Below, one piece after another: positions 1-64,000 of a DNA stretch of 64,000 bases. The notes beneath the pieces are model-generated. The model worked only from the letters and a program-made list of their open reading frames with translations. It did not search any database and was not told where the DNA came from. The position numbers were made by a program, and so were the translations under genes. The stretch's first letter is position 1; each line of letters begins with the position of its first letter. The DNA lies in assembly GCA_964634945.1 (NCBI GenBank), contig CAZWMG010000002.1, positions 38,661 to 102,660 of the forward strand, given 5' to 3'. The stretch is from an uncultured Planctomycetia bacterium. GTDB lineage: Bacteria; Omnitrophota; Gorgyraeia; JABMRG01.

Positions 1-13
1 GGGATATTGTATT

Positions 14-262
14 ATGCCAGTTGCAAATACTTCTAATGGGCCATTTGGTAAAAGGTTTTTCAGAAGAGGTTGTGGTGGTCAAGGTTGGGGAAACCGGAAT
101 TGGGCCATTGGTTCGCAAGGCCGGATGCAATTAAATCAGTCACAGACAGAAGAAGAAAACCTGGATATGCTAAAGGCTTACGCAGCTAATATAAAGCAGG
201 AGCTTGCGGTTACACAAGAGCGTATAGAAACTTTAAAAAAAGACGCAGAAAAAAATAAATAA
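14..262 (+). CDS. DUF5320-like small protein: Gly/Arg-rich N-terminus followed by a C-terminal coiled coil. The 5' end may be partial at the window edge.
   Basis: ORF track. The 'MP..NGPFGKR..RRG.GGQGWGNRN' region followed by an E/K-rich helix resembles the DUF5320 proteins that precede NifX-like genes in anaerobes. Confidence 0.45.
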   Translation: MPVANTSNGPFGKRFFRRGCGGQGWGNRNWAIGSQGRMQLNQSQTEEENLDMLKAYAANIKQELAVTQERIETLKKDAEKNK

Positions 263-296
263 CAAAATGCAGACACAAAACAATTAACAGGAGGAG

Positions 297-662
297 TTGA
301 TGAAACTAGGCATAACTTTAGAAGACGAGAAGGGCATGGATGGTAATGTATCACTCCATTTTGGACAATGTAAGTATTTTCTTATTGCTGACATTGAAGG
401 CAATAAGGTCATAAACTCAAAAGTTGTGCCTAACACAGCTGTGCATGGTGGCGGCGGATGTGTTGCAGTGGATGAGATTTTACAATATAACATTTCGCAT
501 GTAATATCAGGTGGCATGGGTATGGGGGCTCAACAGAAGTTTGCTAATGCAGGAGTGAATATCTTTGGCTATGAAGGTACGGTTAAAGATGCTATGGAAG
601 GGCTCCTAAATAATTCATTAGATGGATTAGGGGTATGTCGGGATCATGGAGAGTGTCATTAA
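297..662 (+). CDS. NifX/NifB-like dinitrogenase FeMo-cofactor-biosynthesis-domain protein (PF02579-like)
   Basis: 121 aa with 'GQCKYFLIAD' and 'HGGGG' motifs. Glycine-rich small alpha/beta protein typical of the NifX/NafY/NifB C-terminal family. Confidence 0.6.
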   Translation: MMKLGITLEDEKGMDGNVSLHFGQCKYFLIADIEGNKVINSKVVPNTAVHGGGGCVAVDEILQYNISHVISGGMGMGAQQKFANAGVNIFGYEGTVKDAMEGLLNNSLDGLGVCRDHGECH

Positions 663-677
663 ACAAAAGAGGATATT

Positions 678-1052
678 ATGAAGATCTGTATTACTTCACA
701 GGGGGAAACGATGAACGCGGCGATAGATCCGCGTTTTGGCAGGTGTCAGTATTTTATTATCGCGGATACCGATAACTCGGCTTTTGAAGCGATTAAAAAC
801 CCGAATATCGAATCTATGGGCGGCGCGGGTATTCAATCGGGCCAGTTTGTTGCCATAAAACAGGCAAAGGCGGTTATAACAGGTAATGTCGGGCCCAATG
901 CCTTTCAGGCCTTACAAGCTGCGAATGTAGATGTAATTATCGGTGTTTCAGGTACCGTAGAAGAAGCGATAGAAAAGTACAAAAAAGGCGATCTAAAGCC
1001 TGCAGAGGGCCCTAGTGTAAATTCAAAGTTTGGCGTACCGCCAACAAACTGA
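678..1052 (+). CDS. Second NifX/NifB-like FeMo-cofactor-binding-domain protein, paralogous to 297-662
   Basis: 124 aa with 'DPRFGRCQYFIIAD' and 'GNVGPNAFQAL..NVDVI'. Tandem paralogue of the upstream gene. Confidence 0.6.
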   Translation: MKICITSQGETMNAAIDPRFGRCQYFIIADTDNSAFEAIKNPNIESMGGAGIQSGQFVAIKQAKAVITGNVGPNAFQALQAANVDVIIGVSGTVEEAIEKYKKGDLKPAEGPSVNSKFGVPPTN

Positions 1053-1073
1053 TTAAAATAAGGAGAAACAAAG

Positions 1074-1241
1074 ATGCCGGCAAATATTGATAAAGAAAAA
1101 TGTACAGGATGCGGAGCCTGTGTAGGTGCCTGTCCCGTAAATGTTATAAAGATAGAGAACGATAAGGCAGTAATAAGTGATGATTGTATAGACTGCGGCG
1201 CTTGTGTGAGCCAGTGCCCGGTAGAGGCGATATCACTTTAA
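1074..1241 (+). CDS. 2x[4Fe-4S] ferredoxin, 55 aa, absent from the ORF track because it is under 60 aa
   Basis: Hand translation gives MPANIDKEKCTGCGACVGACPVNVIKIENDKAVISDDCIDCGACVSQCPVEAISL*. It has two CxxCxxCxxxCP motifs and an AGGAG RBS 8 nt upstream. Confidence 0.7.
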   Translation: MPANIDKEKCTGCGACVGACPVNVIKIENDKAVISDDCIDCGACVSQCPVEAISL

Positions 1242-1245
1242 AGAT

Positions 1246-2103
1246 ATGATTATTTCAGTTGCCAGCGGAAAAGGCGGTACAGGCAAGACCACTGTATCTA
1301 CAAGTCTTGCTCTTTCTATCGCAGGAGGCGTGCAATTTCTTGACTGTGATGTTGAAGAGCCTAACGCGCATATTTTTCTAAAACCTGCCGTGAAAAAGAT
1401 TGAAAAAAGTTTTATCCCGGTGCCTGAGATAGATAGAAAAAAATGTAATTATTGCGGAAAGTGCAGAGAAGTGTGCGCCTATAACGCTATGATGGTTATC
1501 CCCGCAACAGAGGAGACAAGGGGCAGCATCTTAGTCTTTTCTCACCTATGCCACGGATGCGGCGCGTGCGCTTATTTCTGCCCGCAAAAAGCCATAAAAG
1601 AAGTAGGTAAAGAGATAGGTACTATCGAGATAGGTGATGTTGGTTCCATGCAATTTATTCATGGACGCCTTAATATAGGCGAAGCCATGGCGCCACCTTT
1701 AATAAGGCACGTTAAAACGTATATTAATTACACTGGAACAGTTATTATCGATGCTCCTCCGGGGGCATCGTGCCCTGTTATCGAGTCCTTAAGAAAAAGC
1801 AATTTCTGTATTTTGGTGACAGAACCCACTCCTTTTGGACTAAACGATCTAATATTGGCGGTCGAAGTTTTGCGAAAGCTTGAGATCCCTTTTGGTGTTG
1901 TGGTTAATAGGTCGGATTTGGGTGATAACAAGACAGATAACTACTGCCGCGAAGAAAAAATACAGGTACTTATGCGCATACCCTTTAAAGAGGAGATAGC
2001 TATAGCCTACTCCAGGGGCATACCGATAGTTTTGGCTTTTCCTGAATACAAAAAGGATTTTGCGAAGCTCTATGACACTATTAGCAGACGGGATAAGACA
2101 TGA
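1246..2103 (+). CDS. MinD/ParA-superfamily P-loop ATPase with an inserted double 4Fe-4S ferredoxin domain (COG1149-like)
   Basis: Deviant Walker A 'SGKGGTGKTT' plus two CxxCxxCxxxCP motifs ('CNYCGKCREVC', 'CHGCGACAYFCP'). Confidence 0.7.
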   Translation: MIISVASGKGGTGKTTVSTSLALSIAGGVQFLDCDVEEPNAHIFLKPAVKKIEKSFIPVPEIDRKKCNYCGKCREVCAYNAMMVIPATEETRGSILVFSHLCHGCGACAYFCPQKAIKEVGKEIGTIEIGDVGSMQFIHGRLNIGEAMAPPLIRHVKTYINYTGTVIIDAPPGASCPVIESLRKSNFCILVTEPTPFGLNDLILAVEVLRKLEIPFGVVVNRSDLGDNKTDNYCREEKIQVLMRIPFKEEIAIAYSRGIPIVLAFPEYKKDFAKLYDTISRRDKT

Positions 2104-2957
2104 AACAGGTAGTTATAATCAGCGGAAAAGGCGGTACCGGCAAGACCGTAATTACGGGCTCATTTGCCGCGTTAGCAAAGAATAAAATAATGGCAGATTG
2201 CGACGTAGATGCCGCGGATCTCCATCTTTTGCTGCAACCGGATATAAAAGAGAGGCATGAATTTAGAAGCGGCAAGACCGCGATTATTAAAAAAGAACTT
2301 TGTAAAAAATGCGGCAAATGTTTAAGCATTTGCCGCATTGAAGCGATAAGCAGTGATTTTATCATAGACCCTGTATCTTGTGAAGGTTGTGGTTTTTGCG
2401 GTTTCGTTTGCCCTGAAGGCGCTATAGAAATGAAGGAGAATATTTCCGGGGAGTGGTTTATATCTGATACACGCTTTGGGCCGATGGTATACGCCAAGCT
2501 CGGAGCAGCACAGGAGAATTCCGGAAAACTTGTTTCACTGGTAAGAAACCAGGCAAAACAGCTTGCGAAAAAAGAAAACCGCGATTGGGTTATTATCGAC
2601 GGGGCGCCGGGTATAGGCTGCCCTGTAATCGCTTCACTTTCAGGTATGGATTGCGCGATAGTTGTTACTGAGCCTACTCTCTCGGGCCTGCATGATGCCA
2701 GCCGTGTTATTGATGTTGCGAAGCATTTTAAGGTTAAGACAACACTTCTTATAAACAAGTATGACCTAAATCTTGACATGACCAAAAAGATAGAGCAATA
2801 TTGCGAAAAAGAAGGCGTTGAAATTATCGGTAAAGTTAGTTTCGATAAGTCAGTAGTAGAGGCCATGGTATCTTCTAAAACAGTGGTTGAATGCGGCGAC
2901 TCAAAAGCTAAGGATGAGATCACCTCTATCTGGGAACGTTTACAAAAAGAGTTTTAA
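2100..2957 (+). CDS. Second MinD/ParA-type ATPase with ferredoxin insert. Its start codon overlaps the upstream stop (ATGA).
   Basis: 'SGKGGTGKT' Walker A. Two Cys-cluster motifs: 'CKKCGKCLSIC' and 'CEGCGFCGFVCP'. Confidence 0.7.
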   Translation: MKQVVIISGKGGTGKTVITGSFAALAKNKIMADCDVDAADLHLLLQPDIKERHEFRSGKTAIIKKELCKKCGKCLSICRIEAISSDFIIDPVSCEGCGFCGFVCPEGAIEMKENISGEWFISDTRFGPMVYAKLGAAQENSGKLVSLVRNQAKQLAKKENRDWVIIDGAPGIGCPVIASLSGMDCAIVVTEPTLSGLHDASRVIDVAKHFKVKTTLLINKYDLNLDMTKKIEQYCEKEGVEIIGKVSFDKSVVEAMVSSKTVVECGDSKAKDEITSIWERLQKEF

Positions 2958-2992
2958 CGGGGTTTAAAATATAAAAAAGGCAGGCCTATTGG

Positions 2993-3889
2993 ATGAGGAC
3001 TTATCTGGATTGCATACCATGTTTTTTTAAGCAGGCGCTTGAAGCCGGAAAAATCGCGGGAGCAAGCCAGGTTACGCAAAAAAGAATACTGGATAAGCTC
3101 GCTAAGGACTTTTCGAAATTCTCCTTAAGTGCTTCTCCGCCCGAGATAGGCAGGACTATCTATGGTATTGTAAAAGAGGTTACCAAAAAGAAGGATCCTT
3201 TTGCGCAAATAAAAGCAAAGAGTAACAGGCTCGCGCTTAAGATGTATAAAAAGCTAAAGAATAAAGTTGCTTATTCAAGTGATAGGCTATTGATGGCCGT
3301 GGAACTCGCGATTGCCGGTAATATAATTGATTATGGTGTTAAAAATTCATTAAATGTTGATGCTGAGCTGGCGAAGATTTTAGCACAAGAGAATAGATCT
3401 ATAAAACAAGAGAGCAAGGCAATATTTGATTATAAGAGTTTTAAACACGCCTTGAAGCGATCGAGTGCGATACTCTATCTTGGCGATAACGCGGGAGAGA
3501 CGGTTTTTGACCGCGTATTGATAGAGGAGATTAAAAGAATTGATAAGGCAAAGAACATTACATATGTTGTAAAGAAGAGCCCCGTTATAAATGACGCGCT
3601 TATCAAGGATGCCATAGATTGCGGCATAGACAAGACAGCTAAGATAATATCATCAGGTTCTGATGCGCCGGGAACGGTTTTGCCCTTATGTAAAAAAAGT
3701 TTTTTGAATTTGTTTAACAAGGCTGACATGGTCATAAGTAAGGGGCAAGGCAACTTTGAGGCATTGTCAGGCGTTAAGAGGCCGGTATTTTTTCTTTTTA
3801 TGGCAAAATGTCCTGTTGTTGCCCAACATGTTGGATGCAAGATAGGGGACATTATATTGTCCTATCACCCAAGTAAAAGGAGAATGTAA
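2993..3889 (+). CDS. DUF89/ARMT1-like protein (metal-dependent phosphatase/damage-control family)
   Basis: N-terminal 'LDCIPCF', 'LGDNAGETVFD' and 'KGQGNFE' motifs recalled as hallmarks of PF01937. No search was run. Confidence 0.5.
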   Translation: MRTYLDCIPCFFKQALEAGKIAGASQVTQKRILDKLAKDFSKFSLSASPPEIGRTIYGIVKEVTKKKDPFAQIKAKSNRLALKMYKKLKNKVAYSSDRLLMAVELAIAGNIIDYGVKNSLNVDAELAKILAQENRSIKQESKAIFDYKSFKHALKRSSAILYLGDNAGETVFDRVLIEEIKRIDKAKNITYVVKKSPVINDALIKDAIDCGIDKTAKIISSGSDAPGTVLPLCKKSFLNLFNKADMVISKGQGNFEALSGVKRPVFFLFMAKCPVVAQHVGCKIGDIILSYHPSKRRM

Positions 3890-3893
3890 GTAT

Positions 3894-4529
3894 ATGCGAT
3901 ATATTCCAAAAGTGACCCATAAAAGTATCGAGGAAAACCACCGGCACTTTATGGAGCGCGTTTCAATCTTTAAAAAGAGAGGGTTTGATTTTTCCAGAAG
4001 CTTGCGGTTTGTCTTAAAAAAAGCAGAGCCGTTACATGGCAGCATTTTGGAGATAGGTACCGGTACAGGGCATACTATGCTTGCCTTGGCAAAAGCAGGG
4101 TATGAGCTTACATCAATAGATAAGGACAAAAATGCTCTAAAGATAGCGGCATTAAACCTCGCCTATGCGAAATTGCTTCCCCTAGTTGAGTTTCACGCAA
4201 TGGATGGCAAGAAGCTAAAATTTAAAAACAATAGTTTTAATAACATAATCGCCGTGAGCGTGTTCCATCACATAAATAGCGTCGAGAAAATGCTTATAGA
4301 AATAGACAGGGTCTTAAGTAAGAACGGGAAGATTGTCTTCGCTGATTTCAATAGCAAAGGTATGGCGATAGTAAACAGTGTGCACAGGCATGAGGGTGGA
4401 GTTCATGAATGTACAGATGCTACAAAAGGGAAGATATTTTCCTATTTTCATGGATTAGGCTATGATATGGATAGTTACAATTCTAAGAGTCACTGGGCTA
4501 TTATCGGGAAAAAGGTAATCAGAAAATAA
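3894..4529 (+). CDS. Class I SAM-dependent methyltransferase
   Basis: Motif I 'ILEIGTGTGHT' and downstream acidic motif 'IVFADF'. Confidence 0.65.
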   Translation: MRYIPKVTHKSIEENHRHFMERVSIFKKRGFDFSRSLRFVLKKAEPLHGSILEIGTGTGHTMLALAKAGYELTSIDKDKNALKIAALNLAYAKLLPLVEFHAMDGKKLKFKNNSFNNIIAVSVFHHINSVEKMLIEIDRVLSKNGKIVFADFNSKGMAIVNSVHRHEGGVHECTDATKGKIFSYFHGLGYDMDSYNSKSHWAIIGKKVIRK

Positions 4530-4532
4530 GAT

Positions 4533-5247
4533 ATGAGGGCTCAGATTCTTTTTAATGACAAGGCTATTAGCTCCGAATTTTTAGAAGGACATGGATTTTC
4601 CTGCCTCATTGATAGTCGCCTTCTTTTCGATACTGGTTCTGGTTTTGAAATATTGCTAAAGAATATAAAAACCGCAGGCGTTGGCATTGATGATATAGGT
4701 TCGATTGTTATCTCTCACGATCATCAGGATCACACAGGAGGCTTATGGGAGATATTAAGAATTAAAAAAGGCCTTGAAGTCTATGCATGTCCTAATTTTA
4801 GCCGGGAATTCAAAGACAAGGCAAAAGCGTTCTGTGGTACTCTTATAGAGCATGAGAAACCATTTGAGATATCAAAGAATATATTTCTTACAGGAGAGAT
4901 ACCGGGAACTTACAAGGGTAAGTCTATGCCTGAGCAGTCACTTGTTGTAAAAACAGAGTTGGGCATAAGTGTAATTACAGGTTGTGCCCACCCCGGTATT
5001 GTTAATATCCTACAGAGAGTTAAATCCTTTTTATCTTTGAGGGAGTTTTTATTCGGTTTTAGGCGGATTGCATTTACATGATAAGAGCAAAAATGAGATA
5101 AATCATGTAACCGAAGAATTTCAGGCCATGAAAGTTAGAAAAGTAGGCCCTGCCCATTGTAGCGGCAAGGCAGCGGAAGGCATATTCAAAAAGAGGTATA
5201 TGGATAATTCCATTACGGTAAGAGCGGGCGGGGAGTTAAGCATATAA
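4533..5247 (+). pseudogene. MBL-fold metallo-hydrolase (COG1237-like) with an interrupted reading frame. The N-terminal part (4533-5081) is in one frame and the conserved C-terminal part (5041-5247) is in the next frame after the TGA at 5038-5040.
   Basis: 'SHDHQDHTGG' (HxHxDH) and 'GCAHPGIVNI' lie in frame 0. 'VLGGLHLHD...VGPAHCSGKAAE..GGELSI*' lies in frame +1. The shift sits in the T-rich run 'cctttttatctttgagggagttttt'. Confidence 0.5.
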
Positions 5248-5460
5248 CCAGCGCGCGCAAATGCCTTGTTGCGCTTAATTTTCTTGACAAAAAATCCGCC
5301 ATGTTATGCGCTCATACCTTATCCATGCCTGATATCTGCATCGGAAAGCCCACATTTTCTTGCACCATTTAATTGCCCGCGTAGTTGACTTTTATTAATA
5401 CTTATGATATACTTTTATTAAACTATCAAAAAGTAATAACGTAAAATTTAGGTTATTATT

Positions 5461-7797
5461 ATGTCAAATATTGCAAAAAAATACACGTATAAATATATAT
5501 GCGTATCACTTATTATATTTCTTATTAGTGTGATCCCCAAATCTCACGTATTTGCCCTCCGCCCAATTGCTTACGATCTTTCTGCGGCAAAGAGTTCGGC
5601 TAGCGGCGCTCTTTTAAATGATAGCAAACGTATATTAGCTGATCCCCTTTCTCTTTCTACTGTCAAAAAACCGGAATGGGCAATGGAAATCGCCGAAAAT
5701 CTTTATGGGAATAAAAGATTCGATTTTGGCGAAACACATTTTGAACACGCAAGCAAAGTAGCAGATGCACTCATAGGGTTAAACCCCAAAATAGATGAGT
5801 TAACAATAGCGGCGGTCTTGTTGCATGTAACAGATATAGAAAACCTAGAAAAATATATAGACATCCTTAAAAAACATATAGAGAATATAAAAAAGAAATC
5901 TAAGAAAAACAAAAATAAGCCGAAAAAATCTGAATCGAAATACAAAAAAGATACTATAAGCAAGATAGCAAGCTTAAGTACAAAAGATATCAATAAGATT
6001 GTAAATTTAGTCAAGAGCATGAACAGGGTAATCCGCTTACCATATCTGCCTCCTGATAAACCAGGGCTAAGATTAAATCAGAACAAGATGAACATGATTA
6101 TACAATTGACAGTGAGCAAGGAGTGCATGTTTTCGGTCTTTGCAGATAAGTTAAAAACTCTTTTGGCCGCTCCAAACCTGGAAAAAACGCAACAGGATTA
6201 TATATACCGCGAGACACTTAATATTTATGCTCCTTTAGCAGAAAGACTTGGCATGGATGGTTTAGCCAGGGACTTTAGAGATACGGTATTAGAGTTTAGC
6301 AATGGTGAGGTGTATGATGCAGTTGTAGAAGCTATGAAAAAAAGGATTGGCATGGATCGCCAAGAGGCATTGGGATACTTGGCGGAGGTAGAAAACAATC
6401 TTAAGCATGACTTAAAAGAGTTAAATATTTCAGCCAGAATTAAGGTGAGACAGAAAAGCATTTATTCCGTTTACGAGAAGATAAAAGCTCTAAGAAGAAA
6501 AAGGCATGGAAAAAATGATGAGGTGTCTATTGAGGAAATTGCCACATACATATACGAAATCGATGATTTACTTGGTGTAAAAATAATTGTTGGCAATAAT
6601 GAGGAAGATTTCTGGCTGGCGTCAGATATATCTACAAAGCATAATATAAACGAACGTGAAATTAAATTTGATAAAAAAAGAGGCAGCCATAAAACCACTG
6701 CATTGCACACAGGCGTAAAGAGTAAAACAGATAACGTGCTTTATGAACTTCAGGTGATAACGGAGAATAATTCTTATGACCTAAAGTATGGTACAAAAGC
6801 ACATTGGGCATATAAGGCAAAAAGAGAGACGGGACAAAACTTTGATATTGACGATATTGAGAAAGCGGAGAATTTTAACGAGCGTTTTTCAAAACTGAAA
6901 GAATATTTGGATAAGTGGGTATTTGTATTGAGAGAGATAGATGATATCGGAGGCAAAACCGCGTTTAAGGTTTTAAGGTTTTTTAAGGGTAGCATTCCTG
7001 CTGATTTTGCAGCCGCAAAAAGCATAAACGCACTTGATAAAGACTATGAAAAAGCAAAGCATCATAGAGCATACTATGATATTACGCAAAACAGAGTCAT
7101 CAGATCGCAAGAAAGAGAACTAAGCCCGGCTGCTAAGCTTAAGTCGGGTATGGTGGTAAGCGTTTTAGTAAGGAATAATTTTTTGAAAAAAAATTCCAAT
7201 ACATATCAGGCGATAAAAAAACACGCGGAAATGCCCCGCACATATTTTTTACTTTATACCATGGGTCTTACTGAAGCGGATATGCATAAATTAGCAGTAC
7301 AAGGAAAGAGTATCTTGGAAGAGGAGGCATCAAGATTTATTAATATTGCGCATTTTGAGCCGAGGGCAAAGAAGTTTAGAAAGGATATGAAAAAAGGATA
7401 TGATAACAGCAATGGTTTTTATGATAAAATGGCAATTGGCCTTGGCTTGAAAGATGAGACAGAATTGTGCATTCTTTTAACTATACCGGATAAGGTTGTT
7501 GTAGATAGAACAAAGCAGCAAATAAAAGAACATGCATTAAATAGAAGAAGAGGCGCCTTAACAAGAGGCAGAGAGCTTCTAAGAGCAGGGGGGAATGGGT
7601 TGGATTTGAACGATGACGAAGTGCTCAAAAAATTAACATCGATATTAGATGACCCGTCTATTCAGAAAGCATCATTGCTGGAGCTGTTTATCGCAATAGG
7701 AGATGGCGAAATAGACGCAGAGTTTGTAAAAGCATCCTCATCAGGAACCAAGCCTTTTAAGGTATCAAGGCCGGATCTCTGTAGTTCAGCAGCCTGA
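5461..7797 (+). CDS. RelA/SpoT-homologue (p)ppGpp synthetase with a degenerate HD hydrolase motif, an N-terminal hydrophobic segment, a lysine-rich insert, and TGS-like and C-terminal regulatory regions
   Basis: Synthetase-domain motifs 'RQKSIYSVYEKI', 'DLLGVKIIV' and 'ELQVIT...KAHWAYKAK'. The HD region reads 'AAVLLHVTDIEN' (HV instead of HD). The insert is 'KKKSKKNKNKPKKSESKYKK'. Confidence 0.6.
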   Translation: MSNIAKKYTYKYICVSLIIFLISVIPKSHVFALRPIAYDLSAAKSSASGALLNDSKRILADPLSLSTVKKPEWAMEIAENLYGNKRFDFGETHFEHASKVADALIGLNPKIDELTIAAVLLHVTDIENLEKYIDILKKHIENIKKKSKKNKNKPKKSESKYKKDTISKIASLSTKDINKIVNLVKSMNRVIRLPYLPPDKPGLRLNQNKMNMIIQLTVSKECMFSVFADKLKTLLAAPNLEKTQQDYIYRETLNIYAPLAERLGMDGLARDFRDTVLEFSNGEVYDAVVEAMKKRIGMDRQEALGYLAEVENNLKHDLKELNISARIKVRQKSIYSVYEKIKALRRKRHGKNDEVSIEEIATYIYEIDDLLGVKIIVGNNEEDFWLASDISTKHNINEREIKFDKKRGSHKTTALHTGVKSKTDNVLYELQVITENNSYDLKYGTKAHWAYKAKRETGQNFDIDDIEKAENFNERFSKLKEYLDKWVFVLREIDDIGGKTAFKVLRFFKGSIPADFAAAKSINALDKDYEKAKHHRAYYDITQNRVIRSQERELSPAAKLKSGMVVSVLVRNNFLKKNSNTYQAIKKHAEMPRTYFLLYTMGLTEADMHKLAVQGKSILEEEASRFINIAHFEPRAKKFRKDMKKGYDNSNGFYDKMAIGLGLKDETELCILLTIPDKVVVDRTKQQIKEHALNRRRGALTRGRELLRAGGNGLDLNDDEVLKKLTSILDDPSIQKASLLELFIAIGDGEIDAEFVKASSSGTKPFKVSRPDLCSSAA

Positions 7798-7825
7798 TGC
7801 TGTAAGCCTCAGGCTGACTTTTTAT
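7791..7825 (+). terminator. Rho-independent terminator after the RelA-like gene
   Basis: Stem 'agcctga'/'tcaggct' with an 11-nt loop, followed by 'gacttttta'. Confidence 0.4.
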
Positions 7826-7950
7826 AGCCCAGCTATATTTCTTGACAAAAAACGAGTGATGTTATACACTCATATCTTATCGTGAGCCGGTTATGCCCTG
7901 CTAAAAAGAAGGCATTGGTCTTATCTTTATTATGATCCTAGGAACAAAAC

Positions 7951-8820
7951 ATGAGAAAAACCCTAAATTTTATTCTAATCTTGTTAATAATGGCGTGTGC
8001 TGTAACATTATTTTTCTATGATATACAGTTTAGCACAGAAAAATGTGACATTTTATTCCACAGTAGAAACAATAACAAGAGTAGTTATGGGTTCAATTGT
8101 GAAAAAGGCTTTAAGATAATGCGTTTTGTAAATGGATTAAACGGGGTATCGGCAGAGCAGATATATTCTTCGAGCAAAGATCCACAGGGTGAGCTACCGT
8201 TTAAAAAGGGAGAAAAGCTAGTCTTCGACCTCTATTCCGCGGGGTTGAAGACAGGCAAGTCGGTTCTGGTCTTTCATGGGGAAGAGGAGCTTGACGGAGC
8301 GCAGGTCTATCACATAAGTTTTTCAACGGAATCACCGCTCTTTAAGGACTATGAGGAGATATACGCTGAAAAGGAGACTTTTTTACCGATAAAGATAAAT
8401 AGGCGCATTAAAAAAATAGTGGGTTTCTCAGAAAACATAGAGGAAAAATATAATCAGTCTGATTTTAGCGTAGATATTACTAAGAAAGGCAGGTTATCTT
8501 CAAAGACTACTACGATAAAGAAGGAATCTCCTATCTATAACTCAATATTATTGACATACTATTGTCGCGCCAATCCCTATAACGCGGAGATGTCCAAATT
8601 AAAGATTGTATTGCCAACATTTGATTTCTATATCAATATGTCAGGGCAAGAGACAATAGAGACCCCATCCGGCACATATGATGTTGATGTTTTTTCAAGC
8701 CAGCCGCCAAAATTCACTTTCTATTTAAGCAAAGATAAGGACAGGGTGCCTGTGAAGATAAAAAGCCACACAGCCCTGAATTACTCTATGGTTCTAAATT
8801 CAAAAGAGAATTCTAATTAA
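7951..8820 (+). CDS. Secreted hypothetical protein, possibly DUF3108-like
   Basis: N-terminal hydrophobic signal or anchor. Periodic Tyr/Gly pattern is shared with the protein at 10665-11495. Confidence 0.35.
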   Translation: MRKTLNFILILLIMACAVTLFFYDIQFSTEKCDILFHSRNNNKSSYGFNCEKGFKIMRFVNGLNGVSAEQIYSSSKDPQGELPFKKGEKLVFDLYSAGLKTGKSVLVFHGEEELDGAQVYHISFSTESPLFKDYEEIYAEKETFLPIKINRRIKKIVGFSENIEEKYNQSDFSVDITKKGRLSSKTTTIKKESPIYNSILLTYYCRANPYNAEMSKLKIVLPTFDFYINMSGQETIETPSGTYDVDVFSSQPPKFTFYLSKDKDRVPVKIKSHTALNYSMVLNSKENSN

Positions 8821-8836
8821 AAGCCGCTTTAGCAAC

Positions 8837-10663
8837 ATGCAAAACATTTCCCTAAACAATCTCTTGTCAAGAGCATCCAAGCAGAAGCATTATATCCTTC
8901 TCGAGACAAGCAGGACCGATAAGAGCAACAAAACCAGTTACCTATTTAAGAACCCACTAAAGATCGTATCATGTGATTCTCCCGGTCAAACAAAGCCCTC
9001 AATAGACAAAATAGAGTCTTTTTTAAAGAAAGGTTATTTCGCGGCGGGCTTTCTCTCCTATGAGGCAGGCTTTGCAATGGAAGACGCGCTTAAAGCAAAA
9101 GTGGGCCGCGGTTTTCCGCTTATCTGGTTTGGAATATTTAAAGATGTGGAAGCCTTTGACCATTCAAGGACTCAATTTAATGACGATATTTCTAAGGGTA
9201 CCTACAGGATAAAAGATGTGAAGCCGGAGGTATCTAAAAAAGAGTACATAAACTCTATAAAAAAGATAAAGGCTTATATAGAAAAAGGGGATACGTATCA
9301 GGTAAACCGCACCTTTAAGCTCGATTTTTCTTTTACCGGGTCCATTCCTGACCTTTATCTGTATCTTAGAAGAAAGCAGAGCGTATCATATTCAGCCCTT
9401 GTTAAGATTGACGAACAATATATACTCTCTTTCTCTCCGGAATTATTCTTTAAAAAAGATAAAGATTTTATACGGGTAAAACCGATGAAGGGGACTATTG
9501 GCAGGGGGCGCCTGTTTAATGAGGATACGCAAAACGCTAAGATGCTGCGCCTCTGCCCAAAGAACAGAAGTGAGAACATCATGATTGTAGATCTCCTGCG
9601 TAATGATCTAAGCAGGATATCCAGGAAAGGCTCAGTAAAGACCAGGAGATTTTTCTCGATAGAAAAATATGAATCACTCTTTCAGATGACCTCCACAGTA
9701 GAGAGCAAGGTGCGCAGAGGAGTCTCTCTGTATGAGCTTTTTAAAGCGACATTTCCCTCAGGTTCGGTAACAGGCGCGCCAAAGATAAGTTCAATGAAGA
9801 TAATAGATAAGCTTGAGAAAAGCCCCAGAAAAATATATACAGGAAGCATAGGCTTCCTGGCCCCTAAAGGAGAAAGCGCTTTTAGTGTCGCTATACGCAC
9901 ATTACTGATAGATAAGAATAAGAAAAAAGGAGAGATGGGTATTGGCAGCGGCATAGTCTATGATTCTGACCCCAAGAACGAGTATGATGAGTGTATATTA
10001 AAGGCGAAATTTTTAACGGAAAGAACAAAGGATTTTTCTCTTATCGAAACCCTGCTGTGGGAACCGAACAAGGGCTACCCTCTTCTCAAGTTCCACTTAG
10101 AAAGGCTCTCCGCGTCAGCGAAATATTTTGATTACTATTGCAGCAAAGCAATGGTGACAGCCTTTCTTAACAAGCTCACCAAGGTTTTTGACAATAGGGC
10201 GTATCGCGTGAGGCTCTTGCTTAGTAAAAACGCAGAAATTAGCGCCACGTATGATGTTATTGAAGAAGATAATAGCCCTAAGATAATTACTTTTTCAGAA
10301 AAAAAGACAGACTTCTCGGACAGATTTTTATTTCATAAGACCACGAACAGAAATATCTATGATAGAGAGCATAAGAAATATAAAAAACAAGGTTTTTTTG
10401 ATGTAATATTTTGCAATAGGAATAATGAGGTTACAGAGGGCGCGATATCTAATATTTTTATTAAAAAGGGCAACAAGTATTATACGCCGCCTAAGATGTG
10501 TGGTTTACTCGATGGCGTATATAAGAAACATCTTATTTCAAAAAAGATACTAAATATTGAAGAGAAGATATTGACGCCTAATGATATAAAAACAGCACAG
10601 AGAATATTTCTTACAAACGCTGTGCGAGGCACGGTTCCTGTAAAATATGTAAAAAAGGGCTAA
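8837..10663 (+). CDS. pabBC: Bifunctional aminodeoxychorismate synthase component I / aminodeoxychorismate lyase (PabB-PabC fusion)
   Basis: Chorismate-binding 'PSGSVTGAPKISSMKII' and 'GIGSGIVYDSDP' (TrpE/PabB family). The C-terminal ~230 aa has a class IV aminotransferase-like fold ('LLWEPNKGYPLLKFHLERL'). Confidence 0.7.
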   Translation: MQNISLNNLLSRASKQKHYILLETSRTDKSNKTSYLFKNPLKIVSCDSPGQTKPSIDKIESFLKKGYFAAGFLSYEAGFAMEDALKAKVGRGFPLIWFGIFKDVEAFDHSRTQFNDDISKGTYRIKDVKPEVSKKEYINSIKKIKAYIEKGDTYQVNRTFKLDFSFTGSIPDLYLYLRRKQSVSYSALVKIDEQYILSFSPELFFKKDKDFIRVKPMKGTIGRGRLFNEDTQNAKMLRLCPKNRSENIMIVDLLRNDLSRISRKGSVKTRRFFSIEKYESLFQMTSTVESKVRRGVSLYELFKATFPSGSVTGAPKISSMKIIDKLEKSPRKIYTGSIGFLAPKGESAFSVAIRTLLIDKNKKKGEMGIGSGIVYDSDPKNEYDECILKAKFLTERTKDFSLIETLLWEPNKGYPLLKFHLERLSASAKYFDYYCSKAMVTAFLNKLTKVFDNRAYRVRLLLSKNAEISATYDVIEEDNSPKIITFSEKKTDFSDRFLFHKTTNRNIYDREHKKYKKQGFFDVIFCNRNNEVTEGAISNIFIKKGNKYYTPPKMCGLLDGVYKKHLISKKILNIEEKILTPNDIKTAQRIFLTNAVRGTVPVKYVKKG

Positions 10664-10664
10664 T

Positions 10665-11495
10665 ATGCTTAAAAAGATTACGTTGCTTATTGCTTGTATT
10701 ATGTTGTCTACTCAGATCCTTTACGCGGGCCAGAACTTCACCACTTCCAACAGAAAGGCCGCGGAGAAGGTCAAAAAAGAAATTGTAATCGAACCTCCCC
10801 AACCGCAATTACCGGAGTATGAGTATCTTAAATATACGGTACGTTGGCTAGGCATACCTGTCGGATATATCACAGCTTCTATTAAAGGGATAAAAACTAT
10901 GCGCAACAGAAGGGCGTACCTGCTTGAGGTAGTCGTAAAAACAAACGCGTTCTGTTCAGCTATATATAAGATAGACGACCGCTTCTTATCTTACATGGAT
11001 GTTGAAGGAAAGTATACGTTACGCCATGAAGTCTACCGCAGGGAGGGTAGGTATAAAAAAGACGCTGTTACGGATTTTGATCAGATAGCGCATAGGGCGC
11101 ATTTTAAAAACTTCCTAGATGGTTCAGAAAAAGACTTTGACATACCCCCTAATGTGCAGGATACTTTAAGCGCATCTTATTATTTTAGATTGCTACCAGT
11201 GGATATAGGGGCAAGAATTGAGTATGCTGTATGCAATAATGAGGCTATTTATAAACTTTTAGGGGTTATCGAATCAAAAGATTTTATAAAGGTGCCGGGG
11301 TTAGGCAAAAGAGCGGCTTTTTTTATGCAGCCATATGCCAAGCTTAAGAAGAAGAGAGTAAAGAAGGGAAGGGCCAGTGGTTATTTTAGCACCGACTCAA
11401 AGAGACTGCCCTTATTGGCTGTTGTTCGAGCGCCTATACTTACAAAGGTTACAGCCTCATTATCAGAAATAGCATATGGACAAGATATAGAATAA
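10665..11495 (+). CDS. Secreted DUF3108-like protein, paralogue of 7951-8820
   Basis: Signal peptide 'MLKKITLLIACIMLSTQILYA'. The 'YLKYTVRWLGIPVGYITASI...YKIDDRFLSYMDVEGK' pattern is recalled from DUF3108. Confidence 0.4.
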   Translation: MLKKITLLIACIMLSTQILYAGQNFTTSNRKAAEKVKKEIVIEPPQPQLPEYEYLKYTVRWLGIPVGYITASIKGIKTMRNRRAYLLEVVVKTNAFCSAIYKIDDRFLSYMDVEGKYTLRHEVYRREGRYKKDAVTDFDQIAHRAHFKNFLDGSEKDFDIPPNVQDTLSASYYFRLLPVDIGARIEYAVCNNEAIYKLLGVIESKDFIKVPGLGKRAAFFMQPYAKLKKKRVKKGRASGYFSTDSKRLPLLAVVRAPILTKVTASLSEIAYGQDIE

Positions 11496-11576
11496 GTGGT
11501 ATATTATTTTTATACGATCCCGTCGTTAACTAAGAGATATAGATATAAAATAAAGCTTTTAAATTTATTACCTTGT

Positions 11577-11665
11577 GGAGAGGTGTCCGAGTTGGTTGAA
11601 GGAGCACGCTTGGAAAGCGTGTATACAGCAATGTATCCAGGGTTCGAATCCCTGCCTCTCCGCCA
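11577..11665 (+). tRNA. tRNA-Ser (anticodon GGA) with a long variable arm and encoded CCA
   Basis: Hand-folded: acceptor GGAGAGG/CCTCTCC, anticodon stem CACGC/GCGTG, loop TTGGAAA, variable arm ATACA/TGTAT, T-arm CAGGG-TTCGAAT-CCCTG, discriminator G, CCA. Confidence 0.85.
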
Positions 11666-11749
11666 CAGTTTTTTTAATCATCATAACTTTAATGTTGACA
11701 AGGAGATAAAAAAGTGATACATTAGTTAAAAAGGTAGCTTGCCCAAACG

Positions 11750-12478
11750 TTGCCCAGAAAAGAAGATGTGATGATAATGTGGCCGAAAAATATAGTAAAG
11801 AAAATTATTTTAGCAATCCAACTAAGGATTGCTTTTTTATTTAAACTAATGCACAGAAAGAGAGACTTAATTGTAAATACTCTTTTTGCTTTTGCGTTAA
11901 TAACTATATTTCTTGGAAAAAATAGAGGCCCACTTGACAGGCTATTAGGATTCATGTTAATTCTTGGTTTGTTAGGAATTTTAAGGGCTGCTTATCAAGC
12001 TTTTTGTGATATTGCTGATGAAAAAAAGAATTATCATCGCGTGATAATTATATGGCTTGCAATAGCAACTATTTTAACTTTTGCATATTCGCTAACAGAG
12101 TTTACTCGCCCAATAATTAACAGCGGTTTGATAGAACTCGATTACACTGTAGATGCTGATTTATTAATTCTCAATCCAGATAAAGGATTTAAGGCAAAGA
12201 AGATGCCGGGCTTAATTAATTGGCAAATATATTTCCCACGCGGAATACATGAAATAAAAAATATTGTGTGCGAATCTAAATCAACAAAAAAAAGAGTATC
12301 TTGGCAAGAATACGTAGACTTTGAAGTCAAAGATAATTATATTGAATCTCGACACGAATTTAATTTGCACCATCCCGATTGGCGCATAGGTAAGCTTATG
12401 ATTGTTTATGAGTATAGATTAAGTCCTATTGAATATTTCAAAACTCCTATAAAGATCTTTGTAGAAAGGTTTAAATAG
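11750..12478 (+). CDS. Hypothetical membrane protein (three predicted TM helices plus a soluble C-terminal domain) between attL and the integrase
   Basis: ORF track. Hydrophobic segments are visible. No recognisable family. Confidence 0.35.
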   Translation: MPRKEDVMIMWPKNIVKKIILAIQLRIAFLFKLMHRKRDLIVNTLFAFALITIFLGKNRGPLDRLLGFMLILGLLGILRAAYQAFCDIADEKKNYHRVIIIWLAIATILTFAYSLTEFTRPIINSGLIELDYTVDADLLILNPDKGFKAKKMPGLINWQIYFPRGIHEIKNIVCESKSTKKRVSWQEYVDFEVKDNYIESRHEFNLHHPDWRIGKLMIVYEYRLSPIEYFKTPIKIFVERFK

Positions 12479-12483
12479 TAAAG

Positions 12484-13515
12484 ATGGCAACCTTACGAAA
12501 ACATCAAAGTGGAACGTATTTTATAGATTATCGCTTAAGTGGTAAGCGATTACGTAAGACTGTGCCCACTAAGTCTAAGAAAATGGCAGATCTTGTTTTG
12601 AAAGAGTTTGAAGTTAATCTTGCCAAAGGAGAGTTAGGTTATGCTGTAAAAGACGAAGTCCTGGAGAAGCTGTTTAGTGACTACCTAAAATATTCCAAAA
12701 CCCACCATTCACAAGGCACCCAAAATAGATATAGAGCTATATTAGATAATTTTAGGCGTTTTCTTAAGAGTTACCCCCATATTTCAAAAATATCTCAAAT
12801 GGATACAAGGCTGTTTGAAGATTATAAAACTTCTCGCTATGAGGAAGAAGTGAGTAATAAAACTATCAACATTGAATTACGAACGATTCGTGCTATGTTT
12901 GCACTTGCTAAGCAATGGGGCTATATCAAAGAAAATCCTACAGATGGTGTGAAATTCTTAAAGGTTAGAAAGGATGATAAGCCACGCTTTCTTTCCAAAG
13001 ATGAGTGTAAGAAGCTATTAGACGCATGTAACAAATGGGAATATCCAGTTTTTTATGCTTTTCTCTATACAGGCATGAGAAAAAGCGAGTTACTTTTTTT
13101 AACATGGAATGATGTTGATTTTGTGAGAGGCAAGATAAAAATAAGGGCCAAAGAAGGTTGGGTACCTAAGACCTCGGAGAGAGAAATACCTGTTAATAAT
13201 GGCCTCAAAGAGCTTCTGCAAGGCCTCAGGGCCACGAAAAAGAGCGAATGGGTGTTCTGTGATGAACGGGGCCAGCAAATCGAAAACAACCGTCTTAGAA
13301 AACGCCTCATGAGCATAGCAAAGCGGTGTGGTTTTGGTGATGTGACAAAACTACATACCCTCCGCCACACTTTTGCAAGCCATCTTGTTATGAGCAGCGT
13401 GGATCTGCCCACAGTAAAGAAACTTATGGGGCACTCAGACATACAAACAACAATGATATATTCTCATTTAGCAGATGAGCATGTAGATAAAGCAGTAGAG
13501 AAACTGGAGTTTTAA
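12484..13515 (+). CDS. int: Tyrosine site-specific recombinase (phage integrase family)
   Basis: C-terminal catalytic motifs 'HTLRHTFASHLV' and 'LMGHSDIQTTMIYSHL' (R..HxxR..Y). N-terminal SAM-like core-binding domain. Confidence 0.85.
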   Translation: MATLRKHQSGTYFIDYRLSGKRLRKTVPTKSKKMADLVLKEFEVNLAKGELGYAVKDEVLEKLFSDYLKYSKTHHSQGTQNRYRAILDNFRRFLKSYPHISKISQMDTRLFEDYKTSRYEEEVSNKTINIELRTIRAMFALAKQWGYIKENPTDGVKFLKVRKDDKPRFLSKDECKKLLDACNKWEYPVFYAFLYTGMRKSELLFLTWNDVDFVRGKIKIRAKEGWVPKTSEREIPVNNGLKELLQGLRATKKSEWVFCDERGQQIENNRLRKRLMSIAKRCGFGDVTKLHTLRHTFASHLVMSSVDLPTVKKLMGHSDIQTTMIYSHLADEHVDKAVEKLEF

Positions 13516-14205
13516 ATGAAGTTCAAAGGAGTGAATTTAAATAAAATAGATAAGATGGGAGCCCTAGCTTTTAAAAATTGCTTAAGGTTACATTTTGATT
13601 CCATAGTGCTATTTAACAGTAAGTCATATCCTTCGGCGTTGTATTTTTCAATACTATCCCTTGAAGAATTTGGCAAAGCTATTTTATTATCTGATTTTGT
13701 GTGGCACTCTAGAGTAGACGGGAGATATAATGCAGTTCAAGATAAAGATCTTAAAAAAGAATTTGGAGAAGACTTAGAACATTATGTTTTAAAGGAAATT
13801 TATTCACATAGTTATAAACAGCGATATTTTGCTTCTGAAATGTTACAATCACGGAAGAAACCATCACGTCTATTTAAAAGTATAGTCAATAATGAGCTTG
13901 AGACAGAGAAGCAAAACTCGATGTATGTAGGATTTACTAGAAAGAAAGGCAAGATAGATTTCAAAAGCAAGATAAAGCACCCATTCAACATAAAAAGAGA
14001 AAAAGTTTTAAAGCAGATAACTAGGCTTAATGATATACTTTTAGAATTAGTGTTACTTGACATAATATACAATGAAGGCTACTTATTTAACTTGGAGTCA
14101 TCGGAGAGCATTGTAACAAAGCAATTGTATCAAAAGTTATTTGACGTATGGAAATTTAAAAGCAAGCCTGTTTTGCGAAGGTTAAAAAAATGTCAAAAAA
14201 TATAG
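13516..14205 (+). CDS. Possible AbiV/HEPN-like abortive-infection protein
   Basis: The N-terminal 'NCLRLHFDSIVLFNSKSYPSALYFSILSLEEFGKA' resembles the AbiV-family HEPN helix pair. This is from memory and no search was run. Confidence 0.3.
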   Translation: MKFKGVNLNKIDKMGALAFKNCLRLHFDSIVLFNSKSYPSALYFSILSLEEFGKAILLSDFVWHSRVDGRYNAVQDKDLKKEFGEDLEHYVLKEIYSHSYKQRYFASEMLQSRKKPSRLFKSIVNNELETEKQNSMYVGFTRKKGKIDFKSKIKHPFNIKREKVLKQITRLNDILLELVLLDIIYNEGYLFNLESSESIVTKQLYQKLFDVWKFKSKPVLRRLKKCQKI

Positions 14206-14387
14206 ATTAGTACTAATGTGTCTCGAATTTACTCTTGCACACTATAGCATGAATGTAACTACATAATATCTATATAGTTAAATAAGAAACATAAAGTATA
14301 ACATATTAATCTTAGCAGATAAGCATATGAATACAGCAGTTAAGAAGTTGAAGTTTTAATTGAAAAAGTGTTAACTGGGGTAGACTA

Positions 14388-15227
14388 ATGAACCAATTTT
14401 TCTATGGGATTATTTTTCTTGTTTATGGTGCCGGATTTTTTAGTATTGTATATGGAATAATAAGACTTGTTTTATCATATGTGAAATTCGCAAAAACTTT
14501 TAATGGTACTGCTAAAGACTCGATTCTTGCCTGGGTCTTTAACGTAACTAAGAAAGTTAAATATTTTGCTTCTAAAAATAAAATAGAGGAACTAACAAGA
14601 ATTAGACCAAATTACGCTCGGTTTTTTAATACCATATGCATGATGGTTGTCTTCTTGATTAATGCCCCAATATTTTTTATACAAATGGGTTTAGTCTTAT
14701 TATGCGGAAATGTAGAATTTCTTTGGTGGTTACCGTTAAGCTTATACGACATTTGGCACATTTTTATCATTATTTTTTCTTTCTACTTAGCTGTAAGTAA
14801 ATTTTACTACTTATCTATTTTTATAGCATTTTTAATGGTCATATTAGGGTTGTCTGAAGTTTTAGACAATTTCAAGCGAGATGAGGAGGGGAAGATGAGA
14901 ATAGAGGTTATGCCAAAACATAAAATTAGAATATTATCTATTCTCATAGATTTCCTTATTATTATTCTGGCATATGGTGCTATTTATTTTTCTATTTTCA
15001 ATATTAATAATAATACATTTGCCAAAAGCTTAACTATATTTGATTCTGTGTACTTTAGCTTTATCACTATTTCCACAGTTGGGTATGGAGACATAGCGCC
15101 TACAAATGTTCTGTCTAAAGCGTTAGTTGTTTCAGAAATTATTGTGGGATACACTTTTCTAGTTATTGTTTTTGCTGTATATATTAATGTATGGATTAGG
15201 CGAACTACGGAAAGCGAAAAAAAATAG
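14388..15227 (+). CDS. Multi-TM membrane protein with a C-terminal K+-channel pore (canonical TVGYGD selectivity filter) and no cytoplasmic gating domain
   Basis: 'FSFITISTVGYGDIAP' followed by an inner helix. Several N-terminal hydrophobic helices. Confidence 0.55.
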   Translation: MNQFFYGIIFLVYGAGFFSIVYGIIRLVLSYVKFAKTFNGTAKDSILAWVFNVTKKVKYFASKNKIEELTRIRPNYARFFNTICMMVVFLINAPIFFIQMGLVLLCGNVEFLWWLPLSLYDIWHIFIIIFSFYLAVSKFYYLSIFIAFLMVILGLSEVLDNFKRDEEGKMRIEVMPKHKIRILSILIDFLIIILAYGAIYFSIFNINNNTFAKSLTIFDSVYFSFITISTVGYGDIAPTNVLSKALVVSEIIVGYTFLVIVFAVYINVWIRRTTESEKK

Positions 15228-15290
15228 TTTGAAATTCAATGAAAAGAATGAGAACAAGGTGTTCTTTAATGATATTTAGGAGGTGAAAAA

Positions 15291-15485
15291 ATGGCTATAT
15301 TTCTTTTTTTATTATGTGCATTAAGTTTTTTCTCTGGGGTTATGGCTACAATAACAGCTACAACAATATTTCAGCAGATTATAGGAGCTATATCTTTATT
15401 ATCAGCAGCTATTTTGTTAATAGGTGCAAGTGCTGTTAATGCGATAGACAAATTAACACTTGAGATAAGAAAAGAAAAAAAGTAA
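15291..15485 (+). CDS. Small 2-TM membrane protein, hypothetical
   Basis: ORF track. 64 aa, almost entirely hydrophobic. Confidence 0.3.
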   Translation: MAIFLFLLCALSFFSGVMATITATTIFQQIIGAISLLSAAILLIGASAVNAIDKLTLEIRKEKK

Positions 15486-15557
15486 AAAAGTATTTAGGTG
15501 GCTGAAAATATAAGCGACGGATAAGGTGTTCTTAAGTAAAGAATAGCGAGGCGTGAG

Positions 15558-15941
15558 ATGAAAAAGAGTATTTTGTTTCAAATTTTACTTGTTATTATTT
15601 TATCAATACCTAACTATGTAAAAGCAGAGGAATGGCAAAATATTTGCCCTGACCCAAATGTTATATATTGTGATAATGTAGGAAAGGACGCCTACAACAA
15701 CAATATAAATCCCCCTTTCTTAAGAGGTATTAAGCTCGGTAAAATAATAGGTGTTACTTGGAGACCAAAAGGTAGTGTAGTGGGTATTTCAGAAGCTATG
15801 CCAGAAGCAGGAATACCAAAAGAGGTAAGAAAATCGCCCAGAGATGCTTATTATTACATAATAGACGATGGAATGGTAGATGCCAAAGGAAAGAAGAAGC
15901 CTCCTTTTCTCAGGCAATGCAGGGAAATAGATGCAAAGTAA
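15558..15941 (+). CDS. Secreted hypothetical protein with a signal peptide
   Basis: 'MKKSILFQILLVIILSIPNYVKA' signal. No family recognised. Confidence 0.35.
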   Translation: MKKSILFQILLVIILSIPNYVKAEEWQNICPDPNVIYCDNVGKDAYNNNINPPFLRGIKLGKIIGVTWRPKGSVVGISEAMPEAGIPKEVRKSPRDAYYYIIDDGMVDAKGKKKPPFLRQCREIDAK

Positions 15942-16224
15942 AAGAGTATGGTTTAGATAGGCAGGCAAAGGGTGAAGAACAGATAGTTCTAGTGCAAAAG
16001 TATTTGTAAAATAAAAATGGGGTGATATAATAAAAATATAAGATTTTAATAGGAACGTAGCTTTTCTTATCGAAAATCAACACGCTAGAAGAAAAGGACT
16101 ATGTCCCAAGCACGAAAGTGCTTTGGGGCAAGCGGTCTTTGCTTTCACTAGCGTGTTGGGCTTAGACTTAAAAATGCTTGCCCTTTTTTATTGAGAAGGC
16201 ATAGCGAAATAGGAGAAGAACACA

Positions 16225-16470
16225 ATGAAAAAAATAATCTTATTATTCACACAAAAAATTGAATGGTGTTTAACGTTAATAGGTTCTTTTATGGTTACTT
16301 CAGGCATAATAAATTTTTCTTCTGGCTGCGAGTTTAAACTTGGGGGGAAAGCGACTTATGCCTATTATTACTATTACAGTACACATGATAAAATTATAAT
16401 TACATTAGGTGTTGTTTTCTTAGCGCTAGGCATATTGATATATAAAGAAAAACGAGCCAAACAACAATAG
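16225..16470 (+). CDS. Small membrane protein, hypothetical
   Basis: ORF track. Two hydrophobic helices. Confidence 0.3.
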   Translation: MKKIILLFTQKIEWCLTLIGSFMVTSGIINFSSGCEFKLGGKATYAYYYYYSTHDKIIITLGVVFLALGILIYKEKRAKQQ

Positions 16471-16614
16471 AAATGGTATTGACAATAATAAACTATAGGC
16501 ATATAATATGTATGAAAATTTGATAAGTCCCGTGTTAGAAGGGGGAAACCCGGACTTTAAAAAAGTAAAACCTTCGCTCAAAAGGCGGAGGCTTTTTATT
16601 TGAAAGGACAATAA

Positions 16615-17367
16615 ATGGGTAAGGAGTTTTCGGCAGGAGCTATTATTTTTCGAAAGCCAGAAAACTGGGCACTTTTTCTACTTGTTTATAGCAAAAGAAA
16701 TAAAATATGGTGTTTTCCAAAAGGACATATAGAGCCCGAAGAAAGTGAAAAAGAAGCAGCGCTGAGGGAGATAAAAGAAGAGACAGGCATATCTGACCTA
16801 AGATTTGTTGATGGTTTTAGGGAAGAGGATATATATAAGACGAAAAGCAATAGAGGCAAGCACGAAGGAGAGATTATAGAGAAGCATTCTATATACTTTT
16901 TATGTGAAACATCATCTGGGTTATCGAGTGAAGATATTGTAGTTGATGGTAGCGAAATAGCAGATTATAAATGGCTTTCTTTATCTGATGCTAAAAAGTT
17001 GCTTACTTTTGACAGCTTAATAGTGTTGGTAAAAAAAGCAGAAGTATTTGCACATTTAGACATTCCTAAAAATACACAATGGAAAAGGATAGCAATCAGT
17101 CATAAGATTGACCGATATGTATTAGATATCTCTAAATATACATTGCCATACTATGAAGTACAACGAATTGACATTGGTGGAGATGATCACAGAGTGTATT
17201 TTGTAGTTCCTGGTAATCACTTTGGTATGCCTTATGGCAAAGACATAAGAGACTTGATTGATGAATGCAGCAAATATTGGAAAGGCCCATACTACGATCA
17301 CATAAAGGCAATTAAGGAAGATTCAAAAAAAAGAGGTTTACCATCCGATATTGAAGCGGATAAATAA
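16615..17367 (+). CDS. Nudix hydrolase with a ~100-aa C-terminal extension
   Basis: Perfect Nudix box 'GHIEPEESEKEAALREIKEETGI' (Gx5Ex7REUxEExGU). Confidence 0.75.
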   Translation: MGKEFSAGAIIFRKPENWALFLLVYSKRNKIWCFPKGHIEPEESEKEAALREIKEETGISDLRFVDGFREEDIYKTKSNRGKHEGEIIEKHSIYFLCETSSGLSSEDIVVDGSEIADYKWLSLSDAKKLLTFDSLIVLVKKAEVFAHLDIPKNTQWKRIAISHKIDRYVLDISKYTLPYYEVQRIDIGGDDHRVYFVVPGNHFGMPYGKDIRDLIDECSKYWKGPYYDHIKAIKEDSKKRGLPSDIEADK

Positions 17368-18070
17368 TATGAAGATTTTATTCAGTTTTTTTGTAATAGT
17401 TTTCTTTGCAGTCCCTATATGTATGGCAGATGAGTTAATTCCTCAACAAATAGAATGGGAAGGTAGAACATATGATCTTGCTCCTTGGGACGATCGTAAC
17501 AAAAGTGTAGTTTATGGTGATTTTGATGGAGATGGTGAAGAGGAAGCCATAGTTAATTTTCGGGTTGTTGAAGAGGGTGATACCGATATTCAGTTTCCGC
17601 ATGTATTCCATATTATATACGATGATGTTGATAGCCATCCCCGTATTGTTAAAACTATTAAATCTATAGATGAGCGCTTAGATAAAGTATTGCTGATAGA
17701 TTTACCGGATAAACAAGGGAAGTCACGCAAGACAATAGCTATTTTTGGTTCAGGTGGTAATCATTATACAGCTCTTGAAATATACCAATATAGAAATGGT
17801 GACTATGGAAGGATATTTGTAAATGGTAGTGCTTGTCCAGTAGAAATTAAAGAGGATGCAGATCCTTTGCAAATATGGGTAGGAAGGGCTAACTGGGAAA
17901 AAGAAGGTTGGTGTTATGCAGACTTGAATTACCTATGGCAAGTATATAATTGGGATGGAGAGCGATTTAATTATAGTGATGAGCTTAGCACTTGTATTGA
18001 AATAACGGAAGAACAAGAGCTCTCGAGATTCATAGCACAATTTAGGGATAAAACGGAAGATTTGAGTTGA
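17351..18070 (+). CDS. Secreted hypothetical protein
   Basis: Signal peptide 'MKILFSFFVIVFFAVPICMA'. Acidic 'FDGDGEEEAIV' motif. No family call. Confidence 0.35.
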   Translation: MKRINNMKILFSFFVIVFFAVPICMADELIPQQIEWEGRTYDLAPWDDRNKSVVYGDFDGDGEEEAIVNFRVVEEGDTDIQFPHVFHIIYDDVDSHPRIVKTIKSIDERLDKVLLIDLPDKQGKSRKTIAIFGSGGNHYTALEIYQYRNGDYGRIFVNGSACPVEIKEDADPLQIWVGRANWEKEGWCYADLNYLWQVYNWDGERFNYSDELSTCIEITEEQELSRFIAQFRDKTEDLS

Positions 18071-18428
18071 TCTAAAAAGTGGTTTCTGGCATTTTTTACT
18101 TGTTTTTTTGAAAATCTATGATACTATATTAAATAGGTAAAGTTCTTTATATAGTTAAAAAGCTAATAAAAATGTTTCGGTACTCGTTTTCGGTAGCGAT
18201 AATTACCGGTTTTATGCTGAAGCAGGAGGCGTGGAACCTCAAAAAAAACCATCTTTGGCAAATGGCGACATAGCACAAAGAAATTAGCGCGTAGAGCTTA
18301 ACTTATAACGCATATAAGCATAGAGTTCAACACAGGGAGATAGTGTACCCTAGTTGGGCTCTTTTCATTGTAGACCCATTAGGATGCATAATCTTAGTGG
18401 GTTTTTTATTTTAATAGGAGACATAGAA

Positions 18429-18746
18429 ATGAAAAGTAAACTCGGTATTGAAGAAGTGCAGATAGTTTTGATCAAGCCTACAAATGGTTTAATTGGTTTT
18501 GCTTCCTGTGTTACTAACGGTCAATTTTACATTGGCAATATAGCGATATATACATCCTTGAGTAAGCCTGGTGAGTACCGCTTGACCTATCCAACAAAAA
18601 AGCTGTCTTCTGGTAAGCAATTGCCATGCATACACCCAATAAATAAAGAAACAGAGGCTGCTATACAAGAAGCGATTATAGCAAAATACAAAAAATTGAT
18701 TGAGGAAGTGATAGAGAATGATGAAAAAGCTCAAGGTGGGGCCTAG
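18429..18746 (+). CDS. spoVG: SpoVG-family protein. The likely true start is the MKSKLG methionine inside track ORF 18354-18746.
   Basis: 'EVQIVLIKPTNGLIGFASCVTNGQFYIGNIAIY...CIHPINKETEAAIQEAI' matches the SpoVG fold pattern. An RBS-like 'aggagacatagaaATG' precedes it. Confidence 0.6.
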   Translation: MKSKLGIEEVQIVLIKPTNGLIGFASCVTNGQFYIGNIAIYTSLSKPGEYRLTYPTKKLSSGKQLPCIHPINKETEAAIQEAIIAKYKKLIEEVIENDEKAQGGA

Positions 18747-19257
18747 AAACTTTTTGTACTATTTATCTAATCAGTATAATTATTTTAAGGAATTATCAAG
18801 ATTAGATGAAGATGGCTCATTTTATAAAAGTGATAAAATTGCTGCAGAATACATAAATGTTTCAAGCAAAACTATTAAGAGATGGCGAGAGATCTTAAAG
18901 AAAGAAGGTTTTATATATTTTATTCCTGGCAGGCATGTAGGAGATGCTACAAGATACTGGATATTAAAAGAGAATGACAAAATGGATGGGAAGGGTGACA
19001 AATTGAACGGAGAGGGTGACAAATTGTCATATAGAGGTAGACAAAATGTCCCCCCATATAAAGAAATAATAAAAGAAAAAAATAAAGAAAAAAGAGAAGA
19101 GAACTATATTTCTCCCTTTTTTTTTAAAACAAAAAAAATCACTGAAAAAACAAAAACCCTTGAAGATGTTTCCGCAGAGACAATAAATGAGCTTCGAGAA
19201 GTATTAGGTGAAGAACAGCTAAACAGATATTTGCTAGATAAAGGATATGTGAAATAA
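18718..19257 (+). CDS. Hypothetical island protein with a possible N-terminal HTH and a K/E-rich C-terminus
   Basis: ORF track. 'SSKTIKRWREILKKEGFIY' is an HTH-like segment. Confidence 0.3.
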   Translation: MMKKLKVGPRNFLYYLSNQYNYFKELSRLDEDGSFYKSDKIAAEYINVSSKTIKRWREILKKEGFIYFIPGRHVGDATRYWILKENDKMDGKGDKLNGEGDKLSYRGRQNVPPYKEIIKEKNKEKREENYISPFFFKTKKITEKTKTLEDVSAETINELREVLGEEQLNRYLLDKGYVK

Positions 19258-19567
19258 AATGACCAGAACCCCTTTAAAGGCTATAAGAGCTAAGCGCCTT
19301 GAGTGCACAGGACGGCCTAAAGATATAAGATTGTGCCCAAGTCTAGAATGCCCCCTGCACTTATATAGGATGGGAAAGAACCCTAATAGGAAAGGCATCG
19401 GTAATTTAAAGCCTAGTTTTTGTGCAAAAAATGCATCTCAGCAAGATGTTTTATAGAGATCAGCCTATTGCAGGGCGTAACCGCCAGAAGAAAATAAGTT
19501 TTTTAAAAAACTAAGCTGAATTGTGGAAAATGACAAAATCAAACATATTCAAACAGGTTAGAGAAAA

Positions 19568-19945
19568 ATGGCTCAGGAGCTTAGTAGTAGACAGATAAAA
19601 GCCGCACTTAATTATTTAAGCGCACCCTCTGTAGATGAGGCATGTAAAAAATCTAATATAGCAAGATCAACCTTCTATAAGTGGATGCAGGATGAGAACT
19701 TTAGCTCATTTTTGGCCCAAAAGCGCGAAGAAATCACTAGAGAGGCCTTAAGCAGACTTAAAGATTCTTTAGTGGGCGCTGTTTCTAAGTTGGTAAGCCT
19801 GGTTAACTCTGATAATGAGCAGATAGCCAGGCTTAGCTCTAAGGACATCATCGATTATGTGTTAAAAACTATAGAACTAGAAAAAATTGAACAGAGAATG
19901 GTCAAGATAGAAGAGGCTTTGCAAACTAAGGGGTGTAGAGTATGA
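19568..19945 (+). CDS. Hypothetical HTH-containing protein (phage small-terminase-like N-terminus)
   Basis: 'ACKKSNIARSTFYKWMQD' is a helix-turn-helix signature. Confidence 0.3.
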   Translation: MAQELSSRQIKAALNYLSAPSVDEACKKSNIARSTFYKWMQDENFSSFLAQKREEITREALSRLKDSLVGAVSKLVSLVNSDNEQIARLSSKDIIDYVLKTIELEKIEQRMVKIEEALQTKGCRV

Positions 19946-20278
19946 GGATTCAGCAGAAACTAGATAAAATCGACTGCATGCTTGGTATCAATTCAATAAC
20001 AGGCAAAGAAGGTAAGATAAAAGGAACATTAGCAACCCTGGTAAAACAAGCCTGCGGAGCAATCCCAGCAGATGTTGAGATTGAATATGATGGGGAGCTT
20101 GGCAGGGTTATCAAAATGCATGCCGAAGGCAAGTGTGACGAAAGTGACATTCAAATCCTATAAAACTGGTGAATTGGGCACCAGGTGGGCAGTAGGGGCA
20201 TATAGGTATCATATAACATATTTATAATAAACAGGTTATGCTAAATCGAGTAAGAATATAAAGTTCTTAACCAGGGAG

Positions 20279-20833
20279 ATGCATATCATGAGAGACATTG
20301 AAGAAATGGAAGATGATGATCCGATGGGGCACGATCCGACAGAGCTGTATATGTATGGCATGAATCCCAAATCTGATAAGGGTAGACATTTTAGGAATAA
20401 CATCTTATGGTGGAGACCATTATGGAATTATTTAATTCATAACTGCAGTGATCTTTTAACAGAAAATCAGTTGAACAGCTCGCATGATTGGGACTTTAAG
20501 GATATTAGTGAAAAACAAGCTCTTTTAATAGCCCAAAGGCTCAATGAACATATAGCATCTGGAAAAGTGGAAACCTATAGCAATATTTTTGAATATATAA
20601 AAGGAACTTCAGGCCCTGTGCCATGTACATACTGCAATGGTGAAGGTGTTATTACCAAAGATTATACAAACTATAAGGAATCAGATTGCGATGTATGCCA
20701 TGGTGATCGCGTAATATCTATTATAAGTGTATTTTATTATTTTAGTGAAAATAATGTAAAAAGATTTGCAGATTTTGCTCAAAACAGTGGTGGCATTAAC
20801 ATTTATAATGAACTTCAGCCTATGTATAGGTAA
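20279..20833 (+). CDS. Hypothetical protein with a CxxC...CxxC zinc-ribbon
   Basis: 'CTYCNGEGVI...CDVCHGDRV'. Confidence 0.3.
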   Translation: MHIMRDIEEMEDDDPMGHDPTELYMYGMNPKSDKGRHFRNNILWWRPLWNYLIHNCSDLLTENQLNSSHDWDFKDISEKQALLIAQRLNEHIASGKVETYSNIFEYIKGTSGPVPCTYCNGEGVITKDYTNYKESDCDVCHGDRVISIISVFYYFSENNVKRFADFAQNSGGINIYNELQPMYR

Positions 20834-20930
20834 AAACCAATAGAGCTAAAAATGAAGAAACAGGTATTCTAAGATATGGTAGCGATCCTTAGTGTTTAAC
20901 ATAAGAACTATAAGTTCTAAGCCAGTATTT

Positions 20931-21128
20931 ATGGAAAAACTATTAACAGTAAAAGATGTAAGTATGGTATTCCAAATGAGTCCAAAAACCATTAGACACT
21001 GGGCTCAGATAGGATATATACCTCATTATAAATACAGAAAAGAAATAAGGTTTAATGGAGTAGAGCTTCAAAGATGGTCGTTAAGGAAAAAAATTAAAGG
21101 ACGTTCAAAATATACTCTAGAGGTATAA
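20931..21128 (+). CDS. Excisionase/AlpA-like HTH DNA-binding protein. Internal start of track ORF 20892-21128.
   Basis: 'LLTVKDVSMVFQMSPKTIRHWAQIGYIPHYK' matches the HTH_17/Xis pattern. Confidence 0.45.
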   Translation: MEKLLTVKDVSMVFQMSPKTIRHWAQIGYIPHYKYRKEIRFNGVELQRWSLRKKIKGRSKYTLEV

Positions 21129-21225
21129 AATGCTTGACTTATCTATATATTGTAGTAAAATATTCCTATATGGAATATTATTATGCCCACAAATTATCGT
21201 ACACGTATAAATATAAGGTATTGTT

Positions 21226-21582
21226 ATGTCTTTTTGGAATATTAAGCTCACTGATAAGTTTGAAATAAGATATGAGGCGTTTGAGGAAAAATACGAAGAG
21301 GAAATAATATCCGCTTGGGATAACTTAGATGCTTATTTAAAAGCGTTGCAAGGCGTTGATAATCCCCTAAAGGTGAATAGCGGATATATTCATATAGAAA
21401 CAAAAGGCATGATCGCGATTGATCAAACAAAGGCAGATAGAAAACTAAGAGAAATTAGGCTGTATATATATCCTGATGTAAAAACTAAAACATTACTGCT
21501 TTTAACAATAGGAGACAAGAGAACTCAAAAGAAAGACATCCAATTTGCAGTGAATTGTATCAAAAAATATAAAGGAAAATAA
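21226..21582 (+). CDS. Type II toxin, RelE/HigB-like (phage-related protein family)
   Basis: The C-terminal 'IRLYIYPDVKTKTLLLLTIGDKRTQKKDI' resembles the HigB/RelE core. It is immediately followed by an XRE-HTH gene 2 nt downstream. Confidence 0.5.
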   Translation: MSFWNIKLTDKFEIRYEAFEEKYEEEIISAWDNLDAYLKALQGVDNPLKVNSGYIHIETKGMIAIDQTKADRKLREIRLYIYPDVKTKTLLLLTIGDKRTQKKDIQFAVNCIKKYKGK

Positions 21583-21583
21583 A

Positions 21584-22162
21584 ATGCAGAAACAATATAA
21601 TAAAGTTTCAGATTTAGTAAAGAGTATATCAAAGAGTAGCAAAGTAAAAGAAAAAACTTTAAAAGAAATTGAGAACAGATCAATTTCTAAGTTTTTGTTT
21701 TTTTTAAGATGTGAACATAATCTAACTCAAAAAATACTCGCAGAAAAAATTGGTTGTACACAAAGCAGAGTTTCCAAAATAGAATCTTCATATGATGCGG
21801 ATTTATCAGTAAAAGATTTATTAGATTACGGCGACGCAATTAATTTAAACCTAGAATTAGGGTATAGACAGAAAAATGCTAAAATTACTGATTTAATTAA
21901 ATATCATGTAATTAGAGCAAAGGAATATCTTTCCATGCTTACGGATATGGTTAAAGGAGATAAAACTATTAAGGGTGGAGTTCTTAATTTTATGGAAGAA
22001 TGTTTATATAATTTTTTAGATGGACTTACAAAAAGTTTGCAAAAACTTAACTTAAGAAAAAATATTTCTGAGCCAAAAGATATTATACATATTTCCCCAC
22101 CTTTGCATGATAGGAAGATAGCAGAGTCCAATGAATCGGAAAAACTTGCAGGAAAAACTTAA
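21584..22162 (+). CDS. XRE-family HTH antitoxin (HigA-like)
   Basis: 'LTQKILAEKIGCTQSRVSKIESS' is a canonical XRE helix-turn-helix. Confidence 0.55.
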   Translation: MQKQYNKVSDLVKSISKSSKVKEKTLKEIENRSISKFLFFLRCEHNLTQKILAEKIGCTQSRVSKIESSYDADLSVKDLLDYGDAINLNLELGYRQKNAKITDLIKYHVIRAKEYLSMLTDMVKGDKTIKGGVLNFMEECLYNFLDGLTKSLQKLNLRKNISEPKDIIHISPPLHDRKIAESNESEKLAGKT

Positions 22163-22232
22163 TTTTTTATTCGAGCATTTCTTATTAATATAGAAATATA
22201 TGTTAATTAAGTAAAATAAAGGTTGAATTATA

Positions 22233-23135
22233 ATGTATTTTGAGCACAAGGAACTTTTAAAACCACCAATTGCAAGAGCAGCGTATAGCGACAGAACAGC
22301 TTGGTTGATGGCAGAGCTTTCTTACCTTGCTTATCTAAAATATGAAGTAGATAAAAAGCAAAAATTAGAATCATGTCTTAAGGAAGCGGAACTTGATCTT
22401 GTGAATATTTACAATCAAGGTGGGACTCAAGCATATTTAGCTAAAAATATCAATAGCAATATGGCGGTTTTAGCTTTTAGGGGGACGGAGATTGAAGGTC
22501 TTACATTAGAAACAATGCTCGATGTATGGACCGATTTATTTTTTAAATATCATAAAGACGATAGAGGCGTATTAACTCATAAGGGATTTCTCAACGCATT
22601 CGAAAATGTAAGAGAGCATATACAATCAGATCTTAGAACAATACCAGAATTTTCTTTGTATATTACGGGTCATTCTTTAGGTGGAGCCTTAGCTCTTATA
22701 GCGACTAAAATATTTAATTCAGATAACATAGCAGCTTGTTACACTTTTGGTAGTCCTAAAGTAGGGAATGAGGATTTTGATGACGAGATAAAACCCCCTA
22801 TTTATAGGGTAGTCAATGATGTTGATTTAGTGCCTTTTTTACCTTTTACGCCAATAATGCATGTTTTATCAATTTTTAACAAAAAATGTAAAAAGCTTAA
22901 AAAACTCCTTACATATATGTCACACTATAAACATACGGGTCACGTGCAATTTTTAGAAAAAACAAAGGGAAGCAAAGCAGAAATAAAGACACGAAAAAAC
23001 TATGGTGAAATAACTCGTTCTATTGATCTCTTAAGAAGAACTATAACTAAAAACAAAAAAGCGGGAGTAGATTGTCATTCAATGGACGAATATTGTAAAA
23101 AATTAGCTAAATACGCACAGCAAAGATTAAAATAA
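22233..23135 (+). CDS. Class 3 lipase (alpha/beta hydrolase)
   Basis: Nucleophile elbow 'ITGHSLGGALA'. Typical lipase_3 context 'FRGTE...'. Confidence 0.7.
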   Translation: MYFEHKELLKPPIARAAYSDRTAWLMAELSYLAYLKYEVDKKQKLESCLKEAELDLVNIYNQGGTQAYLAKNINSNMAVLAFRGTEIEGLTLETMLDVWTDLFFKYHKDDRGVLTHKGFLNAFENVREHIQSDLRTIPEFSLYITGHSLGGALALIATKIFNSDNIAACYTFGSPKVGNEDFDDEIKPPIYRVVNDVDLVPFLPFTPIMHVLSIFNKKCKKLKKLLTYMSHYKHTGHVQFLEKTKGSKAEIKTRKNYGEITRSIDLLRRTITKNKKAGVDCHSMDEYCKKLAKYAQQRLK

Positions 23136-23288
23136 ATCTTGCCCAAATCTTGCCCATTTTAGAGCTCTACAAAGGTTTTTAAGCGGACAAAAACGGACAT
23201 AAATTCTGCGAGTAACTTATAGCAATATCAACAACTTGTGTCATAATTCGTTGAAATGCAAGGAGTTACAAAAGCACCCTTAGAGGTT

Positions 23289-23305
23289 TCCCTGCCTCTC
23301 CGCCA
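23289..23305. repeat. attR-like 17-bp direct repeat of the tRNA-Ser 3' end
   Basis: 'tccctgcctctccgcca' is identical to 11649-11665. The flanking 'ggtt' is also shared. Confidence 0.55.
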
Positions 23306-23390
23306 GTTGTTTTAGCTATTTGGAAAATTTGCTTTTCTATTGCAAATTTTCCTTGACTTTTAAGCGAGGATAATATATACTTTTAATGCC

Positions 23391-24617
23391 ATGAGAAAAA
23401 TATATATACATAGGCAGATAGAAAGCGTCCTTAAGAAAGCCGCAAAACAGTTTTGCGCGGTTGCGGTAACTGGCCCTAGGCAGTCAGGTAAATCTACATT
23501 GCTCAAGGAGTTATTTTCAAAAACACATAATTATGTTACGTTTGATGACCCTATTGTGCGGGAACAGGCCATATCTGACCCGCGTTTATTTTTAGATAAC
23601 GCGGGCGAGAAAGTCATTATTGATGAGATTCAATATGCGCCTCAGATACTATCCTATGTTAAAATGGTGATAGATAATAATAGAGAAAGAAAAGGGCAGT
23701 TTATATTTACCGGTTCCCAGCAATTTGTGATGATTAAAAATTTGGGTGATTCTCTTGCAGGCAGAATCGCGCTTTTGGATCTTTTGCCGTTTAGCATTAA
23801 TGAAAGCCGACGTGTTCCAAGAAAAACCAAGATGCTTGATACTACTGAAAAGTGCCTTGTCGATTCTTGTCTTTTTGGCTCATTTCCAGAACTTGTTACA
23901 GCAAAAAGCATCAATTCTAATGCATGGTATGGCGCGTATTTAAGAACTTATTTGGAAAGGGATATCAGCACAACTTATAATATAGGCCGATTAAGAGAAT
24001 TTCAGCTTTTTGTTCAGTTGTTAGCATCACGATGTTCGCAGGAATTGAATCTTTCCGCACTTTCTAATGATATAGGCGCCAGCGTTAATACGATTAAGAG
24101 ATGGGTATCAATTCTTCAGGCAAGTAGAATCATATATTTGTTGCCGCCGTACTATCAGAATTTTGGAAAAAGAATTACAAAAACACCAAAAGTATATTTT
24201 TTGGATAATGCTTTAGCTTGTTATTTGTTAGGGATAAAGGATAAAGAAACTTTACTGAAAGGCCCTATGGCGGGCGCCTTATGCGAAAATTTTTATATAC
24301 AAGAAACCATCAAGCATTATTTTAATTTTGGACTAAAGCCGCAGCTCTATTATTTTCGCCTGAGGAATAGCTTAGAGGTAGACTTGATAATAGAGCATGC
24401 TGATAGAAAATTGTCACTTATCGAGATAAAACTGTCAAAAACTCCAAATAAAAAGATGACAGCCAATATAGGCGCATTCAAAAAGAATTTTTCAAAATTA
24501 GTGGTTAAAGATAGTAGGGTTCTTTGCTTAAATGATACTGATATGCTATTGGCAAAAGATGTTTATTGCCAGGGGTTAGATAGTTACCTCGAATATCTTA
24601 ATAGCCATGTTCAATAA
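23391..24617 (+). CDS. AAA-family ATPase (AAA_14 + DUF4143 architecture)
   Basis: Walker A 'GPRQSGKST'. Typical length and C-terminal DUF4143-like region. Confidence 0.65.
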   Translation: MRKIYIHRQIESVLKKAAKQFCAVAVTGPRQSGKSTLLKELFSKTHNYVTFDDPIVREQAISDPRLFLDNAGEKVIIDEIQYAPQILSYVKMVIDNNRERKGQFIFTGSQQFVMIKNLGDSLAGRIALLDLLPFSINESRRVPRKTKMLDTTEKCLVDSCLFGSFPELVTAKSINSNAWYGAYLRTYLERDISTTYNIGRLREFQLFVQLLASRCSQELNLSALSNDIGASVNTIKRWVSILQASRIIYLLPPYYQNFGKRITKTPKVYFLDNALACYLLGIKDKETLLKGPMAGALCENFYIQETIKHYFNFGLKPQLYYFRLRNSLEVDLIIEHADRKLSLIEIKLSKTPNKKMTANIGAFKKNFSKLVVKDSRVLCLNDTDMLLAKDVYCQGLDSYLEYLNSHVQ

Positions 24618-24640
24618 TTTTCTGTCACAATTCTAACACG

Positions 24641-24668
24641 TTGACATTTTTCCCACTTGTAATATAAT
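24641..24668 (+). promoter_or_regulatory. Near-consensus sigma70 promoter (TTGACA-16-TATAAT) driving a ~200-nt leader ahead of the GIY-YIG gene
   Basis: 'ttgacatttttcccacttgtaatataat'. Confidence 0.45.
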
Positions 24669-24882
24669 ATAAATCAAGCGGTTACGGAAACAGGGTTCGA
24701 ACAAAGCGGAGAACACACCGCCATGCACCACTCACTTTGCTTATATGGTGCATGCCCTGAACCCGAACTGCGAAGCAGTGAGTGGTTTAGGGCAAAGCTC
24801 GGATGCATGGCACGCCATCTAGCTTGGATATTTAAAGTCTTTCTGGATTTTTTCTCGGGTTCGCTGTACAGCAGGTGGAAAT

Positions 24883-25149
24883 ATGCATTATGTTTATGTA
24901 CTTATAAGCTTAAAAGACCGCAAATTTTATATAGGTTATTCCGAAGATGTTTCTCGTCGGGAAAAAGACCACAATTCAGGTAAGAATCTAAGCACTAAAT
25001 CCCGCCGGCCGCTCAAAATGTTTTATTATGAAGCTCATTTTTCAAAGCAAGATGCTATGAAAAGGGAACGATACTTTAAAACAGCAAGGGGCAAAACTAC
25101 GCTAAAGCAAATAGCAAAACATTCGATTCAAGAGTTGCTAAAAGGTTGA
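24883..25149 (+). CDS. GIY-YIG nuclease-family small protein
   Basis: 'YVYVLISLKDRKFYIGYSEDVSRREKDHNSG' is a GIY...YIG motif. Confidence 0.7.
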   Translation: MHYVYVLISLKDRKFYIGYSEDVSRREKDHNSGKNLSTKSRRPLKMFYYEAHFSKQDAMKRERYFKTARGKTTLKQIAKHSIQELLKG

Positions 25150-25836
25150 GTAGTTTTTTATCCATTTTTACATTTCTTACATATTTTAATTTTTTTGATA
25201 TTTATGATACACTGGATAAAAGCTAATAGTTAAATTTTAGGCAAAGCAGGATAGGGCCCTAATGAGATATAGAGATTTATATCCTGAAGATGGCGTTCCT
25301 CAACGGATGTATTGTAGCGGCTGCAATGGACATTTGGTATTGTTTCTATTCGAACCCTGTTATAATAGGACTGCTCTAAATGGGAATAATCTGTTATAAT
25401 GAAGACCTCAAAGAAAGGAGGCTATTTAGAGTAGCAAAAAGTAGGGGCTTGACCGTTAAAAGGCCTCACTCCAGAAAAACTTACGAATACCTGGAAGAAG
25501 CAAAAACAACAGAAAACACTAGATTCTCAGCTTACAATCTGTACAGTGTAAGGGGTAAGGTCACTACAACAACCGTGGAATTATTTATTTTCAGTAGGAG
25601 AAATATGCAAAGGCCTAGGCAGATGTGCATGAAGCGGAAAGATTAGGATGTACAGTTAATCCTGAGTTCCTTAATGCGCTTAAGAAGGTATCGAGTAGAG
25701 AACAATAGTGGAATGGATAATTTATCGTGATGTCAAAAAAAAGTAGGGGCAGAGCCTGCAGTTGTTGTCAAAAAAAGAAAATAGAAAACAGGCTTGATAC
25801 TATTTTAATAAATTGAAAAGATAGGATATCTTTTAG

Positions 25837-27747
25837 ATGAATAAAGTTTTAAAAGGAAAACATTATATCTTCCCTGCTATTATCGCTGTAGCGATTCTCG
25901 TAGGCCTATACCTAACCAGCCTTTACAACTATCTTCTTTTTCACAGCATTGCGGAGATCTTTAGCATCGTTATTGCCGTTACATGTTTTATCCTTATATG
26001 GAATCTCAGGAAATATTTTGACAATCCTTATTTGACTATTGTGGGTATTGCCTACCTCTGTGTTGGGTGTATCGATTTGCTTCATACTCTTGCGTATAAG
26101 GGAATGGGGATATTCCCGGGGATTGAATCTAATCTGGCTACCCAATTGTGGATCCTTGGAAGGTATGTGGAGAGTTTTTCCATTCTTGTCGCTGCTTTAT
26201 TCATTGGTAGAAAGGTGAAATCAAAGGTTGTATTGGTTATCTATGTCGCGGTAACCGGCGTTCTGTTAAGTTCAATTTTTGTCTGGAAGATATTCCCTGT
26301 CTGTTATAGTGAAGGGGTAGGGCTTACCCCTTTTAAAGTAGTTAGTGAGTACATTATTTCTTGTGTTCTCATTGGAGCGCTTCTTTTGCTAATGAGGAAG
26401 CGCGAAGCATTAGAAAAAAATATTGCCTGGTTTTTTGAAGCAGCAATCGTAACAACAATTTTATCAGAGCTCGCATTTACTTTATATAAAGGCGTCTATG
26501 GGGGTTTCAATTTTTTAGGACATATCTTGAAGATTATCTCATTTTATTTTATTTATAGAGCTATTGTTAAACTCGGAATAAAACAACCATTCGCTTTATT
26601 TCTTAGAAAGCAAAAAGAAGAAGAGGAAAATAAACTGAGTAATGCCGAACAGCGTTACAGGACCGTGGCTGACTTCACCTATGATTGGGAGTGGTGGCAG
26701 GCTCCGGATGGTAAATATATTTATATCTCCCCTTCTTGCAAGAGAATAACCGGTTATACGCAAAATGAGTTTATTGACAATTTGCACCTTTTTAAAGATA
26801 TTATTGTGCCGCAAGATCGGGAAATATGGAATAATCATCATGCAGAATCGAAAGTAAAGTATAAACCGGGAGAAATCCAGTTTCGCATAAGGAAGAAGAA
26901 CGGAAGTGTTGTGTGGCTTGAGCATGTATGCCAATCGGTAACAAATTATAAGGGCGTGTTTTTAGGCTTCCGCGCTTCAAATCGCGATATTACTCAGCGC
27001 AAAAAAGCGGAAGAAGATGCCCTTAGCTTAAAAGCTGAACTGATACATATAACGCGGGCAATTTCCCTGGGAGCGCTTAGTTCATCTCTCGCTCACGAAC
27101 TTAACCAACCGCTTACCGCTATTCTTAGCAATGCCCAGGCAGCGCAACGATTCTTAAACAGAGCAAATCCCGACCTTGACGAAGTAGCCGAAAGCCTTGA
27201 AGACATTGTCAAAGATGATAGGCTGGCCGCTGAAATCATCTGCAAGCTGAGAGACCTTACAAAAAAGAAAAAAATAGAATTATCCAAATGTGATCTAAAA
27301 GGTACTGTTGAAGAAGTCTTGAGACTGGTAAAAGGCGACATGCTCCTTAAGAGCATCCAATTAAAAGTTTTATTTGAGGATAACGCAAAGAACGTATTAT
27401 GTGATACTGTTCAGATTCAGCAGGTAATACTGAATCTGATAACTAATGCATCCGAGGGCCTATTGGCTATGGATCCTCATAAACGTAAGATGGTGATCAA
27501 GATCGCCGAGACGAATGCCGATGAAGTTGTAGTAAGCGTCTCTGACAACGGCCAAGGAATAGATAAGGAAAATTCAGCGAAAATATTTGAAATGTTTTAT
27601 ACAACCAAACCAGGCGGCCTTGGTATGGGGTTGCCAATTTGCAAATCCATTATCGAATCACATGGAGGACGAATTTGGGCTGAACATAATGATGAAACCG
27701 GCGCGACGTTCGCTTTCACCTTACCGTTATGCAAAGAGGGGCCTTGA
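25837..27747 (+). CDS. Sensor histidine kinase with a multi-TM N-terminal domain, a PAS domain, and HisKA and HATPase_c domains
   Basis: H-box 'LAHELNQPLTAI'. G-boxes 'DNGQGI' and 'GGLGMGL'. PAS 'YISPSCKRITGYTQNEF'. Confidence 0.8.
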   Translation: MNKVLKGKHYIFPAIIAVAILVGLYLTSLYNYLLFHSIAEIFSIVIAVTCFILIWNLRKYFDNPYLTIVGIAYLCVGCIDLLHTLAYKGMGIFPGIESNLATQLWILGRYVESFSILVAALFIGRKVKSKVVLVIYVAVTGVLLSSIFVWKIFPVCYSEGVGLTPFKVVSEYIISCVLIGALLLLMRKREALEKNIAWFFEAAIVTTILSELAFTLYKGVYGGFNFLGHILKIISFYFIYRAIVKLGIKQPFALFLRKQKEEEENKLSNAEQRYRTVADFTYDWEWWQAPDGKYIYISPSCKRITGYTQNEFIDNLHLFKDIIVPQDREIWNNHHAESKVKYKPGEIQFRIRKKNGSVVWLEHVCQSVTNYKGVFLGFRASNRDITQRKKAEEDALSLKAELIHITRAISLGALSSSLAHELNQPLTAILSNAQAAQRFLNRANPDLDEVAESLEDIVKDDRLAAEIICKLRDLTKKKKIELSKCDLKGTVEEVLRLVKGDMLLKSIQLKVLFEDNAKNVLCDTVQIQQVILNLITNASEGLLAMDPHKRKMVIKIAETNADEVVVSVSDNGQGIDKENSAKIFEMFYTTKPGGLGMGLPICKSIIESHGGRIWAEHNDETGATFAFTLPLCKEGP

Positions 27748-27753
27748 TTAAAA

Positions 27754-28377
27754 ATGCCTTATCCTATAGTATATATTGTTGACGACGATGAGTCTGTTCG
27801 TAAAAGCCTTAATAGGCTTATAAAGTCTGCAGGATTACAGACAGAAGTTTTTTCCTGTTCCGAAGAATTTCTGAGAGCTAAAAAGCATAGAAGGCCGGCT
27901 TGCCTCATCCTTGATGTGCGCATGCCCGGATTAACAGGTATTGATTTACAGAATGAACTGAAAAAGCGATCTATCATTTTACCCATAGTATTTATTACCG
28001 GTCATGGCAATATTCCGATGAGTGTTGCGGCTATAAAAGAGGGTGCGGTTGATTTCTTGCAGAAACCCTTTGATGATAAGGAATTACTTAACGCAATCGG
28101 TCAAGCCATTGATCGTGACAGCATGGCGCTAAAAGAAGAAATAGAAAAAAGAAGAATAAAACACTTAACCTCCTCACTTACCCCGCGTGAGCATGAGGTA
28201 TTACAATGGGTAATAACCGGAATGCTTAATAAACAAATCGCCGGCAAACTGGGGACCACTGAAAAGACAGTTAAAGTTCATCGTGGCCGTGTTATGCATA
28301 AAATGAAAGTTGTATCCGTAGCCCAACTTGTTCGGCTTACCCAAAAGTGCGGCATCTCACCTGCTAAAAAGACCTGA
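27754..28377 (+). CDS. Response regulator, FixJ/LuxR family (REC + LuxR HTH)
   Basis: 'IVDDDESVR...LDVRMPGLTG' REC domain. 'LTPREHEVLQWVITGMLNKQIAGKLGTTEKTVKVHR' LuxR-type HTH. Confidence 0.8.
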   Translation: MPYPIVYIVDDDESVRKSLNRLIKSAGLQTEVFSCSEEFLRAKKHRRPACLILDVRMPGLTGIDLQNELKKRSIILPIVFITGHGNIPMSVAAIKEGAVDFLQKPFDDKELLNAIGQAIDRDSMALKEEIEKRRIKHLTSSLTPREHEVLQWVITGMLNKQIAGKLGTTEKTVKVHRGRVMHKMKVVSVAQLVRLTQKCGISPAKKT

Positions 28378-28437
28378 TCCCCCGTATTGGACCAAGGTCC
28401 AATTTACATAAATCCCAGTTTTTGATATTGTCCTTCC

Positions 28438-28830
28438 ATGAATCCTATGATTTATCCTACAGTTTATATCGTTGATGACGACAGCTCCGTAAGAAGTTCC
28501 CTTAAGCACCTTATGAAATCGGCAGGGTATTCTGCTTATGCATTTGAATCTGCGCAAAGTTTTTTGGATTCGGTTCCTTCCGATAGCGCAGGATGTCTTA
28601 TTCTGGATATCCGTATGCCGGAAATGAACGGTTTTGAGCTTCAAGAGAAATTGCGCGAGCTACATTATCATTTGCATAGCATCTTTATTACAGCTCATGC
28701 CTGTGAGGGAGATCGAAAATATGCCATGGACCATGGAGCGATCGGTTTTTTACAGAAGCCATTCAATGATTTATCCTTGTTCGAATTGATCAATGCCGGC
28801 GCGGAAAAAGATAAGGAAAATGAAAGATGA
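28438..28830 (+). CDS. Stand-alone receiver-domain response regulator (FixJ-like REC with no output domain)
   Basis: 'IVDDDSSVRSSL...LDIRMPEMNG...GFLQKPF'. It ends 11 aa after the REC fold. Confidence 0.7.
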   Translation: MNPMIYPTVYIVDDDSSVRSSLKHLMKSAGYSAYAFESAQSFLDSVPSDSAGCLILDIRMPEMNGFELQEKLRELHYHLHSIFITAHACEGDRKYAMDHGAIGFLQKPFNDLSLFELINAGAEKDKENER

Positions 28831-29212
28831 AAACAGGAACTCATTCATATGCTCTGCACAGTGAAACACGAGAACGCCGAACGTCCTCTATTATAAATCT
28901 TTTACGGGAGCAACCCAGATGGACATGCAGGAGGATACGGCGGCCTTGGAGATTTATATGTAAGTCCTCTATGGCTTTCCTGGCGAGACCAGTGCTATAT
29001 GATACAGGAATTAACTATAGTTTTTATGCACCGACAGGGTGTAATGGATAATTATTTTATGCGCCTTTAAGCGTGGAGTGGTGTATACAAGGGGGGTGAT
29101 AAATGACAATAGGGTGACTATGAAAAAAGTTGTAGTTTTGACGCATTAATGGTTTTAGTAAAAGGCGTCAGATTTTAAATTATTTTGATTGTTTAACTAG
29201 GAGGTATAGAAA

Positions 29213-29956
29213 ATGAACAGATTTACACAAGTATTTATAGTGTCAGTTGTAGGATTTTTTAGCGTAATCGGTGCCGCTAACGCGGATAACTACGTTTATA
29301 AGCAAACCTTTATGCCGAAAGAAAAGGTAGAGATAAATCTTGCAAAAACAGCTATGTTCGTTACGGATCCTCAAAACGATTTTTTATCAGAAGAAAGTCC
29401 TGCCTGGGGGTTAGTCGGACCGACTGTTATAAGAAATAAAGTAGTCGAAAAAGAAAAGACGTTAAAAGCACTCGCAAAAAAGATAGGAATCCCTGTTTTT
29501 TACTCTACTCATATGTATACACAAAAAGAGCTTAAGCAATGGCCGACTATGCCTCTTAACGGTATCGACAAGGTGATGTTCGAGAACAAGATGTTTGTGC
29601 AAGGAACCTGGGGGCATGATTATCATCCTGAACTAAGACCAGACAGCAATACCGTGGTTATGAATCCGCATAAAGGGCTCAGTAACTTTTGGACCGGAGA
29701 TGCCGCCCTTCAGTTAAGGATGTTCGGAATCGAAACCATCATTCTCTACGGCATGTCAGCGAATATGTGCGTGGAGTCTCACGCTCGGGATGCGATTGAA
29801 AATGGTTTTGAAGTTATTATCGTAGCTGACGCCACTGCAGCAGCAGGAGATGCTGCGTATAAGGCGGCTCTAACCAACTATGAATTTCTGGCTCATGAGG
29901 TAGTGACCACAGATCAAATTATAAAAAGACTAAAAAAAGTAAAATGGGGAAAATAG
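29213..29956 (+). CDS. Isochorismatase-family cysteine hydrolase with an N-terminal signal peptide
   Basis: 'AMFVTDPQNDF' substrate-loop motif. Signal 'FIVSVVGFFSVIGAANA'. Confidence 0.6.
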   Translation: MNRFTQVFIVSVVGFFSVIGAANADNYVYKQTFMPKEKVEINLAKTAMFVTDPQNDFLSEESPAWGLVGPTVIRNKVVEKEKTLKALAKKIGIPVFYSTHMYTQKELKQWPTMPLNGIDKVMFENKMFVQGTWGHDYHPELRPDSNTVVMNPHKGLSNFWTGDAALQLRMFGIETIILYGMSANMCVESHARDAIENGFEVIIVADATAAAGDAAYKAALTNYEFLAHEVVTTDQIIKRLKKVKWGK

Positions 29957-30922
29957 TCTGAAGTGGGCCTCATTCTTAGGTTGCCGAGCACTGTTTCATT
30001 ATTATGCGCAGAGTTTTTGGGAAACCCTCAATGAAGCGGCATAACTATCGGGGGCAGGCCAATTACATGAGGATTTCATATGCGCTAAGAGGCATATATA
30101 GTTATTTGTAGCTATATGAAAGATATAGAGGCGTGAGAGTTGAGGGGAGAATCAAACGTAAGCAGAGAAGCGAAGAAGCCTTTGAAAATTCTTATGGCTA
30201 GACGTATCCTTTGAGTGTGATATGGACTTGCCGCGGTTTCAGGCAAAGCGTAAAAATGAAGAGTAGCAGCTATGAGAATAGCGCTCCTTGTAGGCTCAAA
30301 AATCGACCTTAATCTTATCAGTAGGGGGAGTTTTTTATTTTTAATATTGCGTAATCACTTTGATGCAGGAGGAAACAGCGTCTTGGTTAAAACTAATTAC
30401 TTGGTAATACAGCCGGCCATTAATATAAGCTTGCCCAAAGACTGGTTTATGGCCATTGCTCCGGAGATGAAGGTTAAGTAGGAGGATCACAATCGTTGGT
30501 TTTTTTTCATTTGATATAATGGCAGGAAAGATGTTTAACAGGACAACGATTATTTTAGCCGAGTGCAAGACGCCGCTGCTGATAAAAACTACAAATTCTA
30601 CGACCATGAAAACGAAGTACGCATAGGATTTTTCTTTTAGATTAAATTTATAGTTACATGGTATTTAAAAAATGAAGACAAGATGAGGATGGCAGCAAAA
30701 AAATGTTTGCTTTACCTGTCATTATTATATTCTGCATGAATATCGGATTTATATGCCTTGCCCAGGTAGAAAAATGCTCCAGAATCACGTTATATGGGTG
30801 TTTTGGTGAAACTTTGGCCAAACTGGTTCTTAGCTAGGCCACAGCTTAGGAGATTGTAAAAAGATCGGTATGAAAAGGGCATAGCCAAGGAGGCTGATTA
30901 CCTGATAGAAAGGAGATATAAA

Positions 30923-32431
30923 ATGAAACGAATAGAGAAAAAAATATTGAGCATCATAGCTGTAGTGATATTCCTTGAGGTATCAATATGTGCTGCGTTA
31001 CCGAAGATGAAAATGACTACGCTATTGCCGGAATCGATTCTTACGCCAGACAAGGTTGAGACCAGCATTGGAACGCTGGAATATTTTGACGGATTCCCAA
31101 CGGAAGCAACCACGCAGAAGTGCTATGACTATCTTGATACGATGCGTGCGGTGGATGTATTTTTGAACACTATTCCGGTTGCCTCAATGATAGGGCTGCA
31201 CGAGGGCTTTAAGTCAGTTGGCGTTACCGGTAATACCATCGGGATTTTTGAGGATTTAATGGATTCAAAATCTCTGTTTCTTACTCCAAACACAGAAAGC
31301 ATTTATTCCGGTGGATGGCTCGATTTGTCCAAAGGCCCTGTCGTCGTTGAGAGCCCGCCAAACACGCTGGGCATTGTTGATGATATGTGGTTTCGCTATG
31401 TTGCTGATATGGGTAATGCCGGACCGGATCAAGGCAGGGGCGGAAAGTTTCTATTTATTGGCCCTGATTATGACGGACCGATTCCTTCTATGGGTTTTCA
31501 TGTTTTTCGGTCACAGACGAATAACAATATTCTCCTGTGGAGAGGATTTTTGGTAGACGGTGACCCGAGACCCGGCGTAGAAAACATCAAAAAAAATGCG
31601 AGAATTTATCCGCTAGCAGAAATACAGAACCCGCCGAAACAAAAATTCATTAATCTATCAGGCAAGTATTTTAACACGATACATGCCAACGATTATACAT
31701 TTTTTGAGGAAGTAAATACCGCAATTCAGGAAGAGCCGGCTGATTCAGGCGACCCAGAGCTGCTGGGACAGTTGGCCTCGATAGGGATTAAAAAAGGGGT
31801 GGAATTCAAACCGGATAATCGGATGAAGAAAATCCTGTCTGATGCGGCTGCGATTGGAAACAGTATAGCCCGGACTATTATATTTGATACCCGTAACAAG
31901 GAATTCTATCTCTACAAGAACAGCGCATGGAAGACTCCATTTGGAGGAGGCAGCCACCTTTTTTTAGATAACCATGCGCGATCATTGGATGCACGCACCT
32001 TGTTTTTTTATTATGCTACGATGATTACCCCGGCTATGACGGTAAAGATGGTGGGAAACGGCTCCGCGTATGCTGGTGCAACGGTTGACTTTGAAGGCAA
32101 TCACCTGGATGGCAGTAAAAACTACAAACTTACATTGCCGAAAAACGTACCCTCAAAAGATTTTTGGTCGATCGTGGTTTATGATAACCAGACGCGCTCG
32201 ATGTTGCAGACAGACTATCAGTTCCCCAGTGTGAACAGCCAGCGTGGTCTGCAGGTCAATAAAGATGGCACGATTGATATTTATTTTGGTCCCAAGGCAC
32301 CTAAAGGCAAGGCAAGTAACTGGATTCAAACAGTTCCGGGCAAAGGATGGAGTCTGATTTTTCGTCTCTATGGCCCCTTAGAACCTTGGTTTGATAAAAC
32401 GTGGCGGCCGGGAGAGATCGAACTCAATTAA
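30923..32431 (+). CDS. Secreted DUF1254/DUF1214 two-domain protein
   Basis: 'IYSGGWLDLSKGPVVVESPP...RYVADMGN...GGKFLFIGPDYDGP' (DUF1254-like). 'FGGGSHLFLDN...FFYYATMITPAM' (DUF1214-like). Confidence 0.6.
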   Translation: MKRIEKKILSIIAVVIFLEVSICAALPKMKMTTLLPESILTPDKVETSIGTLEYFDGFPTEATTQKCYDYLDTMRAVDVFLNTIPVASMIGLHEGFKSVGVTGNTIGIFEDLMDSKSLFLTPNTESIYSGGWLDLSKGPVVVESPPNTLGIVDDMWFRYVADMGNAGPDQGRGGKFLFIGPDYDGPIPSMGFHVFRSQTNNNILLWRGFLVDGDPRPGVENIKKNARIYPLAEIQNPPKQKFINLSGKYFNTIHANDYTFFEEVNTAIQEEPADSGDPELLGQLASIGIKKGVEFKPDNRMKKILSDAAAIGNSIARTIIFDTRNKEFYLYKNSAWKTPFGGGSHLFLDNHARSLDARTLFFYYATMITPAMTVKMVGNGSAYAGATVDFEGNHLDGSKNYKLTLPKNVPSKDFWSIVVYDNQTRSMLQTDYQFPSVNSQRGLQVNKDGTIDIYFGPKAPKGKASNWIQTVPGKGWSLIFRLYGPLEPWFDKTWRPGEIELN

Positions 32432-32550
32432 TATAAACTATATGTTATTAAATCATTTACGAGGATTCTTTTTAAGAGTATGTATGTGCATAATAAGGAA
32501 ATTGTGAAAGTGGAGATAAGCCAGCCTTGAAAAACGTGTTATGAGGAATA

Positions 32551-33795
32551 ATGGAAATTGTGGGAAACGAATTTCGCGGGAAATTACTTCATATTTTATC
32601 GGGCGCTATCATTATGTTTTTCTGCTCCGGGTGCGCTACGATAAGGCATCCGGTCCCGCCTGAAATGATAGGCATGGTTCGGGTTAATGATATGTCAGAT
32701 ATACGCATAATGAGGGGTATGGTGGATCCGGAGCTCAGAAAGAGCGCTATACGGTCTCTTGAAGAAGAGGACAAAGATGACTACCCGGTCGATTCTGAAG
32801 GCAGGCGGGTCTATCCTATGCTCTCTATCTCCGGAGGCGCGGCTAACGGCGCTTATGGCGCGGGACTCTTAAAAGGCTGGTCGGAAGAAGGCACCCGTCC
32901 AAAATTCAAGGCCGTTACAGGCGTTTCAACAGGCGCAATTATTGCGCCGCTCGTATTTCTAGGCAAAGAGTACGATGACATGATAGAAGAATTATATACG
33001 ACCATGTCGACAAAAAATGTCATGAAGATGAAGGGGGTGTTCGATATTTTGTTTGGGAATTCCTTTGCCAGCAGCAGGCCCCTTAAGAAACTGCTTGAGA
33101 AGTATATTACGCCCGATATATTGGAAAAAATAGCTTATGAGCATAAGCACGGACGCAGGCTATATGCAGGCACGACGTATCTGGATGCCCAGAGATTTGT
33201 CGTATGGGATATGGGGGCAATTGCATCAAGAGGCGACGCGAAACTTTTTAGCAGTGTCATCCTGGCATCCGCCTCAATCCCGATGGTGTTCCCGCCGGTT
33301 TTTATTGACGTGGAAAAAGGCGGTATAGAGTACGATGAGATGCACGTCGACGGAGGCACGATAACGCAGGTATTTACGCTTTACGGGATACTTGAAGGCA
33401 GCGAAGATTATGCCAAAGAGATCGGGGTCGACATATCAAAGATAAAAGGCAAGTATTACATAATACGTAACGGCTATGTTAATCCCGGCTACAAAGTAGT
33501 CAAGGATGATCTGGCGTCGATAACCGGCCAGATGTTCGATACTATGATTAATGCCCAGGGGGTTGGAGATACGTACAGGATATATACCCACATGAAAGAA
33601 AGAGGCAATGATTATAATCTCGCTTTTATACCGAAAGAGTTCAGGCCGGAAAAAAAAGAAGAATTTGATCCCCGGCAGATGAGAAAACTGTTTGACAGAG
33701 GTTATCAAGACGCTGTTAACGGTTATAAATGGTTGAAGATGCCTCCCGGACTGCGGGACAGTGTCGAGGAAAGGCCAAATAGTAATAGTATCTGA
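32551..33795 (+). CDS. Patatin-like phospholipase, lipoprotein
   Basis: 'SISGGAANGAYGAGLL' (GGxxxG oxyanion hole), 'GVSTGAII' (GxSxG) and 'MHVDGG' (DGG). Lipobox-like 'FFCSGC'. Confidence 0.75.
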   Translation: MEIVGNEFRGKLLHILSGAIIMFFCSGCATIRHPVPPEMIGMVRVNDMSDIRIMRGMVDPELRKSAIRSLEEEDKDDYPVDSEGRRVYPMLSISGGAANGAYGAGLLKGWSEEGTRPKFKAVTGVSTGAIIAPLVFLGKEYDDMIEELYTTMSTKNVMKMKGVFDILFGNSFASSRPLKKLLEKYITPDILEKIAYEHKHGRRLYAGTTYLDAQRFVVWDMGAIASRGDAKLFSSVILASASIPMVFPPVFIDVEKGGIEYDEMHVDGGTITQVFTLYGILEGSEDYAKEIGVDISKIKGKYYIIRNGYVNPGYKVVKDDLASITGQMFDTMINAQGVGDTYRIYTHMKERGNDYNLAFIPKEFRPEKKEEFDPRQMRKLFDRGYQDAVNGYKWLKMPPGLRDSVEERPNSNSI

Positions 33796-34114
33796 ATTTT
33801 CTTTTAGTATTTATAGAATCAAAGGAGGGTAGTTATAAAAACCAAAACAATCCAAGTTTTCGTTCCCACACTGATATTGATTCAGGTTTTAGTGTTTGTC
33901 TGTACGGCTGGTGCTGAAACATCTTCCAAATCCGCTGCTGCCTGCTTTGCCTCTGTCAGCCAAGGAGGCGAAGAAGATTAAGATTCCGAAATCAGCCGCT
34001 TACTAAAGGTAGGGAGTCGTTATCCTGAGAGAGTTTGGTTGAGTTGGAGAAAAGAAGTTGTCGATAAGTGGTTTTATTGAAAAAGAAGTAACTGAAAAAA
34101 ATGGAAAGGAGGTC

Positions 34115-34495
34115 ATGATGAATATTTTTAGGGTTCGAAATTCACAAAAAACGTGTCTTCTTGTGTGTTTTGCGCTTGCGCTTGTTTTTGCATTTAATGG
34201 AAACGCAGAAGCGCGGAGGGGTGAACAGCACACTGTTTTGAGAGGGGCAGCCGGAGGAGCTCTTAGCGGCGCTGTTATGGGTAAGCTGAGTGGTGGTAAG
34301 GCTGGCAAGGGAGCCGCTTGGGGAGCCGGACTGGGAGCCGTAAGAGGTGTTGTAGAGAGAGACAGAATCCAGCAGGAAGAGCGCCTACGTGAATTAGAGC
34401 TCAAGGAAGCATACGAGAAAGGAAGACAGCAGGGGAAAAGAGTTGATTATAGAAATGAAAGTGATAGAAGATATATGGACGAAGGTTCATATTGA
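34115..34495 (+). CDS. Small secreted glycine-zipper protein with a charged C-terminal coiled coil. Internal start of track ORF 34058-34495.
   Basis: Signal 'LLVCFALALVFAFNGNAEA'. Gly-zipper 'GAAGGALSGAVMGKLSGGKAGKGAAWGAGLGAV'. An AGGAGG RBS precedes the internal ATG. Confidence 0.4.
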   Translation: MMNIFRVRNSQKTCLLVCFALALVFAFNGNAEARRGEQHTVLRGAAGGALSGAVMGKLSGGKAGKGAAWGAGLGAVRGVVERDRIQQEERLRELELKEAYEKGRQQGKRVDYRNESDRRYMDEGSY

Positions 34496-34525
34496 TTTGA
34501 AATAGATCAAAAACGGAGGAGTGTT

Positions 34526-35035
34526 ATGAAAAAAATATTACTTTTAATCGCTGTAATGTCAATGGTCCTTTTCTCGTCTTTTTCTTTTGCTTTCGATCAA
34601 GCGGCATACTGGATTACCTATATGCCGGATGGAAACAGCATTTTTTCGATTATGCTTACCGATGAATGGGAAATAACCCTTGACGGAGAAAAAATGACGG
34701 GGATTTCACAGGATGGCCTTGTGTGGTTCACTATGGGGTATCTTGAGAATTATAATAATCTGGAAGAAGCTGTCAGTTATGCCTCGGAGAAACTGAGCAG
34801 CCGTCTCACGGACCTTAAGTTGATCAGTGCGAGTAAAACCGAAATTAACGACATGCCCGCAATAGTGTTTGAAGGTACCGGAAAAGAAGAAGGGAAAGAT
34901 GTGATTTACCTTGCAGCCTTGTTTAAGACGTATGAAAATAAAATAGGCGGCATAGCTTTTGTTGGCGATCCTATCGCGAAGCAATTACACAATCAAGATG
35001 TTGTGGAGATGCTGGATTCCCTGATTTCTGCGTAA
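34526..35035 (+). CDS. Secreted hypothetical protein
   Basis: Signal peptide 'MKKILLLIAVMSMVLFSSFSFA'. No family recognised. Confidence 0.35.
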   Translation: MKKILLLIAVMSMVLFSSFSFAFDQAAYWITYMPDGNSIFSIMLTDEWEITLDGEKMTGISQDGLVWFTMGYLENYNNLEEAVSYASEKLSSRLTDLKLISASKTEINDMPAIVFEGTGKEEGKDVIYLAALFKTYENKIGGIAFVGDPIAKQLHNQDVVEMLDSLISA

Positions 35036-35097
35036 ATTGCGGAGTAGAATAAATATATTATAATGGTATTTTTTATTTCAACAAAAAAAAGGAGGTA

Positions 35098-35661
35098 ATG
35101 GTGAAGAATTTTTTTAGCGTTAAAGGGGCTATTATAGTTATGGCTATAGCGGTTGTATTTTTGGTGGGAACGGCCGATGCTTTTGCTGACAGGGCATCGA
35201 GGATTGAGAGAGAGGCAATATCGGCACTTAAAGAGCTCTATAAAACTTCACCTAAAGCAAAAGAGCTCGGCGAAGAGGCCAATGGAATTCTAGTTTTCCC
35301 AAAAATGATGAAGGGTGGTTTCATCTTTGGCTTACAGTCCGGACAGGGCGCTTTGATTAAAGGTGGAGTAGTGGATAGCTTCTATAAAAGTACCGCAGTG
35401 TCTTTTGGTTTGCAGGCCGGAATAAAACAGTTTGGTTACGTTATTTTCTTTATGAGCGAAAAAAGTCTGGACTATCTTGACCGTACAGATGGATTCGAGC
35501 TGGGCACCGCACCAAGCCTTGTTGTAGTTGATGCCGGAATTGCAAGAACATTGAGCACAACATCAATACAAAAAGGTATTTATGCCTTTTTCTTCAGCAA
35601 AAAAGGATTGATGGCAGGACTTGGAGTCCAGGGAACAAAGGTAACAAAGCTTAATCTGTAA
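35098..35661 (+). CDS. SYLF (Ysc84/DUF500) lipid-binding-domain protein, secreted
   Basis: 'GILVFPKMMKGGFIFGLQSGQGALI...FGLQAGIKQFGYVIFFMSEKSLDYL...GTAPSLVVVDAG...GLMAGLGVQGTKV' matches the SYLF repeat pattern. Confidence 0.6.
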   Translation: MVKNFFSVKGAIIVMAIAVVFLVGTADAFADRASRIEREAISALKELYKTSPKAKELGEEANGILVFPKMMKGGFIFGLQSGQGALIKGGVVDSFYKSTAVSFGLQAGIKQFGYVIFFMSEKSLDYLDRTDGFELGTAPSLVVVDAGIARTLSTTSIQKGIYAFFFSKKGLMAGLGVQGTKVTKLNL

Positions 35662-35680
35662 TACTCTAGAAAAAGAAAAC

Positions 35681-35733
35681 CAATGTAAAGCTATGCTTTA
35701 AAATTATCATTTTTTAGAGCATAGCTTTACATT
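35681..35733. repeat. Perfect 17-bp inverted repeat hairpin (terminator-like)
   Basis: 'caatgtaaagctatgct' and its exact reverse complement 19 nt downstream. Confidence 0.4.
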
Positions 35734-35998
35734 GCATAGGCTATAAAAAATCGAAGCAGGGCCTCTTCGAAATGAACCCAGACGATTTACGTTATTTACC
35801 AAGAAGGAGCGGACGCAGTCTAAGCAAGAGTATTTCTTACATAACGTGTTGATTTTAATAAAATAACATAAAGCGTCTAGTTGTGTTCGCCACTTAATTG
35901 TCCCGTGTATCAGTAAAATTTTATGTTTAGAAACTTACACAATCTATGGTATAATCGGTTTTTAAAAATCTGACTATTAAAAAGAGAGGAGTTACAAT

Positions 35999-36499
35999 AT
36001 GTCAACGGTTGATAATCTCCAAGAGGCTTTCGCGGGAGAGAGCCAAGCTAATCGTAAGTATTTAGCGTTCGCAAAACAAGCAGAGGTCGATGGAAAACCA
36101 CAGGTAGCAAAACTCTTTCGTGCAGCAGCGGAAGCAGAGGCCGTTCACGCACATGCTCACCTTCGCGCAATGGGTGGCGTTGCAACTACGCAAGATAATG
36201 TGAAAGCTGCTATTGAAGGTGAAGGACATGAGTTTAATATAATGTACCCAGATTTTATAGAGGAAGCGAAGAAGGAGAATAATCAGGCAGCACTAAGGTC
36301 GTTTGAGTTCGCGATAGCGGTAGAAAAAATACATTATGACCTATATAGCAAAGCAGCAGAGGCGCTTAACTCAGGCAAGGACCTAGAAGCCGTTAAGATA
36401 TTCGTATGCCCTGTCTGTGGTAATACGGTCTTAGAGGCAGCCCCGGATAAATGCCCTATTTGCGGTGTCCCAGGCACAAAATTCAGTGAAATAAATTAG
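35999..36499 (+). CDS. rbr: Rubrerythrin (ferritin-like diiron domain plus C-terminal rubredoxin-like CxxC..CxxC)
   Basis: 'LQEAFAGESQANRKYLAFA', 'EAVHAHAH' and the C-terminal 'CPVCG...CPICG'. Confidence 0.8.
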   Translation: MSTVDNLQEAFAGESQANRKYLAFAKQAEVDGKPQVAKLFRAAAEAEAVHAHAHLRAMGGVATTQDNVKAAIEGEGHEFNIMYPDFIEEAKKENNQAALRSFEFAIAVEKIHYDLYSKAAEALNSGKDLEAVKIFVCPVCGNTVLEAAPDKCPICGVPGTKFSEIN

Positions 36500-36684
36500 C
36501 AATAAACATAAAACCTAAAATCATTATTCTGCACAAAAGAGTTCGGAAGAGACACCTAATCTATCGGTGTTACTTTGACCGACTTTCCTTATTAGGGTTT
36601 TTTATCTGCCCAGATCGATTAAATATCCTATAAATCAGAGCAAGCGGCATTTAGAGTAAAAAGAAGATTATTTTTACTTACCCC

Positions 36685-36716
36685 TTGACATACCATAGGG
36701 GGGTATGGTATACTTT
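36685..36716 (+). promoter_or_regulatory. csoR promoter (TTGACA ... TATACT) overlapped by a palindromic CsoR-type operator, 'ATACCATA-GGGGGG-TATGGTAT'
   Basis: Perfect 8-bp inverted arms around a G6 tract at 36690-36711. This is the known architecture of CsoR operators (G/C tract flanked by an AT-rich inverted repeat). Confidence 0.5.
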
Positions 36717-36735
36717 AGACAAAAGGGAGGAAAAG

Positions 36736-37008
36736 ATGAAAAAATATCCTGAGCATAAAGATAATATCGTCTCATTAAGGCGTGTCGAAGGACAGATTAG
36801 AGGCATTCAGAAGATGGTAGAGGAAGATAAGTATTGTGTTGATATACTGACGCAGATCCAATCAGTAGAAGCAGCGTTAAAAAGAGTAGAAAGGCATATT
36901 TTGCAAAGACATATAGAAAACTGCGTTGTTAACGCGGTTAAGGGGAAATCAGCGATAGAAAAAGATAAAAAACTAAAAGAGGTTTTCCAGTTGCTGAAAA
37001 AAATGTAA
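36736..37008 (+). CDS. csoR: CsoR-family copper-sensing transcriptional repressor. Internal start of track ORF 36685-37008.
   Basis: 'LRRVEGQIRGIQKMVEEDKYCVDILTQIQSVEAAL' plus 'RHIENC' gives the C-H-C metal-ligand fingerprint. RBS 'agggagg'. Confidence 0.75.
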   Translation: MKKYPEHKDNIVSLRRVEGQIRGIQKMVEEDKYCVDILTQIQSVEAALKRVERHILQRHIENCVVNAVKGKSAIEKDKKLKEVFQLLKKM

Positions 37009-37025
37009 AAAAAGGAGGTATTGTA

Positions 37026-37154
37026 ATGAAATATCTTGTTATAAGCTTAGTCATAGTGGTTGTAGCATGGCTTGGCACACACGCGGCCAACGCATTCGGC
37101 ATAGATGATTGCAAGTGCTCACCATGCGCATGCTCACCGTGCGAATGTAACTGA
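37026..37154 (+). CDS. Unannotated 42-aa secreted cysteine-rich peptide immediately downstream of csoR, a candidate Cu-binding peptide
   Basis: Hand translation gives MKYLVISLVIVVVAWLGTHAANAFGIDDCKCSPCACSPCECN*. It has a signal peptide with an AxA site, then six Cys in 13 residues. 'aaggaggt' RBS 6 nt upstream. Confidence 0.45.
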   Translation: MKYLVISLVIVVVAWLGTHAANAFGIDDCKCSPCACSPCECN

Positions 37155-37455
37155 TAATTTTTATAAGGCAGCGACAAAAAAAGGCGTTTTTAGCATCCCC
37201 CTTTTTTTTCATGCCCAAAACCTACTCACAAAATACAATAAGACAGAAAAAAATATAACAGAACGGCAGGCTCCTTAAACAAAAAAATTATTTTAAAATA
37301 TACCAAAGAGACAGCAGTAGCAATATTTGTGCTTGATTCCCCCTTTCTGACTTTTAAGAGTCCAATATATGACGCACTTTACAGCATGCTAGTTGACAAT
37401 AGATTATAAATAGCGTAGAATCATATATATTCATGGGTTTCAAGAAAGGTAAAAA

Positions 37456-37590
37456 ATGAAAAATTTCCTTGTAGCGGTTGTTCTAATATCATCTCTTTTT
37501 TTAAGCGGGTGTACTACATTAAGCGGATTAACTACGATAGCGGGCCTGGTCGCGGCAGGATACGGAATCTACAAGGCGAGTGAAAAATAG
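37456..37590 (+). CDS. Unannotated 44-aa small lipoprotein (entericidin-like architecture)
   Basis: MKNFLVAVVLISSLFLSGCTT... contains a lipobox LSGC, then the Gly-rich amphipathic segment 'IAGLVAAGYGIYKASEK'. TTGACA-17-TAGAAT promoter at 37393-37421. Confidence 0.4.
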   Translation: MKNFLVAVVLISSLFLSGCTTLSGLTTIAGLVAAGYGIYKASEK

Positions 37591-37686
37591 ATACAGCTAG
37601 CAATAACAGTGGCTCGGTTGCTCTTTGTTTGCCTATAACGAAAAAATAAAAGTATTACTCTTCCGCAATAAATCTCAAACTAACTT

Positions 37687-38439
37687 TCAATTCTTATCTG
37701 TTTTTCGTGCCTGATTAAGGTATGAAGATATCAACTTGGCAACAAAAACAGCCATATAGAATTGGCCTATGATCACTTCTCCTGTAGCAAGCATGCGCCC
37801 AGCCGATTTTATGGGTATAATTTCACCATAACCTAACGAGCATAATGTTACAAAACTATAGTACATAAAAAGTGGGTAATTCTGGGTGTGAATAATATTG
37901 CCGATTTCCTGCCCCTGTTTAAGCGCTGTAAAGTGAAAAGAGCCAGGTATAAAAGTTTCTGTCAATAAATACAAAAAAGCCCAAGTAGCGCCGATTAGAA
38001 GATAGGCGCATAGTGACCCGACTATTGTGTCAGAAGTTACTCCTTGGGTTGTCCATATATCAAATAAAATCATAGATGCTGTAAAAGCGAAGAAAAAAGC
38101 CATACATATATCACCGGCGATATTCAATGCTCCATGATTAAAAAAGGTAGCGCTCCATATTATGGCTAATGTAAGCACTGCCAGACAGGAACCGACAAGT
38201 ACTACTCTTTTTTTCTTGCTAACCGCCAGTATGCCCGCGAGCAGGGTAAGCACGATTATCAAACAGTTCCAGCTAATGTTTTTACCTGAATTATTTCCAT
38301 AAAAGGCGGGAGTCCACGTTAAGGTAAGTAAAGATATAAGCAGGACCGTATATTTCGCAGTACTGTTTAAAGACGCAAACCATTGGCAAAGTTTTTTGGT
38401 TAGTTCTCCAAAATTTATGTTTATTGAATTATTTGTCAT
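37687..38439 (-). CDS. Ion-channel family membrane protein (Ion_trans_2-like pore with variant filter S-L-G-Y-G-E). The only confident minus-strand gene.
   Basis: 'YSFVTLCSLGYGEIIP...GEVIIGQFYMAVFVAKLI' pore-helix/filter/inner-helix pattern. Four to five TM helices. Confidence 0.5.
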   Translation of the reverse strand: MTNNSININFGELTKKLCQWFASLNSTAKYTVLLISLLTLTWTPAFYGNNSGKNISWNCLIIVLTLLAGILAVSKKKRVVLVGSCLAVLTLAIIWSATFFNHGALNIAGDICMAFFFAFTASMILFDIWTTQGVTSDTIVGSLCAYLLIGATWAFLYLLTETFIPGSFHFTALKQGQEIGNIIHTQNYPLFMYYSFVTLCSLGYGEIIPIKSAGRMLATGEVIIGQFYMAVFVAKLISSYLNQARKTDKN

Positions 38440-38595
38440 ATTAACCCCCTGTACGATCTTATTCTATTATAGATACGCAAATATGGCAAGAATTTTTACT
38501 TGGCCCCATACAACTTAAAACTTTCGATTAAAACCTTTCTTCTTGTTCCTTACTAGGCAGGGGTGTAAAATAGATCCAATAGGGCCAAAATTACG

Positions 38596-39006
38596 ATGAA
38601 GAACATATTGTTTTTGTGTACAGAAAATTCCTGTAGAAGCAAGATTGCAGAAGCCTTTTTAAGGCACATAGCCGGTGATAAATTTAATGCCTATAGTGCT
38701 GGGGTAGGCCCAACTAGCTTAAATCAATTTGCTATCAAGGCAATGCAAGAGATAGGTATCGATATAACCAATCAGAGATCAAAGTCGATCCAAGAGTTAT
38801 CTAACTAGCAATTCCATCGTGTAGTGACTGTATGTGACAATGTAAAACAAAGATGTCCCACCTTCCCGGGTAAGTTTGAAGAGATGTATTGGGGCCTTGA
38901 TAACCCGACAGAGGTAGAGGGCACTGATGAAGAGATTATGAGGGCCTTTAGAAAGACCAGGGATATGATAAAGCAAAATATCAGAGATTTTATCGTGTCA
39001 AGATAG
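38596..39006 (+). pseudogene. arsC: Arsenate reductase / LMW phosphatase family (thioredoxin-type ArsC) interrupted by an in-frame TAG at 38806-38808. The two track ORFs 38596-38808 and 38824-39006 share one frame.
   Basis: P-loop 'LCTENSCRS' (CX5R) in the first part. 'VVTVCDNVKQRCP' (Cys82/Cys89 equivalents) follows directly after the TAG in the same frame. Confidence 0.6.
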
Positions 39007-39043
39007 GCGCTGTTTTAATAGTATTTAAAAAGGAGATGTAAAA

Positions 39044-39487
39044 ATGCGTGTATTATCAATAGGTTTGATAGCCACTTTATTTTTTATTGGTTTTATATTG
39101 CCGGTATCCTGGGCAGGCCAAAATCCCATGTTTGACTTCTATAATGGATTGACAGAGATCATAGAGAAGAACATGAATAATCCAAAAGTCTGCGTATCTC
39201 AGTCAGAGAGCTATATAAAAAATAACATTAAAACATTGCAAAAAGCTACCGCGGCAGGAAGAAAGATGGTTCAGGATAACTCGCAGAAATATGAAAATAT
39301 GGGTAACAAGGAGCTTGAACTTACAATGAAACAGGCTCAGGAAGCTATGTCAGATCCTAAAATAGCTGAGTCTATGAACGCGTCTATGACGGTCATGAAC
39401 AATTTTATGCAGGTCCTGAATAAGTTTATGATGAAGCATCCCGTTGAAGGTGGGGAAATTATGGACGCCCTAAGTGAGTATTCCTAG
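39044..39487 (+). CDS. Secreted hypothetical protein
   Basis: Signal 'MRVLSIGLIATLFFIGFILPVSWA'. Confidence 0.35.
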   Translation: MRVLSIGLIATLFFIGFILPVSWAGQNPMFDFYNGLTEIIEKNMNNPKVCVSQSESYIKNNIKTLQKATAAGRKMVQDNSQKYENMGNKELELTMKQAQEAMSDPKIAESMNASMTVMNNFMQVLNKFMMKHPVEGGEIMDALSEYS

Positions 39488-39737
39488 TAATATAGGACAG
39501 ATTCAAGGCAAAAGGCATAAGGACGCAATATGCGCATACGAATTGGATATTTTATATCAACAGAAAACAACGATATAATTTTTGAGGGAAAATGTATATT
39601 ATGTGTAAAATGCTATAACCTATGTCCGGTCAACGCGATACTAATCAGTAAAAAAGCGTAGACGATAAGAAATACAGAAGATACAAGGGCCCTGGTTCTG
39701 AGATAAGACCCGTTGAATGTAGAAAATAGGAGAAGAT

Positions 39738-40190
39738 ATGGATATAAAAAGCGAGAAAGTATTGAACGAGGCTATACAGATAGAAAAGAATCTATCAGTA
39801 TTGTATTTTTTTTATAGCGAAAATTTTGTTGATGATTCCGAATTTTGGCAGCAGATGTCAAAAGAAGAGGCAGAACACGCGGCCCTACTAGGGCTTGGTA
39901 AAGATTTTCCGGATAAGTTTCCCGAGTTTATTACATATGATGAATACAATGAATTGGTAAAGGTTAGACAGGAGATAGAAGATACTATCAAAAGATATGA
40001 AAGGCAATTGCCATCAAAAAAAGAAGCGTATAGCTACGCGCTGGGCCTTGAAACCAGCGCTTATGAATTGCATTATCAGAAATTGTCATCAAGTAAAGAA
40101 AATTCAGAAATGATGAAAACATTTCAAAAGTTAAACGCGTTTGACAAAGACCACGCTAAAAGAATAGAAGAACTGTTAACCTCAATATAA
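39738..40190 (+). CDS. Ferritin-like/rubrerythrin-like helical protein
   Basis: 'EAIQIEKNLSVLY' and 'EEAEHAALL' show helical-bundle E..H motif spacing. Weak. Confidence 0.35.
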   Translation: MDIKSEKVLNEAIQIEKNLSVLYFFYSENFVDDSEFWQQMSKEEAEHAALLGLGKDFPDKFPEFITYDEYNELVKVRQEIEDTIKRYERQLPSKKEAYSYALGLETSAYELHYQKLSSSKENSEMMKTFQKLNAFDKDHAKRIEELLTSI

Positions 40191-40435
40191 GTTCTTTTAT
40201 GTGAAATCGTATTATTGATCAAGACAATAAGATTAATCCGGATTGGCTTGAACTTTTTAATGAATTTCAGGGTTGCTTGTTGCTTTCAGCTGACCAGCTT
40301 GCCAGTATTAAGGCAAAGACTGAACTCCCGCTACAATGCATAGAGTAGACTTATAGCGTTGTCGAGCAGTTGCCATACCCCCAAAGAGATAATAGTTGTA
40401 TACAATACGACACAATAGTGGTATTATGAGCCATA

Positions 40436-41698
40436 ATGACACAGACGCCACGACAGACAAACACTTCCTTTTATGGCCTTGGGATCGCGCCGAGAATACT
40501 CGATATTCTGGACAAAATAAAATTTACTATCCCTACGCCCATCCAGCACAAGACCATACCTATAGCTATTGAAGGCAAAGATGTAATCGGTGTCGCGCAA
40601 ACAGGTACCGGTAAGACACTCGCCTTTACAGTCCCTATTATGCAGCGCCTTTCCCTTAGAAGAGGACGCGCGCTCATTCTTGTTCCGACCAGGGAGCTTG
40701 CTATACAGGTTGATGAGACGTTCCAGAAGATCGCGCCATCACTTGGCATAAAGACCGCTGTTATTATAGGTGGCGCGTCTATGCAGCTGCAACTAAAAGC
40801 ACTAAGGACGAATCCGCGTGTTTTGGTAGCTACTCCTGGCCGACTTGTTGACCACATGGAGCGGCGCACAGTGCTTTTGGCTGATATAAATGTCCTGGTT
40901 CTTGACGAGGCGGATCGCATGCTTGATATGGGTTTCCTGCCGCAGATACAGAAAATTATCAAATTTATCCCACGAAATAAGCAGACCATGTTTTTTTCAG
41001 CTACTATACCGACAGAGATAGTCAAAATGGCGGCAGAGCATATGAAACTTCCTGTGCATGTTGAAGTCGCGCCATCAGGAACTACCGCGGAGCGTATTAT
41101 ACAGGAAGTCTTTATAATTAAGAAAAGCTCAAAACAGCGGCTCATGATAAAATTACTCGATCAGTATCATGGACCGGTGCTGATATTCTCCAGAACAAAG
41201 ATAGGCGCCAGGTATATCGCGCGTGGTTTACAACGCGCAAACTACAAAGCCGCGGAGATCCATTCCGACAGGTCACTACCCCAAAGAAAAGAGGCTCTTG
41301 AGGGTTTTAAGGCAGGAAAGTACAAGATACTTGTCGCTACTGATATCGCTGCTAGAGGTATTGATGTTACGGGTATAGAACTTGTTATAAACTATGATCT
41401 TCCGGATGACACTGAGAATTATGTGCATCGTATCGGCCGTACAGCCCGGGCCGGGCATGAGGGGCGTGCTGTATCTTTCGCCACGCCTGAGCAGGGTGAT
41501 GATGTGAAAAACATTGAAAAACTCATTAAGGCCCCATTGCCGATAGTTGAGCACCCCGGATTTCCAAAAGAAAAATTTGTCAAAGAGATATCACCACGAC
41601 AGGGCTCAAAGCCGTATCAGTCCAGACGATCAGCGCCCAAGAAGCCTTATCCCCGCGCAAACCGAAACAATTCCCACTATAAAAGTCGAAAACGTTAG
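40436..41698 (+). CDS. DEAD-box ATP-dependent RNA helicase
   Basis: Q-motif 'TPIQ'. Walker A 'AQTGTGKT'. 'PTRELA', 'VLDEADRM', 'SAT', 'ARGID' and 'HRIGRTARAG' motifs. Basic C-terminal tail. Confidence 0.85.
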   Translation: MTQTPRQTNTSFYGLGIAPRILDILDKIKFTIPTPIQHKTIPIAIEGKDVIGVAQTGTGKTLAFTVPIMQRLSLRRGRALILVPTRELAIQVDETFQKIAPSLGIKTAVIIGGASMQLQLKALRTNPRVLVATPGRLVDHMERRTVLLADINVLVLDEADRMLDMGFLPQIQKIIKFIPRNKQTMFFSATIPTEIVKMAAEHMKLPVHVEVAPSGTTAERIIQEVFIIKKSSKQRLMIKLLDQYHGPVLIFSRTKIGARYIARGLQRANYKAAEIHSDRSLPQRKEALEGFKAGKYKILVATDIAARGIDVTGIELVINYDLPDDTENYVHRIGRTARAGHEGRAVSFATPEQGDDVKNIEKLIKAPLPIVEHPGFPKEKFVKEISPRQGSKPYQSRRSAPKKPYPRANRNNSHYKSRKR

Positions 41699-41773
41699 TT
41701 TTCCAACAGCCATCTTGAATAAAGACGCGCTATTTTACTGGTATTTAATATTCCGATGTGATACAATGCACAA

Positions 41774-43201
41774 ATGAAATACAAACACGCCTTATTTTTA
41801 AACCCATATGCTATTCGTAAGACCAAATCCGCGTCTATTACGAGGCTATTTCCGCCAACAGGACTAGAGTTTGTCGCTACAAGCGCCAAGGATTATGTTG
41901 AAGATCTCACCCTTCTTGACTTGCGCTATGAAGAAGAGCTCTCGGATATTGACAAGCTGCTGGAGTTTATAGATAATAAGGGCATAGATATAATATGTGT
42001 TGGCATAGGATGGGACAGAGAATTTAAAGATGTTTGCGCCCTCTTAAACGCTATGCCCGCTAATATTCCGTTAGTAGTTGGTGGACACAAGGCTACGGAA
42101 GAGGCAGGTGACCTTTTTGAGCTATGCCCTAATATAGATATCCTTGTAAGAGGAGAAGGCGAGGAGACGATAAGAGATATTATGCGGGATATCCCGCTTA
42201 AAGATATACTGGGCATCTCTTACAGGCAAGGCGATAAAGTGTTACATAATGACACCAGGCCACTTCCGGAGATTGATATAATAAGTTCACCTGATCGCAG
42301 TTTAAGGAGAAATCAGTACCGATTAACAGTGCAGGGAAATAATATTACGAACCTGACATACGATACTATCCTTAGCGCGCGAGGCTGCCCGTTTAATTGC
42401 AAATTCTGCACCTTTACCCTAAATCCACTCGGCCAGAAAAGGCCATACGCGGAAAGGAGTGTGGCCTCCGTTCTGAAAGAAATAGAGAGTATAGAGGCGG
42501 ATATAATCCTTTTTAGTGATGAGAATTTTGCGACAAATGCCAAGAGAGCGGAAAAGATCTGCGATCTGATAATAGAGAAAAAGATTAAGAAGCGTTTTCT
42601 GGCGCAGGTACGCATAGAGATTGCTAATCATCCTCAATTATTGAATAAGATGGTCAAGGCTGGATTTAAGATGCTATCATTAGGCATAGAGAGTCCGCAT
42701 GATCATATATTAAAGGAACTTAACAAGGGCTTTGATTCAAAGAAGATAAGAGAGGCCTTTGCTGTTTTTAGAAAGTATCCTATATTTTACCACGGCTACT
42801 TTATTTATGGTAATATAGGTGAGACGGAAGAAGAGATGCTCTATATCGGCAAATTCGCGAGAGAGATAGGGGTCGATACCATAGCATGCAGCAAGCTTAG
42901 GGTTAGCAAGTTTTCGCCTTTAAAGAAGTTCGTGGATGAATCGCCGAGCCACTACGTTACGGAAAAAGGAGAGATCTATTCTGATGCTTGCAGCCATTCT
43001 GACCTCAAGAGAATAAATAAAGAAACAAAGAGAATGTTCTACACGCCCTACAAGGTGCTTCAAATAACAAAAAAATTTATCAGTACACGCTGGCTTACAT
43101 CAAAAGATATTATTCCGTTGCTATTAGTGGTGCCCGCGTTATTAAAAAGCACCATCGCCAGTGAGAGGCAGAAGGCGAGATCAAAGAACAGACAAAAATA
43201 A
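41774..43201 (+). CDS. B12-binding-domain radical SAM enzyme
   Basis: 'RGCPFNCKFCTF' is the CxxxCxxC radical SAM motif. N-terminal Rossmann-like B12-binding region. Confidence 0.75.
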   Translation: MKYKHALFLNPYAIRKTKSASITRLFPPTGLEFVATSAKDYVEDLTLLDLRYEEELSDIDKLLEFIDNKGIDIICVGIGWDREFKDVCALLNAMPANIPLVVGGHKATEEAGDLFELCPNIDILVRGEGEETIRDIMRDIPLKDILGISYRQGDKVLHNDTRPLPEIDIISSPDRSLRRNQYRLTVQGNNITNLTYDTILSARGCPFNCKFCTFTLNPLGQKRPYAERSVASVLKEIESIEADIILFSDENFATNAKRAEKICDLIIEKKIKKRFLAQVRIEIANHPQLLNKMVKAGFKMLSLGIESPHDHILKELNKGFDSKKIREAFAVFRKYPIFYHGYFIYGNIGETEEEMLYIGKFAREIGVDTIACSKLRVSKFSPLKKFVDESPSHYVTEKGEIYSDACSHSDLKRINKETKRMFYTPYKVLQITKKFISTRWLTSKDIIPLLLVVPALLKSTIASERQKARSKNRQK

Positions 43202-43349
43202 CACATTGTAATTAGTATAAGTGCTTAAGATAGCATGATGTCGGATTTTTGATGAGGCTGCAACTCTTCAGATGGCATATTAAGCATGGTAAGTTTAGCA
43301 TAGATAACAGCTTCTTAAATATCCGCATTATAGAGTCCTTAAAAGGCCC

Positions 43350-44291
43350 ATGAATAAAGAGCAAAAATCCGTGAAAGATATTTTAATCGAGCCTCATTAT
43401 AATAGTGAAGGCTTTGTCGATTATACCCATAGAGGCCAAACCTATAAACTGTGGTATGCTATTATAGGTTCCGGCTGTAAGCCGCCTGTATTAGTTTTGC
43501 ATGGTGGCCCGGGAGGCAATCACCACAACCTAGTGGCATTTCAGGCGTTAGCTGACGAGCGGGATGTAATTTTTTATGACCAACTTGGCTGTGGAATGTC
43601 AGATCGACCGGACAATCGATCACTGTGGACTGCTAATCGATATTTTGATGAGGTGTTGGCGATACAGGACGGCCTGAGGTTGAAGAGATACCATCTGATA
43701 GGTCATTCATGGGGCACCATGCTGGCTGTTGGTTTTGCAGCTAAATATACAGAGAAGATATTGTCTGTTTCTCTTCATAGCCCCATTTTGAGTTTTCCAT
43801 ATTATATCGAGCATGTAGCCAAAAAGCTCAAAGAGGAGTTGAACCGCCACCATAAAAAATTCGCGCGGATAATAGACGATTATGAGCTAAGCGGGATTGG
43901 GAAAAAGAGCGGCTATGACAAGGCTTGCATGGAATTTATTAAAAAACATGTTACGCATACCTGGCCGCTACCAGAGGCTATGAAGAGGTTAATTGCCGGT
44001 CGAAATACTACAATTCATGATGTTATGGTTGGAAGCGGTTCCGAATTGAACGTATTGGGAAATCTAAAAACAGTGGATGTTATATTACAGTTATCTCAGA
44101 TAGGCGTGCCCGTTCTTATGACCTGCGGAGATGATGATCTATGTACGCCTGCTTTTACTAAATGGCAAGCTGAATTTGGCAAGGGCATTAGCCGTCATAT
44201 TATACATGGAAGCGGCCATATGACCCCGGTGGATAAGCCTTTAGAACTTATCAGCTTGCAAAGGGATTTCTTAAGAGACGTTGAAAGATAA
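43350..44291 (+). CDS. Proline iminopeptidase-family alpha/beta hydrolase
   Basis: 'LVLHGGPGG' and nucleophile elbow 'GHSWGTMLA'. Confidence 0.7.
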   Translation: MNKEQKSVKDILIEPHYNSEGFVDYTHRGQTYKLWYAIIGSGCKPPVLVLHGGPGGNHHNLVAFQALADERDVIFYDQLGCGMSDRPDNRSLWTANRYFDEVLAIQDGLRLKRYHLIGHSWGTMLAVGFAAKYTEKILSVSLHSPILSFPYYIEHVAKKLKEELNRHHKKFARIIDDYELSGIGKKSGYDKACMEFIKKHVTHTWPLPEAMKRLIAGRNTTIHDVMVGSGSELNVLGNLKTVDVILQLSQIGVPVLMTCGDDDLCTPAFTKWQAEFGKGISRHIIHGSGHMTPVDKPLELISLQRDFLRDVER

Positions 44292-44474
44292 CATAACAAA
44301 CAGAGATCGCTTGCTAAATGGGTAAAGCAACCTATAGTGTATTATATATTAGTATTTTCATTATAATGTGCCGCCTATACGGGCAAGGCGCTTGCAAAGG
44401 CAAGCCCCATTATTACTTTAAAACCCCGTTTTTTCCCTACTATAATAGCAAATTCACCCCAAACACCTAAAACA

Positions 44475-44528
44475 TTTCAAGACCGGTTCTTGAGCACAAC
44501 CGATCGTGCTCAAGAACCGGTCTTGAAA
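44475..44528. repeat. Perfect palindromic hairpin (22-23-bp stem, 8-nt loop) upstream of the giant gene. Copy 1 of 2.
   Basis: 'ttcaagaccggttcttgagcac' | aaccgatc | 'gtgctcaagaaccggtcttgaa'. Confidence 0.6.
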
Positions 44529-44554
44529 CAATTTTCCTAAATTTAGAATTTTTC

Positions 44555-44583
44555 TTGACACATTAGCGATTTTGTTGTATTAT
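44555..44583 (+). promoter_or_regulatory. Consensus-like sigma70 promoter (TTGACA-17-TATTAT) for the giant gene. AGGAGG RBS at 44672-44679.
   Basis: 'ttgacacattagcgattttgttgtattat'. Confidence 0.5.
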
Positions 44584-44684
44584 TTAAAACAATTGTAAAT
44601 AATATTAATTACTTTTTAAAACAATATTAAACATCTTGATTATTGTTGATTTCCAAATCAATATAAAAAACAAGGAGGTCCTAA

Positions 44685-47600
44685 ATGGCCAGAAACATTA
44701 ACAGATTCCTATCATATCTAATTATCATAGCGTTCTTATCAACATCTACTAATCTATCCTATCTATCACAACAAGAATTCCAAAGCCAGACAGATACATT
44801 GAGATCCCAGGCAGCGGTCCTTGGATTAGATATCTCTGCAATTCAGGCAAGGCTTGAGTCGCCGGCTCCAGATGTAGCAAGGTCAAGCTCTGCTGGTGAT
44901 GACTCAGATGAAGTCAGCGATATTATGGTTCAGAGCTTCATGCAGAACAATACCGTTGTATTTATTAATAAGGCATTGGAGACAGTAGAGCTTACAGATC
45001 TACCGGCAAGCTACAAAGAGCTTTCAGACAAGTATAAGGGCATACTTTTACAGGAGATAGGAAAGAAAGGTATAGTGGCGTTATTCCAGAGGCTTGAGGA
45101 AGATGCTAATGACTTGTTTAAAGAAGGCAAGGAGAAAGAGGCAACAAATCTTTATAAGTCAGTAATATTCTTTGCTAAGGTTACGGACGCGCTTATAGTG
45201 CATGATAATGAGTTTGACTGGATAGGCAATATTAGCCTTTTAGGAGGAAAGATCGACAACTCTCTTATGCTTTCAAAGGGAAAATTAGAAGTTCCCCCGT
45301 TTTTTGGTATTACATCCATGTTCCAGAAGTATGTATGGTTATATAATGATCTGCTGCCAAAGATGAGAGATATCGCCTTTACAGTCGATCCACAGAATAA
45401 TACAGCGACATCCTCCGCACAGGCAAGATTTGAGCAATTGATAAAAGATACTCATGTGCCTGAAGATTTAAAGTTAATGCTTGAGATTGAGGCAAGAAAG
45501 ATAGCGGATCGCGAGGGTTACGCGTTAACAAAAGAGGAAGCAGACAAGCTTGAGACAGAAGCGATAGAGATTATACTCAGAAGCTCCCAAGGTTTAGAGG
45601 ACAGGCCGGGGATACCTTCTGCTGGTATCGGTTCAAGTGTGCCGACAATGGGCACTGATGGCATGCTGGATGTATTCAAGGATGTCGCCGCATCTGCGTA
45701 TCTTAGAAGGGCGTTAGAATATAGGGATAAGATAGCTATAAGCACATGGTTGCTTTCAAGGATGAACATAGATGAGCTTAAACATATAGTTAATAAGCTT
45801 AAAGGCTTGTCTGAGGTTACGTCTAAGGTCGAGGTTGGCGGGATATTTTATGATACCAGCACAATCGTAGAGGACATAGAGGCCAATCTTTCAGAGGATT
45901 TGCGTTCAAGGAAAGAGTTTGTTAATGTTTCAACATTGAGAGTACTTACATTACTGGAGTTATTGCAGCAGCAGAGCGCTAAGGACGATATTATTGATAA
46001 AGCATTAGTAGAGATAAGAGATGTCCGCATAGATTGCCTTGACGCGGCAAGGATAGGCGGCGGTATACAGACACAGACCATGCGTTCGAGTGAATATTCT
46101 ATTGTCGGCTTCGCGTTAAACAAAGCGACAGGTTGGACAGGTGACGCGAATGATATGGTTGTTATAGATTATGACATCTCCTATGGCAGGGGGGAGCTTA
46201 TTGTGCAAGGCTCTATAATCAGTGATCATTACAAGATATTGCTTAATCTAAAGACCGGTAAGGCCATTATATTATCGAAAGAATGTGGTTCAAAACTCGC
46301 TACATTAAAACGTGCCAAGGCAGGTGAAGAGATAGAGGTCTGGGCAGATTCTAAGCATGAGACAATAGAGACAGTTATTGCGGAAGAAGGAAAGGAATAT
46401 CTAGTAGTAACTCCTGTAGAACAGCGTCAAAGATTTGTTGTTTCAGATAAGAAAGCTATAGAGATAGCGCACAAGATATTAGAGGCTAACACTGTTCATA
46501 ACTCCGGAAGAACCCAGGTTGTGCCGGTAGATATGGAGGCTTGTTATTACCATGACACAAAAGGGAAGTTGCAATATTCCATAGTCCAGAAGAGAGACTC
46601 CGCTATAAAATCAGGTTTCGATTTTGAGGACCCTGATTTTGTTATTCATGCCGGTAAAGAGCCGATAGCCGGGTTAGCAGACGCTGCACAGGAACAGGGT
46701 CATATGAAGGCAAAAGGTTTTGAGACTCAGAACGCCGCAAGTGGTGTAACAGTGTGGGTTGAGGAGCCATCTGCTGACAGAGTTAAAAAGGCGGTAGAGA
46801 ATATATGGGAAGGCGCCAGAGAAGCCGCTTTAAATGAATTTTTACCGCAGGCGCATCCCGATCTCTATACACCAAATGATAAATCAGCGATAATAGAGAA
46901 GATATTAAGAGATAAAAAGATAGTGGATACCGGAATACAGGATGATTTTGATGTAGAAGGTTTTGATTTTGATAAGGCCCGTATCTTAGAAAGAATAATC
47001 AGCAAAGATTCTACACAAGAGGAGGCCATAAAAGAGATTGAAAGTGCTTTTTCAGGTAAATTGGAAAAGGAAGCTATCGTCTCTATCGCTGTGGGAGCAT
47101 TAAAACTCTTTAAAAATACAGCTAATTTAGAAGATAGAATGAGAATATTATCTTCTATAATCAGAGTAAATATATTTTCCTCGCCAAAAGCTGATTTAAA
47201 AAGAGCCTTTATTGAAGAGCACGCGGGAGTACTGGAAAGAGATGTCTTAAATAGGCAGTTTGACAAGATAAAGGCAATGATCAAAGACGGGATAACTGTG
47301 GTAATGGTGACGCCTGAAACAAATCCGAATTTTAATGATATTATGAAGTTTGTAGACGAAAATGGCGGCGCGACAATTACACGGCAAGGAGGTAGGTCTG
47401 CCCACGCTATTATTATATCTATACAATTCGGTTATTGCGTAGTAGGCGGAGCGGAATTCAATGATTCAGATCTTCTGGAAAGAATTAAAAATGGTGACCA
47501 GATACTTTTGACGGTAGATGGTAACAAGGGACAGGTATACGATTTAGAGATACCTATAACGAGTTTCTTTAGCGCGTTTCAACCAAAGCGTTGGGGTAAT

Positions 47601-50600
47601 TATGGGGGAGATATTGGGCTCATAACAAATGCTCCTAATGAAGTTGAAAAGGCATCCAAAAACCATCATTGGCAGGTACCTGTGGATCATGATATGTATC
47701 CTTATATGGAAGGAAAGAAAAGCGTAGGTTATTATTCTGTAAGCTTGGATAGGATAGAGGAGATACTAATAGAATTAGGCCTTGATTTTCGCGGTGCATA
47801 TGCGTATGACAGGATGAACGCGATAAGGGCCAAGGAACTTGATGAATCCACGTTATCAGAGCGCCAGAGAAGCGATGTTGGTAAGTTAAGAGGCAGGCGC
47901 GATCTAGTAACTAAGGTGGCTAAAAAGGTTAATGAGAGGGGCTTTACATCAGCGGTTGAATACCTGCGTCATGAACTGGCTAGCCACTTTAAGCAGATGC
48001 TTGCTACTACAAAACCGGGGCAGGTTGTGCAAGTCAGATTAAGAGATTTAAAGAAGAGAGAGATACTAAAGACTCAGGATACTGCCGAACTTTTTTATAA
48101 TGACGAAGAGGCCTCAATGATAGGTGACAGAGGAACAGGCCTTGAGGTTCATGATGAAAATATAGAGGCGATAGATCTACAGGTTCTTGCTCTGGAAGAT
48201 GCTAGAGCAGAGGCAGAAGAATTAGGTGGGTTAGGTGATTTAGGATTTATGTTTGTTTTTATAAGACGAGTATTAGATGATTCTGAATTAGGCATAGAAT
48301 CAGATCTTAAGAAGGGCCTTAACAGGCTGCTTAAGCTAAGAAGAGAGGGCAAGATTAAACGCATACCAGCGCATGTTGGGGTAATGTTTGAATTGGTAAT
48401 AAACGCTCTTTTGGCTGAGGAGCTCGCTGCGATATTAGCTGATTTTAGAGAGACTGTTAAAAAAGAATTCAATGAGGATATATCAACTTATTTTTCAAAT
48501 GGAACAAATGACCTTACACAGTCTGTCAAGGGAAGCAGGGATGAGACCAGGTATGTAAGTATGGATATAATGATGCCAAATGGTGACATTGTCAAAGGTA
48601 TAAGAGTATTTTATGAGGGCGATCCAGCTGTTGGCGATACGATAGCGCACGGCGCTTTTGTAGCCAAGAAATATGGCCATAAAAGAGGTAGCTGTGGCGA
48701 ATACTTTAATAATCTTTTAAATGCCGGCGATCCTGAATCGATTGACAGTGCAAGAGAGGGTTTTGGAAGGCTCGATTCCGGTGGAACGAGTATCAAGGTT
48801 TTTCCAAGGGCCGTAAAGCTTCTTGCGGATTCACAATTGGCAAAACAGCGCATACCTACTAATGTCGCGGTAAAGGCAGAGGTTGTTGCGGAAGGCAAAT
48901 CTTTGCATGAAAAAGGCGCTGTACACAGGAGGGCGGTCTTTATAAGATCAGAAGAAGATTTTATTACAGAGCGCGTTATTTATAGAGACGGTGGTAAGAA
49001 TAGCGAAGTAAGGTATGCGCCTAAGGCGGTAGAGGGGGATATTTTGATATTGTCAACGGATATTGCCCCTGATAATAAAAAATTACTGGAGGCTCTTGAT
49101 TCTCAGGCAAGCGGTGTAGTGCTTGCAGGCAAGAACGGGGTAAACATAAAAGTGTTACAAGCCTTGCTTGTAGAACGTAATGTTCCAACTATTGTGATAA
49201 AGAAAGAGATATTTACGAGATTGACTGATCTTAAGCAATATGTCTTTGATTTTGAGCGAGGCGCGATATATACAGAGAGCAAGATATCTTTTGATATAGA
49301 AACTGCGGAAAATAAAACAGCGTATGCGCATATAGATTATGACGCAAAACCTAAACAGACATCTGTTGAGACAGTAGATATGGATCATATCTATAATACG
49401 ATCGGTGTCCACCCGCTTGCCCTAACCCTATATGCGTTACATACGGGAGAGATAGAAAACTCTGTTATAGAGACAATAGATGGCGGACAGGTTGTGCGAA
49501 AATTGGAGAAGATACTTTCGCAACAGAGGATACCTCTGCCTAATAATAAATTTCCGGATATGTATAGGGACGTCAAGGAGCTCCTTGATTCGCACAATGT
49601 TGATAGTGTGCGGGCCTTAATAAATAAGGTTACTAAGCAAGCTGTAGAAAGGCACAGAAAAATTTTGCCGAAAGGTACTACGCTTGCCTTTGGTACGTCG
49701 CAACAGGATGCCTGGGCATTTGAGGAGCTAAAATGGGGCAAGCGTGAGACAGAGCTTGAGCTCAATGTATTCAATGTGCCTATAGATTTAAGGGGCCTTG
49801 CCAAGACCATATCCCCTGGATATGGCGATATATTCGAGATGTTTCTTGAGGTAGTAAAGGAAGAAGGGCTGGATATCCAGTTTAATTATGTGCAGGATTT
49901 AAATATCCTTGATGCAGCGATAGAGTTTCTTAATCAGAAAGGGTTAGTGCCTGGAGAGGATGGCTTTAATCTCGGTATGAGCGCGTCTACATCTCACAAC
50001 TTTATAGTAGCATATCGTTATTTCAGTAAAAGAGATATATCTTTTGTTAAGTTTGATGACGAGCTTCTACTAATGAACTTCGCGCTAGCTAATCTTGATC
50101 ATCATACAGATGTAAGGCGCTGGGATGGCAGCTTTGAGTCTTTGATCAATATTAATGAGAGAAGTTACCAAGAGGCATTAAAAAGAGCAAAGGCCATGCT
50201 AAGGACCGCTATGGTTAATCACGATGTAACAGAGGTAACAACTCCCAAAAGCTCCTCAAGCGGCAATAGCGTGCTTAATGAGGCTATGAAATTAGGTGTT
50301 CAGATAGAGCTTGATAAATTATATCTTGCAAGAAAGGCTGATGAATCAGAGAGTACAACTCGTGCGTTTAGTACGAGATTTGTAATAGCAGGAGATGAAT
50401 TCTTTGATAATGAGATCACTACTATGCTGGAGAATTTTAGAACCAAGATTCAAAAAGAGTTTGGTGAGGATGCGACAATTTCTATTTCAGCAGATCCAAA
50501 CGGACCACAAACAGACCTTTCTGTATCTGTATTATTAATACCTAAGTTCACTCCGGTTGCCCAATCAGCTATTCAGGCACAGTTCGATGGGTTGCTCCAG

Positions 50601-52517
50601 TCAATAAAAGATAGCGAGATAGCAGGTTCAAAAGAACAGCTTGGCATAAGGCTTACATTATCAGGAAATGATTTTTTATCTGATGAGTTTGAAGCCATGT
50701 TTGAAGCTTTCAATAGCCAGGTTAGAGATAATTTTGGCAAGAATGTATTCCTAAGTGTTTCAGGTATCGCAGATGGAAGAGAAGGCTTATTTGATTTAGG
50801 GGTCTTAGTAGAGAATGTTAGTACCACGCTGAAATCCAAAGGTTCTTTAAACGTAGTAGGCGACTTTACCCAGTCTGTCAGGGGCAGCAGAGATGAGGAT
50901 GGTTTCGCAACAGTATCTAAGAGCTCTTCAAGCGGTACCATGCTTGAGTCAGGATCAGACAAAAGATTGGCTGTTCAAAGAATGGTTATTCAAGCAAAGC
51001 TCGATTGGCTATATAACAAAAGGGAAGCCATTAGAACAGCACGCTTTAAAGAGCAGCTTAAAGTAAGGTTTACTTTACCATCAGATGTGTTTACCTCGAT
51101 TGGCGTGAAGGATATCCTAGAGGCTTTTCGCGGCAGGATTCAAAAAGATTTTGAAGAAGATGTGAAAATCACTTCTACAGGATATGCGGATGAAGGGGGT
51201 GGAACTATTGATGTGCTTGTATCAATACAGCCTAACAGCGAATCAACAACACCTAGAAGCCATTCAGGCGACACGAACTATGCCGGTATCAGCGAGCATC
51301 ATGCATTAAACGCAGAAGGCGTAAAATATTTTAAGGAACGGATTGAATCAATGGATCCAAGCAATGCAACAGAGGTAGCAGTTGCTCTTTTGTATCCAAT
51401 AAATGGTACGCTGCTTACTTCAGCTACTGCCGCAATGAATAAATTCAGAATTTCTGCCAGAAAAGAACAGGGCATAGAAATAGAGACTTCAATGCTAACT
51501 GATAAAACCGGTATTACCTTATCTATCGGTGGCAACGGAAGTAAAAAAGAGCAAGAATCTAGTGTTAATATATGGAAGACCTCTTCAGGTGGCACTATCC
51601 TTGTGTCAAATACAGAAAAGATATCTACCTTGGTTAGAAATCTTAAAGCAAGTGTTAATGCTCAAGAGAGATTTTCTATCGCCCTTGAGAAGCTTAATGA
51701 AATAGGTCCGGCTGCGGCATCTGAGGCAAAAGAGATCTTTGAAGGCATACAAAAAGAGTTGTTTCATAAGCTTGATGAAGATACTATTGATGTGCTAAGG
51801 ACCTCTGGTTTAACTCTATCCTCATCTGATAAAGAGGCATTGAGGGATATGGTAAGTATCCAGTATCAAGCAGAACAGTATATAAGCAATATCGAAACCA
51901 TAATATATGCGGATAAAGGCAGATTATCGGAGGATACTGCGCCTCGTGTAATGATATTACCAGCGACAACAGCTGTATCAAGCCAAGTTGTGCTTGCCGC
52001 AGAAGAGCTCCAAGCGATAAAGGATAATCTTGGGGTTATAACAGTAGTTAGCAATGACCCTATCGGAACAATTAATAGTATCAAGAAAGGCAAGATACTC
52101 TTTGATGTAAAAGGATCCAATGTCAAGGTCCCTGCTAATAATATTGCGGTAATGCTATCTGAAGATCAGAGAAGTATCGCAGGCGATGTGAGCAAGGCGC
52201 TAGGCACAAACAATACACTCGTAATGAGCAATATATCTACTTCTCAATATGTGCCATTTTCACAACTTGCGATGCTTGCAAAGGTTCAGCTTATACTCAA
52301 CAAAATAGGCGTAACATCAAGCGAAGCAGGGCCATATAGAAGCGCGTTTCTTGCTATATGGAAGGGTGTAACAGGTGCTCCATTTGTTGGTAGTATTGAA
52401 AAGTTTATGGCTAACCCTGTGGCTTACGTTATCAGCATATTGTCTGCACCGGTATCAACACTTAGCGATATAGAAATAAAGATATTACATGACAAGGCTG
52501 CCAGAATCTGGGCGTAA
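44685..52517 (+). CDS. Giant 2610-aa protein with an N-terminal hydrophobic leader, a ~460-aa N-terminal extension, a complete PEP-synthase-like phosphotransferase core (nucleotide-binding N-domain, phosphohistidine swivel domain, PEP-binding TIM-barrel) and a ~1200-aa C-terminal region of degenerate repeats
   Basis: Swivel 'TRQGGRSAHAIIISIQFGYCVVG'. Barrel 'MIGDRGTGLEV', 'ELVINALLAEEL' and 'YFSNGTNDLTQSVKGSRDE', colinear with E. coli PpsA. A degenerate second copy reads 'VGDFTQSVRGSRDE'. Four '..F(R/N)..(I/V)(Q/K/R)K(E/D/N)F.ED' repeat modules. Confidence 0.7.
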   Translation: MARNINRFLSYLIIIAFLSTSTNLSYLSQQEFQSQTDTLRSQAAVLGLDISAIQARLESPAPDVARSSSAGDDSDEVSDIMVQSFMQNNTVVFINKALETVELTDLPASYKELSDKYKGILLQEIGKKGIVALFQRLEEDANDLFKEGKEKEATNLYKSVIFFAKVTDALIVHDNEFDWIGNISLLGGKIDNSLMLSKGKLEVPPFFGITSMFQKYVWLYNDLLPKMRDIAFTVDPQNNTATSSAQARFEQLIKDTHVPEDLKLMLEIEARKIADREGYALTKEEADKLETEAIEIILRSSQGLEDRPGIPSAGIGSSVPTMGTDGMLDVFKDVAASAYLRRALEYRDKIAISTWLLSRMNIDELKHIVNKLKGLSEVTSKVEVGGIFYDTSTIVEDIEANLSEDLRSRKEFVNVSTLRVLTLLELLQQQSAKDDIIDKALVEIRDVRIDCLDAARIGGGIQTQTMRSSEYSIVGFALNKATGWTGDANDMVVIDYDISYGRGELIVQGSIISDHYKILLNLKTGKAIILSKECGSKLATLKRAKAGEEIEVWADSKHETIETVIAEEGKEYLVVTPVEQRQRFVVSDKKAIEIAHKILEANTVHNSGRTQVVPVDMEACYYHDTKGKLQYSIVQKRDSAIKSGFDFEDPDFVIHAGKEPIAGLADAAQEQGHMKAKGFETQNAASGVTVWVEEPSADRVKKAVENIWEGAREAALNEFLPQAHPDLYTPNDKSAIIEKILRDKKIVDTGIQDDFDVEGFDFDKARILERIISKDSTQEEAIKEIESAFSGKLEKEAIVSIAVGALKLFKNTANLEDRMRILSSIIRVNIFSSPKADLKRAFIEEHAGVLERDVLNRQFDKIKAMIKDGITVVMVTPETNPNFNDIMKFVDENGGATITRQGGRSAHAIIISIQFGYCVVGGAEFNDSDLLERIKNGDQILLTVDGNKGQVYDLEIPITSFFSAFQPKRWGNYGGDIGLITNAPNEVEKASKNHHWQVPVDHDMYPYMEGKKSVGYYSVSLDRIEEILIELGLDFRGAYAYDRMNAIRAKELDESTLSERQRSDVGKLRGRRDLVTKVAKKVNERGFTSAVEYLRHELASHFKQMLATTKPGQVVQVRLRDLKKREILKTQDTAELFYNDEEASMIGDRGTGLEVHDENIEAIDLQVLALEDARAEAEELGGLGDLGFMFVFIRRVLDDSELGIESDLKKGLNRLLKLRREGKIKRIPAHVGVMFELVINALLAEELAAILADFRETVKKEFNEDISTYFSNGTNDLTQSVKGSRDETRYVSMDIMMPNGDIVKGIRVFYEGDPAVGDTIAHGAFVAKKYGHKRGSCGEYFNNLLNAGDPESIDSAREGFGRLDSGGTSIKVFPRAVKLLADSQLAKQRIPTNVAVKAEVVAEGKSLHEKGAVHRRAVFIRSEEDFITERVIYRDGGKNSEVRYAPKAVEGDILILSTDIAPDNKKLLEALDSQASGVVLAGKNGVNIKVLQALLVERNVPTIVIKKEIFTRLTDLKQYVFDFERGAIYTESKISFDIETAENKTAYAHIDYDAKPKQTSVETVDMDHIYNTIGVHPLALTLYALHTGEIENSVIETIDGGQVVRKLEKILSQQRIPLPNNKFPDMYRDVKELLDSHNVDSVRALINKVTKQAVERHRKILPKGTTLAFGTSQQDAWAFEELKWGKRETELELNVFNVPIDLRGLAKTISPGYGDIFEMFLEVVKEEGLDIQFNYVQDLNILDAAIEFLNQKGLVPGEDGFNLGMSASTSHNFIVAYRYFSKRDISFVKFDDELLLMNFALANLDHHTDVRRWDGSFESLININERSYQEALKRAKAMLRTAMVNHDVTEVTTPKSSSSGNSVLNEAMKLGVQIELDKLYLARKADESESTTRAFSTRFVIAGDEFFDNEITTMLENFRTKIQKEFGEDATISISADPNGPQTDLSVSVLLIPKFTPVAQSAIQAQFDGLLQSIKDSEIAGSKEQLGIRLTLSGNDFLSDEFEAMFEAFNSQVRDNFGKNVFLSVSGIADGREGLFDLGVLVENVSTTLKSKGSLNVVGDFTQSVRGSRDEDGFATVSKSSSSGTMLESGSDKRLAVQRMVIQAKLDWLYNKREAIRTARFKEQLKVRFTLPSDVFTSIGVKDILEAFRGRIQKDFEEDVKITSTGYADEGGGTIDVLVSIQPNSESTTPRSHSGDTNYAGISEHHALNAEGVKYFKERIESMDPSNATEVAVALLYPINGTLLTSATAAMNKFRISARKEQGIEIETSMLTDKTGITLSIGGNGSKKEQESSVNIWKTSSGGTILVSNTEKISTLVRNLKASVNAQERFSIALEKLNEIGPAAASEAKEIFEGIQKELFHKLDEDTIDVLRTSGLTLSSSDKEALRDMVSIQYQAEQYISNIETIIYADKGRLSEDTAPRVMILPATTAVSSQVVLAAEELQAIKDNLGVITVVSNDPIGTINSIKKGKILFDVKGSNVKVPANNIAVMLSEDQRSIAGDVSKALGTNNTLVMSNISTSQYVPFSQLAMLAKVQLILNKIGVTSSEAGPYRSAFLAIWKGVTGAPFVGSIEKFMANPVAYVISILSAPVSTLSDIEIKILHDKAARIWA

Positions 52518-52601
52518 TACTAGATGCAAAATTAGGAACAGGAACAAGGAACAACTTTACAAAATAGTGCAATACTTAAAATGTAAAGTTAGCGAATATC
52601 T

Positions 52602-52651
52602 TCAAGACCGGTTCTTAAGCACGATTGATCGTGCTTAAGAACCGGTCTTGA
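52602..52651. repeat. Second copy of the palindromic hairpin, 84 nt downstream of the giant gene stop
   Basis: 'tcaagaccggttcttaagcacgat' | tg | 'atcgtgcttaagaaccggtcttga'. It differs from copy 1 by a compensatory G:C to A:T change in the stem. Confidence 0.6.
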
Positions 52652-52715
52652 TTTATATTAAAAAAAGATTGCTATTTTTCTGACTTTTAGTTAAAATATA
52701 TCACAATTCTTTTTT

Positions 52716-52791
52716 GGCCCCATCGTCTAGTGGCCTAGGACGCAAGATTCTCATTCTTGTAACACGGGTTCGACTCCCGTTGGGGTCACCA
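52716..52791 (+). tRNA. tRNA-Glu (anticodon CTC) with encoded CCA
   Basis: Hand-folded: acceptor GGCCCCA/TGGGGTC, D-arm GTC-TAGTGGCCTAG-GAC, anticodon stem CAAGA/TCTTG, loop TTCTCAT, T-arm ACGGG-TTCGACT-CCCGT. Confidence 0.8.
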
Positions 52792-52954
52792 TGTACCACT
52801 CGCGGAGTTTATCCTGAACGCTTTGTGGTTCAGGGCTCGGGTACATGGCACAGCCATCCGTCTTCACCGTTGAATATTAATACTCCGGTGCGGCTACGTT
52901 GGATAGGCTGGCGTAGCTTGGACACGATTTAACGCTTGTAAAAAGCGAAGCCTG

Positions 52955-52970
52955 CCCGTTGGGGTCACCA
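52955..52970. repeat. 16-bp direct repeat of the tRNA-Glu 3' end ('cccgttggggtcacca'), 164 bp downstream of the tRNA. An att-like remnant.
   Basis: Identical to 52776-52791. Confidence 0.45.
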
Positions 52971-53107
52971 GAAATGAGTATTATTATGATTCTGTAATTG
53001 ACGAATTATTTATCATATGATATAATATATATACTAAAAAAATTAACGTGAGACCCCTGGCACCTGTCCGCCTTTGGCGGGAAAAGTTAGGGGTTTATTT
53101 TTTTGCC

Positions 53108-54190
53108 ATGAGAAGATTAATAATCTGTATAATATTTATTGCTTTTGTTGTTAATAGCGCAGGGCAGGGTTATGCCTTGAGGTCAGAGTCTACAGCTTTG
53201 TCTTTTCAGACAGATATATCAGATTCACTTAAGGGCCCGGATAAGCCTGGTTTAAATCAGGATAAGACATCATCATGTATTAGCAGTGAAGATGTCCCCT
53301 ATTCCAGATTAGGCGAATCCAATTGGTATAATGAGCTCAATGCTTATCTTGCGGGCATGACTGGTGTGCATCCAGGAGAACAAATCATTGAGATAGGCGC
53401 GGGCACAGGTGCATCTACAGCAGTTTTGTTGGATAAGATGGAGCATCGGGGAAAGATCATCGCGTTAGAGCCAAATCCAGAATATTTAGATATAGCAGTA
53501 AGAGTATTCAAGGATGAACCTGTGAAATTCATCTTGGCAAATGCGCAAGAAACAAATAGCATGATGAGGGGTAGGCTTCCGGCGGATAAGGCTTTCCTGT
53601 TTAATGCCATGCATCTTATTGATGGCCACGAAACTCTTCTTGACGATATTTCCGAGATTATTAAGCCAGATGGGACGCTAGCGTTTAACACAGCTTATTT
53701 CAAGGAGAATAACAGCGAATTCAAAAAGGTGCAAAGGCGTATTTTTGTTAAACTGTTGCGTAACGCCAAGGTAGTGGGGAAGAACATTATGACAAACAAT
53801 CGTACTAGATTTAAGGTTAGATCTATCGAACATTATGAAGAAGCTCTCAAGAAGGCTGGTTTTGAAATCGTTGGACTCAAACGCAGAGCTGTCAAGATAC
53901 CATTTCTAGATATAAAGGATTTCTACAGCGATAAGTCTGTTACAGATTATATCGCACCATCACTTACCCTAGAAGAGCGCGAGGAATTTATTATGAGATT
54001 GGTTATGGATGAAATCAATTTAGCGCGTGATAAGGGTAGAGATCATATCGAGGGGGAGTGGCTATATATTGTTGCGAAGAATTTAAATGGTAAAAATGAA
54101 CCTGCTCTATTTGCAGAATCTAGGATGTTATCACCTAAAGCTTTATTTGCAGAACAAAGGCGCATCAGCGCTATTTCACACTCCGCATAA
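53108..54190 (+). CDS. Class I SAM-dependent methyltransferase with an N-terminal signal/anchor. Internal start of track ORF 53048-54190.
   Basis: 'MRRLIICIIFIAFVVNSAGQGYA' signal. Motif I 'IIEIGAGTGAST'. Confidence 0.55.
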   Translation: MRRLIICIIFIAFVVNSAGQGYALRSESTALSFQTDISDSLKGPDKPGLNQDKTSSCISSEDVPYSRLGESNWYNELNAYLAGMTGVHPGEQIIEIGAGTGASTAVLLDKMEHRGKIIALEPNPEYLDIAVRVFKDEPVKFILANAQETNSMMRGRLPADKAFLFNAMHLIDGHETLLDDISEIIKPDGTLAFNTAYFKENNSEFKKVQRRIFVKLLRNAKVVGKNIMTNNRTRFKVRSIEHYEEALKKAGFEIVGLKRRAVKIPFLDIKDFYSDKSVTDYIAPSLTLEEREEFIMRLVMDEINLARDKGRDHIEGEWLYIVAKNLNGKNEPALFAESRMLSPKALFAEQRRISAISHSA

Positions 54191-54531
54191 ATAAAAAAAG
54201 AGAATGTCCAGAGGGTGGGTCTAATCGTCCTTCTTTTGATTTCGGAGATGCCCTACCACATCCAAACATCCTCATAAGAAATATACCCTATTGTATGAAA
54301 AAGTCAATAGCCGGCCTCAAAAACTTAGCACTTACCCTGATACCAGAATTTGCTTCCCGCCATAGCGGTCAGGCGCAAATACGGTACAGGGTTAATTCGC
54401 ACAGATGAGTTATGTTGTTTTGCTCCATAACTCATGTGCTCATTAAAATAATCCTTGACATTAAATAGGTATTTTTGTTATACTTTTTAAAAAGAGTTTT
54501 TAAACCATGGAATAAAAAGGGGGTTACTATT

Positions 54532-55755
54532 ATGGCAATCAGGCAGACATTATTTAGAGATCAGGTCTTATCTGATCGCGAAAGAAAGAACCTGGCTATT
54601 CTGGATGTTATTAGAAAGAGTGGCCCGGTTACAAGAACCGAGATATCAAAGGTTACAAAGCTTAATATAGTCACGGTATCGAATTATGTTAATAACTATA
54701 TAGACAAAAACTTAATCATTGAGAGAGGTTTTGATGTTTCTACAGGTGGAAGAAAGCCCACTCTCGTTGAGTTAAACGCTAAGATGGGTAATGTTATAGG
54801 CATTGATGTGGGCCCTGTTAATATGGTTGCGGTTATTACTGACCTGACAAATACAGTTGTAGGAAAGACAAAACGCCCGCGCCCTAACGGGCCTATGAGT
54901 GAAGTCATAACTAGTTCTATAGAAATGGTTTATGAGATAATGGAGAAATCAAAGGTCGACAAAAATAAGATAAAAGGTGTTGGCCTTGGTGTCTCCGGAG
55001 TAATCGATTCTATAGCAGGGACAATAAGGGATACCGATCCTACACGCGGAAGGACTACAGGGAGTTATTCCTCAGTTAAATCTCTTGTGCAAAAAGAATT
55101 CAATATACCCACGTTTGTGGGCAATGACGCTACTGTAGCGGCATTTGGAGAAAAGAGGCTTGGCCTGGAGCAAGAGATCGATGATATGCTCTATGTTTAC
55201 TCAGATGTAGGCTGTGGTATTATAATAAAAGGAGAGATATATTGTGGAGCAGGTGGAAGTGCGGGTGAAATGCAGCTTACAGCAGACAACCCAGAACTGC
55301 CTTTGCAGGATAAGGATCCATCATATCTAAGGCCATGGGGAGTTGACCTAGGTATAACAGAGGAAGCGCGTAAGATACTCACCAAAGAAAAGACAGATTC
55401 TAAGATAATGGACCTTGCAGGTGATGACCTTGATAATATTACACCCGATATTATCATCGAAGCTGCTAAGGGCAAGGATAAGATAGCAACAGAGATTATA
55501 GAGAGCGCCGGTGCAAACCTAGGTATTAGGATAGCTTATCTGGTAAATCTATTTAATCCTGAAGTAGTAGTAATCGGAGGAGGCATAGAGCAGGCAGGAG
55601 AGCTCCTTCTTGGGCCTGTAAGAAAGTCAGTAAGGAGCCTTGCTTTTGAGGAGCCGGCAAACACAGTAAAGATAGTGCCTTCAAGGCTTGGTGACAGCGC
55701 AGTAGCATTAGGTGCCGCAGCTCTTGTGTTAAGAGAGATATTTGCTCAAATTTAA
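54532..55755 (+). CDS. ROK-family transcriptional regulator/sugar kinase (NagC/XylR-like). Internal start of track ORF 54475-55755.
   Basis: N-terminal wHTH 'ILDVIRKSGPVTRTEISKVTKLNIVTVSNYV'. ROK glycine-rich 'GLGVSGVID' and 'CGCGIIIKGEIYCG'. GGGGG RBS before MAIRQ. Confidence 0.7.
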   Translation: MAIRQTLFRDQVLSDRERKNLAILDVIRKSGPVTRTEISKVTKLNIVTVSNYVNNYIDKNLIIERGFDVSTGGRKPTLVELNAKMGNVIGIDVGPVNMVAVITDLTNTVVGKTKRPRPNGPMSEVITSSIEMVYEIMEKSKVDKNKIKGVGLGVSGVIDSIAGTIRDTDPTRGRTTGSYSSVKSLVQKEFNIPTFVGNDATVAAFGEKRLGLEQEIDDMLYVYSDVGCGIIIKGEIYCGAGGSAGEMQLTADNPELPLQDKDPSYLRPWGVDLGITEEARKILTKEKTDSKIMDLAGDDLDNITPDIIIEAAKGKDKIATEIIESAGANLGIRIAYLVNLFNPEVVVIGGGIEQAGELLLGPVRKSVRSLAFEEPANTVKIVPSRLGDSAVALGAAALVLREIFAQI

Positions 55756-55950
55756 TGAGGGGTATCAGGATTAATACCAAGCGTTAATATAACCGTATCA
55801 AATAGGACTAACCGTATCATCAGTGTTAGTCCTATTTTTTTTGTATTTATTCAAATATAGATTGACTTCAACCGTATCATATGCTAAAGTTGAATCAAGT
55901 TCAATGATATGGTTGTTTAATTACGAAGCAGTGTCAACAGATAAGGGAAA

Positions 55951-58536
55951 ATGAAAATGATACGGTGGGCGTTTTTATTTATTTTTTTCTTTGTAGCTGT
56001 GCCTTTTACTGGTAGCTATGATACGGTTCTAGCAGAACCGACTGAGACCGTATCATCCTATATACTAGCTGATCTGCAGCACGAGCAGTACTCAGATTTT
56101 TCCCGCATCATATTTGCTTCTAATCAGAAAATAGCTTTTATATCTTATGAACTCGAAAACCCCTATAGGATTGTTATTGACCTTATAGGGGTCTCTTTTT
56201 GCGAGTTGCAGGAATATATTGAATATGAAGAAGGCCTGGTAGAATCTGTTGAGATAATAGAGACACCCTATGTAAAGCATCCGCAGGGACTCGATGAATA
56301 CTTTTATGCGGTAGATTATGTTATTATAACCCCACGCTCTAAGTCCCCCTTTACCGTATCATCATCTGAGGATGAGAAGGTACTCGCAGTTGATATAGGC
56401 AAAAAAACAAAGCCCGCGTTAAGGGTCTCTGAGGTAACCGTATCAGATCTTGAAAAGCCGGAAATTGTCGCAAAACCAGAGAGTAAAGAGAGCCCTCTCC
56501 TTGTTGAGAGGCAGCCGATACCTCAAGAACTTATTACTGAAAAACAACCTGTTGTTAATCAACCTTCTGTTGCTCAAGAGCCGGCACCATTGGCCATAAA
56601 AGAGAAGCTTATAGACTATATCAATGTTGAGATCGTAAATGATGCTTCTTTTGTCATTATTATGTCTAATAGGGATGTTATCTATAAGGTAAAGAGAAAC
56701 CAATATCCTGAGTTTAATATAGTGCTAACGCCTCAGAGTAGAGTCTTTACAGATTTGGAAGAATATGTAGAATTTGATGCAGGATATATGAGATCAATAC
56801 AGATTACTAAGGATTCTGCCATAAGTAAGCCAGAGGCCCTTGACAGCTATTATTATCCTGTAAAAAGTATAATAATAGAGCCAACTGTTGATCTTCCTTT
56901 TGATTTTTATGCTAACGATAACGGAACAATATCTATATTGGAGATATATTATCCTGACATAGAGAAGGAAAAAAAGGATGTCCTGGCTGAGCTGAAGATG
57001 CAAGAGGAATTGATCGCGCAGGACGCGAGAAGAGGGTTACTCATACAGCTTAAAGAAGAGATTAAAAAAGAAGGACTATTGAGACAAGAAAAGGTCACGG
57101 AGTTCAGGCAAGAAGAGATTGAAAAGAGAAAGAAAGAGGCGAGCCAGCAGATTGAGACCATCGGTAGAGAGGTCATAAAGGACCTTCTTGTAAGAGGCAA
57201 AGGCATGTTAAGCCTAAAAGAGTCACAGGCCATTGCTATTGAGAACGACCTACAGGCCAAGACATCTAAAAAGGAGCTAAAGCTCGCGAAACTTAAACAG
57301 AGAGATGCCTTTAGGGCGCTATTTCCTAATGTAAAGCTTAAGGCATCACATACTGCCGGAGATGTTGTTGATGATGTTGCTTTTACAGAAGAGTTATATG
57401 GTGTAGAAGGAGAGCAGGCTATTTATCAGGGCGGCAGGCTTGTGAATGCCTATAATCAGAGCAAGGTTAATGTCTCCCTCTCAGAAGCCAGATATAAGAA
57501 GATAGCCAATGACCTAGATTTTAAGGTTGCCCAGGCTTATTATAATATCGTGACAGCGGTAATGAATATAAGGTTGCAGAAAGAGCTTCTAAGAGAAGCA
57601 GAGGTTATTATCCAGATAGCTGAAAAAAGGCACAAATCAGGCCTAAGCACTAATCTTGAGATATACAATGTTCGATCGCGTTATAATCAGATACAATTTC
57701 AACTCGCTACTACAGAGAGGGATCTGGCATTGGCGCGCTTTAAGCTCAAGCAGGCACTGGGCCTTGATATTAGTGAACAGGTTATAGACCTTTCCGAGGT
57801 TGATACAGAGCTCCCATTTAATATTATAGAGATTAACCTGAATGAGTGCCTCAAGGCAGCGTCAAATAACCAGCCTGACATAATGGTTAATAAGCTTCTT
57901 GTAGAGTCTAATGAGTATGGAGAAAAGATCGCGCAAGGCAAAGAGAGTTTTAGAATAGATTTGACAGGTTTTTACGGCAGAGGAGATTCCTATTACGATA
58001 CAGAACCAAAGAATTTGGATGATAACTGGAATGTAGGCGTAAAGGTTAGCAAGCCTTTCTGGTTTGCTACACCGTCATACTCATTTACAAAGGATAAGAC
58101 CAGTCTGAAGGTTGGAGATACAGATAGGGTAGGCTCAACTGTGAACTCAGGCGAGATAGCAATACTTGATAAAAACTCACTCTCTATAGGCTCAGAGATA
58201 GAGGAAGCAAAGGTTAATAAGCAGAAGGCAGAAAATGAATTGATCGAAACCAGGCGCCAGTTAGCGCTGGAGATAAAAGAGGCATATTATAATTATCAGG
58301 AGTCTATCTTACAGGTTAAAAACGCGTTGGAAAAGGTCCGTTTTCATACTGAGGCTGTAAAGGTTGCCAGGGCGCAGGCCGGTTTAAATGAAGCTCTCCA
58401 GTCACAACTTTTGGAATCTGTAATACAGCTTGCCGATGAAAAATCAGTTTATATAAAAGCGCTATCAGATTATAGTCTGGCGATAGTAAAGATAAATAAA
58501 GTAATAGGTATAAAAGATTATTTTAATGTTAATTAA
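55951..58536 (+). CDS. Outer-membrane efflux factor (TolC family) with a ~400-aa N-terminal extension containing two AMIN-like domains and a P/Q-rich linker
   Basis: Signal peptide. 'RIIFASNQKIAFISYELENPYRIVIDLIGV' (AMIN-like). The C-terminal half has the duplicated OEP repeat pattern. Confidence 0.6.
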   Translation: MKMIRWAFLFIFFFVAVPFTGSYDTVLAEPTETVSSYILADLQHEQYSDFSRIIFASNQKIAFISYELENPYRIVIDLIGVSFCELQEYIEYEEGLVESVEIIETPYVKHPQGLDEYFYAVDYVIITPRSKSPFTVSSSEDEKVLAVDIGKKTKPALRVSEVTVSDLEKPEIVAKPESKESPLLVERQPIPQELITEKQPVVNQPSVAQEPAPLAIKEKLIDYINVEIVNDASFVIIMSNRDVIYKVKRNQYPEFNIVLTPQSRVFTDLEEYVEFDAGYMRSIQITKDSAISKPEALDSYYYPVKSIIIEPTVDLPFDFYANDNGTISILEIYYPDIEKEKKDVLAELKMQEELIAQDARRGLLIQLKEEIKKEGLLRQEKVTEFRQEEIEKRKKEASQQIETIGREVIKDLLVRGKGMLSLKESQAIAIENDLQAKTSKKELKLAKLKQRDAFRALFPNVKLKASHTAGDVVDDVAFTEELYGVEGEQAIYQGGRLVNAYNQSKVNVSLSEARYKKIANDLDFKVAQAYYNIVTAVMNIRLQKELLREAEVIIQIAEKRHKSGLSTNLEIYNVRSRYNQIQFQLATTERDLALARFKLKQALGLDISEQVIDLSEVDTELPFNIIEINLNECLKAASNNQPDIMVNKLLVESNEYGEKIAQGKESFRIDLTGFYGRGDSYYDTEPKNLDDNWNVGVKVSKPFWFATPSYSFTKDKTSLKVGDTDRVGSTVNSGEIAILDKNSLSIGSEIEEAKVNKQKAENELIETRRQLALEIKEAYYNYQESILQVKNALEKVRFHTEAVKVARAQAGLNEALQSQLLESVIQLADEKSVYIKALSDYSLAIVKINKVIGIKDYFNVN

Positions 58537-58562
58537 ATGATTCAAGGAGAAGGAGTAAAATA

Positions 58563-59984
58563 ATGAGTATCTTTAAATTCAGGTTTGGAAAGAACAAGCC
58601 CGAGGACTCCCCTGGTGCGGGCAAGGACCCTGTATCTGAAAATAGTAAAGATGAAAAACCAAAGGAACCTGCAAAGGGCATGTTTAAGAAACCTGAGAAA
58701 AAGAACAACATGGCTGATCAGATGAAAAATATTATAAAGAAAAAACCAACGGCCTTTACCACTGCCAAAGAAAGATCATTACTGCGGCCTGTTATGCTTA
58801 TGCTGACAGTTCTTATATGTCTTGCCGCTCTTGGCCTTATGTTAGGCCCGAAATACGCCCCTGAACTTATGGACAGAATAGGCGCTACAAAGATTATTGA
58901 AAAGATACCTTTTTTAAGGCAAGAACCTGAGGAAGAGCTTCTGATGCCTGAGGAAGAGGTTGTAGAGGAACTTGTAACGGTTAGAACATATCGTGCTATA
59001 AGAGGGGATTTTGTAGATATTTTACCCGGCATGGGTACTATAAAAGGCGATAGAGAAGTGAATCTAAGATTCTCTGTTAATGGGATAATTGATTCTATCA
59101 ATTTCTTTGAAGGCGATCTATTAAGAAGAGGCGATATTGTAGCGACACTTGATCAGAAGGACGCGTTATTGAAGCTCGAATATTCAAAGAGCAAACATAA
59201 GACACAGCAGATATCCGAAGAGGCGTCAAAAAAGAGGCTCGAGATGAATCAGGCACTTTTCGCGGACGGCATAATAATAAAACCAAAATTGGATGAGGTG
59301 CAGTTTGAGTACGAAAGCGTTAAGTCCCAGACCAAGTCCGCGCAAAAGGAGGTAGAATTTGCCTTAGCGGAGCTGGATAAGACCTATCTCTACTCACCCA
59401 TAGACAGTGTAATGGGTACTCGAGATGTGGAGGTCGGCGAGTTTGTAACATCTAATGTTAAGGTAGCTTCTCTTTACGATACATCTACAGTAATAGCGGA
59501 GATGGGCGTTATAGAGAAAGATATAAACAGGATCGCGCTTGGACAGAAGGCCAAGGTAACTGTTGATACGTATCCTGGTGTGGAATTTGAAGGAGAGATC
59601 GAAAATATAGCGCCTATAATAGAGGGAAAATCAAGGACCTTAACTGTTCAGATAAGGCTGAAGAATAATAATACAAGAGGAACGCTTCTACCCGGGATGT
59701 TCGCCCGGATATGGATATCAGTCTATGAAAAGAAGAATACTATCAAATTACCCACGTCATGTTTTTATGATATTGATAATAATGGTGAGTTCGATTCTAT
59801 ATATGTAGTTGGGGATGAGAATATCGCCAAGGAGACGCAGGTTAAGATAGGATATGTTTCCACGGATTACATGGAAGTAACAGATGGTATGCGGGAGGGC
59901 GAGCAGGCAGTTTCAGAATCTATGGCAGAACTTAGAGACGGTGTTAAAGTCGATGTAATAGAGGTTCAGGAGGCCGCGTTTTAA
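58563..59984 (+). CDS. Efflux RND periplasmic adaptor (membrane fusion protein, HlyD family)
   Basis: Single TM 'LMLTVLICLAALGLML'. Lipoyl/beta-barrel motifs 'GDIVATLD' and 'GQKAKVTVDTYPGVEFEGEI'. Confidence 0.7.
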   Translation: MSIFKFRFGKNKPEDSPGAGKDPVSENSKDEKPKEPAKGMFKKPEKKNNMADQMKNIIKKKPTAFTTAKERSLLRPVMLMLTVLICLAALGLMLGPKYAPELMDRIGATKIIEKIPFLRQEPEEELLMPEEEVVEELVTVRTYRAIRGDFVDILPGMGTIKGDREVNLRFSVNGIIDSINFFEGDLLRRGDIVATLDQKDALLKLEYSKSKHKTQQISEEASKKRLEMNQALFADGIIIKPKLDEVQFEYESVKSQTKSAQKEVEFALAELDKTYLYSPIDSVMGTRDVEVGEFVTSNVKVASLYDTSTVIAEMGVIEKDINRIALGQKAKVTVDTYPGVEFEGEIENIAPIIEGKSRTLTVQIRLKNNNTRGTLLPGMFARIWISVYEKKNTIKLPTSCFYDIDNNGEFDSIYVVGDENIAKETQVKIGYVSTDYMEVTDGMREGEQAVSESMAELRDGVKVDVIEVQEAAF

Positions 59985-60093
59985 TTCGTAGATCGGTTAT
60001 AGGTGTTTGGTTATCGATATATGAAAAAAGGAATAAGGAGCTTTAGCGTATCCGTTGCGCGTTATAGCGTAATCGCGTTTTGAAAATTACTAA

Positions 60094-60127
60094 ATACCTA
60101 AACGCCATAACGCCATAACGCTATAAC
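60094..60127. repeat. Tandem 8-mer repeat (cgccataa x2, cgctataa x2) just upstream of the RND gene start
   Basis: Read directly from the sequence. Confidence 0.5.
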
Positions 60128-60132
60128 GCTAT

Positions 60133-63100
60133 AACGAAATTATGGGATTACCAAGTTTTTCTATAAGAAGGCCGGTTACGGTTGTAATGTTTTTCCTAGG
60201 TATTGTGCTTTTTGGCCTGATATCATGGACAAGACTTCAGCAGGAACTATACCCACCCATTACATACCCCCAGCTTAGCGTAGTTACATATTATAAAGAT
60301 GCCGCCCCTGAAGAGATGGAGATACTGATTACCAAGCCTGTTGAAGAGGCGGTTGGTACCGTCAGCGGCGTCAGGCGCATAAGTTCCATATCAAAAGAGG
60401 AGACATCCCTCGTTATCGCTGAGTTTAGTTGGGGTACGAATATGGATTTTGCGGCATTGGGCGTACGTGAGAAGATAGATCTTATAAAAGAGAGCCTGCC
60501 CCGTGGATCAGAAGACCCTATTGTAATTAAATTCAATCCTTTTGAACTTCCCCTTATGGTCTTAAATATTACCGCTGATAAGATAAGTGCCGCGGAATTA
60601 CGAAGAACCGTTAATAAGATAATAAAGAATGAGATAGAAAAGGCAAATGGCGTAGCTGCCGCTAATATAACAGGTGGTCGCATACCTGAGGTACTTATTG
60701 AGATAGACCAGGATAAGCTTATGTCCAAACAACTGGTGCTTAATAAGGTAGTGGAATTGATAAGTAAGTCCAATCTTAATTATCCCGCCGGTACCATAGA
60801 GGAGAGTTTTTACGAATATCTTATAAGGACCATAGGTGAGTTCAAGGTTACAGGAGAGATAGATGATATTGTCGTAGGCCTTGATGACAGAAATAAAAAG
60901 AGTGAATATACTGAATTTGGGCTTGAAGACCAGATGGAGAAAGAGGCAAGGGCAACGCCTGATACCAGGCTTATCTTTCTTAAAGAGGTAGCAAGCGTAA
61001 AAGAGGCGTTTAAGGACAAGACATCGGTATCCCGTTTTAATAATCAGGACAATATATCAGTAGCTGTCCAAAAACAGGCCGATGCCAATACCCTTGAAGT
61101 CGCAAACCACGTAAAAGATATACTCAAGCGCCTAAAAAAGGTCTTGCCTAAGGACATCAATATAAATATAGTCGCTGATCAGTCAACAGCGATAAAGGCC
61201 AATATACAAGGCGTTCGTGACGCTGCGCTCCAAGGGGGGCTTCTCGCTTTTCTAGTACTTTTATTTTTTCTGGGCAATGTAAGAAGCGCGGCGATAGTGG
61301 CGCTTAATATACCGATATCTATGATGGTTGTATTTGCCCTTATGTACTTAAGCGGCATAACAATAAACATGATATCTTTAGGCGGCCTGGCACTTGGCGT
61401 AGGCATGCTGGTGGATAATGGTATAGTTGTAATAGAAAATATATATAGGCACCGCCAGGAAGAGAAGATGGGCCTTAAAAAGGCTAGCATATGCGGCGCG
61501 ACAGAGGTAAGTGGCGCTATTACGGGTTCAACCCTTACAACTATAGCTGTCTTTCTTCCTATGATATTTGTAGTAGGTATAGCGGGCCAGATATGTAAAG
61601 ACTTGGCTTTTACAGTAACATTCTCTCTATTGGGTTCATTGATAGCGGCATTGACATTGATACCTATATTGAGCTCTAAGGTGCGCAACATACCGACAGT
61701 AGTTGTTGAGGATGAAAAGGGCCTGGCAGGTATGTTGTTAGGCCCCCTGCAGGCCTTTACGCAGAACACACTTACCTTTTTCATCAATCATAAATCCGCC
61801 TGTCTGGGCATAGTGCTTCTTGTCTTTCTAGGCACCTGTTTATTATTTCCTGTACTTGATACAGAGCTTCTGCCAAGGGTCGATCAGGGTGAGTTTACAA
61901 TAAAATTGGAATTACCACCGGGAACAAAACTTGATTTTACAGATAGTATAGCAAAAAGGATAGAATCGTATCTTTTTGAGCTTAAGGATATAAAAAGCGT
62001 AACAGTAAATATAGGTTCAACAAAAGAAAAGAAGGGGACAGCGCTTCTTGAGACCATGGGCCCTAATCAAGCTCAAATAATAGTTAACTTAAAGCCCAAG
62101 GCGAGATTAGGGAGATTGGGCGAAGGTTATCGCATAGCCTCTGCTTCAGATGTCTTGCAAAAGATAAAGAAACAGCTAGGCCCTGAAGATCTCGGGGGCG
62201 CTAGTGTAGAATATATACTTCAGGAATCTGTATTCAAGTCCGCTTTTCAAGCAGATGCCGCGGTTGTTATAGATGTAAAGGGACAGGAGATTAGGAAATT
62301 GCGCAGCATCACAAAGGATGTAGAAGCGCGTCTGAGTAAGATACCCGGAATATATAGCATAAGAGATACTATGGTAGCGCCTTCTCCGGAAGTAAAGGTA
62401 AATGTATTTAAGGATAAGGCAGCGACATTTAATCTTGCGGTAAGTGACATAGCCCTTATTGCCCAAACCGCTGTAAAAGGCTTTGTAACAACAAAATTCA
62501 AAAGAGAAGGTGAGGAGATAGATGTAAGGGTGCGCCTGCAGAAGTCCGATCGTGATAATAAGGCGAGGGTCAGAAGGTTGCAGATACACTCGCCTCTAGG
62601 TATAGATGTGCCACTCGCGGAACTTGCCTATTTTAGTACCGGAACAGGACCGAGTGAGATAAAACGGCAGGATCAGGAGAGGGTTGTTGTGGTCACGGCC
62701 TCTATTTTAGATAGGTCATTTAAGGATGTGTCAATTGAGATCATTTCCATGCTTAAGACGTTGAAACTCGAGCGTGGTTATTCAGCGGAACTTACAGGAG
62801 AGAGGGAGCAGATACAGGAGTCTTTCACAAGTCTGCAAATGGCGCTTATCTTGTCAATACTGCTCGTCTTTATGATAATGGCGTCCCAGTTTGAATCTTT
62901 GTGGCAGCCGTTTGTCATACTCTTTACTATCCCGCTTTCGATTATCGGTGTTGTATTGATCCTTTTATTGACGAATACGCCACTTAGTGTAATGGTAATC
63001 TTAGGGGTGATAGTGTTAGGAGGTATAGTTGTAAATAATGGTATCGTTCTTATTGATTATACTAATATATTAAGAAAGCAGGGCCTAAGCGCGTCTGATG

Positions 63101-64000
63101 CGGTCCTTACAGCGAGCCGTAGGCGCTTAAGGCCTATAGTCATGACAGCTCTTACCACTATATTAGGCCTAGTGCCTTTGGCATTGGCATTGAATGAAGG
63201 CGCGCAGTTGCAACAGCCTATGGCAATAGCTGTTATCGGTGGGTTAGCGGTCTCTACCTTTCTCTCACTTATTATAATACCGACTATATACCTAGGGCTT
63301 GAAGATATAATTCAGTTTCTTAAGAATAAAATGCATTCTGATAAACCGGAAAAACAGGACAATGAACAGAGGGTTGAGTCTTTGACGCGAGAGCGCAAAG
63401 ATATATTAAGCAACAAGCCTGAGCCGGAAAAATCCGCAGCAGCCCTGGGAAAAACAGAGGAACCTGTTGCTGACAATGAAAAAGAGATGAAAATAGAATA
63501 CGAAGATGATTTAGGAAAACCTAAAAAAACACAAGAGACAAGAGACAAGGCACGGGTCAAAGAAGAGCATACGCAGAAGGATATTCCACCAAGCCTTAAA
63601 AAGCCAGAGAGATCCACAAATGAGGGAAGATATATAGATCTGCCTAAATCGGATGAGGCAGAAGAGGCAGGGCGTAAGAGAGAAGAGACTATTGAGTTAC
63701 CTCAACTTCCCGAAGAGACAAAGCCCGATACTGGTCCAGATAATGATTCTGTTAAATCGGATAAGCCAAAGGATGATAAAGGCAAGCCAGCAGATAGCAA
63801 AAAAGAAGTAAAACCTTTAAAGGACCCATTGATAATATCACCTGATGACACACACAGAGGCCATATATCACTTACTATATGGAATAAATTATCAGATAGG
63901 CATAAGGGCCTTATAAGTTATCTAAGAGAAAACAATAGGATTACAAGAAAAGAGTATTCTGAAAAGTTTAGTGTTTCTGTTCCCACAGCATCGCGTGACC
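60133..64000 (+). CDS. RND efflux permease (AcrB/HAE1 family). The canonical 12-TM core ends near 63300, but the ORF stays open to the window end through a charged tail and an HTH-like segment. 3'-partial.
   Basis: N-terminus 'MGLPSFSIRRPVTVVMFFLGIVLFGLISWTRLQQELYPPITYPQLSVVTYYKDAAPEEME'. No + strand stop up to 64000, consistent with the absence of any listed + ORF after 59984. Confidence 0.8.

Follow-up and report, generated by a model that had tools for sequence, protein, structure and literature searches.

The locus examined here raises the question of whether a reading frame of 2610 codons can be one genuine gene and, if so, what a PEP-synthase-type enzyme is doing inside it. PEP synthase is a textbook cytoplasmic enzyme of about 800 residues. 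The frame lies at 44685..52517 (+) of the 64-kb stretch of DNA that was analysed as a whole (the window), and it encodes 2610 aa plus a stop without any internal stop codon.

A single reading frame and its flanks

The first-pass annotation, made from the DNA letters alone, had read the locus as a single 2610-aa ORF, which is indeed open throughout, and had named the joining of several genes by assembly error as one way in which it could be wrong. This concern is countered by an identical protein (P0001) and by homologues with the same layout at 65-82% identity over the whole length, the same continuous ORF being found in at least 8 independent assemblies (NCBI, JGI, ENA, Logan). The ORF is under purifying selection along its length, all domain borders included, with dN/dS of 0.03-0.23 outside the repeats (core, 0.03-0.10; duplicate, 0.05-0.17; N- and C-terminal regions, 0.16-0.23). 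A Shine-Dalgarno sequence, AAGGAGG, can be read 6 nt before the ATG (44672..44678, +), and the promoter claimed for the gene corresponds to a sigma-70-like TTGACA-17-TATTAT (44555..44583, +; 11/12), which is a consensus match only.

Two structured palindromes were said to bracket the gene, and both were recovered. The upstream one is a perfect 48-bp palindrome (44478..44525, unstranded; RNA fold -41.8 kcal/mol, z -10.5), and the downstream one is a 48-bp hairpin (52603..52650, +; -41.8 kcal/mol, z -12.3) that is the probable terminator of the gene. They are near-identical, their G/A differences are compensated on both arms, and they are the only two copies in the window. The exact arm sequence was absent from the 8 relative loci compared. 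Only the downstream palindrome has a counterpart, a diverged but still-pairing hairpin at the same position in L007 and L008; in L001, the one relative searched for inverted repeats, none was seen on either side of the gene, and thus no counterpart of the upstream one. Rfam returned tRNA only, plus sub-threshold microRNA-like matches on the palindrome. The reported tRNA with an att-like repeat is a tRNA-Glu (CUC) at 52716..52791 (+), which relatives also have in this place behind the gene; its last 15 nt (52777-52791) recur at 52956..52970 (+). The sequence past this tRNA differs in every relative and in L007 holds an island with a weak HNH match, a PLD-family protein and HsdM.

Such surroundings could speak for an artefact of mis-assembled genes or for a recently acquired island bracketed by the palindromes and the tRNA repeat, since the two near-identical palindromes flank exactly this gene within the window, a tRNA-Glu with a 15-nt repeat lies downstream, and upstream synteny varies among relatives. 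However, the continuous ORF recurs in assemblies from different sources with selection acting across every domain border, its G+C (0.40-0.42) is similar to that of the flanks, and the order gene, hairpin, tRNA-Glu, methyltransferase, ROK, OEP is kept in relatives at 67-79% protein identity. Both 15-nt repeats are located past the end of the gene with only ~165 nt enclosed between them, and from the sequence they mark a small insertion scar there. As far as sequence data go, the artefact or island reading is refuted, and we give it hardly any probability; the earlier suggestion that the gene may have been acquired, in the sense of a recent acquisition, is not supported.

The core, its duplicate and the repeat array

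Pfam found PEP-utilizer families only in the window protein, namely PPDK_N (aa 184-639; 86.1 bits versus a gathering score of 27, E 3.7e-24), PEP-utilizers (aa 872-949; 31.0 versus 23.1 bits) and PEP-utilizers_C (aa 1096-1340; 43.1 versus 22.8 bits), in canonical order and each above its gathering score. The claim of a complete PEP-synthase-type phosphotransferase core within a single very long ORF therefore holds for all three domains. No adhesin, glycosidase, peptidase, glycosyltransferase, TPR or SecA-like domain was detected by Pfam in the protein, and one-by-one searches of the unassigned regions (E up to 10) yielded noise only. The ATP-grasp nucleotide-binding domain (aa 184-640; 45234..46604, +), placed by Pfam and by alignment with near-canonical relatives, keeps the motifs GGK189, R299-SS..ED306, YGRGE504..VQG (G501-G509), D616-x-E618 and Q635-x-R637 and carries a large insert of ~100 residues at about aa 350-455. 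Here the first-pass annotation needs correcting: it had started the core at about residue 465, but the PPDK_N alignment begins at 184 (E 4e-24) with the large insert inside, so that the unassigned N-terminal part shrinks from ~460 to only ~183 residues. The 'ARIGGG...' stretch, which had been taken as the equivalent of GGK...VPxGF, matches the mid-domain 'AxSxGVQxMV' motif; the true equivalents are LGGK189 and EVPPFFG at ~202-208.

A family-specific linker without a Pfam match (aa 641-870; 46605..47294, +; dN/dS 0.10-0.17), conserved as far as P0009, leads to the swivel phospho-histidine domain (aa 871-960; 47295..47564, +; dN/dS 0.04-0.06). The quoted motif TRQGGRSAHAIIISIQFGYCVVG is present within this Pfam PEP-utilizers match, and His907 in GGRSAHAIII (nt 47403-47405) does not vary among 9 sequences and lines up with the TSHAA/TCHAA motifs seen in relatives and in 2ols. 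In the PEP/pyruvate-binding TIM barrel (aa 1096-1345; 47970..48719, +; dN/dS 0.03-0.04), the quoted MIGDRGTGLEV, YFSNGTNDLTQSVKGSRDE and KRGSCGE all fall within PEP-utilizers_C, and R1149, R1194, E1236, N1275/D1276 and C1337 are invariant in alignment with near-canonical relatives. From general knowledge of PPDK and PpsA, we take these to be the site residues of the family: the Arg of GxRG, the Arg of FVR, the Glu of MxE, the Asn-Asp of NDLTQ and the Cys of GxCG. The profile search thus placed both the swivel and the NDLTQ motifs in PEP-utilizing families, the point on which the earlier reading of the core had been made to depend.

The best NCBIfam models for the protein were PEP synthase rather than PPDK (PPDK equivalog, 40 bits). 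The scores against the PEP synthase equivalogs TIGR01418 (131.5 versus 739.75) and NF005057 (150.3 versus 598) fall far below the cut-offs, so the protein is filed as PpsA-like only and not as a canonical PpsA orthologue, and its substrate or direction could differ from those of canonical PpsA. PEP synthases 2ols and 9dae were the best PDB sequence matches. With the core barrel alone, only the first half aligned to PDB sequences, and motif conservation was therefore verified via the near-canonical relatives. Judged by these comparisons, the core is a strongly diverged pyruvate,water-dikinase (PpsA)-type enzyme with its catalytic residues all kept; none of the catalytic motifs, those of the ATP-grasp domain included, varies within the family. 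By the mechanism of the family, the ATP-grasp domain would move a phosphate of ATP onto His907, and the swivel would hand it to pyruvate in the TIM barrel, or the reaction would run in reverse.

Residues 1400-1850 are a tandem duplicate of the core's own swivel and barrel. In no family member does the second swivel-fold domain (aa ~1400-1530; 48882..49274, +) carry a histidine at the phospho-carrier site; the domain resembles the swivel of rifampin phosphotransferase. The second PEP-binding-type barrel (aa ~1560-1850; 49362..50234, +) is degenerate, with the Arg of GxRG kept (R1703), Q in place of the FVR Arg, S in place of the MxE Glu and the Cys-bearing end absent. The profile of the duplicate module matches regions that Pfam itself calls PEP-utilizers_C as well as the catalytic barrels of P0019, P0025, P0026 and P0037. 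Against PDB sequences, PEP synthase came top and colinear with the second-module profile, at a level that was not significant (E 0.68). Comparing the second module and the N- and C-terminal regions with the core by hhalign gave nothing (probabilities <1%), the family alignment being too shallow (Neff ~1.8), and structure and transitive profile matches were used instead; AF2 yielded two models of modest confidence (mean pLDDT 63 and 56). With its histidine and two or more barrel residues gone, the duplicate is most likely a structural or regulatory partner. PEP-utilizing enzymes normally pair subunits through their barrels, and the duplicate might act as an in-chain stand-in for a second subunit, an 'in-chain pseudo-dimer'.

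Downstream of the duplicate is an array of fast-evolving, ~90-residue copies of the barrel segment alpha5-beta6-alpha6-beta7, with K-S-S-S-G-G linkers between them (dN/dS of the array, 0.55-0.67). Self-BLAST of the protein showed no internal repeats; they were detectable by shuffle-calibrated local alignments and HMMs. Repeats R1 (aa 1861-1954; 50265..50546, +), a copy of barrel segment aa 1202-1283, R2 (aa 1954-2047; 50544..50825, +) and R3 (aa 2091-2185; 50955..51239, +) resemble one another at z 10-17 and segment 1215-1300 at z 6.5-7.3, and an HMM built from them alone matches 1202-1283 in all members of the family (i-E 1e-7 to 1e-8). Their predicted unit is helix-strand-helix-strand-strand. 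The same pattern is predicted for R4 (aa 2214-2282; 51324..51530, +), which scores z 4.8 against the barrel segment only and i-E 9e-4 only after iteration. Of the at least four degenerate barrel copies claimed earlier, three are clear and the fourth is weak. The second VGDFTQSVRGSRDE was found where the array had been said to hold one (aa 2058-2071; 50856..50897, +), as a separate copy of the barrel segment's NDLTQSVKGSRDE end within a predicted disordered stretch, with K-S-S-S-S-G following at aa 2079. P-K-S-S-S-S-G precedes R1 (aa 1854-1860) and K-T-S-S-G-G follows R4 (aa 2298). Close relatives have anywhere from 0 to about 5 repeats, and for this reason we set aside the idea that four repeats form one extra (beta-alpha)8 barrel.

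Leader, family and possible roles

The hydrophobic N-terminal leader that had been proposed is present and family-wide (aa 1-30; 44685..44774, +), whereas the scaffold, surface or substrate-delivery function suggested along with it is conjectural. It consists of a basic MARNINR, a hydrophobic core of ~12 residues, FLSYLIIIAFLS, and a polar stretch, and such a leader, signal-peptide-like in shape, occurs in 20 of the 23 full-length family proteins. A core of this length falls short of a standard membrane helix, and besides the leader no internal hydrophobic segment or membrane helix was found in the 2610 aa. It is followed by D-T-L-R-S (aa 37-41; 44793..44807, +), a D-x-L-R-x motif conserved in 14 of the 20 leader-bearing members (background expectation, 0.054 per 50 aa). 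The sequence lacks both a G-F-T-L-I-E-type motif and a lipobox Cys, which led us to reject a type IV prepilin or lipoprotein leader. The remainder of the N-terminal region (aa 31-183; 44775..45233, +; dN/dS 0.16-0.21), which has no Pfam match, comprises a low-complexity stretch with R-S-S-S-A-G at aa 66-71 and then a segment without a family match. At the other end, the last ~310 residues (aa 2300-2610; 51582..52514, +), which appear to comprise a helical bundle, a small alpha/beta domain and helices, are confined to this family, and a homologue search with them found a single new protein. The same kind of leader is also carried by a RelA/SpoT-like enzyme and a SAM methyltransferase of the window.

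The family, defined by a profile (A2) as 'long PpsA with second barrel', is rare, with 31 representative clusters among 1.84 billion proteins. Many of these clusters are 1400-3029 aa long with 2-3 PEP-utilizers_C stretches, and the window protein belongs to them in that its PpsA-like core has behind it a second swivel-like domain and then another PEP-utilizers_C-like barrel. Every member carrying an organism name is from Omnitrophota, and two genome records with a family gene are titled Planctomycetia or Planctomycetales MAGs; the window gene is chromosomal and comes from an Omnitrophota bacterium near Candidatus Orphnella occulta. Several members are fusions: P0009 has the order TIM, a weak FBPase_glpX match, core and PGK; P0025 has the core and then TIM; and L005 is an open frame that spans at least 4973 aa and includes Fer4, TPP_C, POR, POR_N, PFOR_II and ARMT1. 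The fusion of core and dead duplicate to TIM, PGK, FBPase-like, PFOR and ARMT1 partners indicates that the family works at the pyruvate/PEP node, coupled to neighbouring steps. Literature searches found nothing on PEP synthase with Omnitrophota and nothing relevant on bacterial fusions of PpsA, TIM and PGK. On these comparisons, the locus is probably a genuine gene for a diverged PpsA-type enzyme with a leader, a dead duplicate, a variable array and a family-specific tail, in a family at the pyruvate/PEP node. The Sec-like shape of the leader speaks against this reading: should it direct export, an ATP-dependent dikinase would end up in a place devoid of ATP. The lineage would have added to the core the leader, the duplicate of swivel and barrel, the copy-variable array and the C-terminal region.

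Other readings were weighed against this one. The protein could be exported by Sec through its leader and stand at the surface as a small cousin of the 'Archaeovorin' giants, its enzyme-like domains being active outside the cytoplasm, on or inside a host or prey cell, or providing modules for binding or scaffolding. The retention of a signal-peptide-like leader across the family is consistent with this, as is the position of the gene after a type II secretion/type IV pilus cluster in the genome of P0004. Passages of one preprint list PPDK_N as one of the most frequent domains in giant Omnitrophota proteins and predict their sugar-metabolism domains to be extracellular (bioRxiv 10.1101/2023.11.21.568195), and passages of another give a signal peptide or membrane helix for 94% of long Omnitrophota proteins (bioRxiv 10.64898/2026.06.07.730766). 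We nevertheless hold export to be unlikely. The strong purifying selection on the ATP-grasp, histidine and PEP-site residues is hard to square with a place free of ATP and PEP; the adhesin, glycosidase and peptidase domains are absent; and the RelA/SpoT-like enzyme and the methyltransferase with the same kind of leader need cytoplasmic substrates, so that the leader may be a tether or other sorting signal. A phosphotransfer or regulatory device modelled on Enzyme I or rifampin phosphotransferase, in which the swivel passes phosphate to a protein (HPr-like) or a small molecule rather than serving metabolic PEP synthesis, appears distinctly improbable. It would agree with the low PpsA equivalog scores, with the likeness of the duplicate swivel to that of rifampin phosphotransferase and with the gene order in L016, where the genes behind the homologue encode an HD-domain protein and a fusion of PTS-HPr to a PPDK_N ATP-grasp domain. 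The invariant PEP/pyruvate-site set argues against it, as do the fusion partners PFOR, PGK and TIM, which are adjacent to pyruvate/PEP and fit metabolism, and no HPr-like gene adjoins in the window.

Two further readings stand beside the preferred one of a genuine PpsA-type gene. The K-S-S-S-G-G borders could be cleavage sites of a polyprotein yielding a PpsA-like enzyme and small modules, which is compatible with that explanation and has, in our estimate, a slight chance of being right. The motif occurs at every repeat-module border and after the leader region (aa 66, 1855, 2079, 2298), in close relatives too and within segments predicted disordered; the window's RelA/SpoT-like protein has a similar K-S-S-A-S-G behind its leader; and cleavage of giant Omnitrophota proteins has already been proposed in passages of the first preprint (bioRxiv 10.1101/2023.11.21.568195). 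However, Ser/Gly-rich stretches are ordinary flexible linkers, no protease gene adjoins, and more distant members lack the motif, among them the multi-enzyme fusions P0009, L005 and P0025. The most far-reaching proposal, and a quite doubtful one, is that Omnitrophota assemble leader-tagged 'metabolon polypeptides' centred on the pyruvate/PEP node. The active PpsA-type core and the dead duplicate swivel and barrel would form the hub, to which neighbouring enzymes (PFOR, ARMT1 phosphatase, TIM, PGK, the FBPase-like stretch) would be fused in relatives, whereas in the window protein they would dock on the variable repeat array and C-terminal domain. A lineage-specific leader, made up of the hydrophobic core and the D-x-L-R motif, would send these and further cytoplasmic-type enzymes, among them the RelA/SpoT-like protein and the methyltransferase of the window, to a common membrane or compartment location, and the K-S-S-S-G-G borders might be processing sites.

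Under the preferred reading, PEP synthase chemistry appears to be kept in a three-fold larger, leader-tagged protein that holds a dead copy of its own domains, and copies of a TIM-barrel fragment form a tandem array, in numbers that differ between close relatives. The wiring with PFOR, TIM and PGK in single ORFs is testable 'Rosetta-stone' evidence on the organisation of central carbon metabolism in uncultured, ultra-small and possibly host-dependent bacteria. A protein of 2.6 kaa offers a tractable entry to the otherwise unmanageable giant proteins of Omnitrophota, and the shared leader on enzymes expected to be cytoplasmic raises a question of protein sorting in this phylum.

Comparison with known systems

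Compared to PpsA (TIGR01418, NF005057; 2OLS of Neisseria, 9DAE of Staphylothermus marinus), the window protein has the same three domains, order and catalytic motifs, and adds the leader, the ~100-residue ATP-grasp insert, the 230-residue linker and ~1265 C-terminal residues, reaching about three times normal length. Pyruvate phosphate dikinase, whose equivalog gave only the 40 bits noted above, has no tandem second swivel and barrel, and PTS Enzyme I lacks both these and the ATP-grasp domain. For the second swivel, the comparison systems are the extra C-terminal domain of Geobacillus stearothermophilus pyruvate kinase (2E28), likewise a non-catalytic swivel-type domain, and the swivel of rifampin phosphotransferase (5HV1). 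Unlike these, the histidine-less swivel of the window protein is paired with a degenerate barrel, the two being a duplicate of the enzyme's own C-terminal two-thirds.

Passages on long Omnitrophota proteins describe 'Archaeovorins' with PPDK-type and, more rarely, TIM or FBPase domains (bioRxiv 10.1101/2023.11.21.568195), as well as 'multi-enzyme metabolic clusters' (bioRxiv 10.64898/2026.06.07.730766). The first-pass annotation had called the architecture undescribed; this stands for the particular layout, of which we found no description, and not for the domain content, since PPDK-type, TIM and FBPase domains were already reported in such proteins. As described in those passages, the giants share with the window protein the phylum (known here from the names of homologues) and PPDK_N, a signal peptide or membrane association is usual among them, and relatives of the window protein are multi-enzyme ORFs. 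The window protein has 2610 aa against thresholds of 10,000 or 30,000 aa (30,000 for the largest class), and the glycosyltransferase, glycoside hydrolase, peptidase, methyltransferase and NUDIX content and multiple membrane helices given there for Archaeovorins are absent from it. The duplicated dead module and the barrel-fragment repeats are not described in the passages searched on these giants.

The family also resembles fused glycolytic enzymes, in that P0009, P0025 and L005 likewise join neighbouring steps of lower glycolysis/gluconeogenesis in one chain. The PGK-TIM fusion of Thermotoga maritima is an established example of such enzymes. The TPI-GAPDH fusions of stramenopiles (PMC3527533) are another. 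In contrast to these, the window protein has no second recognisable enzyme, and the fusions of Omnitrophota involve PpsA and PFOR and are far longer.

A PpsA-type core with every catalytic motif kept

The ORF at 44685..52517 (+) is a real gene with 2610 open codons, a Shine-Dalgarno-like AAGGAGG six bases ahead of its ATG and an upstream promoter-like match (TTGACA-17-TATTAT, 44555-44583). All three Pfam domains of a PpsA/PPDK-type enzyme were found in its product, in the order typical of such enzymes and each over the gathering score: PPDK_N (aa 184-639; E 3.7e-24), PEP-utilizers (aa 872-949) and PEP-utilizers_C (aa 1096-1340). The top NCBIfam models were two PEP-synthase equivalogs, both scoring far below their cut-offs (150 vs 598 and 131 vs 740), and the PPDK model reached only 40 bits; the top PDB sequence matches were the PEP synthases 2ols and 9dae. 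The first-pass annotation had thus placed the swivel and barrel motifs rightly, inside the Pfam PEP-utilizing domains and with PEP-synthase models and structures as best matches. It had set the N-terminal boundary of the core wrongly, at ~465; the 'ARIGGG' stretch at 455 aligns as a mid-domain motif, and the nucleotide-binding domain begins at LGGK189, with EVPPFFG at ~202-208, leaving only ~183 residues ahead of the core.

We compared the catalytic motifs by aligning the giant protein to P0019, P0020 and P0025, which belong to the wider family and are more canonical (PPDK_N scores of 316-336 bits). All known catalytic motifs of PpsA and PPDK were present, and they were invariant across a nine-sequence family alignment: GGK189, R299-SS..E305-D306, YGRGE504..VQG509, D616-x-E618 and Q635-x-R637 on the ATP-grasp side, GGRSAH907A in the swivel, and GDR1149G, FIR1194, MFE1236, GTN1275-D1276-LTQ and GSC1337GE in the barrel. 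Conservation of these residues from GGK189 to C1337 was measured, and their roles are presumably those generally ascribed to PpsA and PPDK. The core domains gave dN/dS values of 0.03-0.10 between the giant protein and two relatives. Together, these results show that the giant protein is a divergent PpsA-type enzyme with every catalytic motif kept, and we infer from its sequence that it would interconvert pyruvate and PEP.

Lineage-specific additions to the core

The non-core C-terminal part of the protein, of ~1265 residues, holds three lineage-specific additions to the PpsA-type core: a duplicate module, a repeat array of variable copy number and a tail. The module at aa 1400-1850 is conserved as far as the more distant homologue P0009 (40% identity), and a search of 1.84 billion proteins with its profile, A2, gave only 31 representative clusters. 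In two of the homologues (P0016 and P0024) the region matched by A2 is itself PEP-utilizers_C by Pfam, over threshold, and A2 also matched the catalytic first barrel in each of P0019, P0025, P0026 and P0037 (i-E 1e-6 to 1e-8). In the A2 alignments the second barrel retains the GxRG arginine as R1703, has the FVR arginine replaced by Q and the MxE glutamate by S, and is ambiguous at the ND pair when aligned to the catalytic barrels. On inspection of the sequences, the second swivel had no histidine around its carrier position in any family member. The dN/dS of aa 1400-1850 was 0.05-0.17. From the matches of A2 to PEP-utilizers_C and to catalytic barrels, the lost residues and the dN/dS, we conclude that this module is a tandem swivel and barrel duplicate in which catalysis was lost and purifying selection persists. 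Such a dead duplicate would serve as a structural partner.

The array that follows comprises three copies of a barrel segment (R1, aa 1861-1954; R2, aa 1954-2047; R3, aa 2091-2185) and a weak fourth (R4, aa 2214-2282). R1, R2 and R3 are similar to one another (z 10-17 over shuffles) and to barrel segment 1215-1300 (z 6.5-7.3). With an HMM built from R1-R3 alone, all family members gave a match at aa 1202-1283 (i-E 1e-7 to 1e-8), and an HMM of 17 family repeat units matched the equivalent barrel segment in the repeat-free P0009 (E 8e-11). The second 'VGDFTQSVRGSRDE' reported in the first-pass annotation was confirmed as a detached copy after R2 (aa 2058-2071). AF2 modelled the array, at a mean pLDDT of 56, as four helix-strand-helix-strand-strand units with disordered linkers between them. 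Repeat numbers differ among close relatives, from none in P0006 and P0007, one in P0005 and two in P0008 to ~3-4 in P0003, P0002 and the giant protein and ~5 in P0004. The motif K-S-S-S-(S/G)-G borders units at aa 1855, 2079 and 2298, with R-S-S-S-A-G, a similar sequence, at aa 66. The dN/dS of the array was 0.55-0.67, possibly inflated by the alignment of non-orthologous units. These profile matches indicate that aa 1861-2290 is an array copied from one barrel segment, with variable copy number. Conservation of the tail (aa 2300-2610; dN/dS 0.19-0.23) is confined to the close family plus one additional protein.

Leaders and multi-enzyme fusions

The giant protein starts with MARNINR-FLSYLIIIAFLS-TSTNLSYLSQQ, which is shaped like a signal peptide, and the protein has no hydrophobic segment beyond this N-terminal leader. 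Of 23 full-length wider-family proteins, 20 have signal-peptide-like leaders. In 14 of these 20 a D-x-L-R-x motif lies 10-25 residues past the leader (expected, 0.054 per 50 residues). The eight close relatives do not count as independent cases, but eight distant members show the motif as well. The form D-x-L-R-(P/R/K/S) occurs in the N-termini of P0019, P0020, P0025-P0028, P0032, P0037 and the close family. The hydrophobic core and the D-x-L-R pattern may together form a signal for sorting or processing that is specific to Omnitrophota.

Two other proteins of the window start in a similar way. A 778-aa RelA/SpoT-like protein (HD_4 and RelA_SpoT; 5461-7797, +) has a basic and hydrophobic N-terminal leader, KKYTYKYICVSLIIFLISVI, followed by 'FALRP' and then K-S-S-A-S-G, so that its leader/LR/Ser-Gly pattern matches that of the giant protein; a leader is odd on this enzyme, since it needs ATP/GTP. 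The SAM-methyltransferase encoded directly downstream of the giant gene (53048-54190, +; its homologue at locus L001 in a relative has 547 aa) carries the hydrophobic leader RRLIICIIFIAFVV and then 'YALRS'. The similar leaders on these two proteins, both expected to be cytoplasmic, argue that the leader of the giant protein would be a lineage-specific tether or sorting signal, with the bulk of the protein possibly on either side of the membrane.

The closest named homologues belong to Candidatus Orphnella occulta (Omnitrophota), and the named distant members to Omnitrophica and Candidatus Aceula meridiana; two genome records with family members are labelled as Planctomycetia or Planctomycetales MAGs. 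The unit of core and dead duplicate sits in multi-enzyme ORFs of relatives. P0009 is encoded by a partial ORF of 2411 aa that fills its contig (locus L003, contig JAQUAH010000089.1, an Omnitrophota MAG), and its domains run from TIM through a weak match to FBPase_glpX, the PpsA-like core and the duplicate to the start of PGK. In P0025, TIM follows the core at the C-terminus. Each of these two proteins joins steps of lower glycolysis or gluconeogenesis in a single chain. On contig CAZPQS010000009.1, labelled as a Planctomycetales MAG, one frame of at least 4973 aa (L005:3-14921), cut at both ends of the locus, is open for all 14,922 bases, compared with 412 and 452 stops in the other two forward frames. 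It encodes the PpsA-like core, the dead duplicate, extra PPDK_N stretches, an ARMT1-like phosphatase and a complete pyruvate:ferredoxin oxidoreductase set (Fer4, TPP_enzyme_C, POR, POR_N and PFOR_II). The ARMT1-like damage-control phosphatase family fused in this PpsA/PFOR polyprotein occurs in the window as a stand-alone protein (2993-3889, +; E 2e-67). The family member at locus L016 ends directly after the duplicate; adjoining it (L016:2145-5757) are an HD_4-domain protein and then a PTS HPr-PPDK_N ATP-grasp fusion ORF.

Genomic context and known giant proteins

The neighbours of the giant gene are unrelated housekeeping genes, for a DEAD-box helicase, a radical-SAM protein, an alpha/beta hydrolase, the methyltransferase, a ROK kinase and an OEP/HlyD efflux pair. 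The suggestion in the first-pass annotation that the gene may have been acquired was not upheld, as its G+C of 0.40-0.42 is similar to that of the flanks and downstream synteny is kept in relatives. At L001 (67% protein identity) and L008 (79%) the gene is followed by tRNA-Glu(CUC), methyltransferase, ROK kinase and OEP gene, an unannotated gene occupying the methyltransferase place in L008. Twin perfect 48-bp palindromes, between which a G/A difference is compensated in both arms, flank exactly the giant gene and are the only two copies in the 64-kb window. The downstream one (52603-52650; -41.8 kcal/mol, z -12) has a diverged, still-pairing counterpart in L007 and L008, and this hairpin would most simply be the terminator of the gene. 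The upstream copy (44478-44525) is specific to the window genome, with no counterpart at L001 and its exact arm sequence absent from eight loci of relatives.

A 15-nt direct repeat (52777 and 52956) brackets ~165 nt at the tRNA-Glu 3' end. Since the sequence just past this tRNA is different in every relative, and in L007 is an island (L007:13960-19737) that encodes HsdM, a PLD-family protein and a weak match to HNH, the repeat marks an integration hot spot downstream of the giant gene, and not an island containing it. Elsewhere in the window, 11577-24000 is probably an integrated element, with a tRNA-Ser (GGA) at 11577-11665, a tyrosine integrase at 12484-13515 and G+C of 0.31-0.36 from 14 to 24 kb. 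A 608-aa ORF with chorismate-binding and class IV aminotransferase domains, a PabB-PabC-type fusion, lies at 8837-10663 (+).

The claim that the architecture had not been described is partly supported. In the passages of the literature covered, we found no description of this particular layout: of an intact core of three domains together with a dead duplicate in the same chain, of an array of barrel-fragment repeats that varies in copy number, of the D-x-L-R leader, or of the particular PFOR, PGK and TIM fusions seen in the long PpsA-like family, and the passages covered of the Orphnella naming paper do not mention the giant protein. The claim does not hold for long PpsA-like Omnitrophota proteins in kind (bioRxiv 10.1101/2023.11.21.568195; 10.64898/2026.06.07.730766). 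In the parts covered, the former (West-Roberts et al.) counts PPDK_N as one of the twenty most frequent domains in giant Omnitrophota proteins, mentions TIM, FBPase and aldolase domains for them and discusses their possible extracellular location and proteolytic processing. The latter, a 2026 preprint, divides long Omnitrophota proteins into classes, of which 'multi-enzyme metabolic clusters' are one, and reports a signal peptide or membrane helix in 94% of the long proteins. With PPDK_N-bearing giant proteins and multi-enzyme clusters already reported, a long PpsA-like protein in Omnitrophota is therefore unsurprising in kind.
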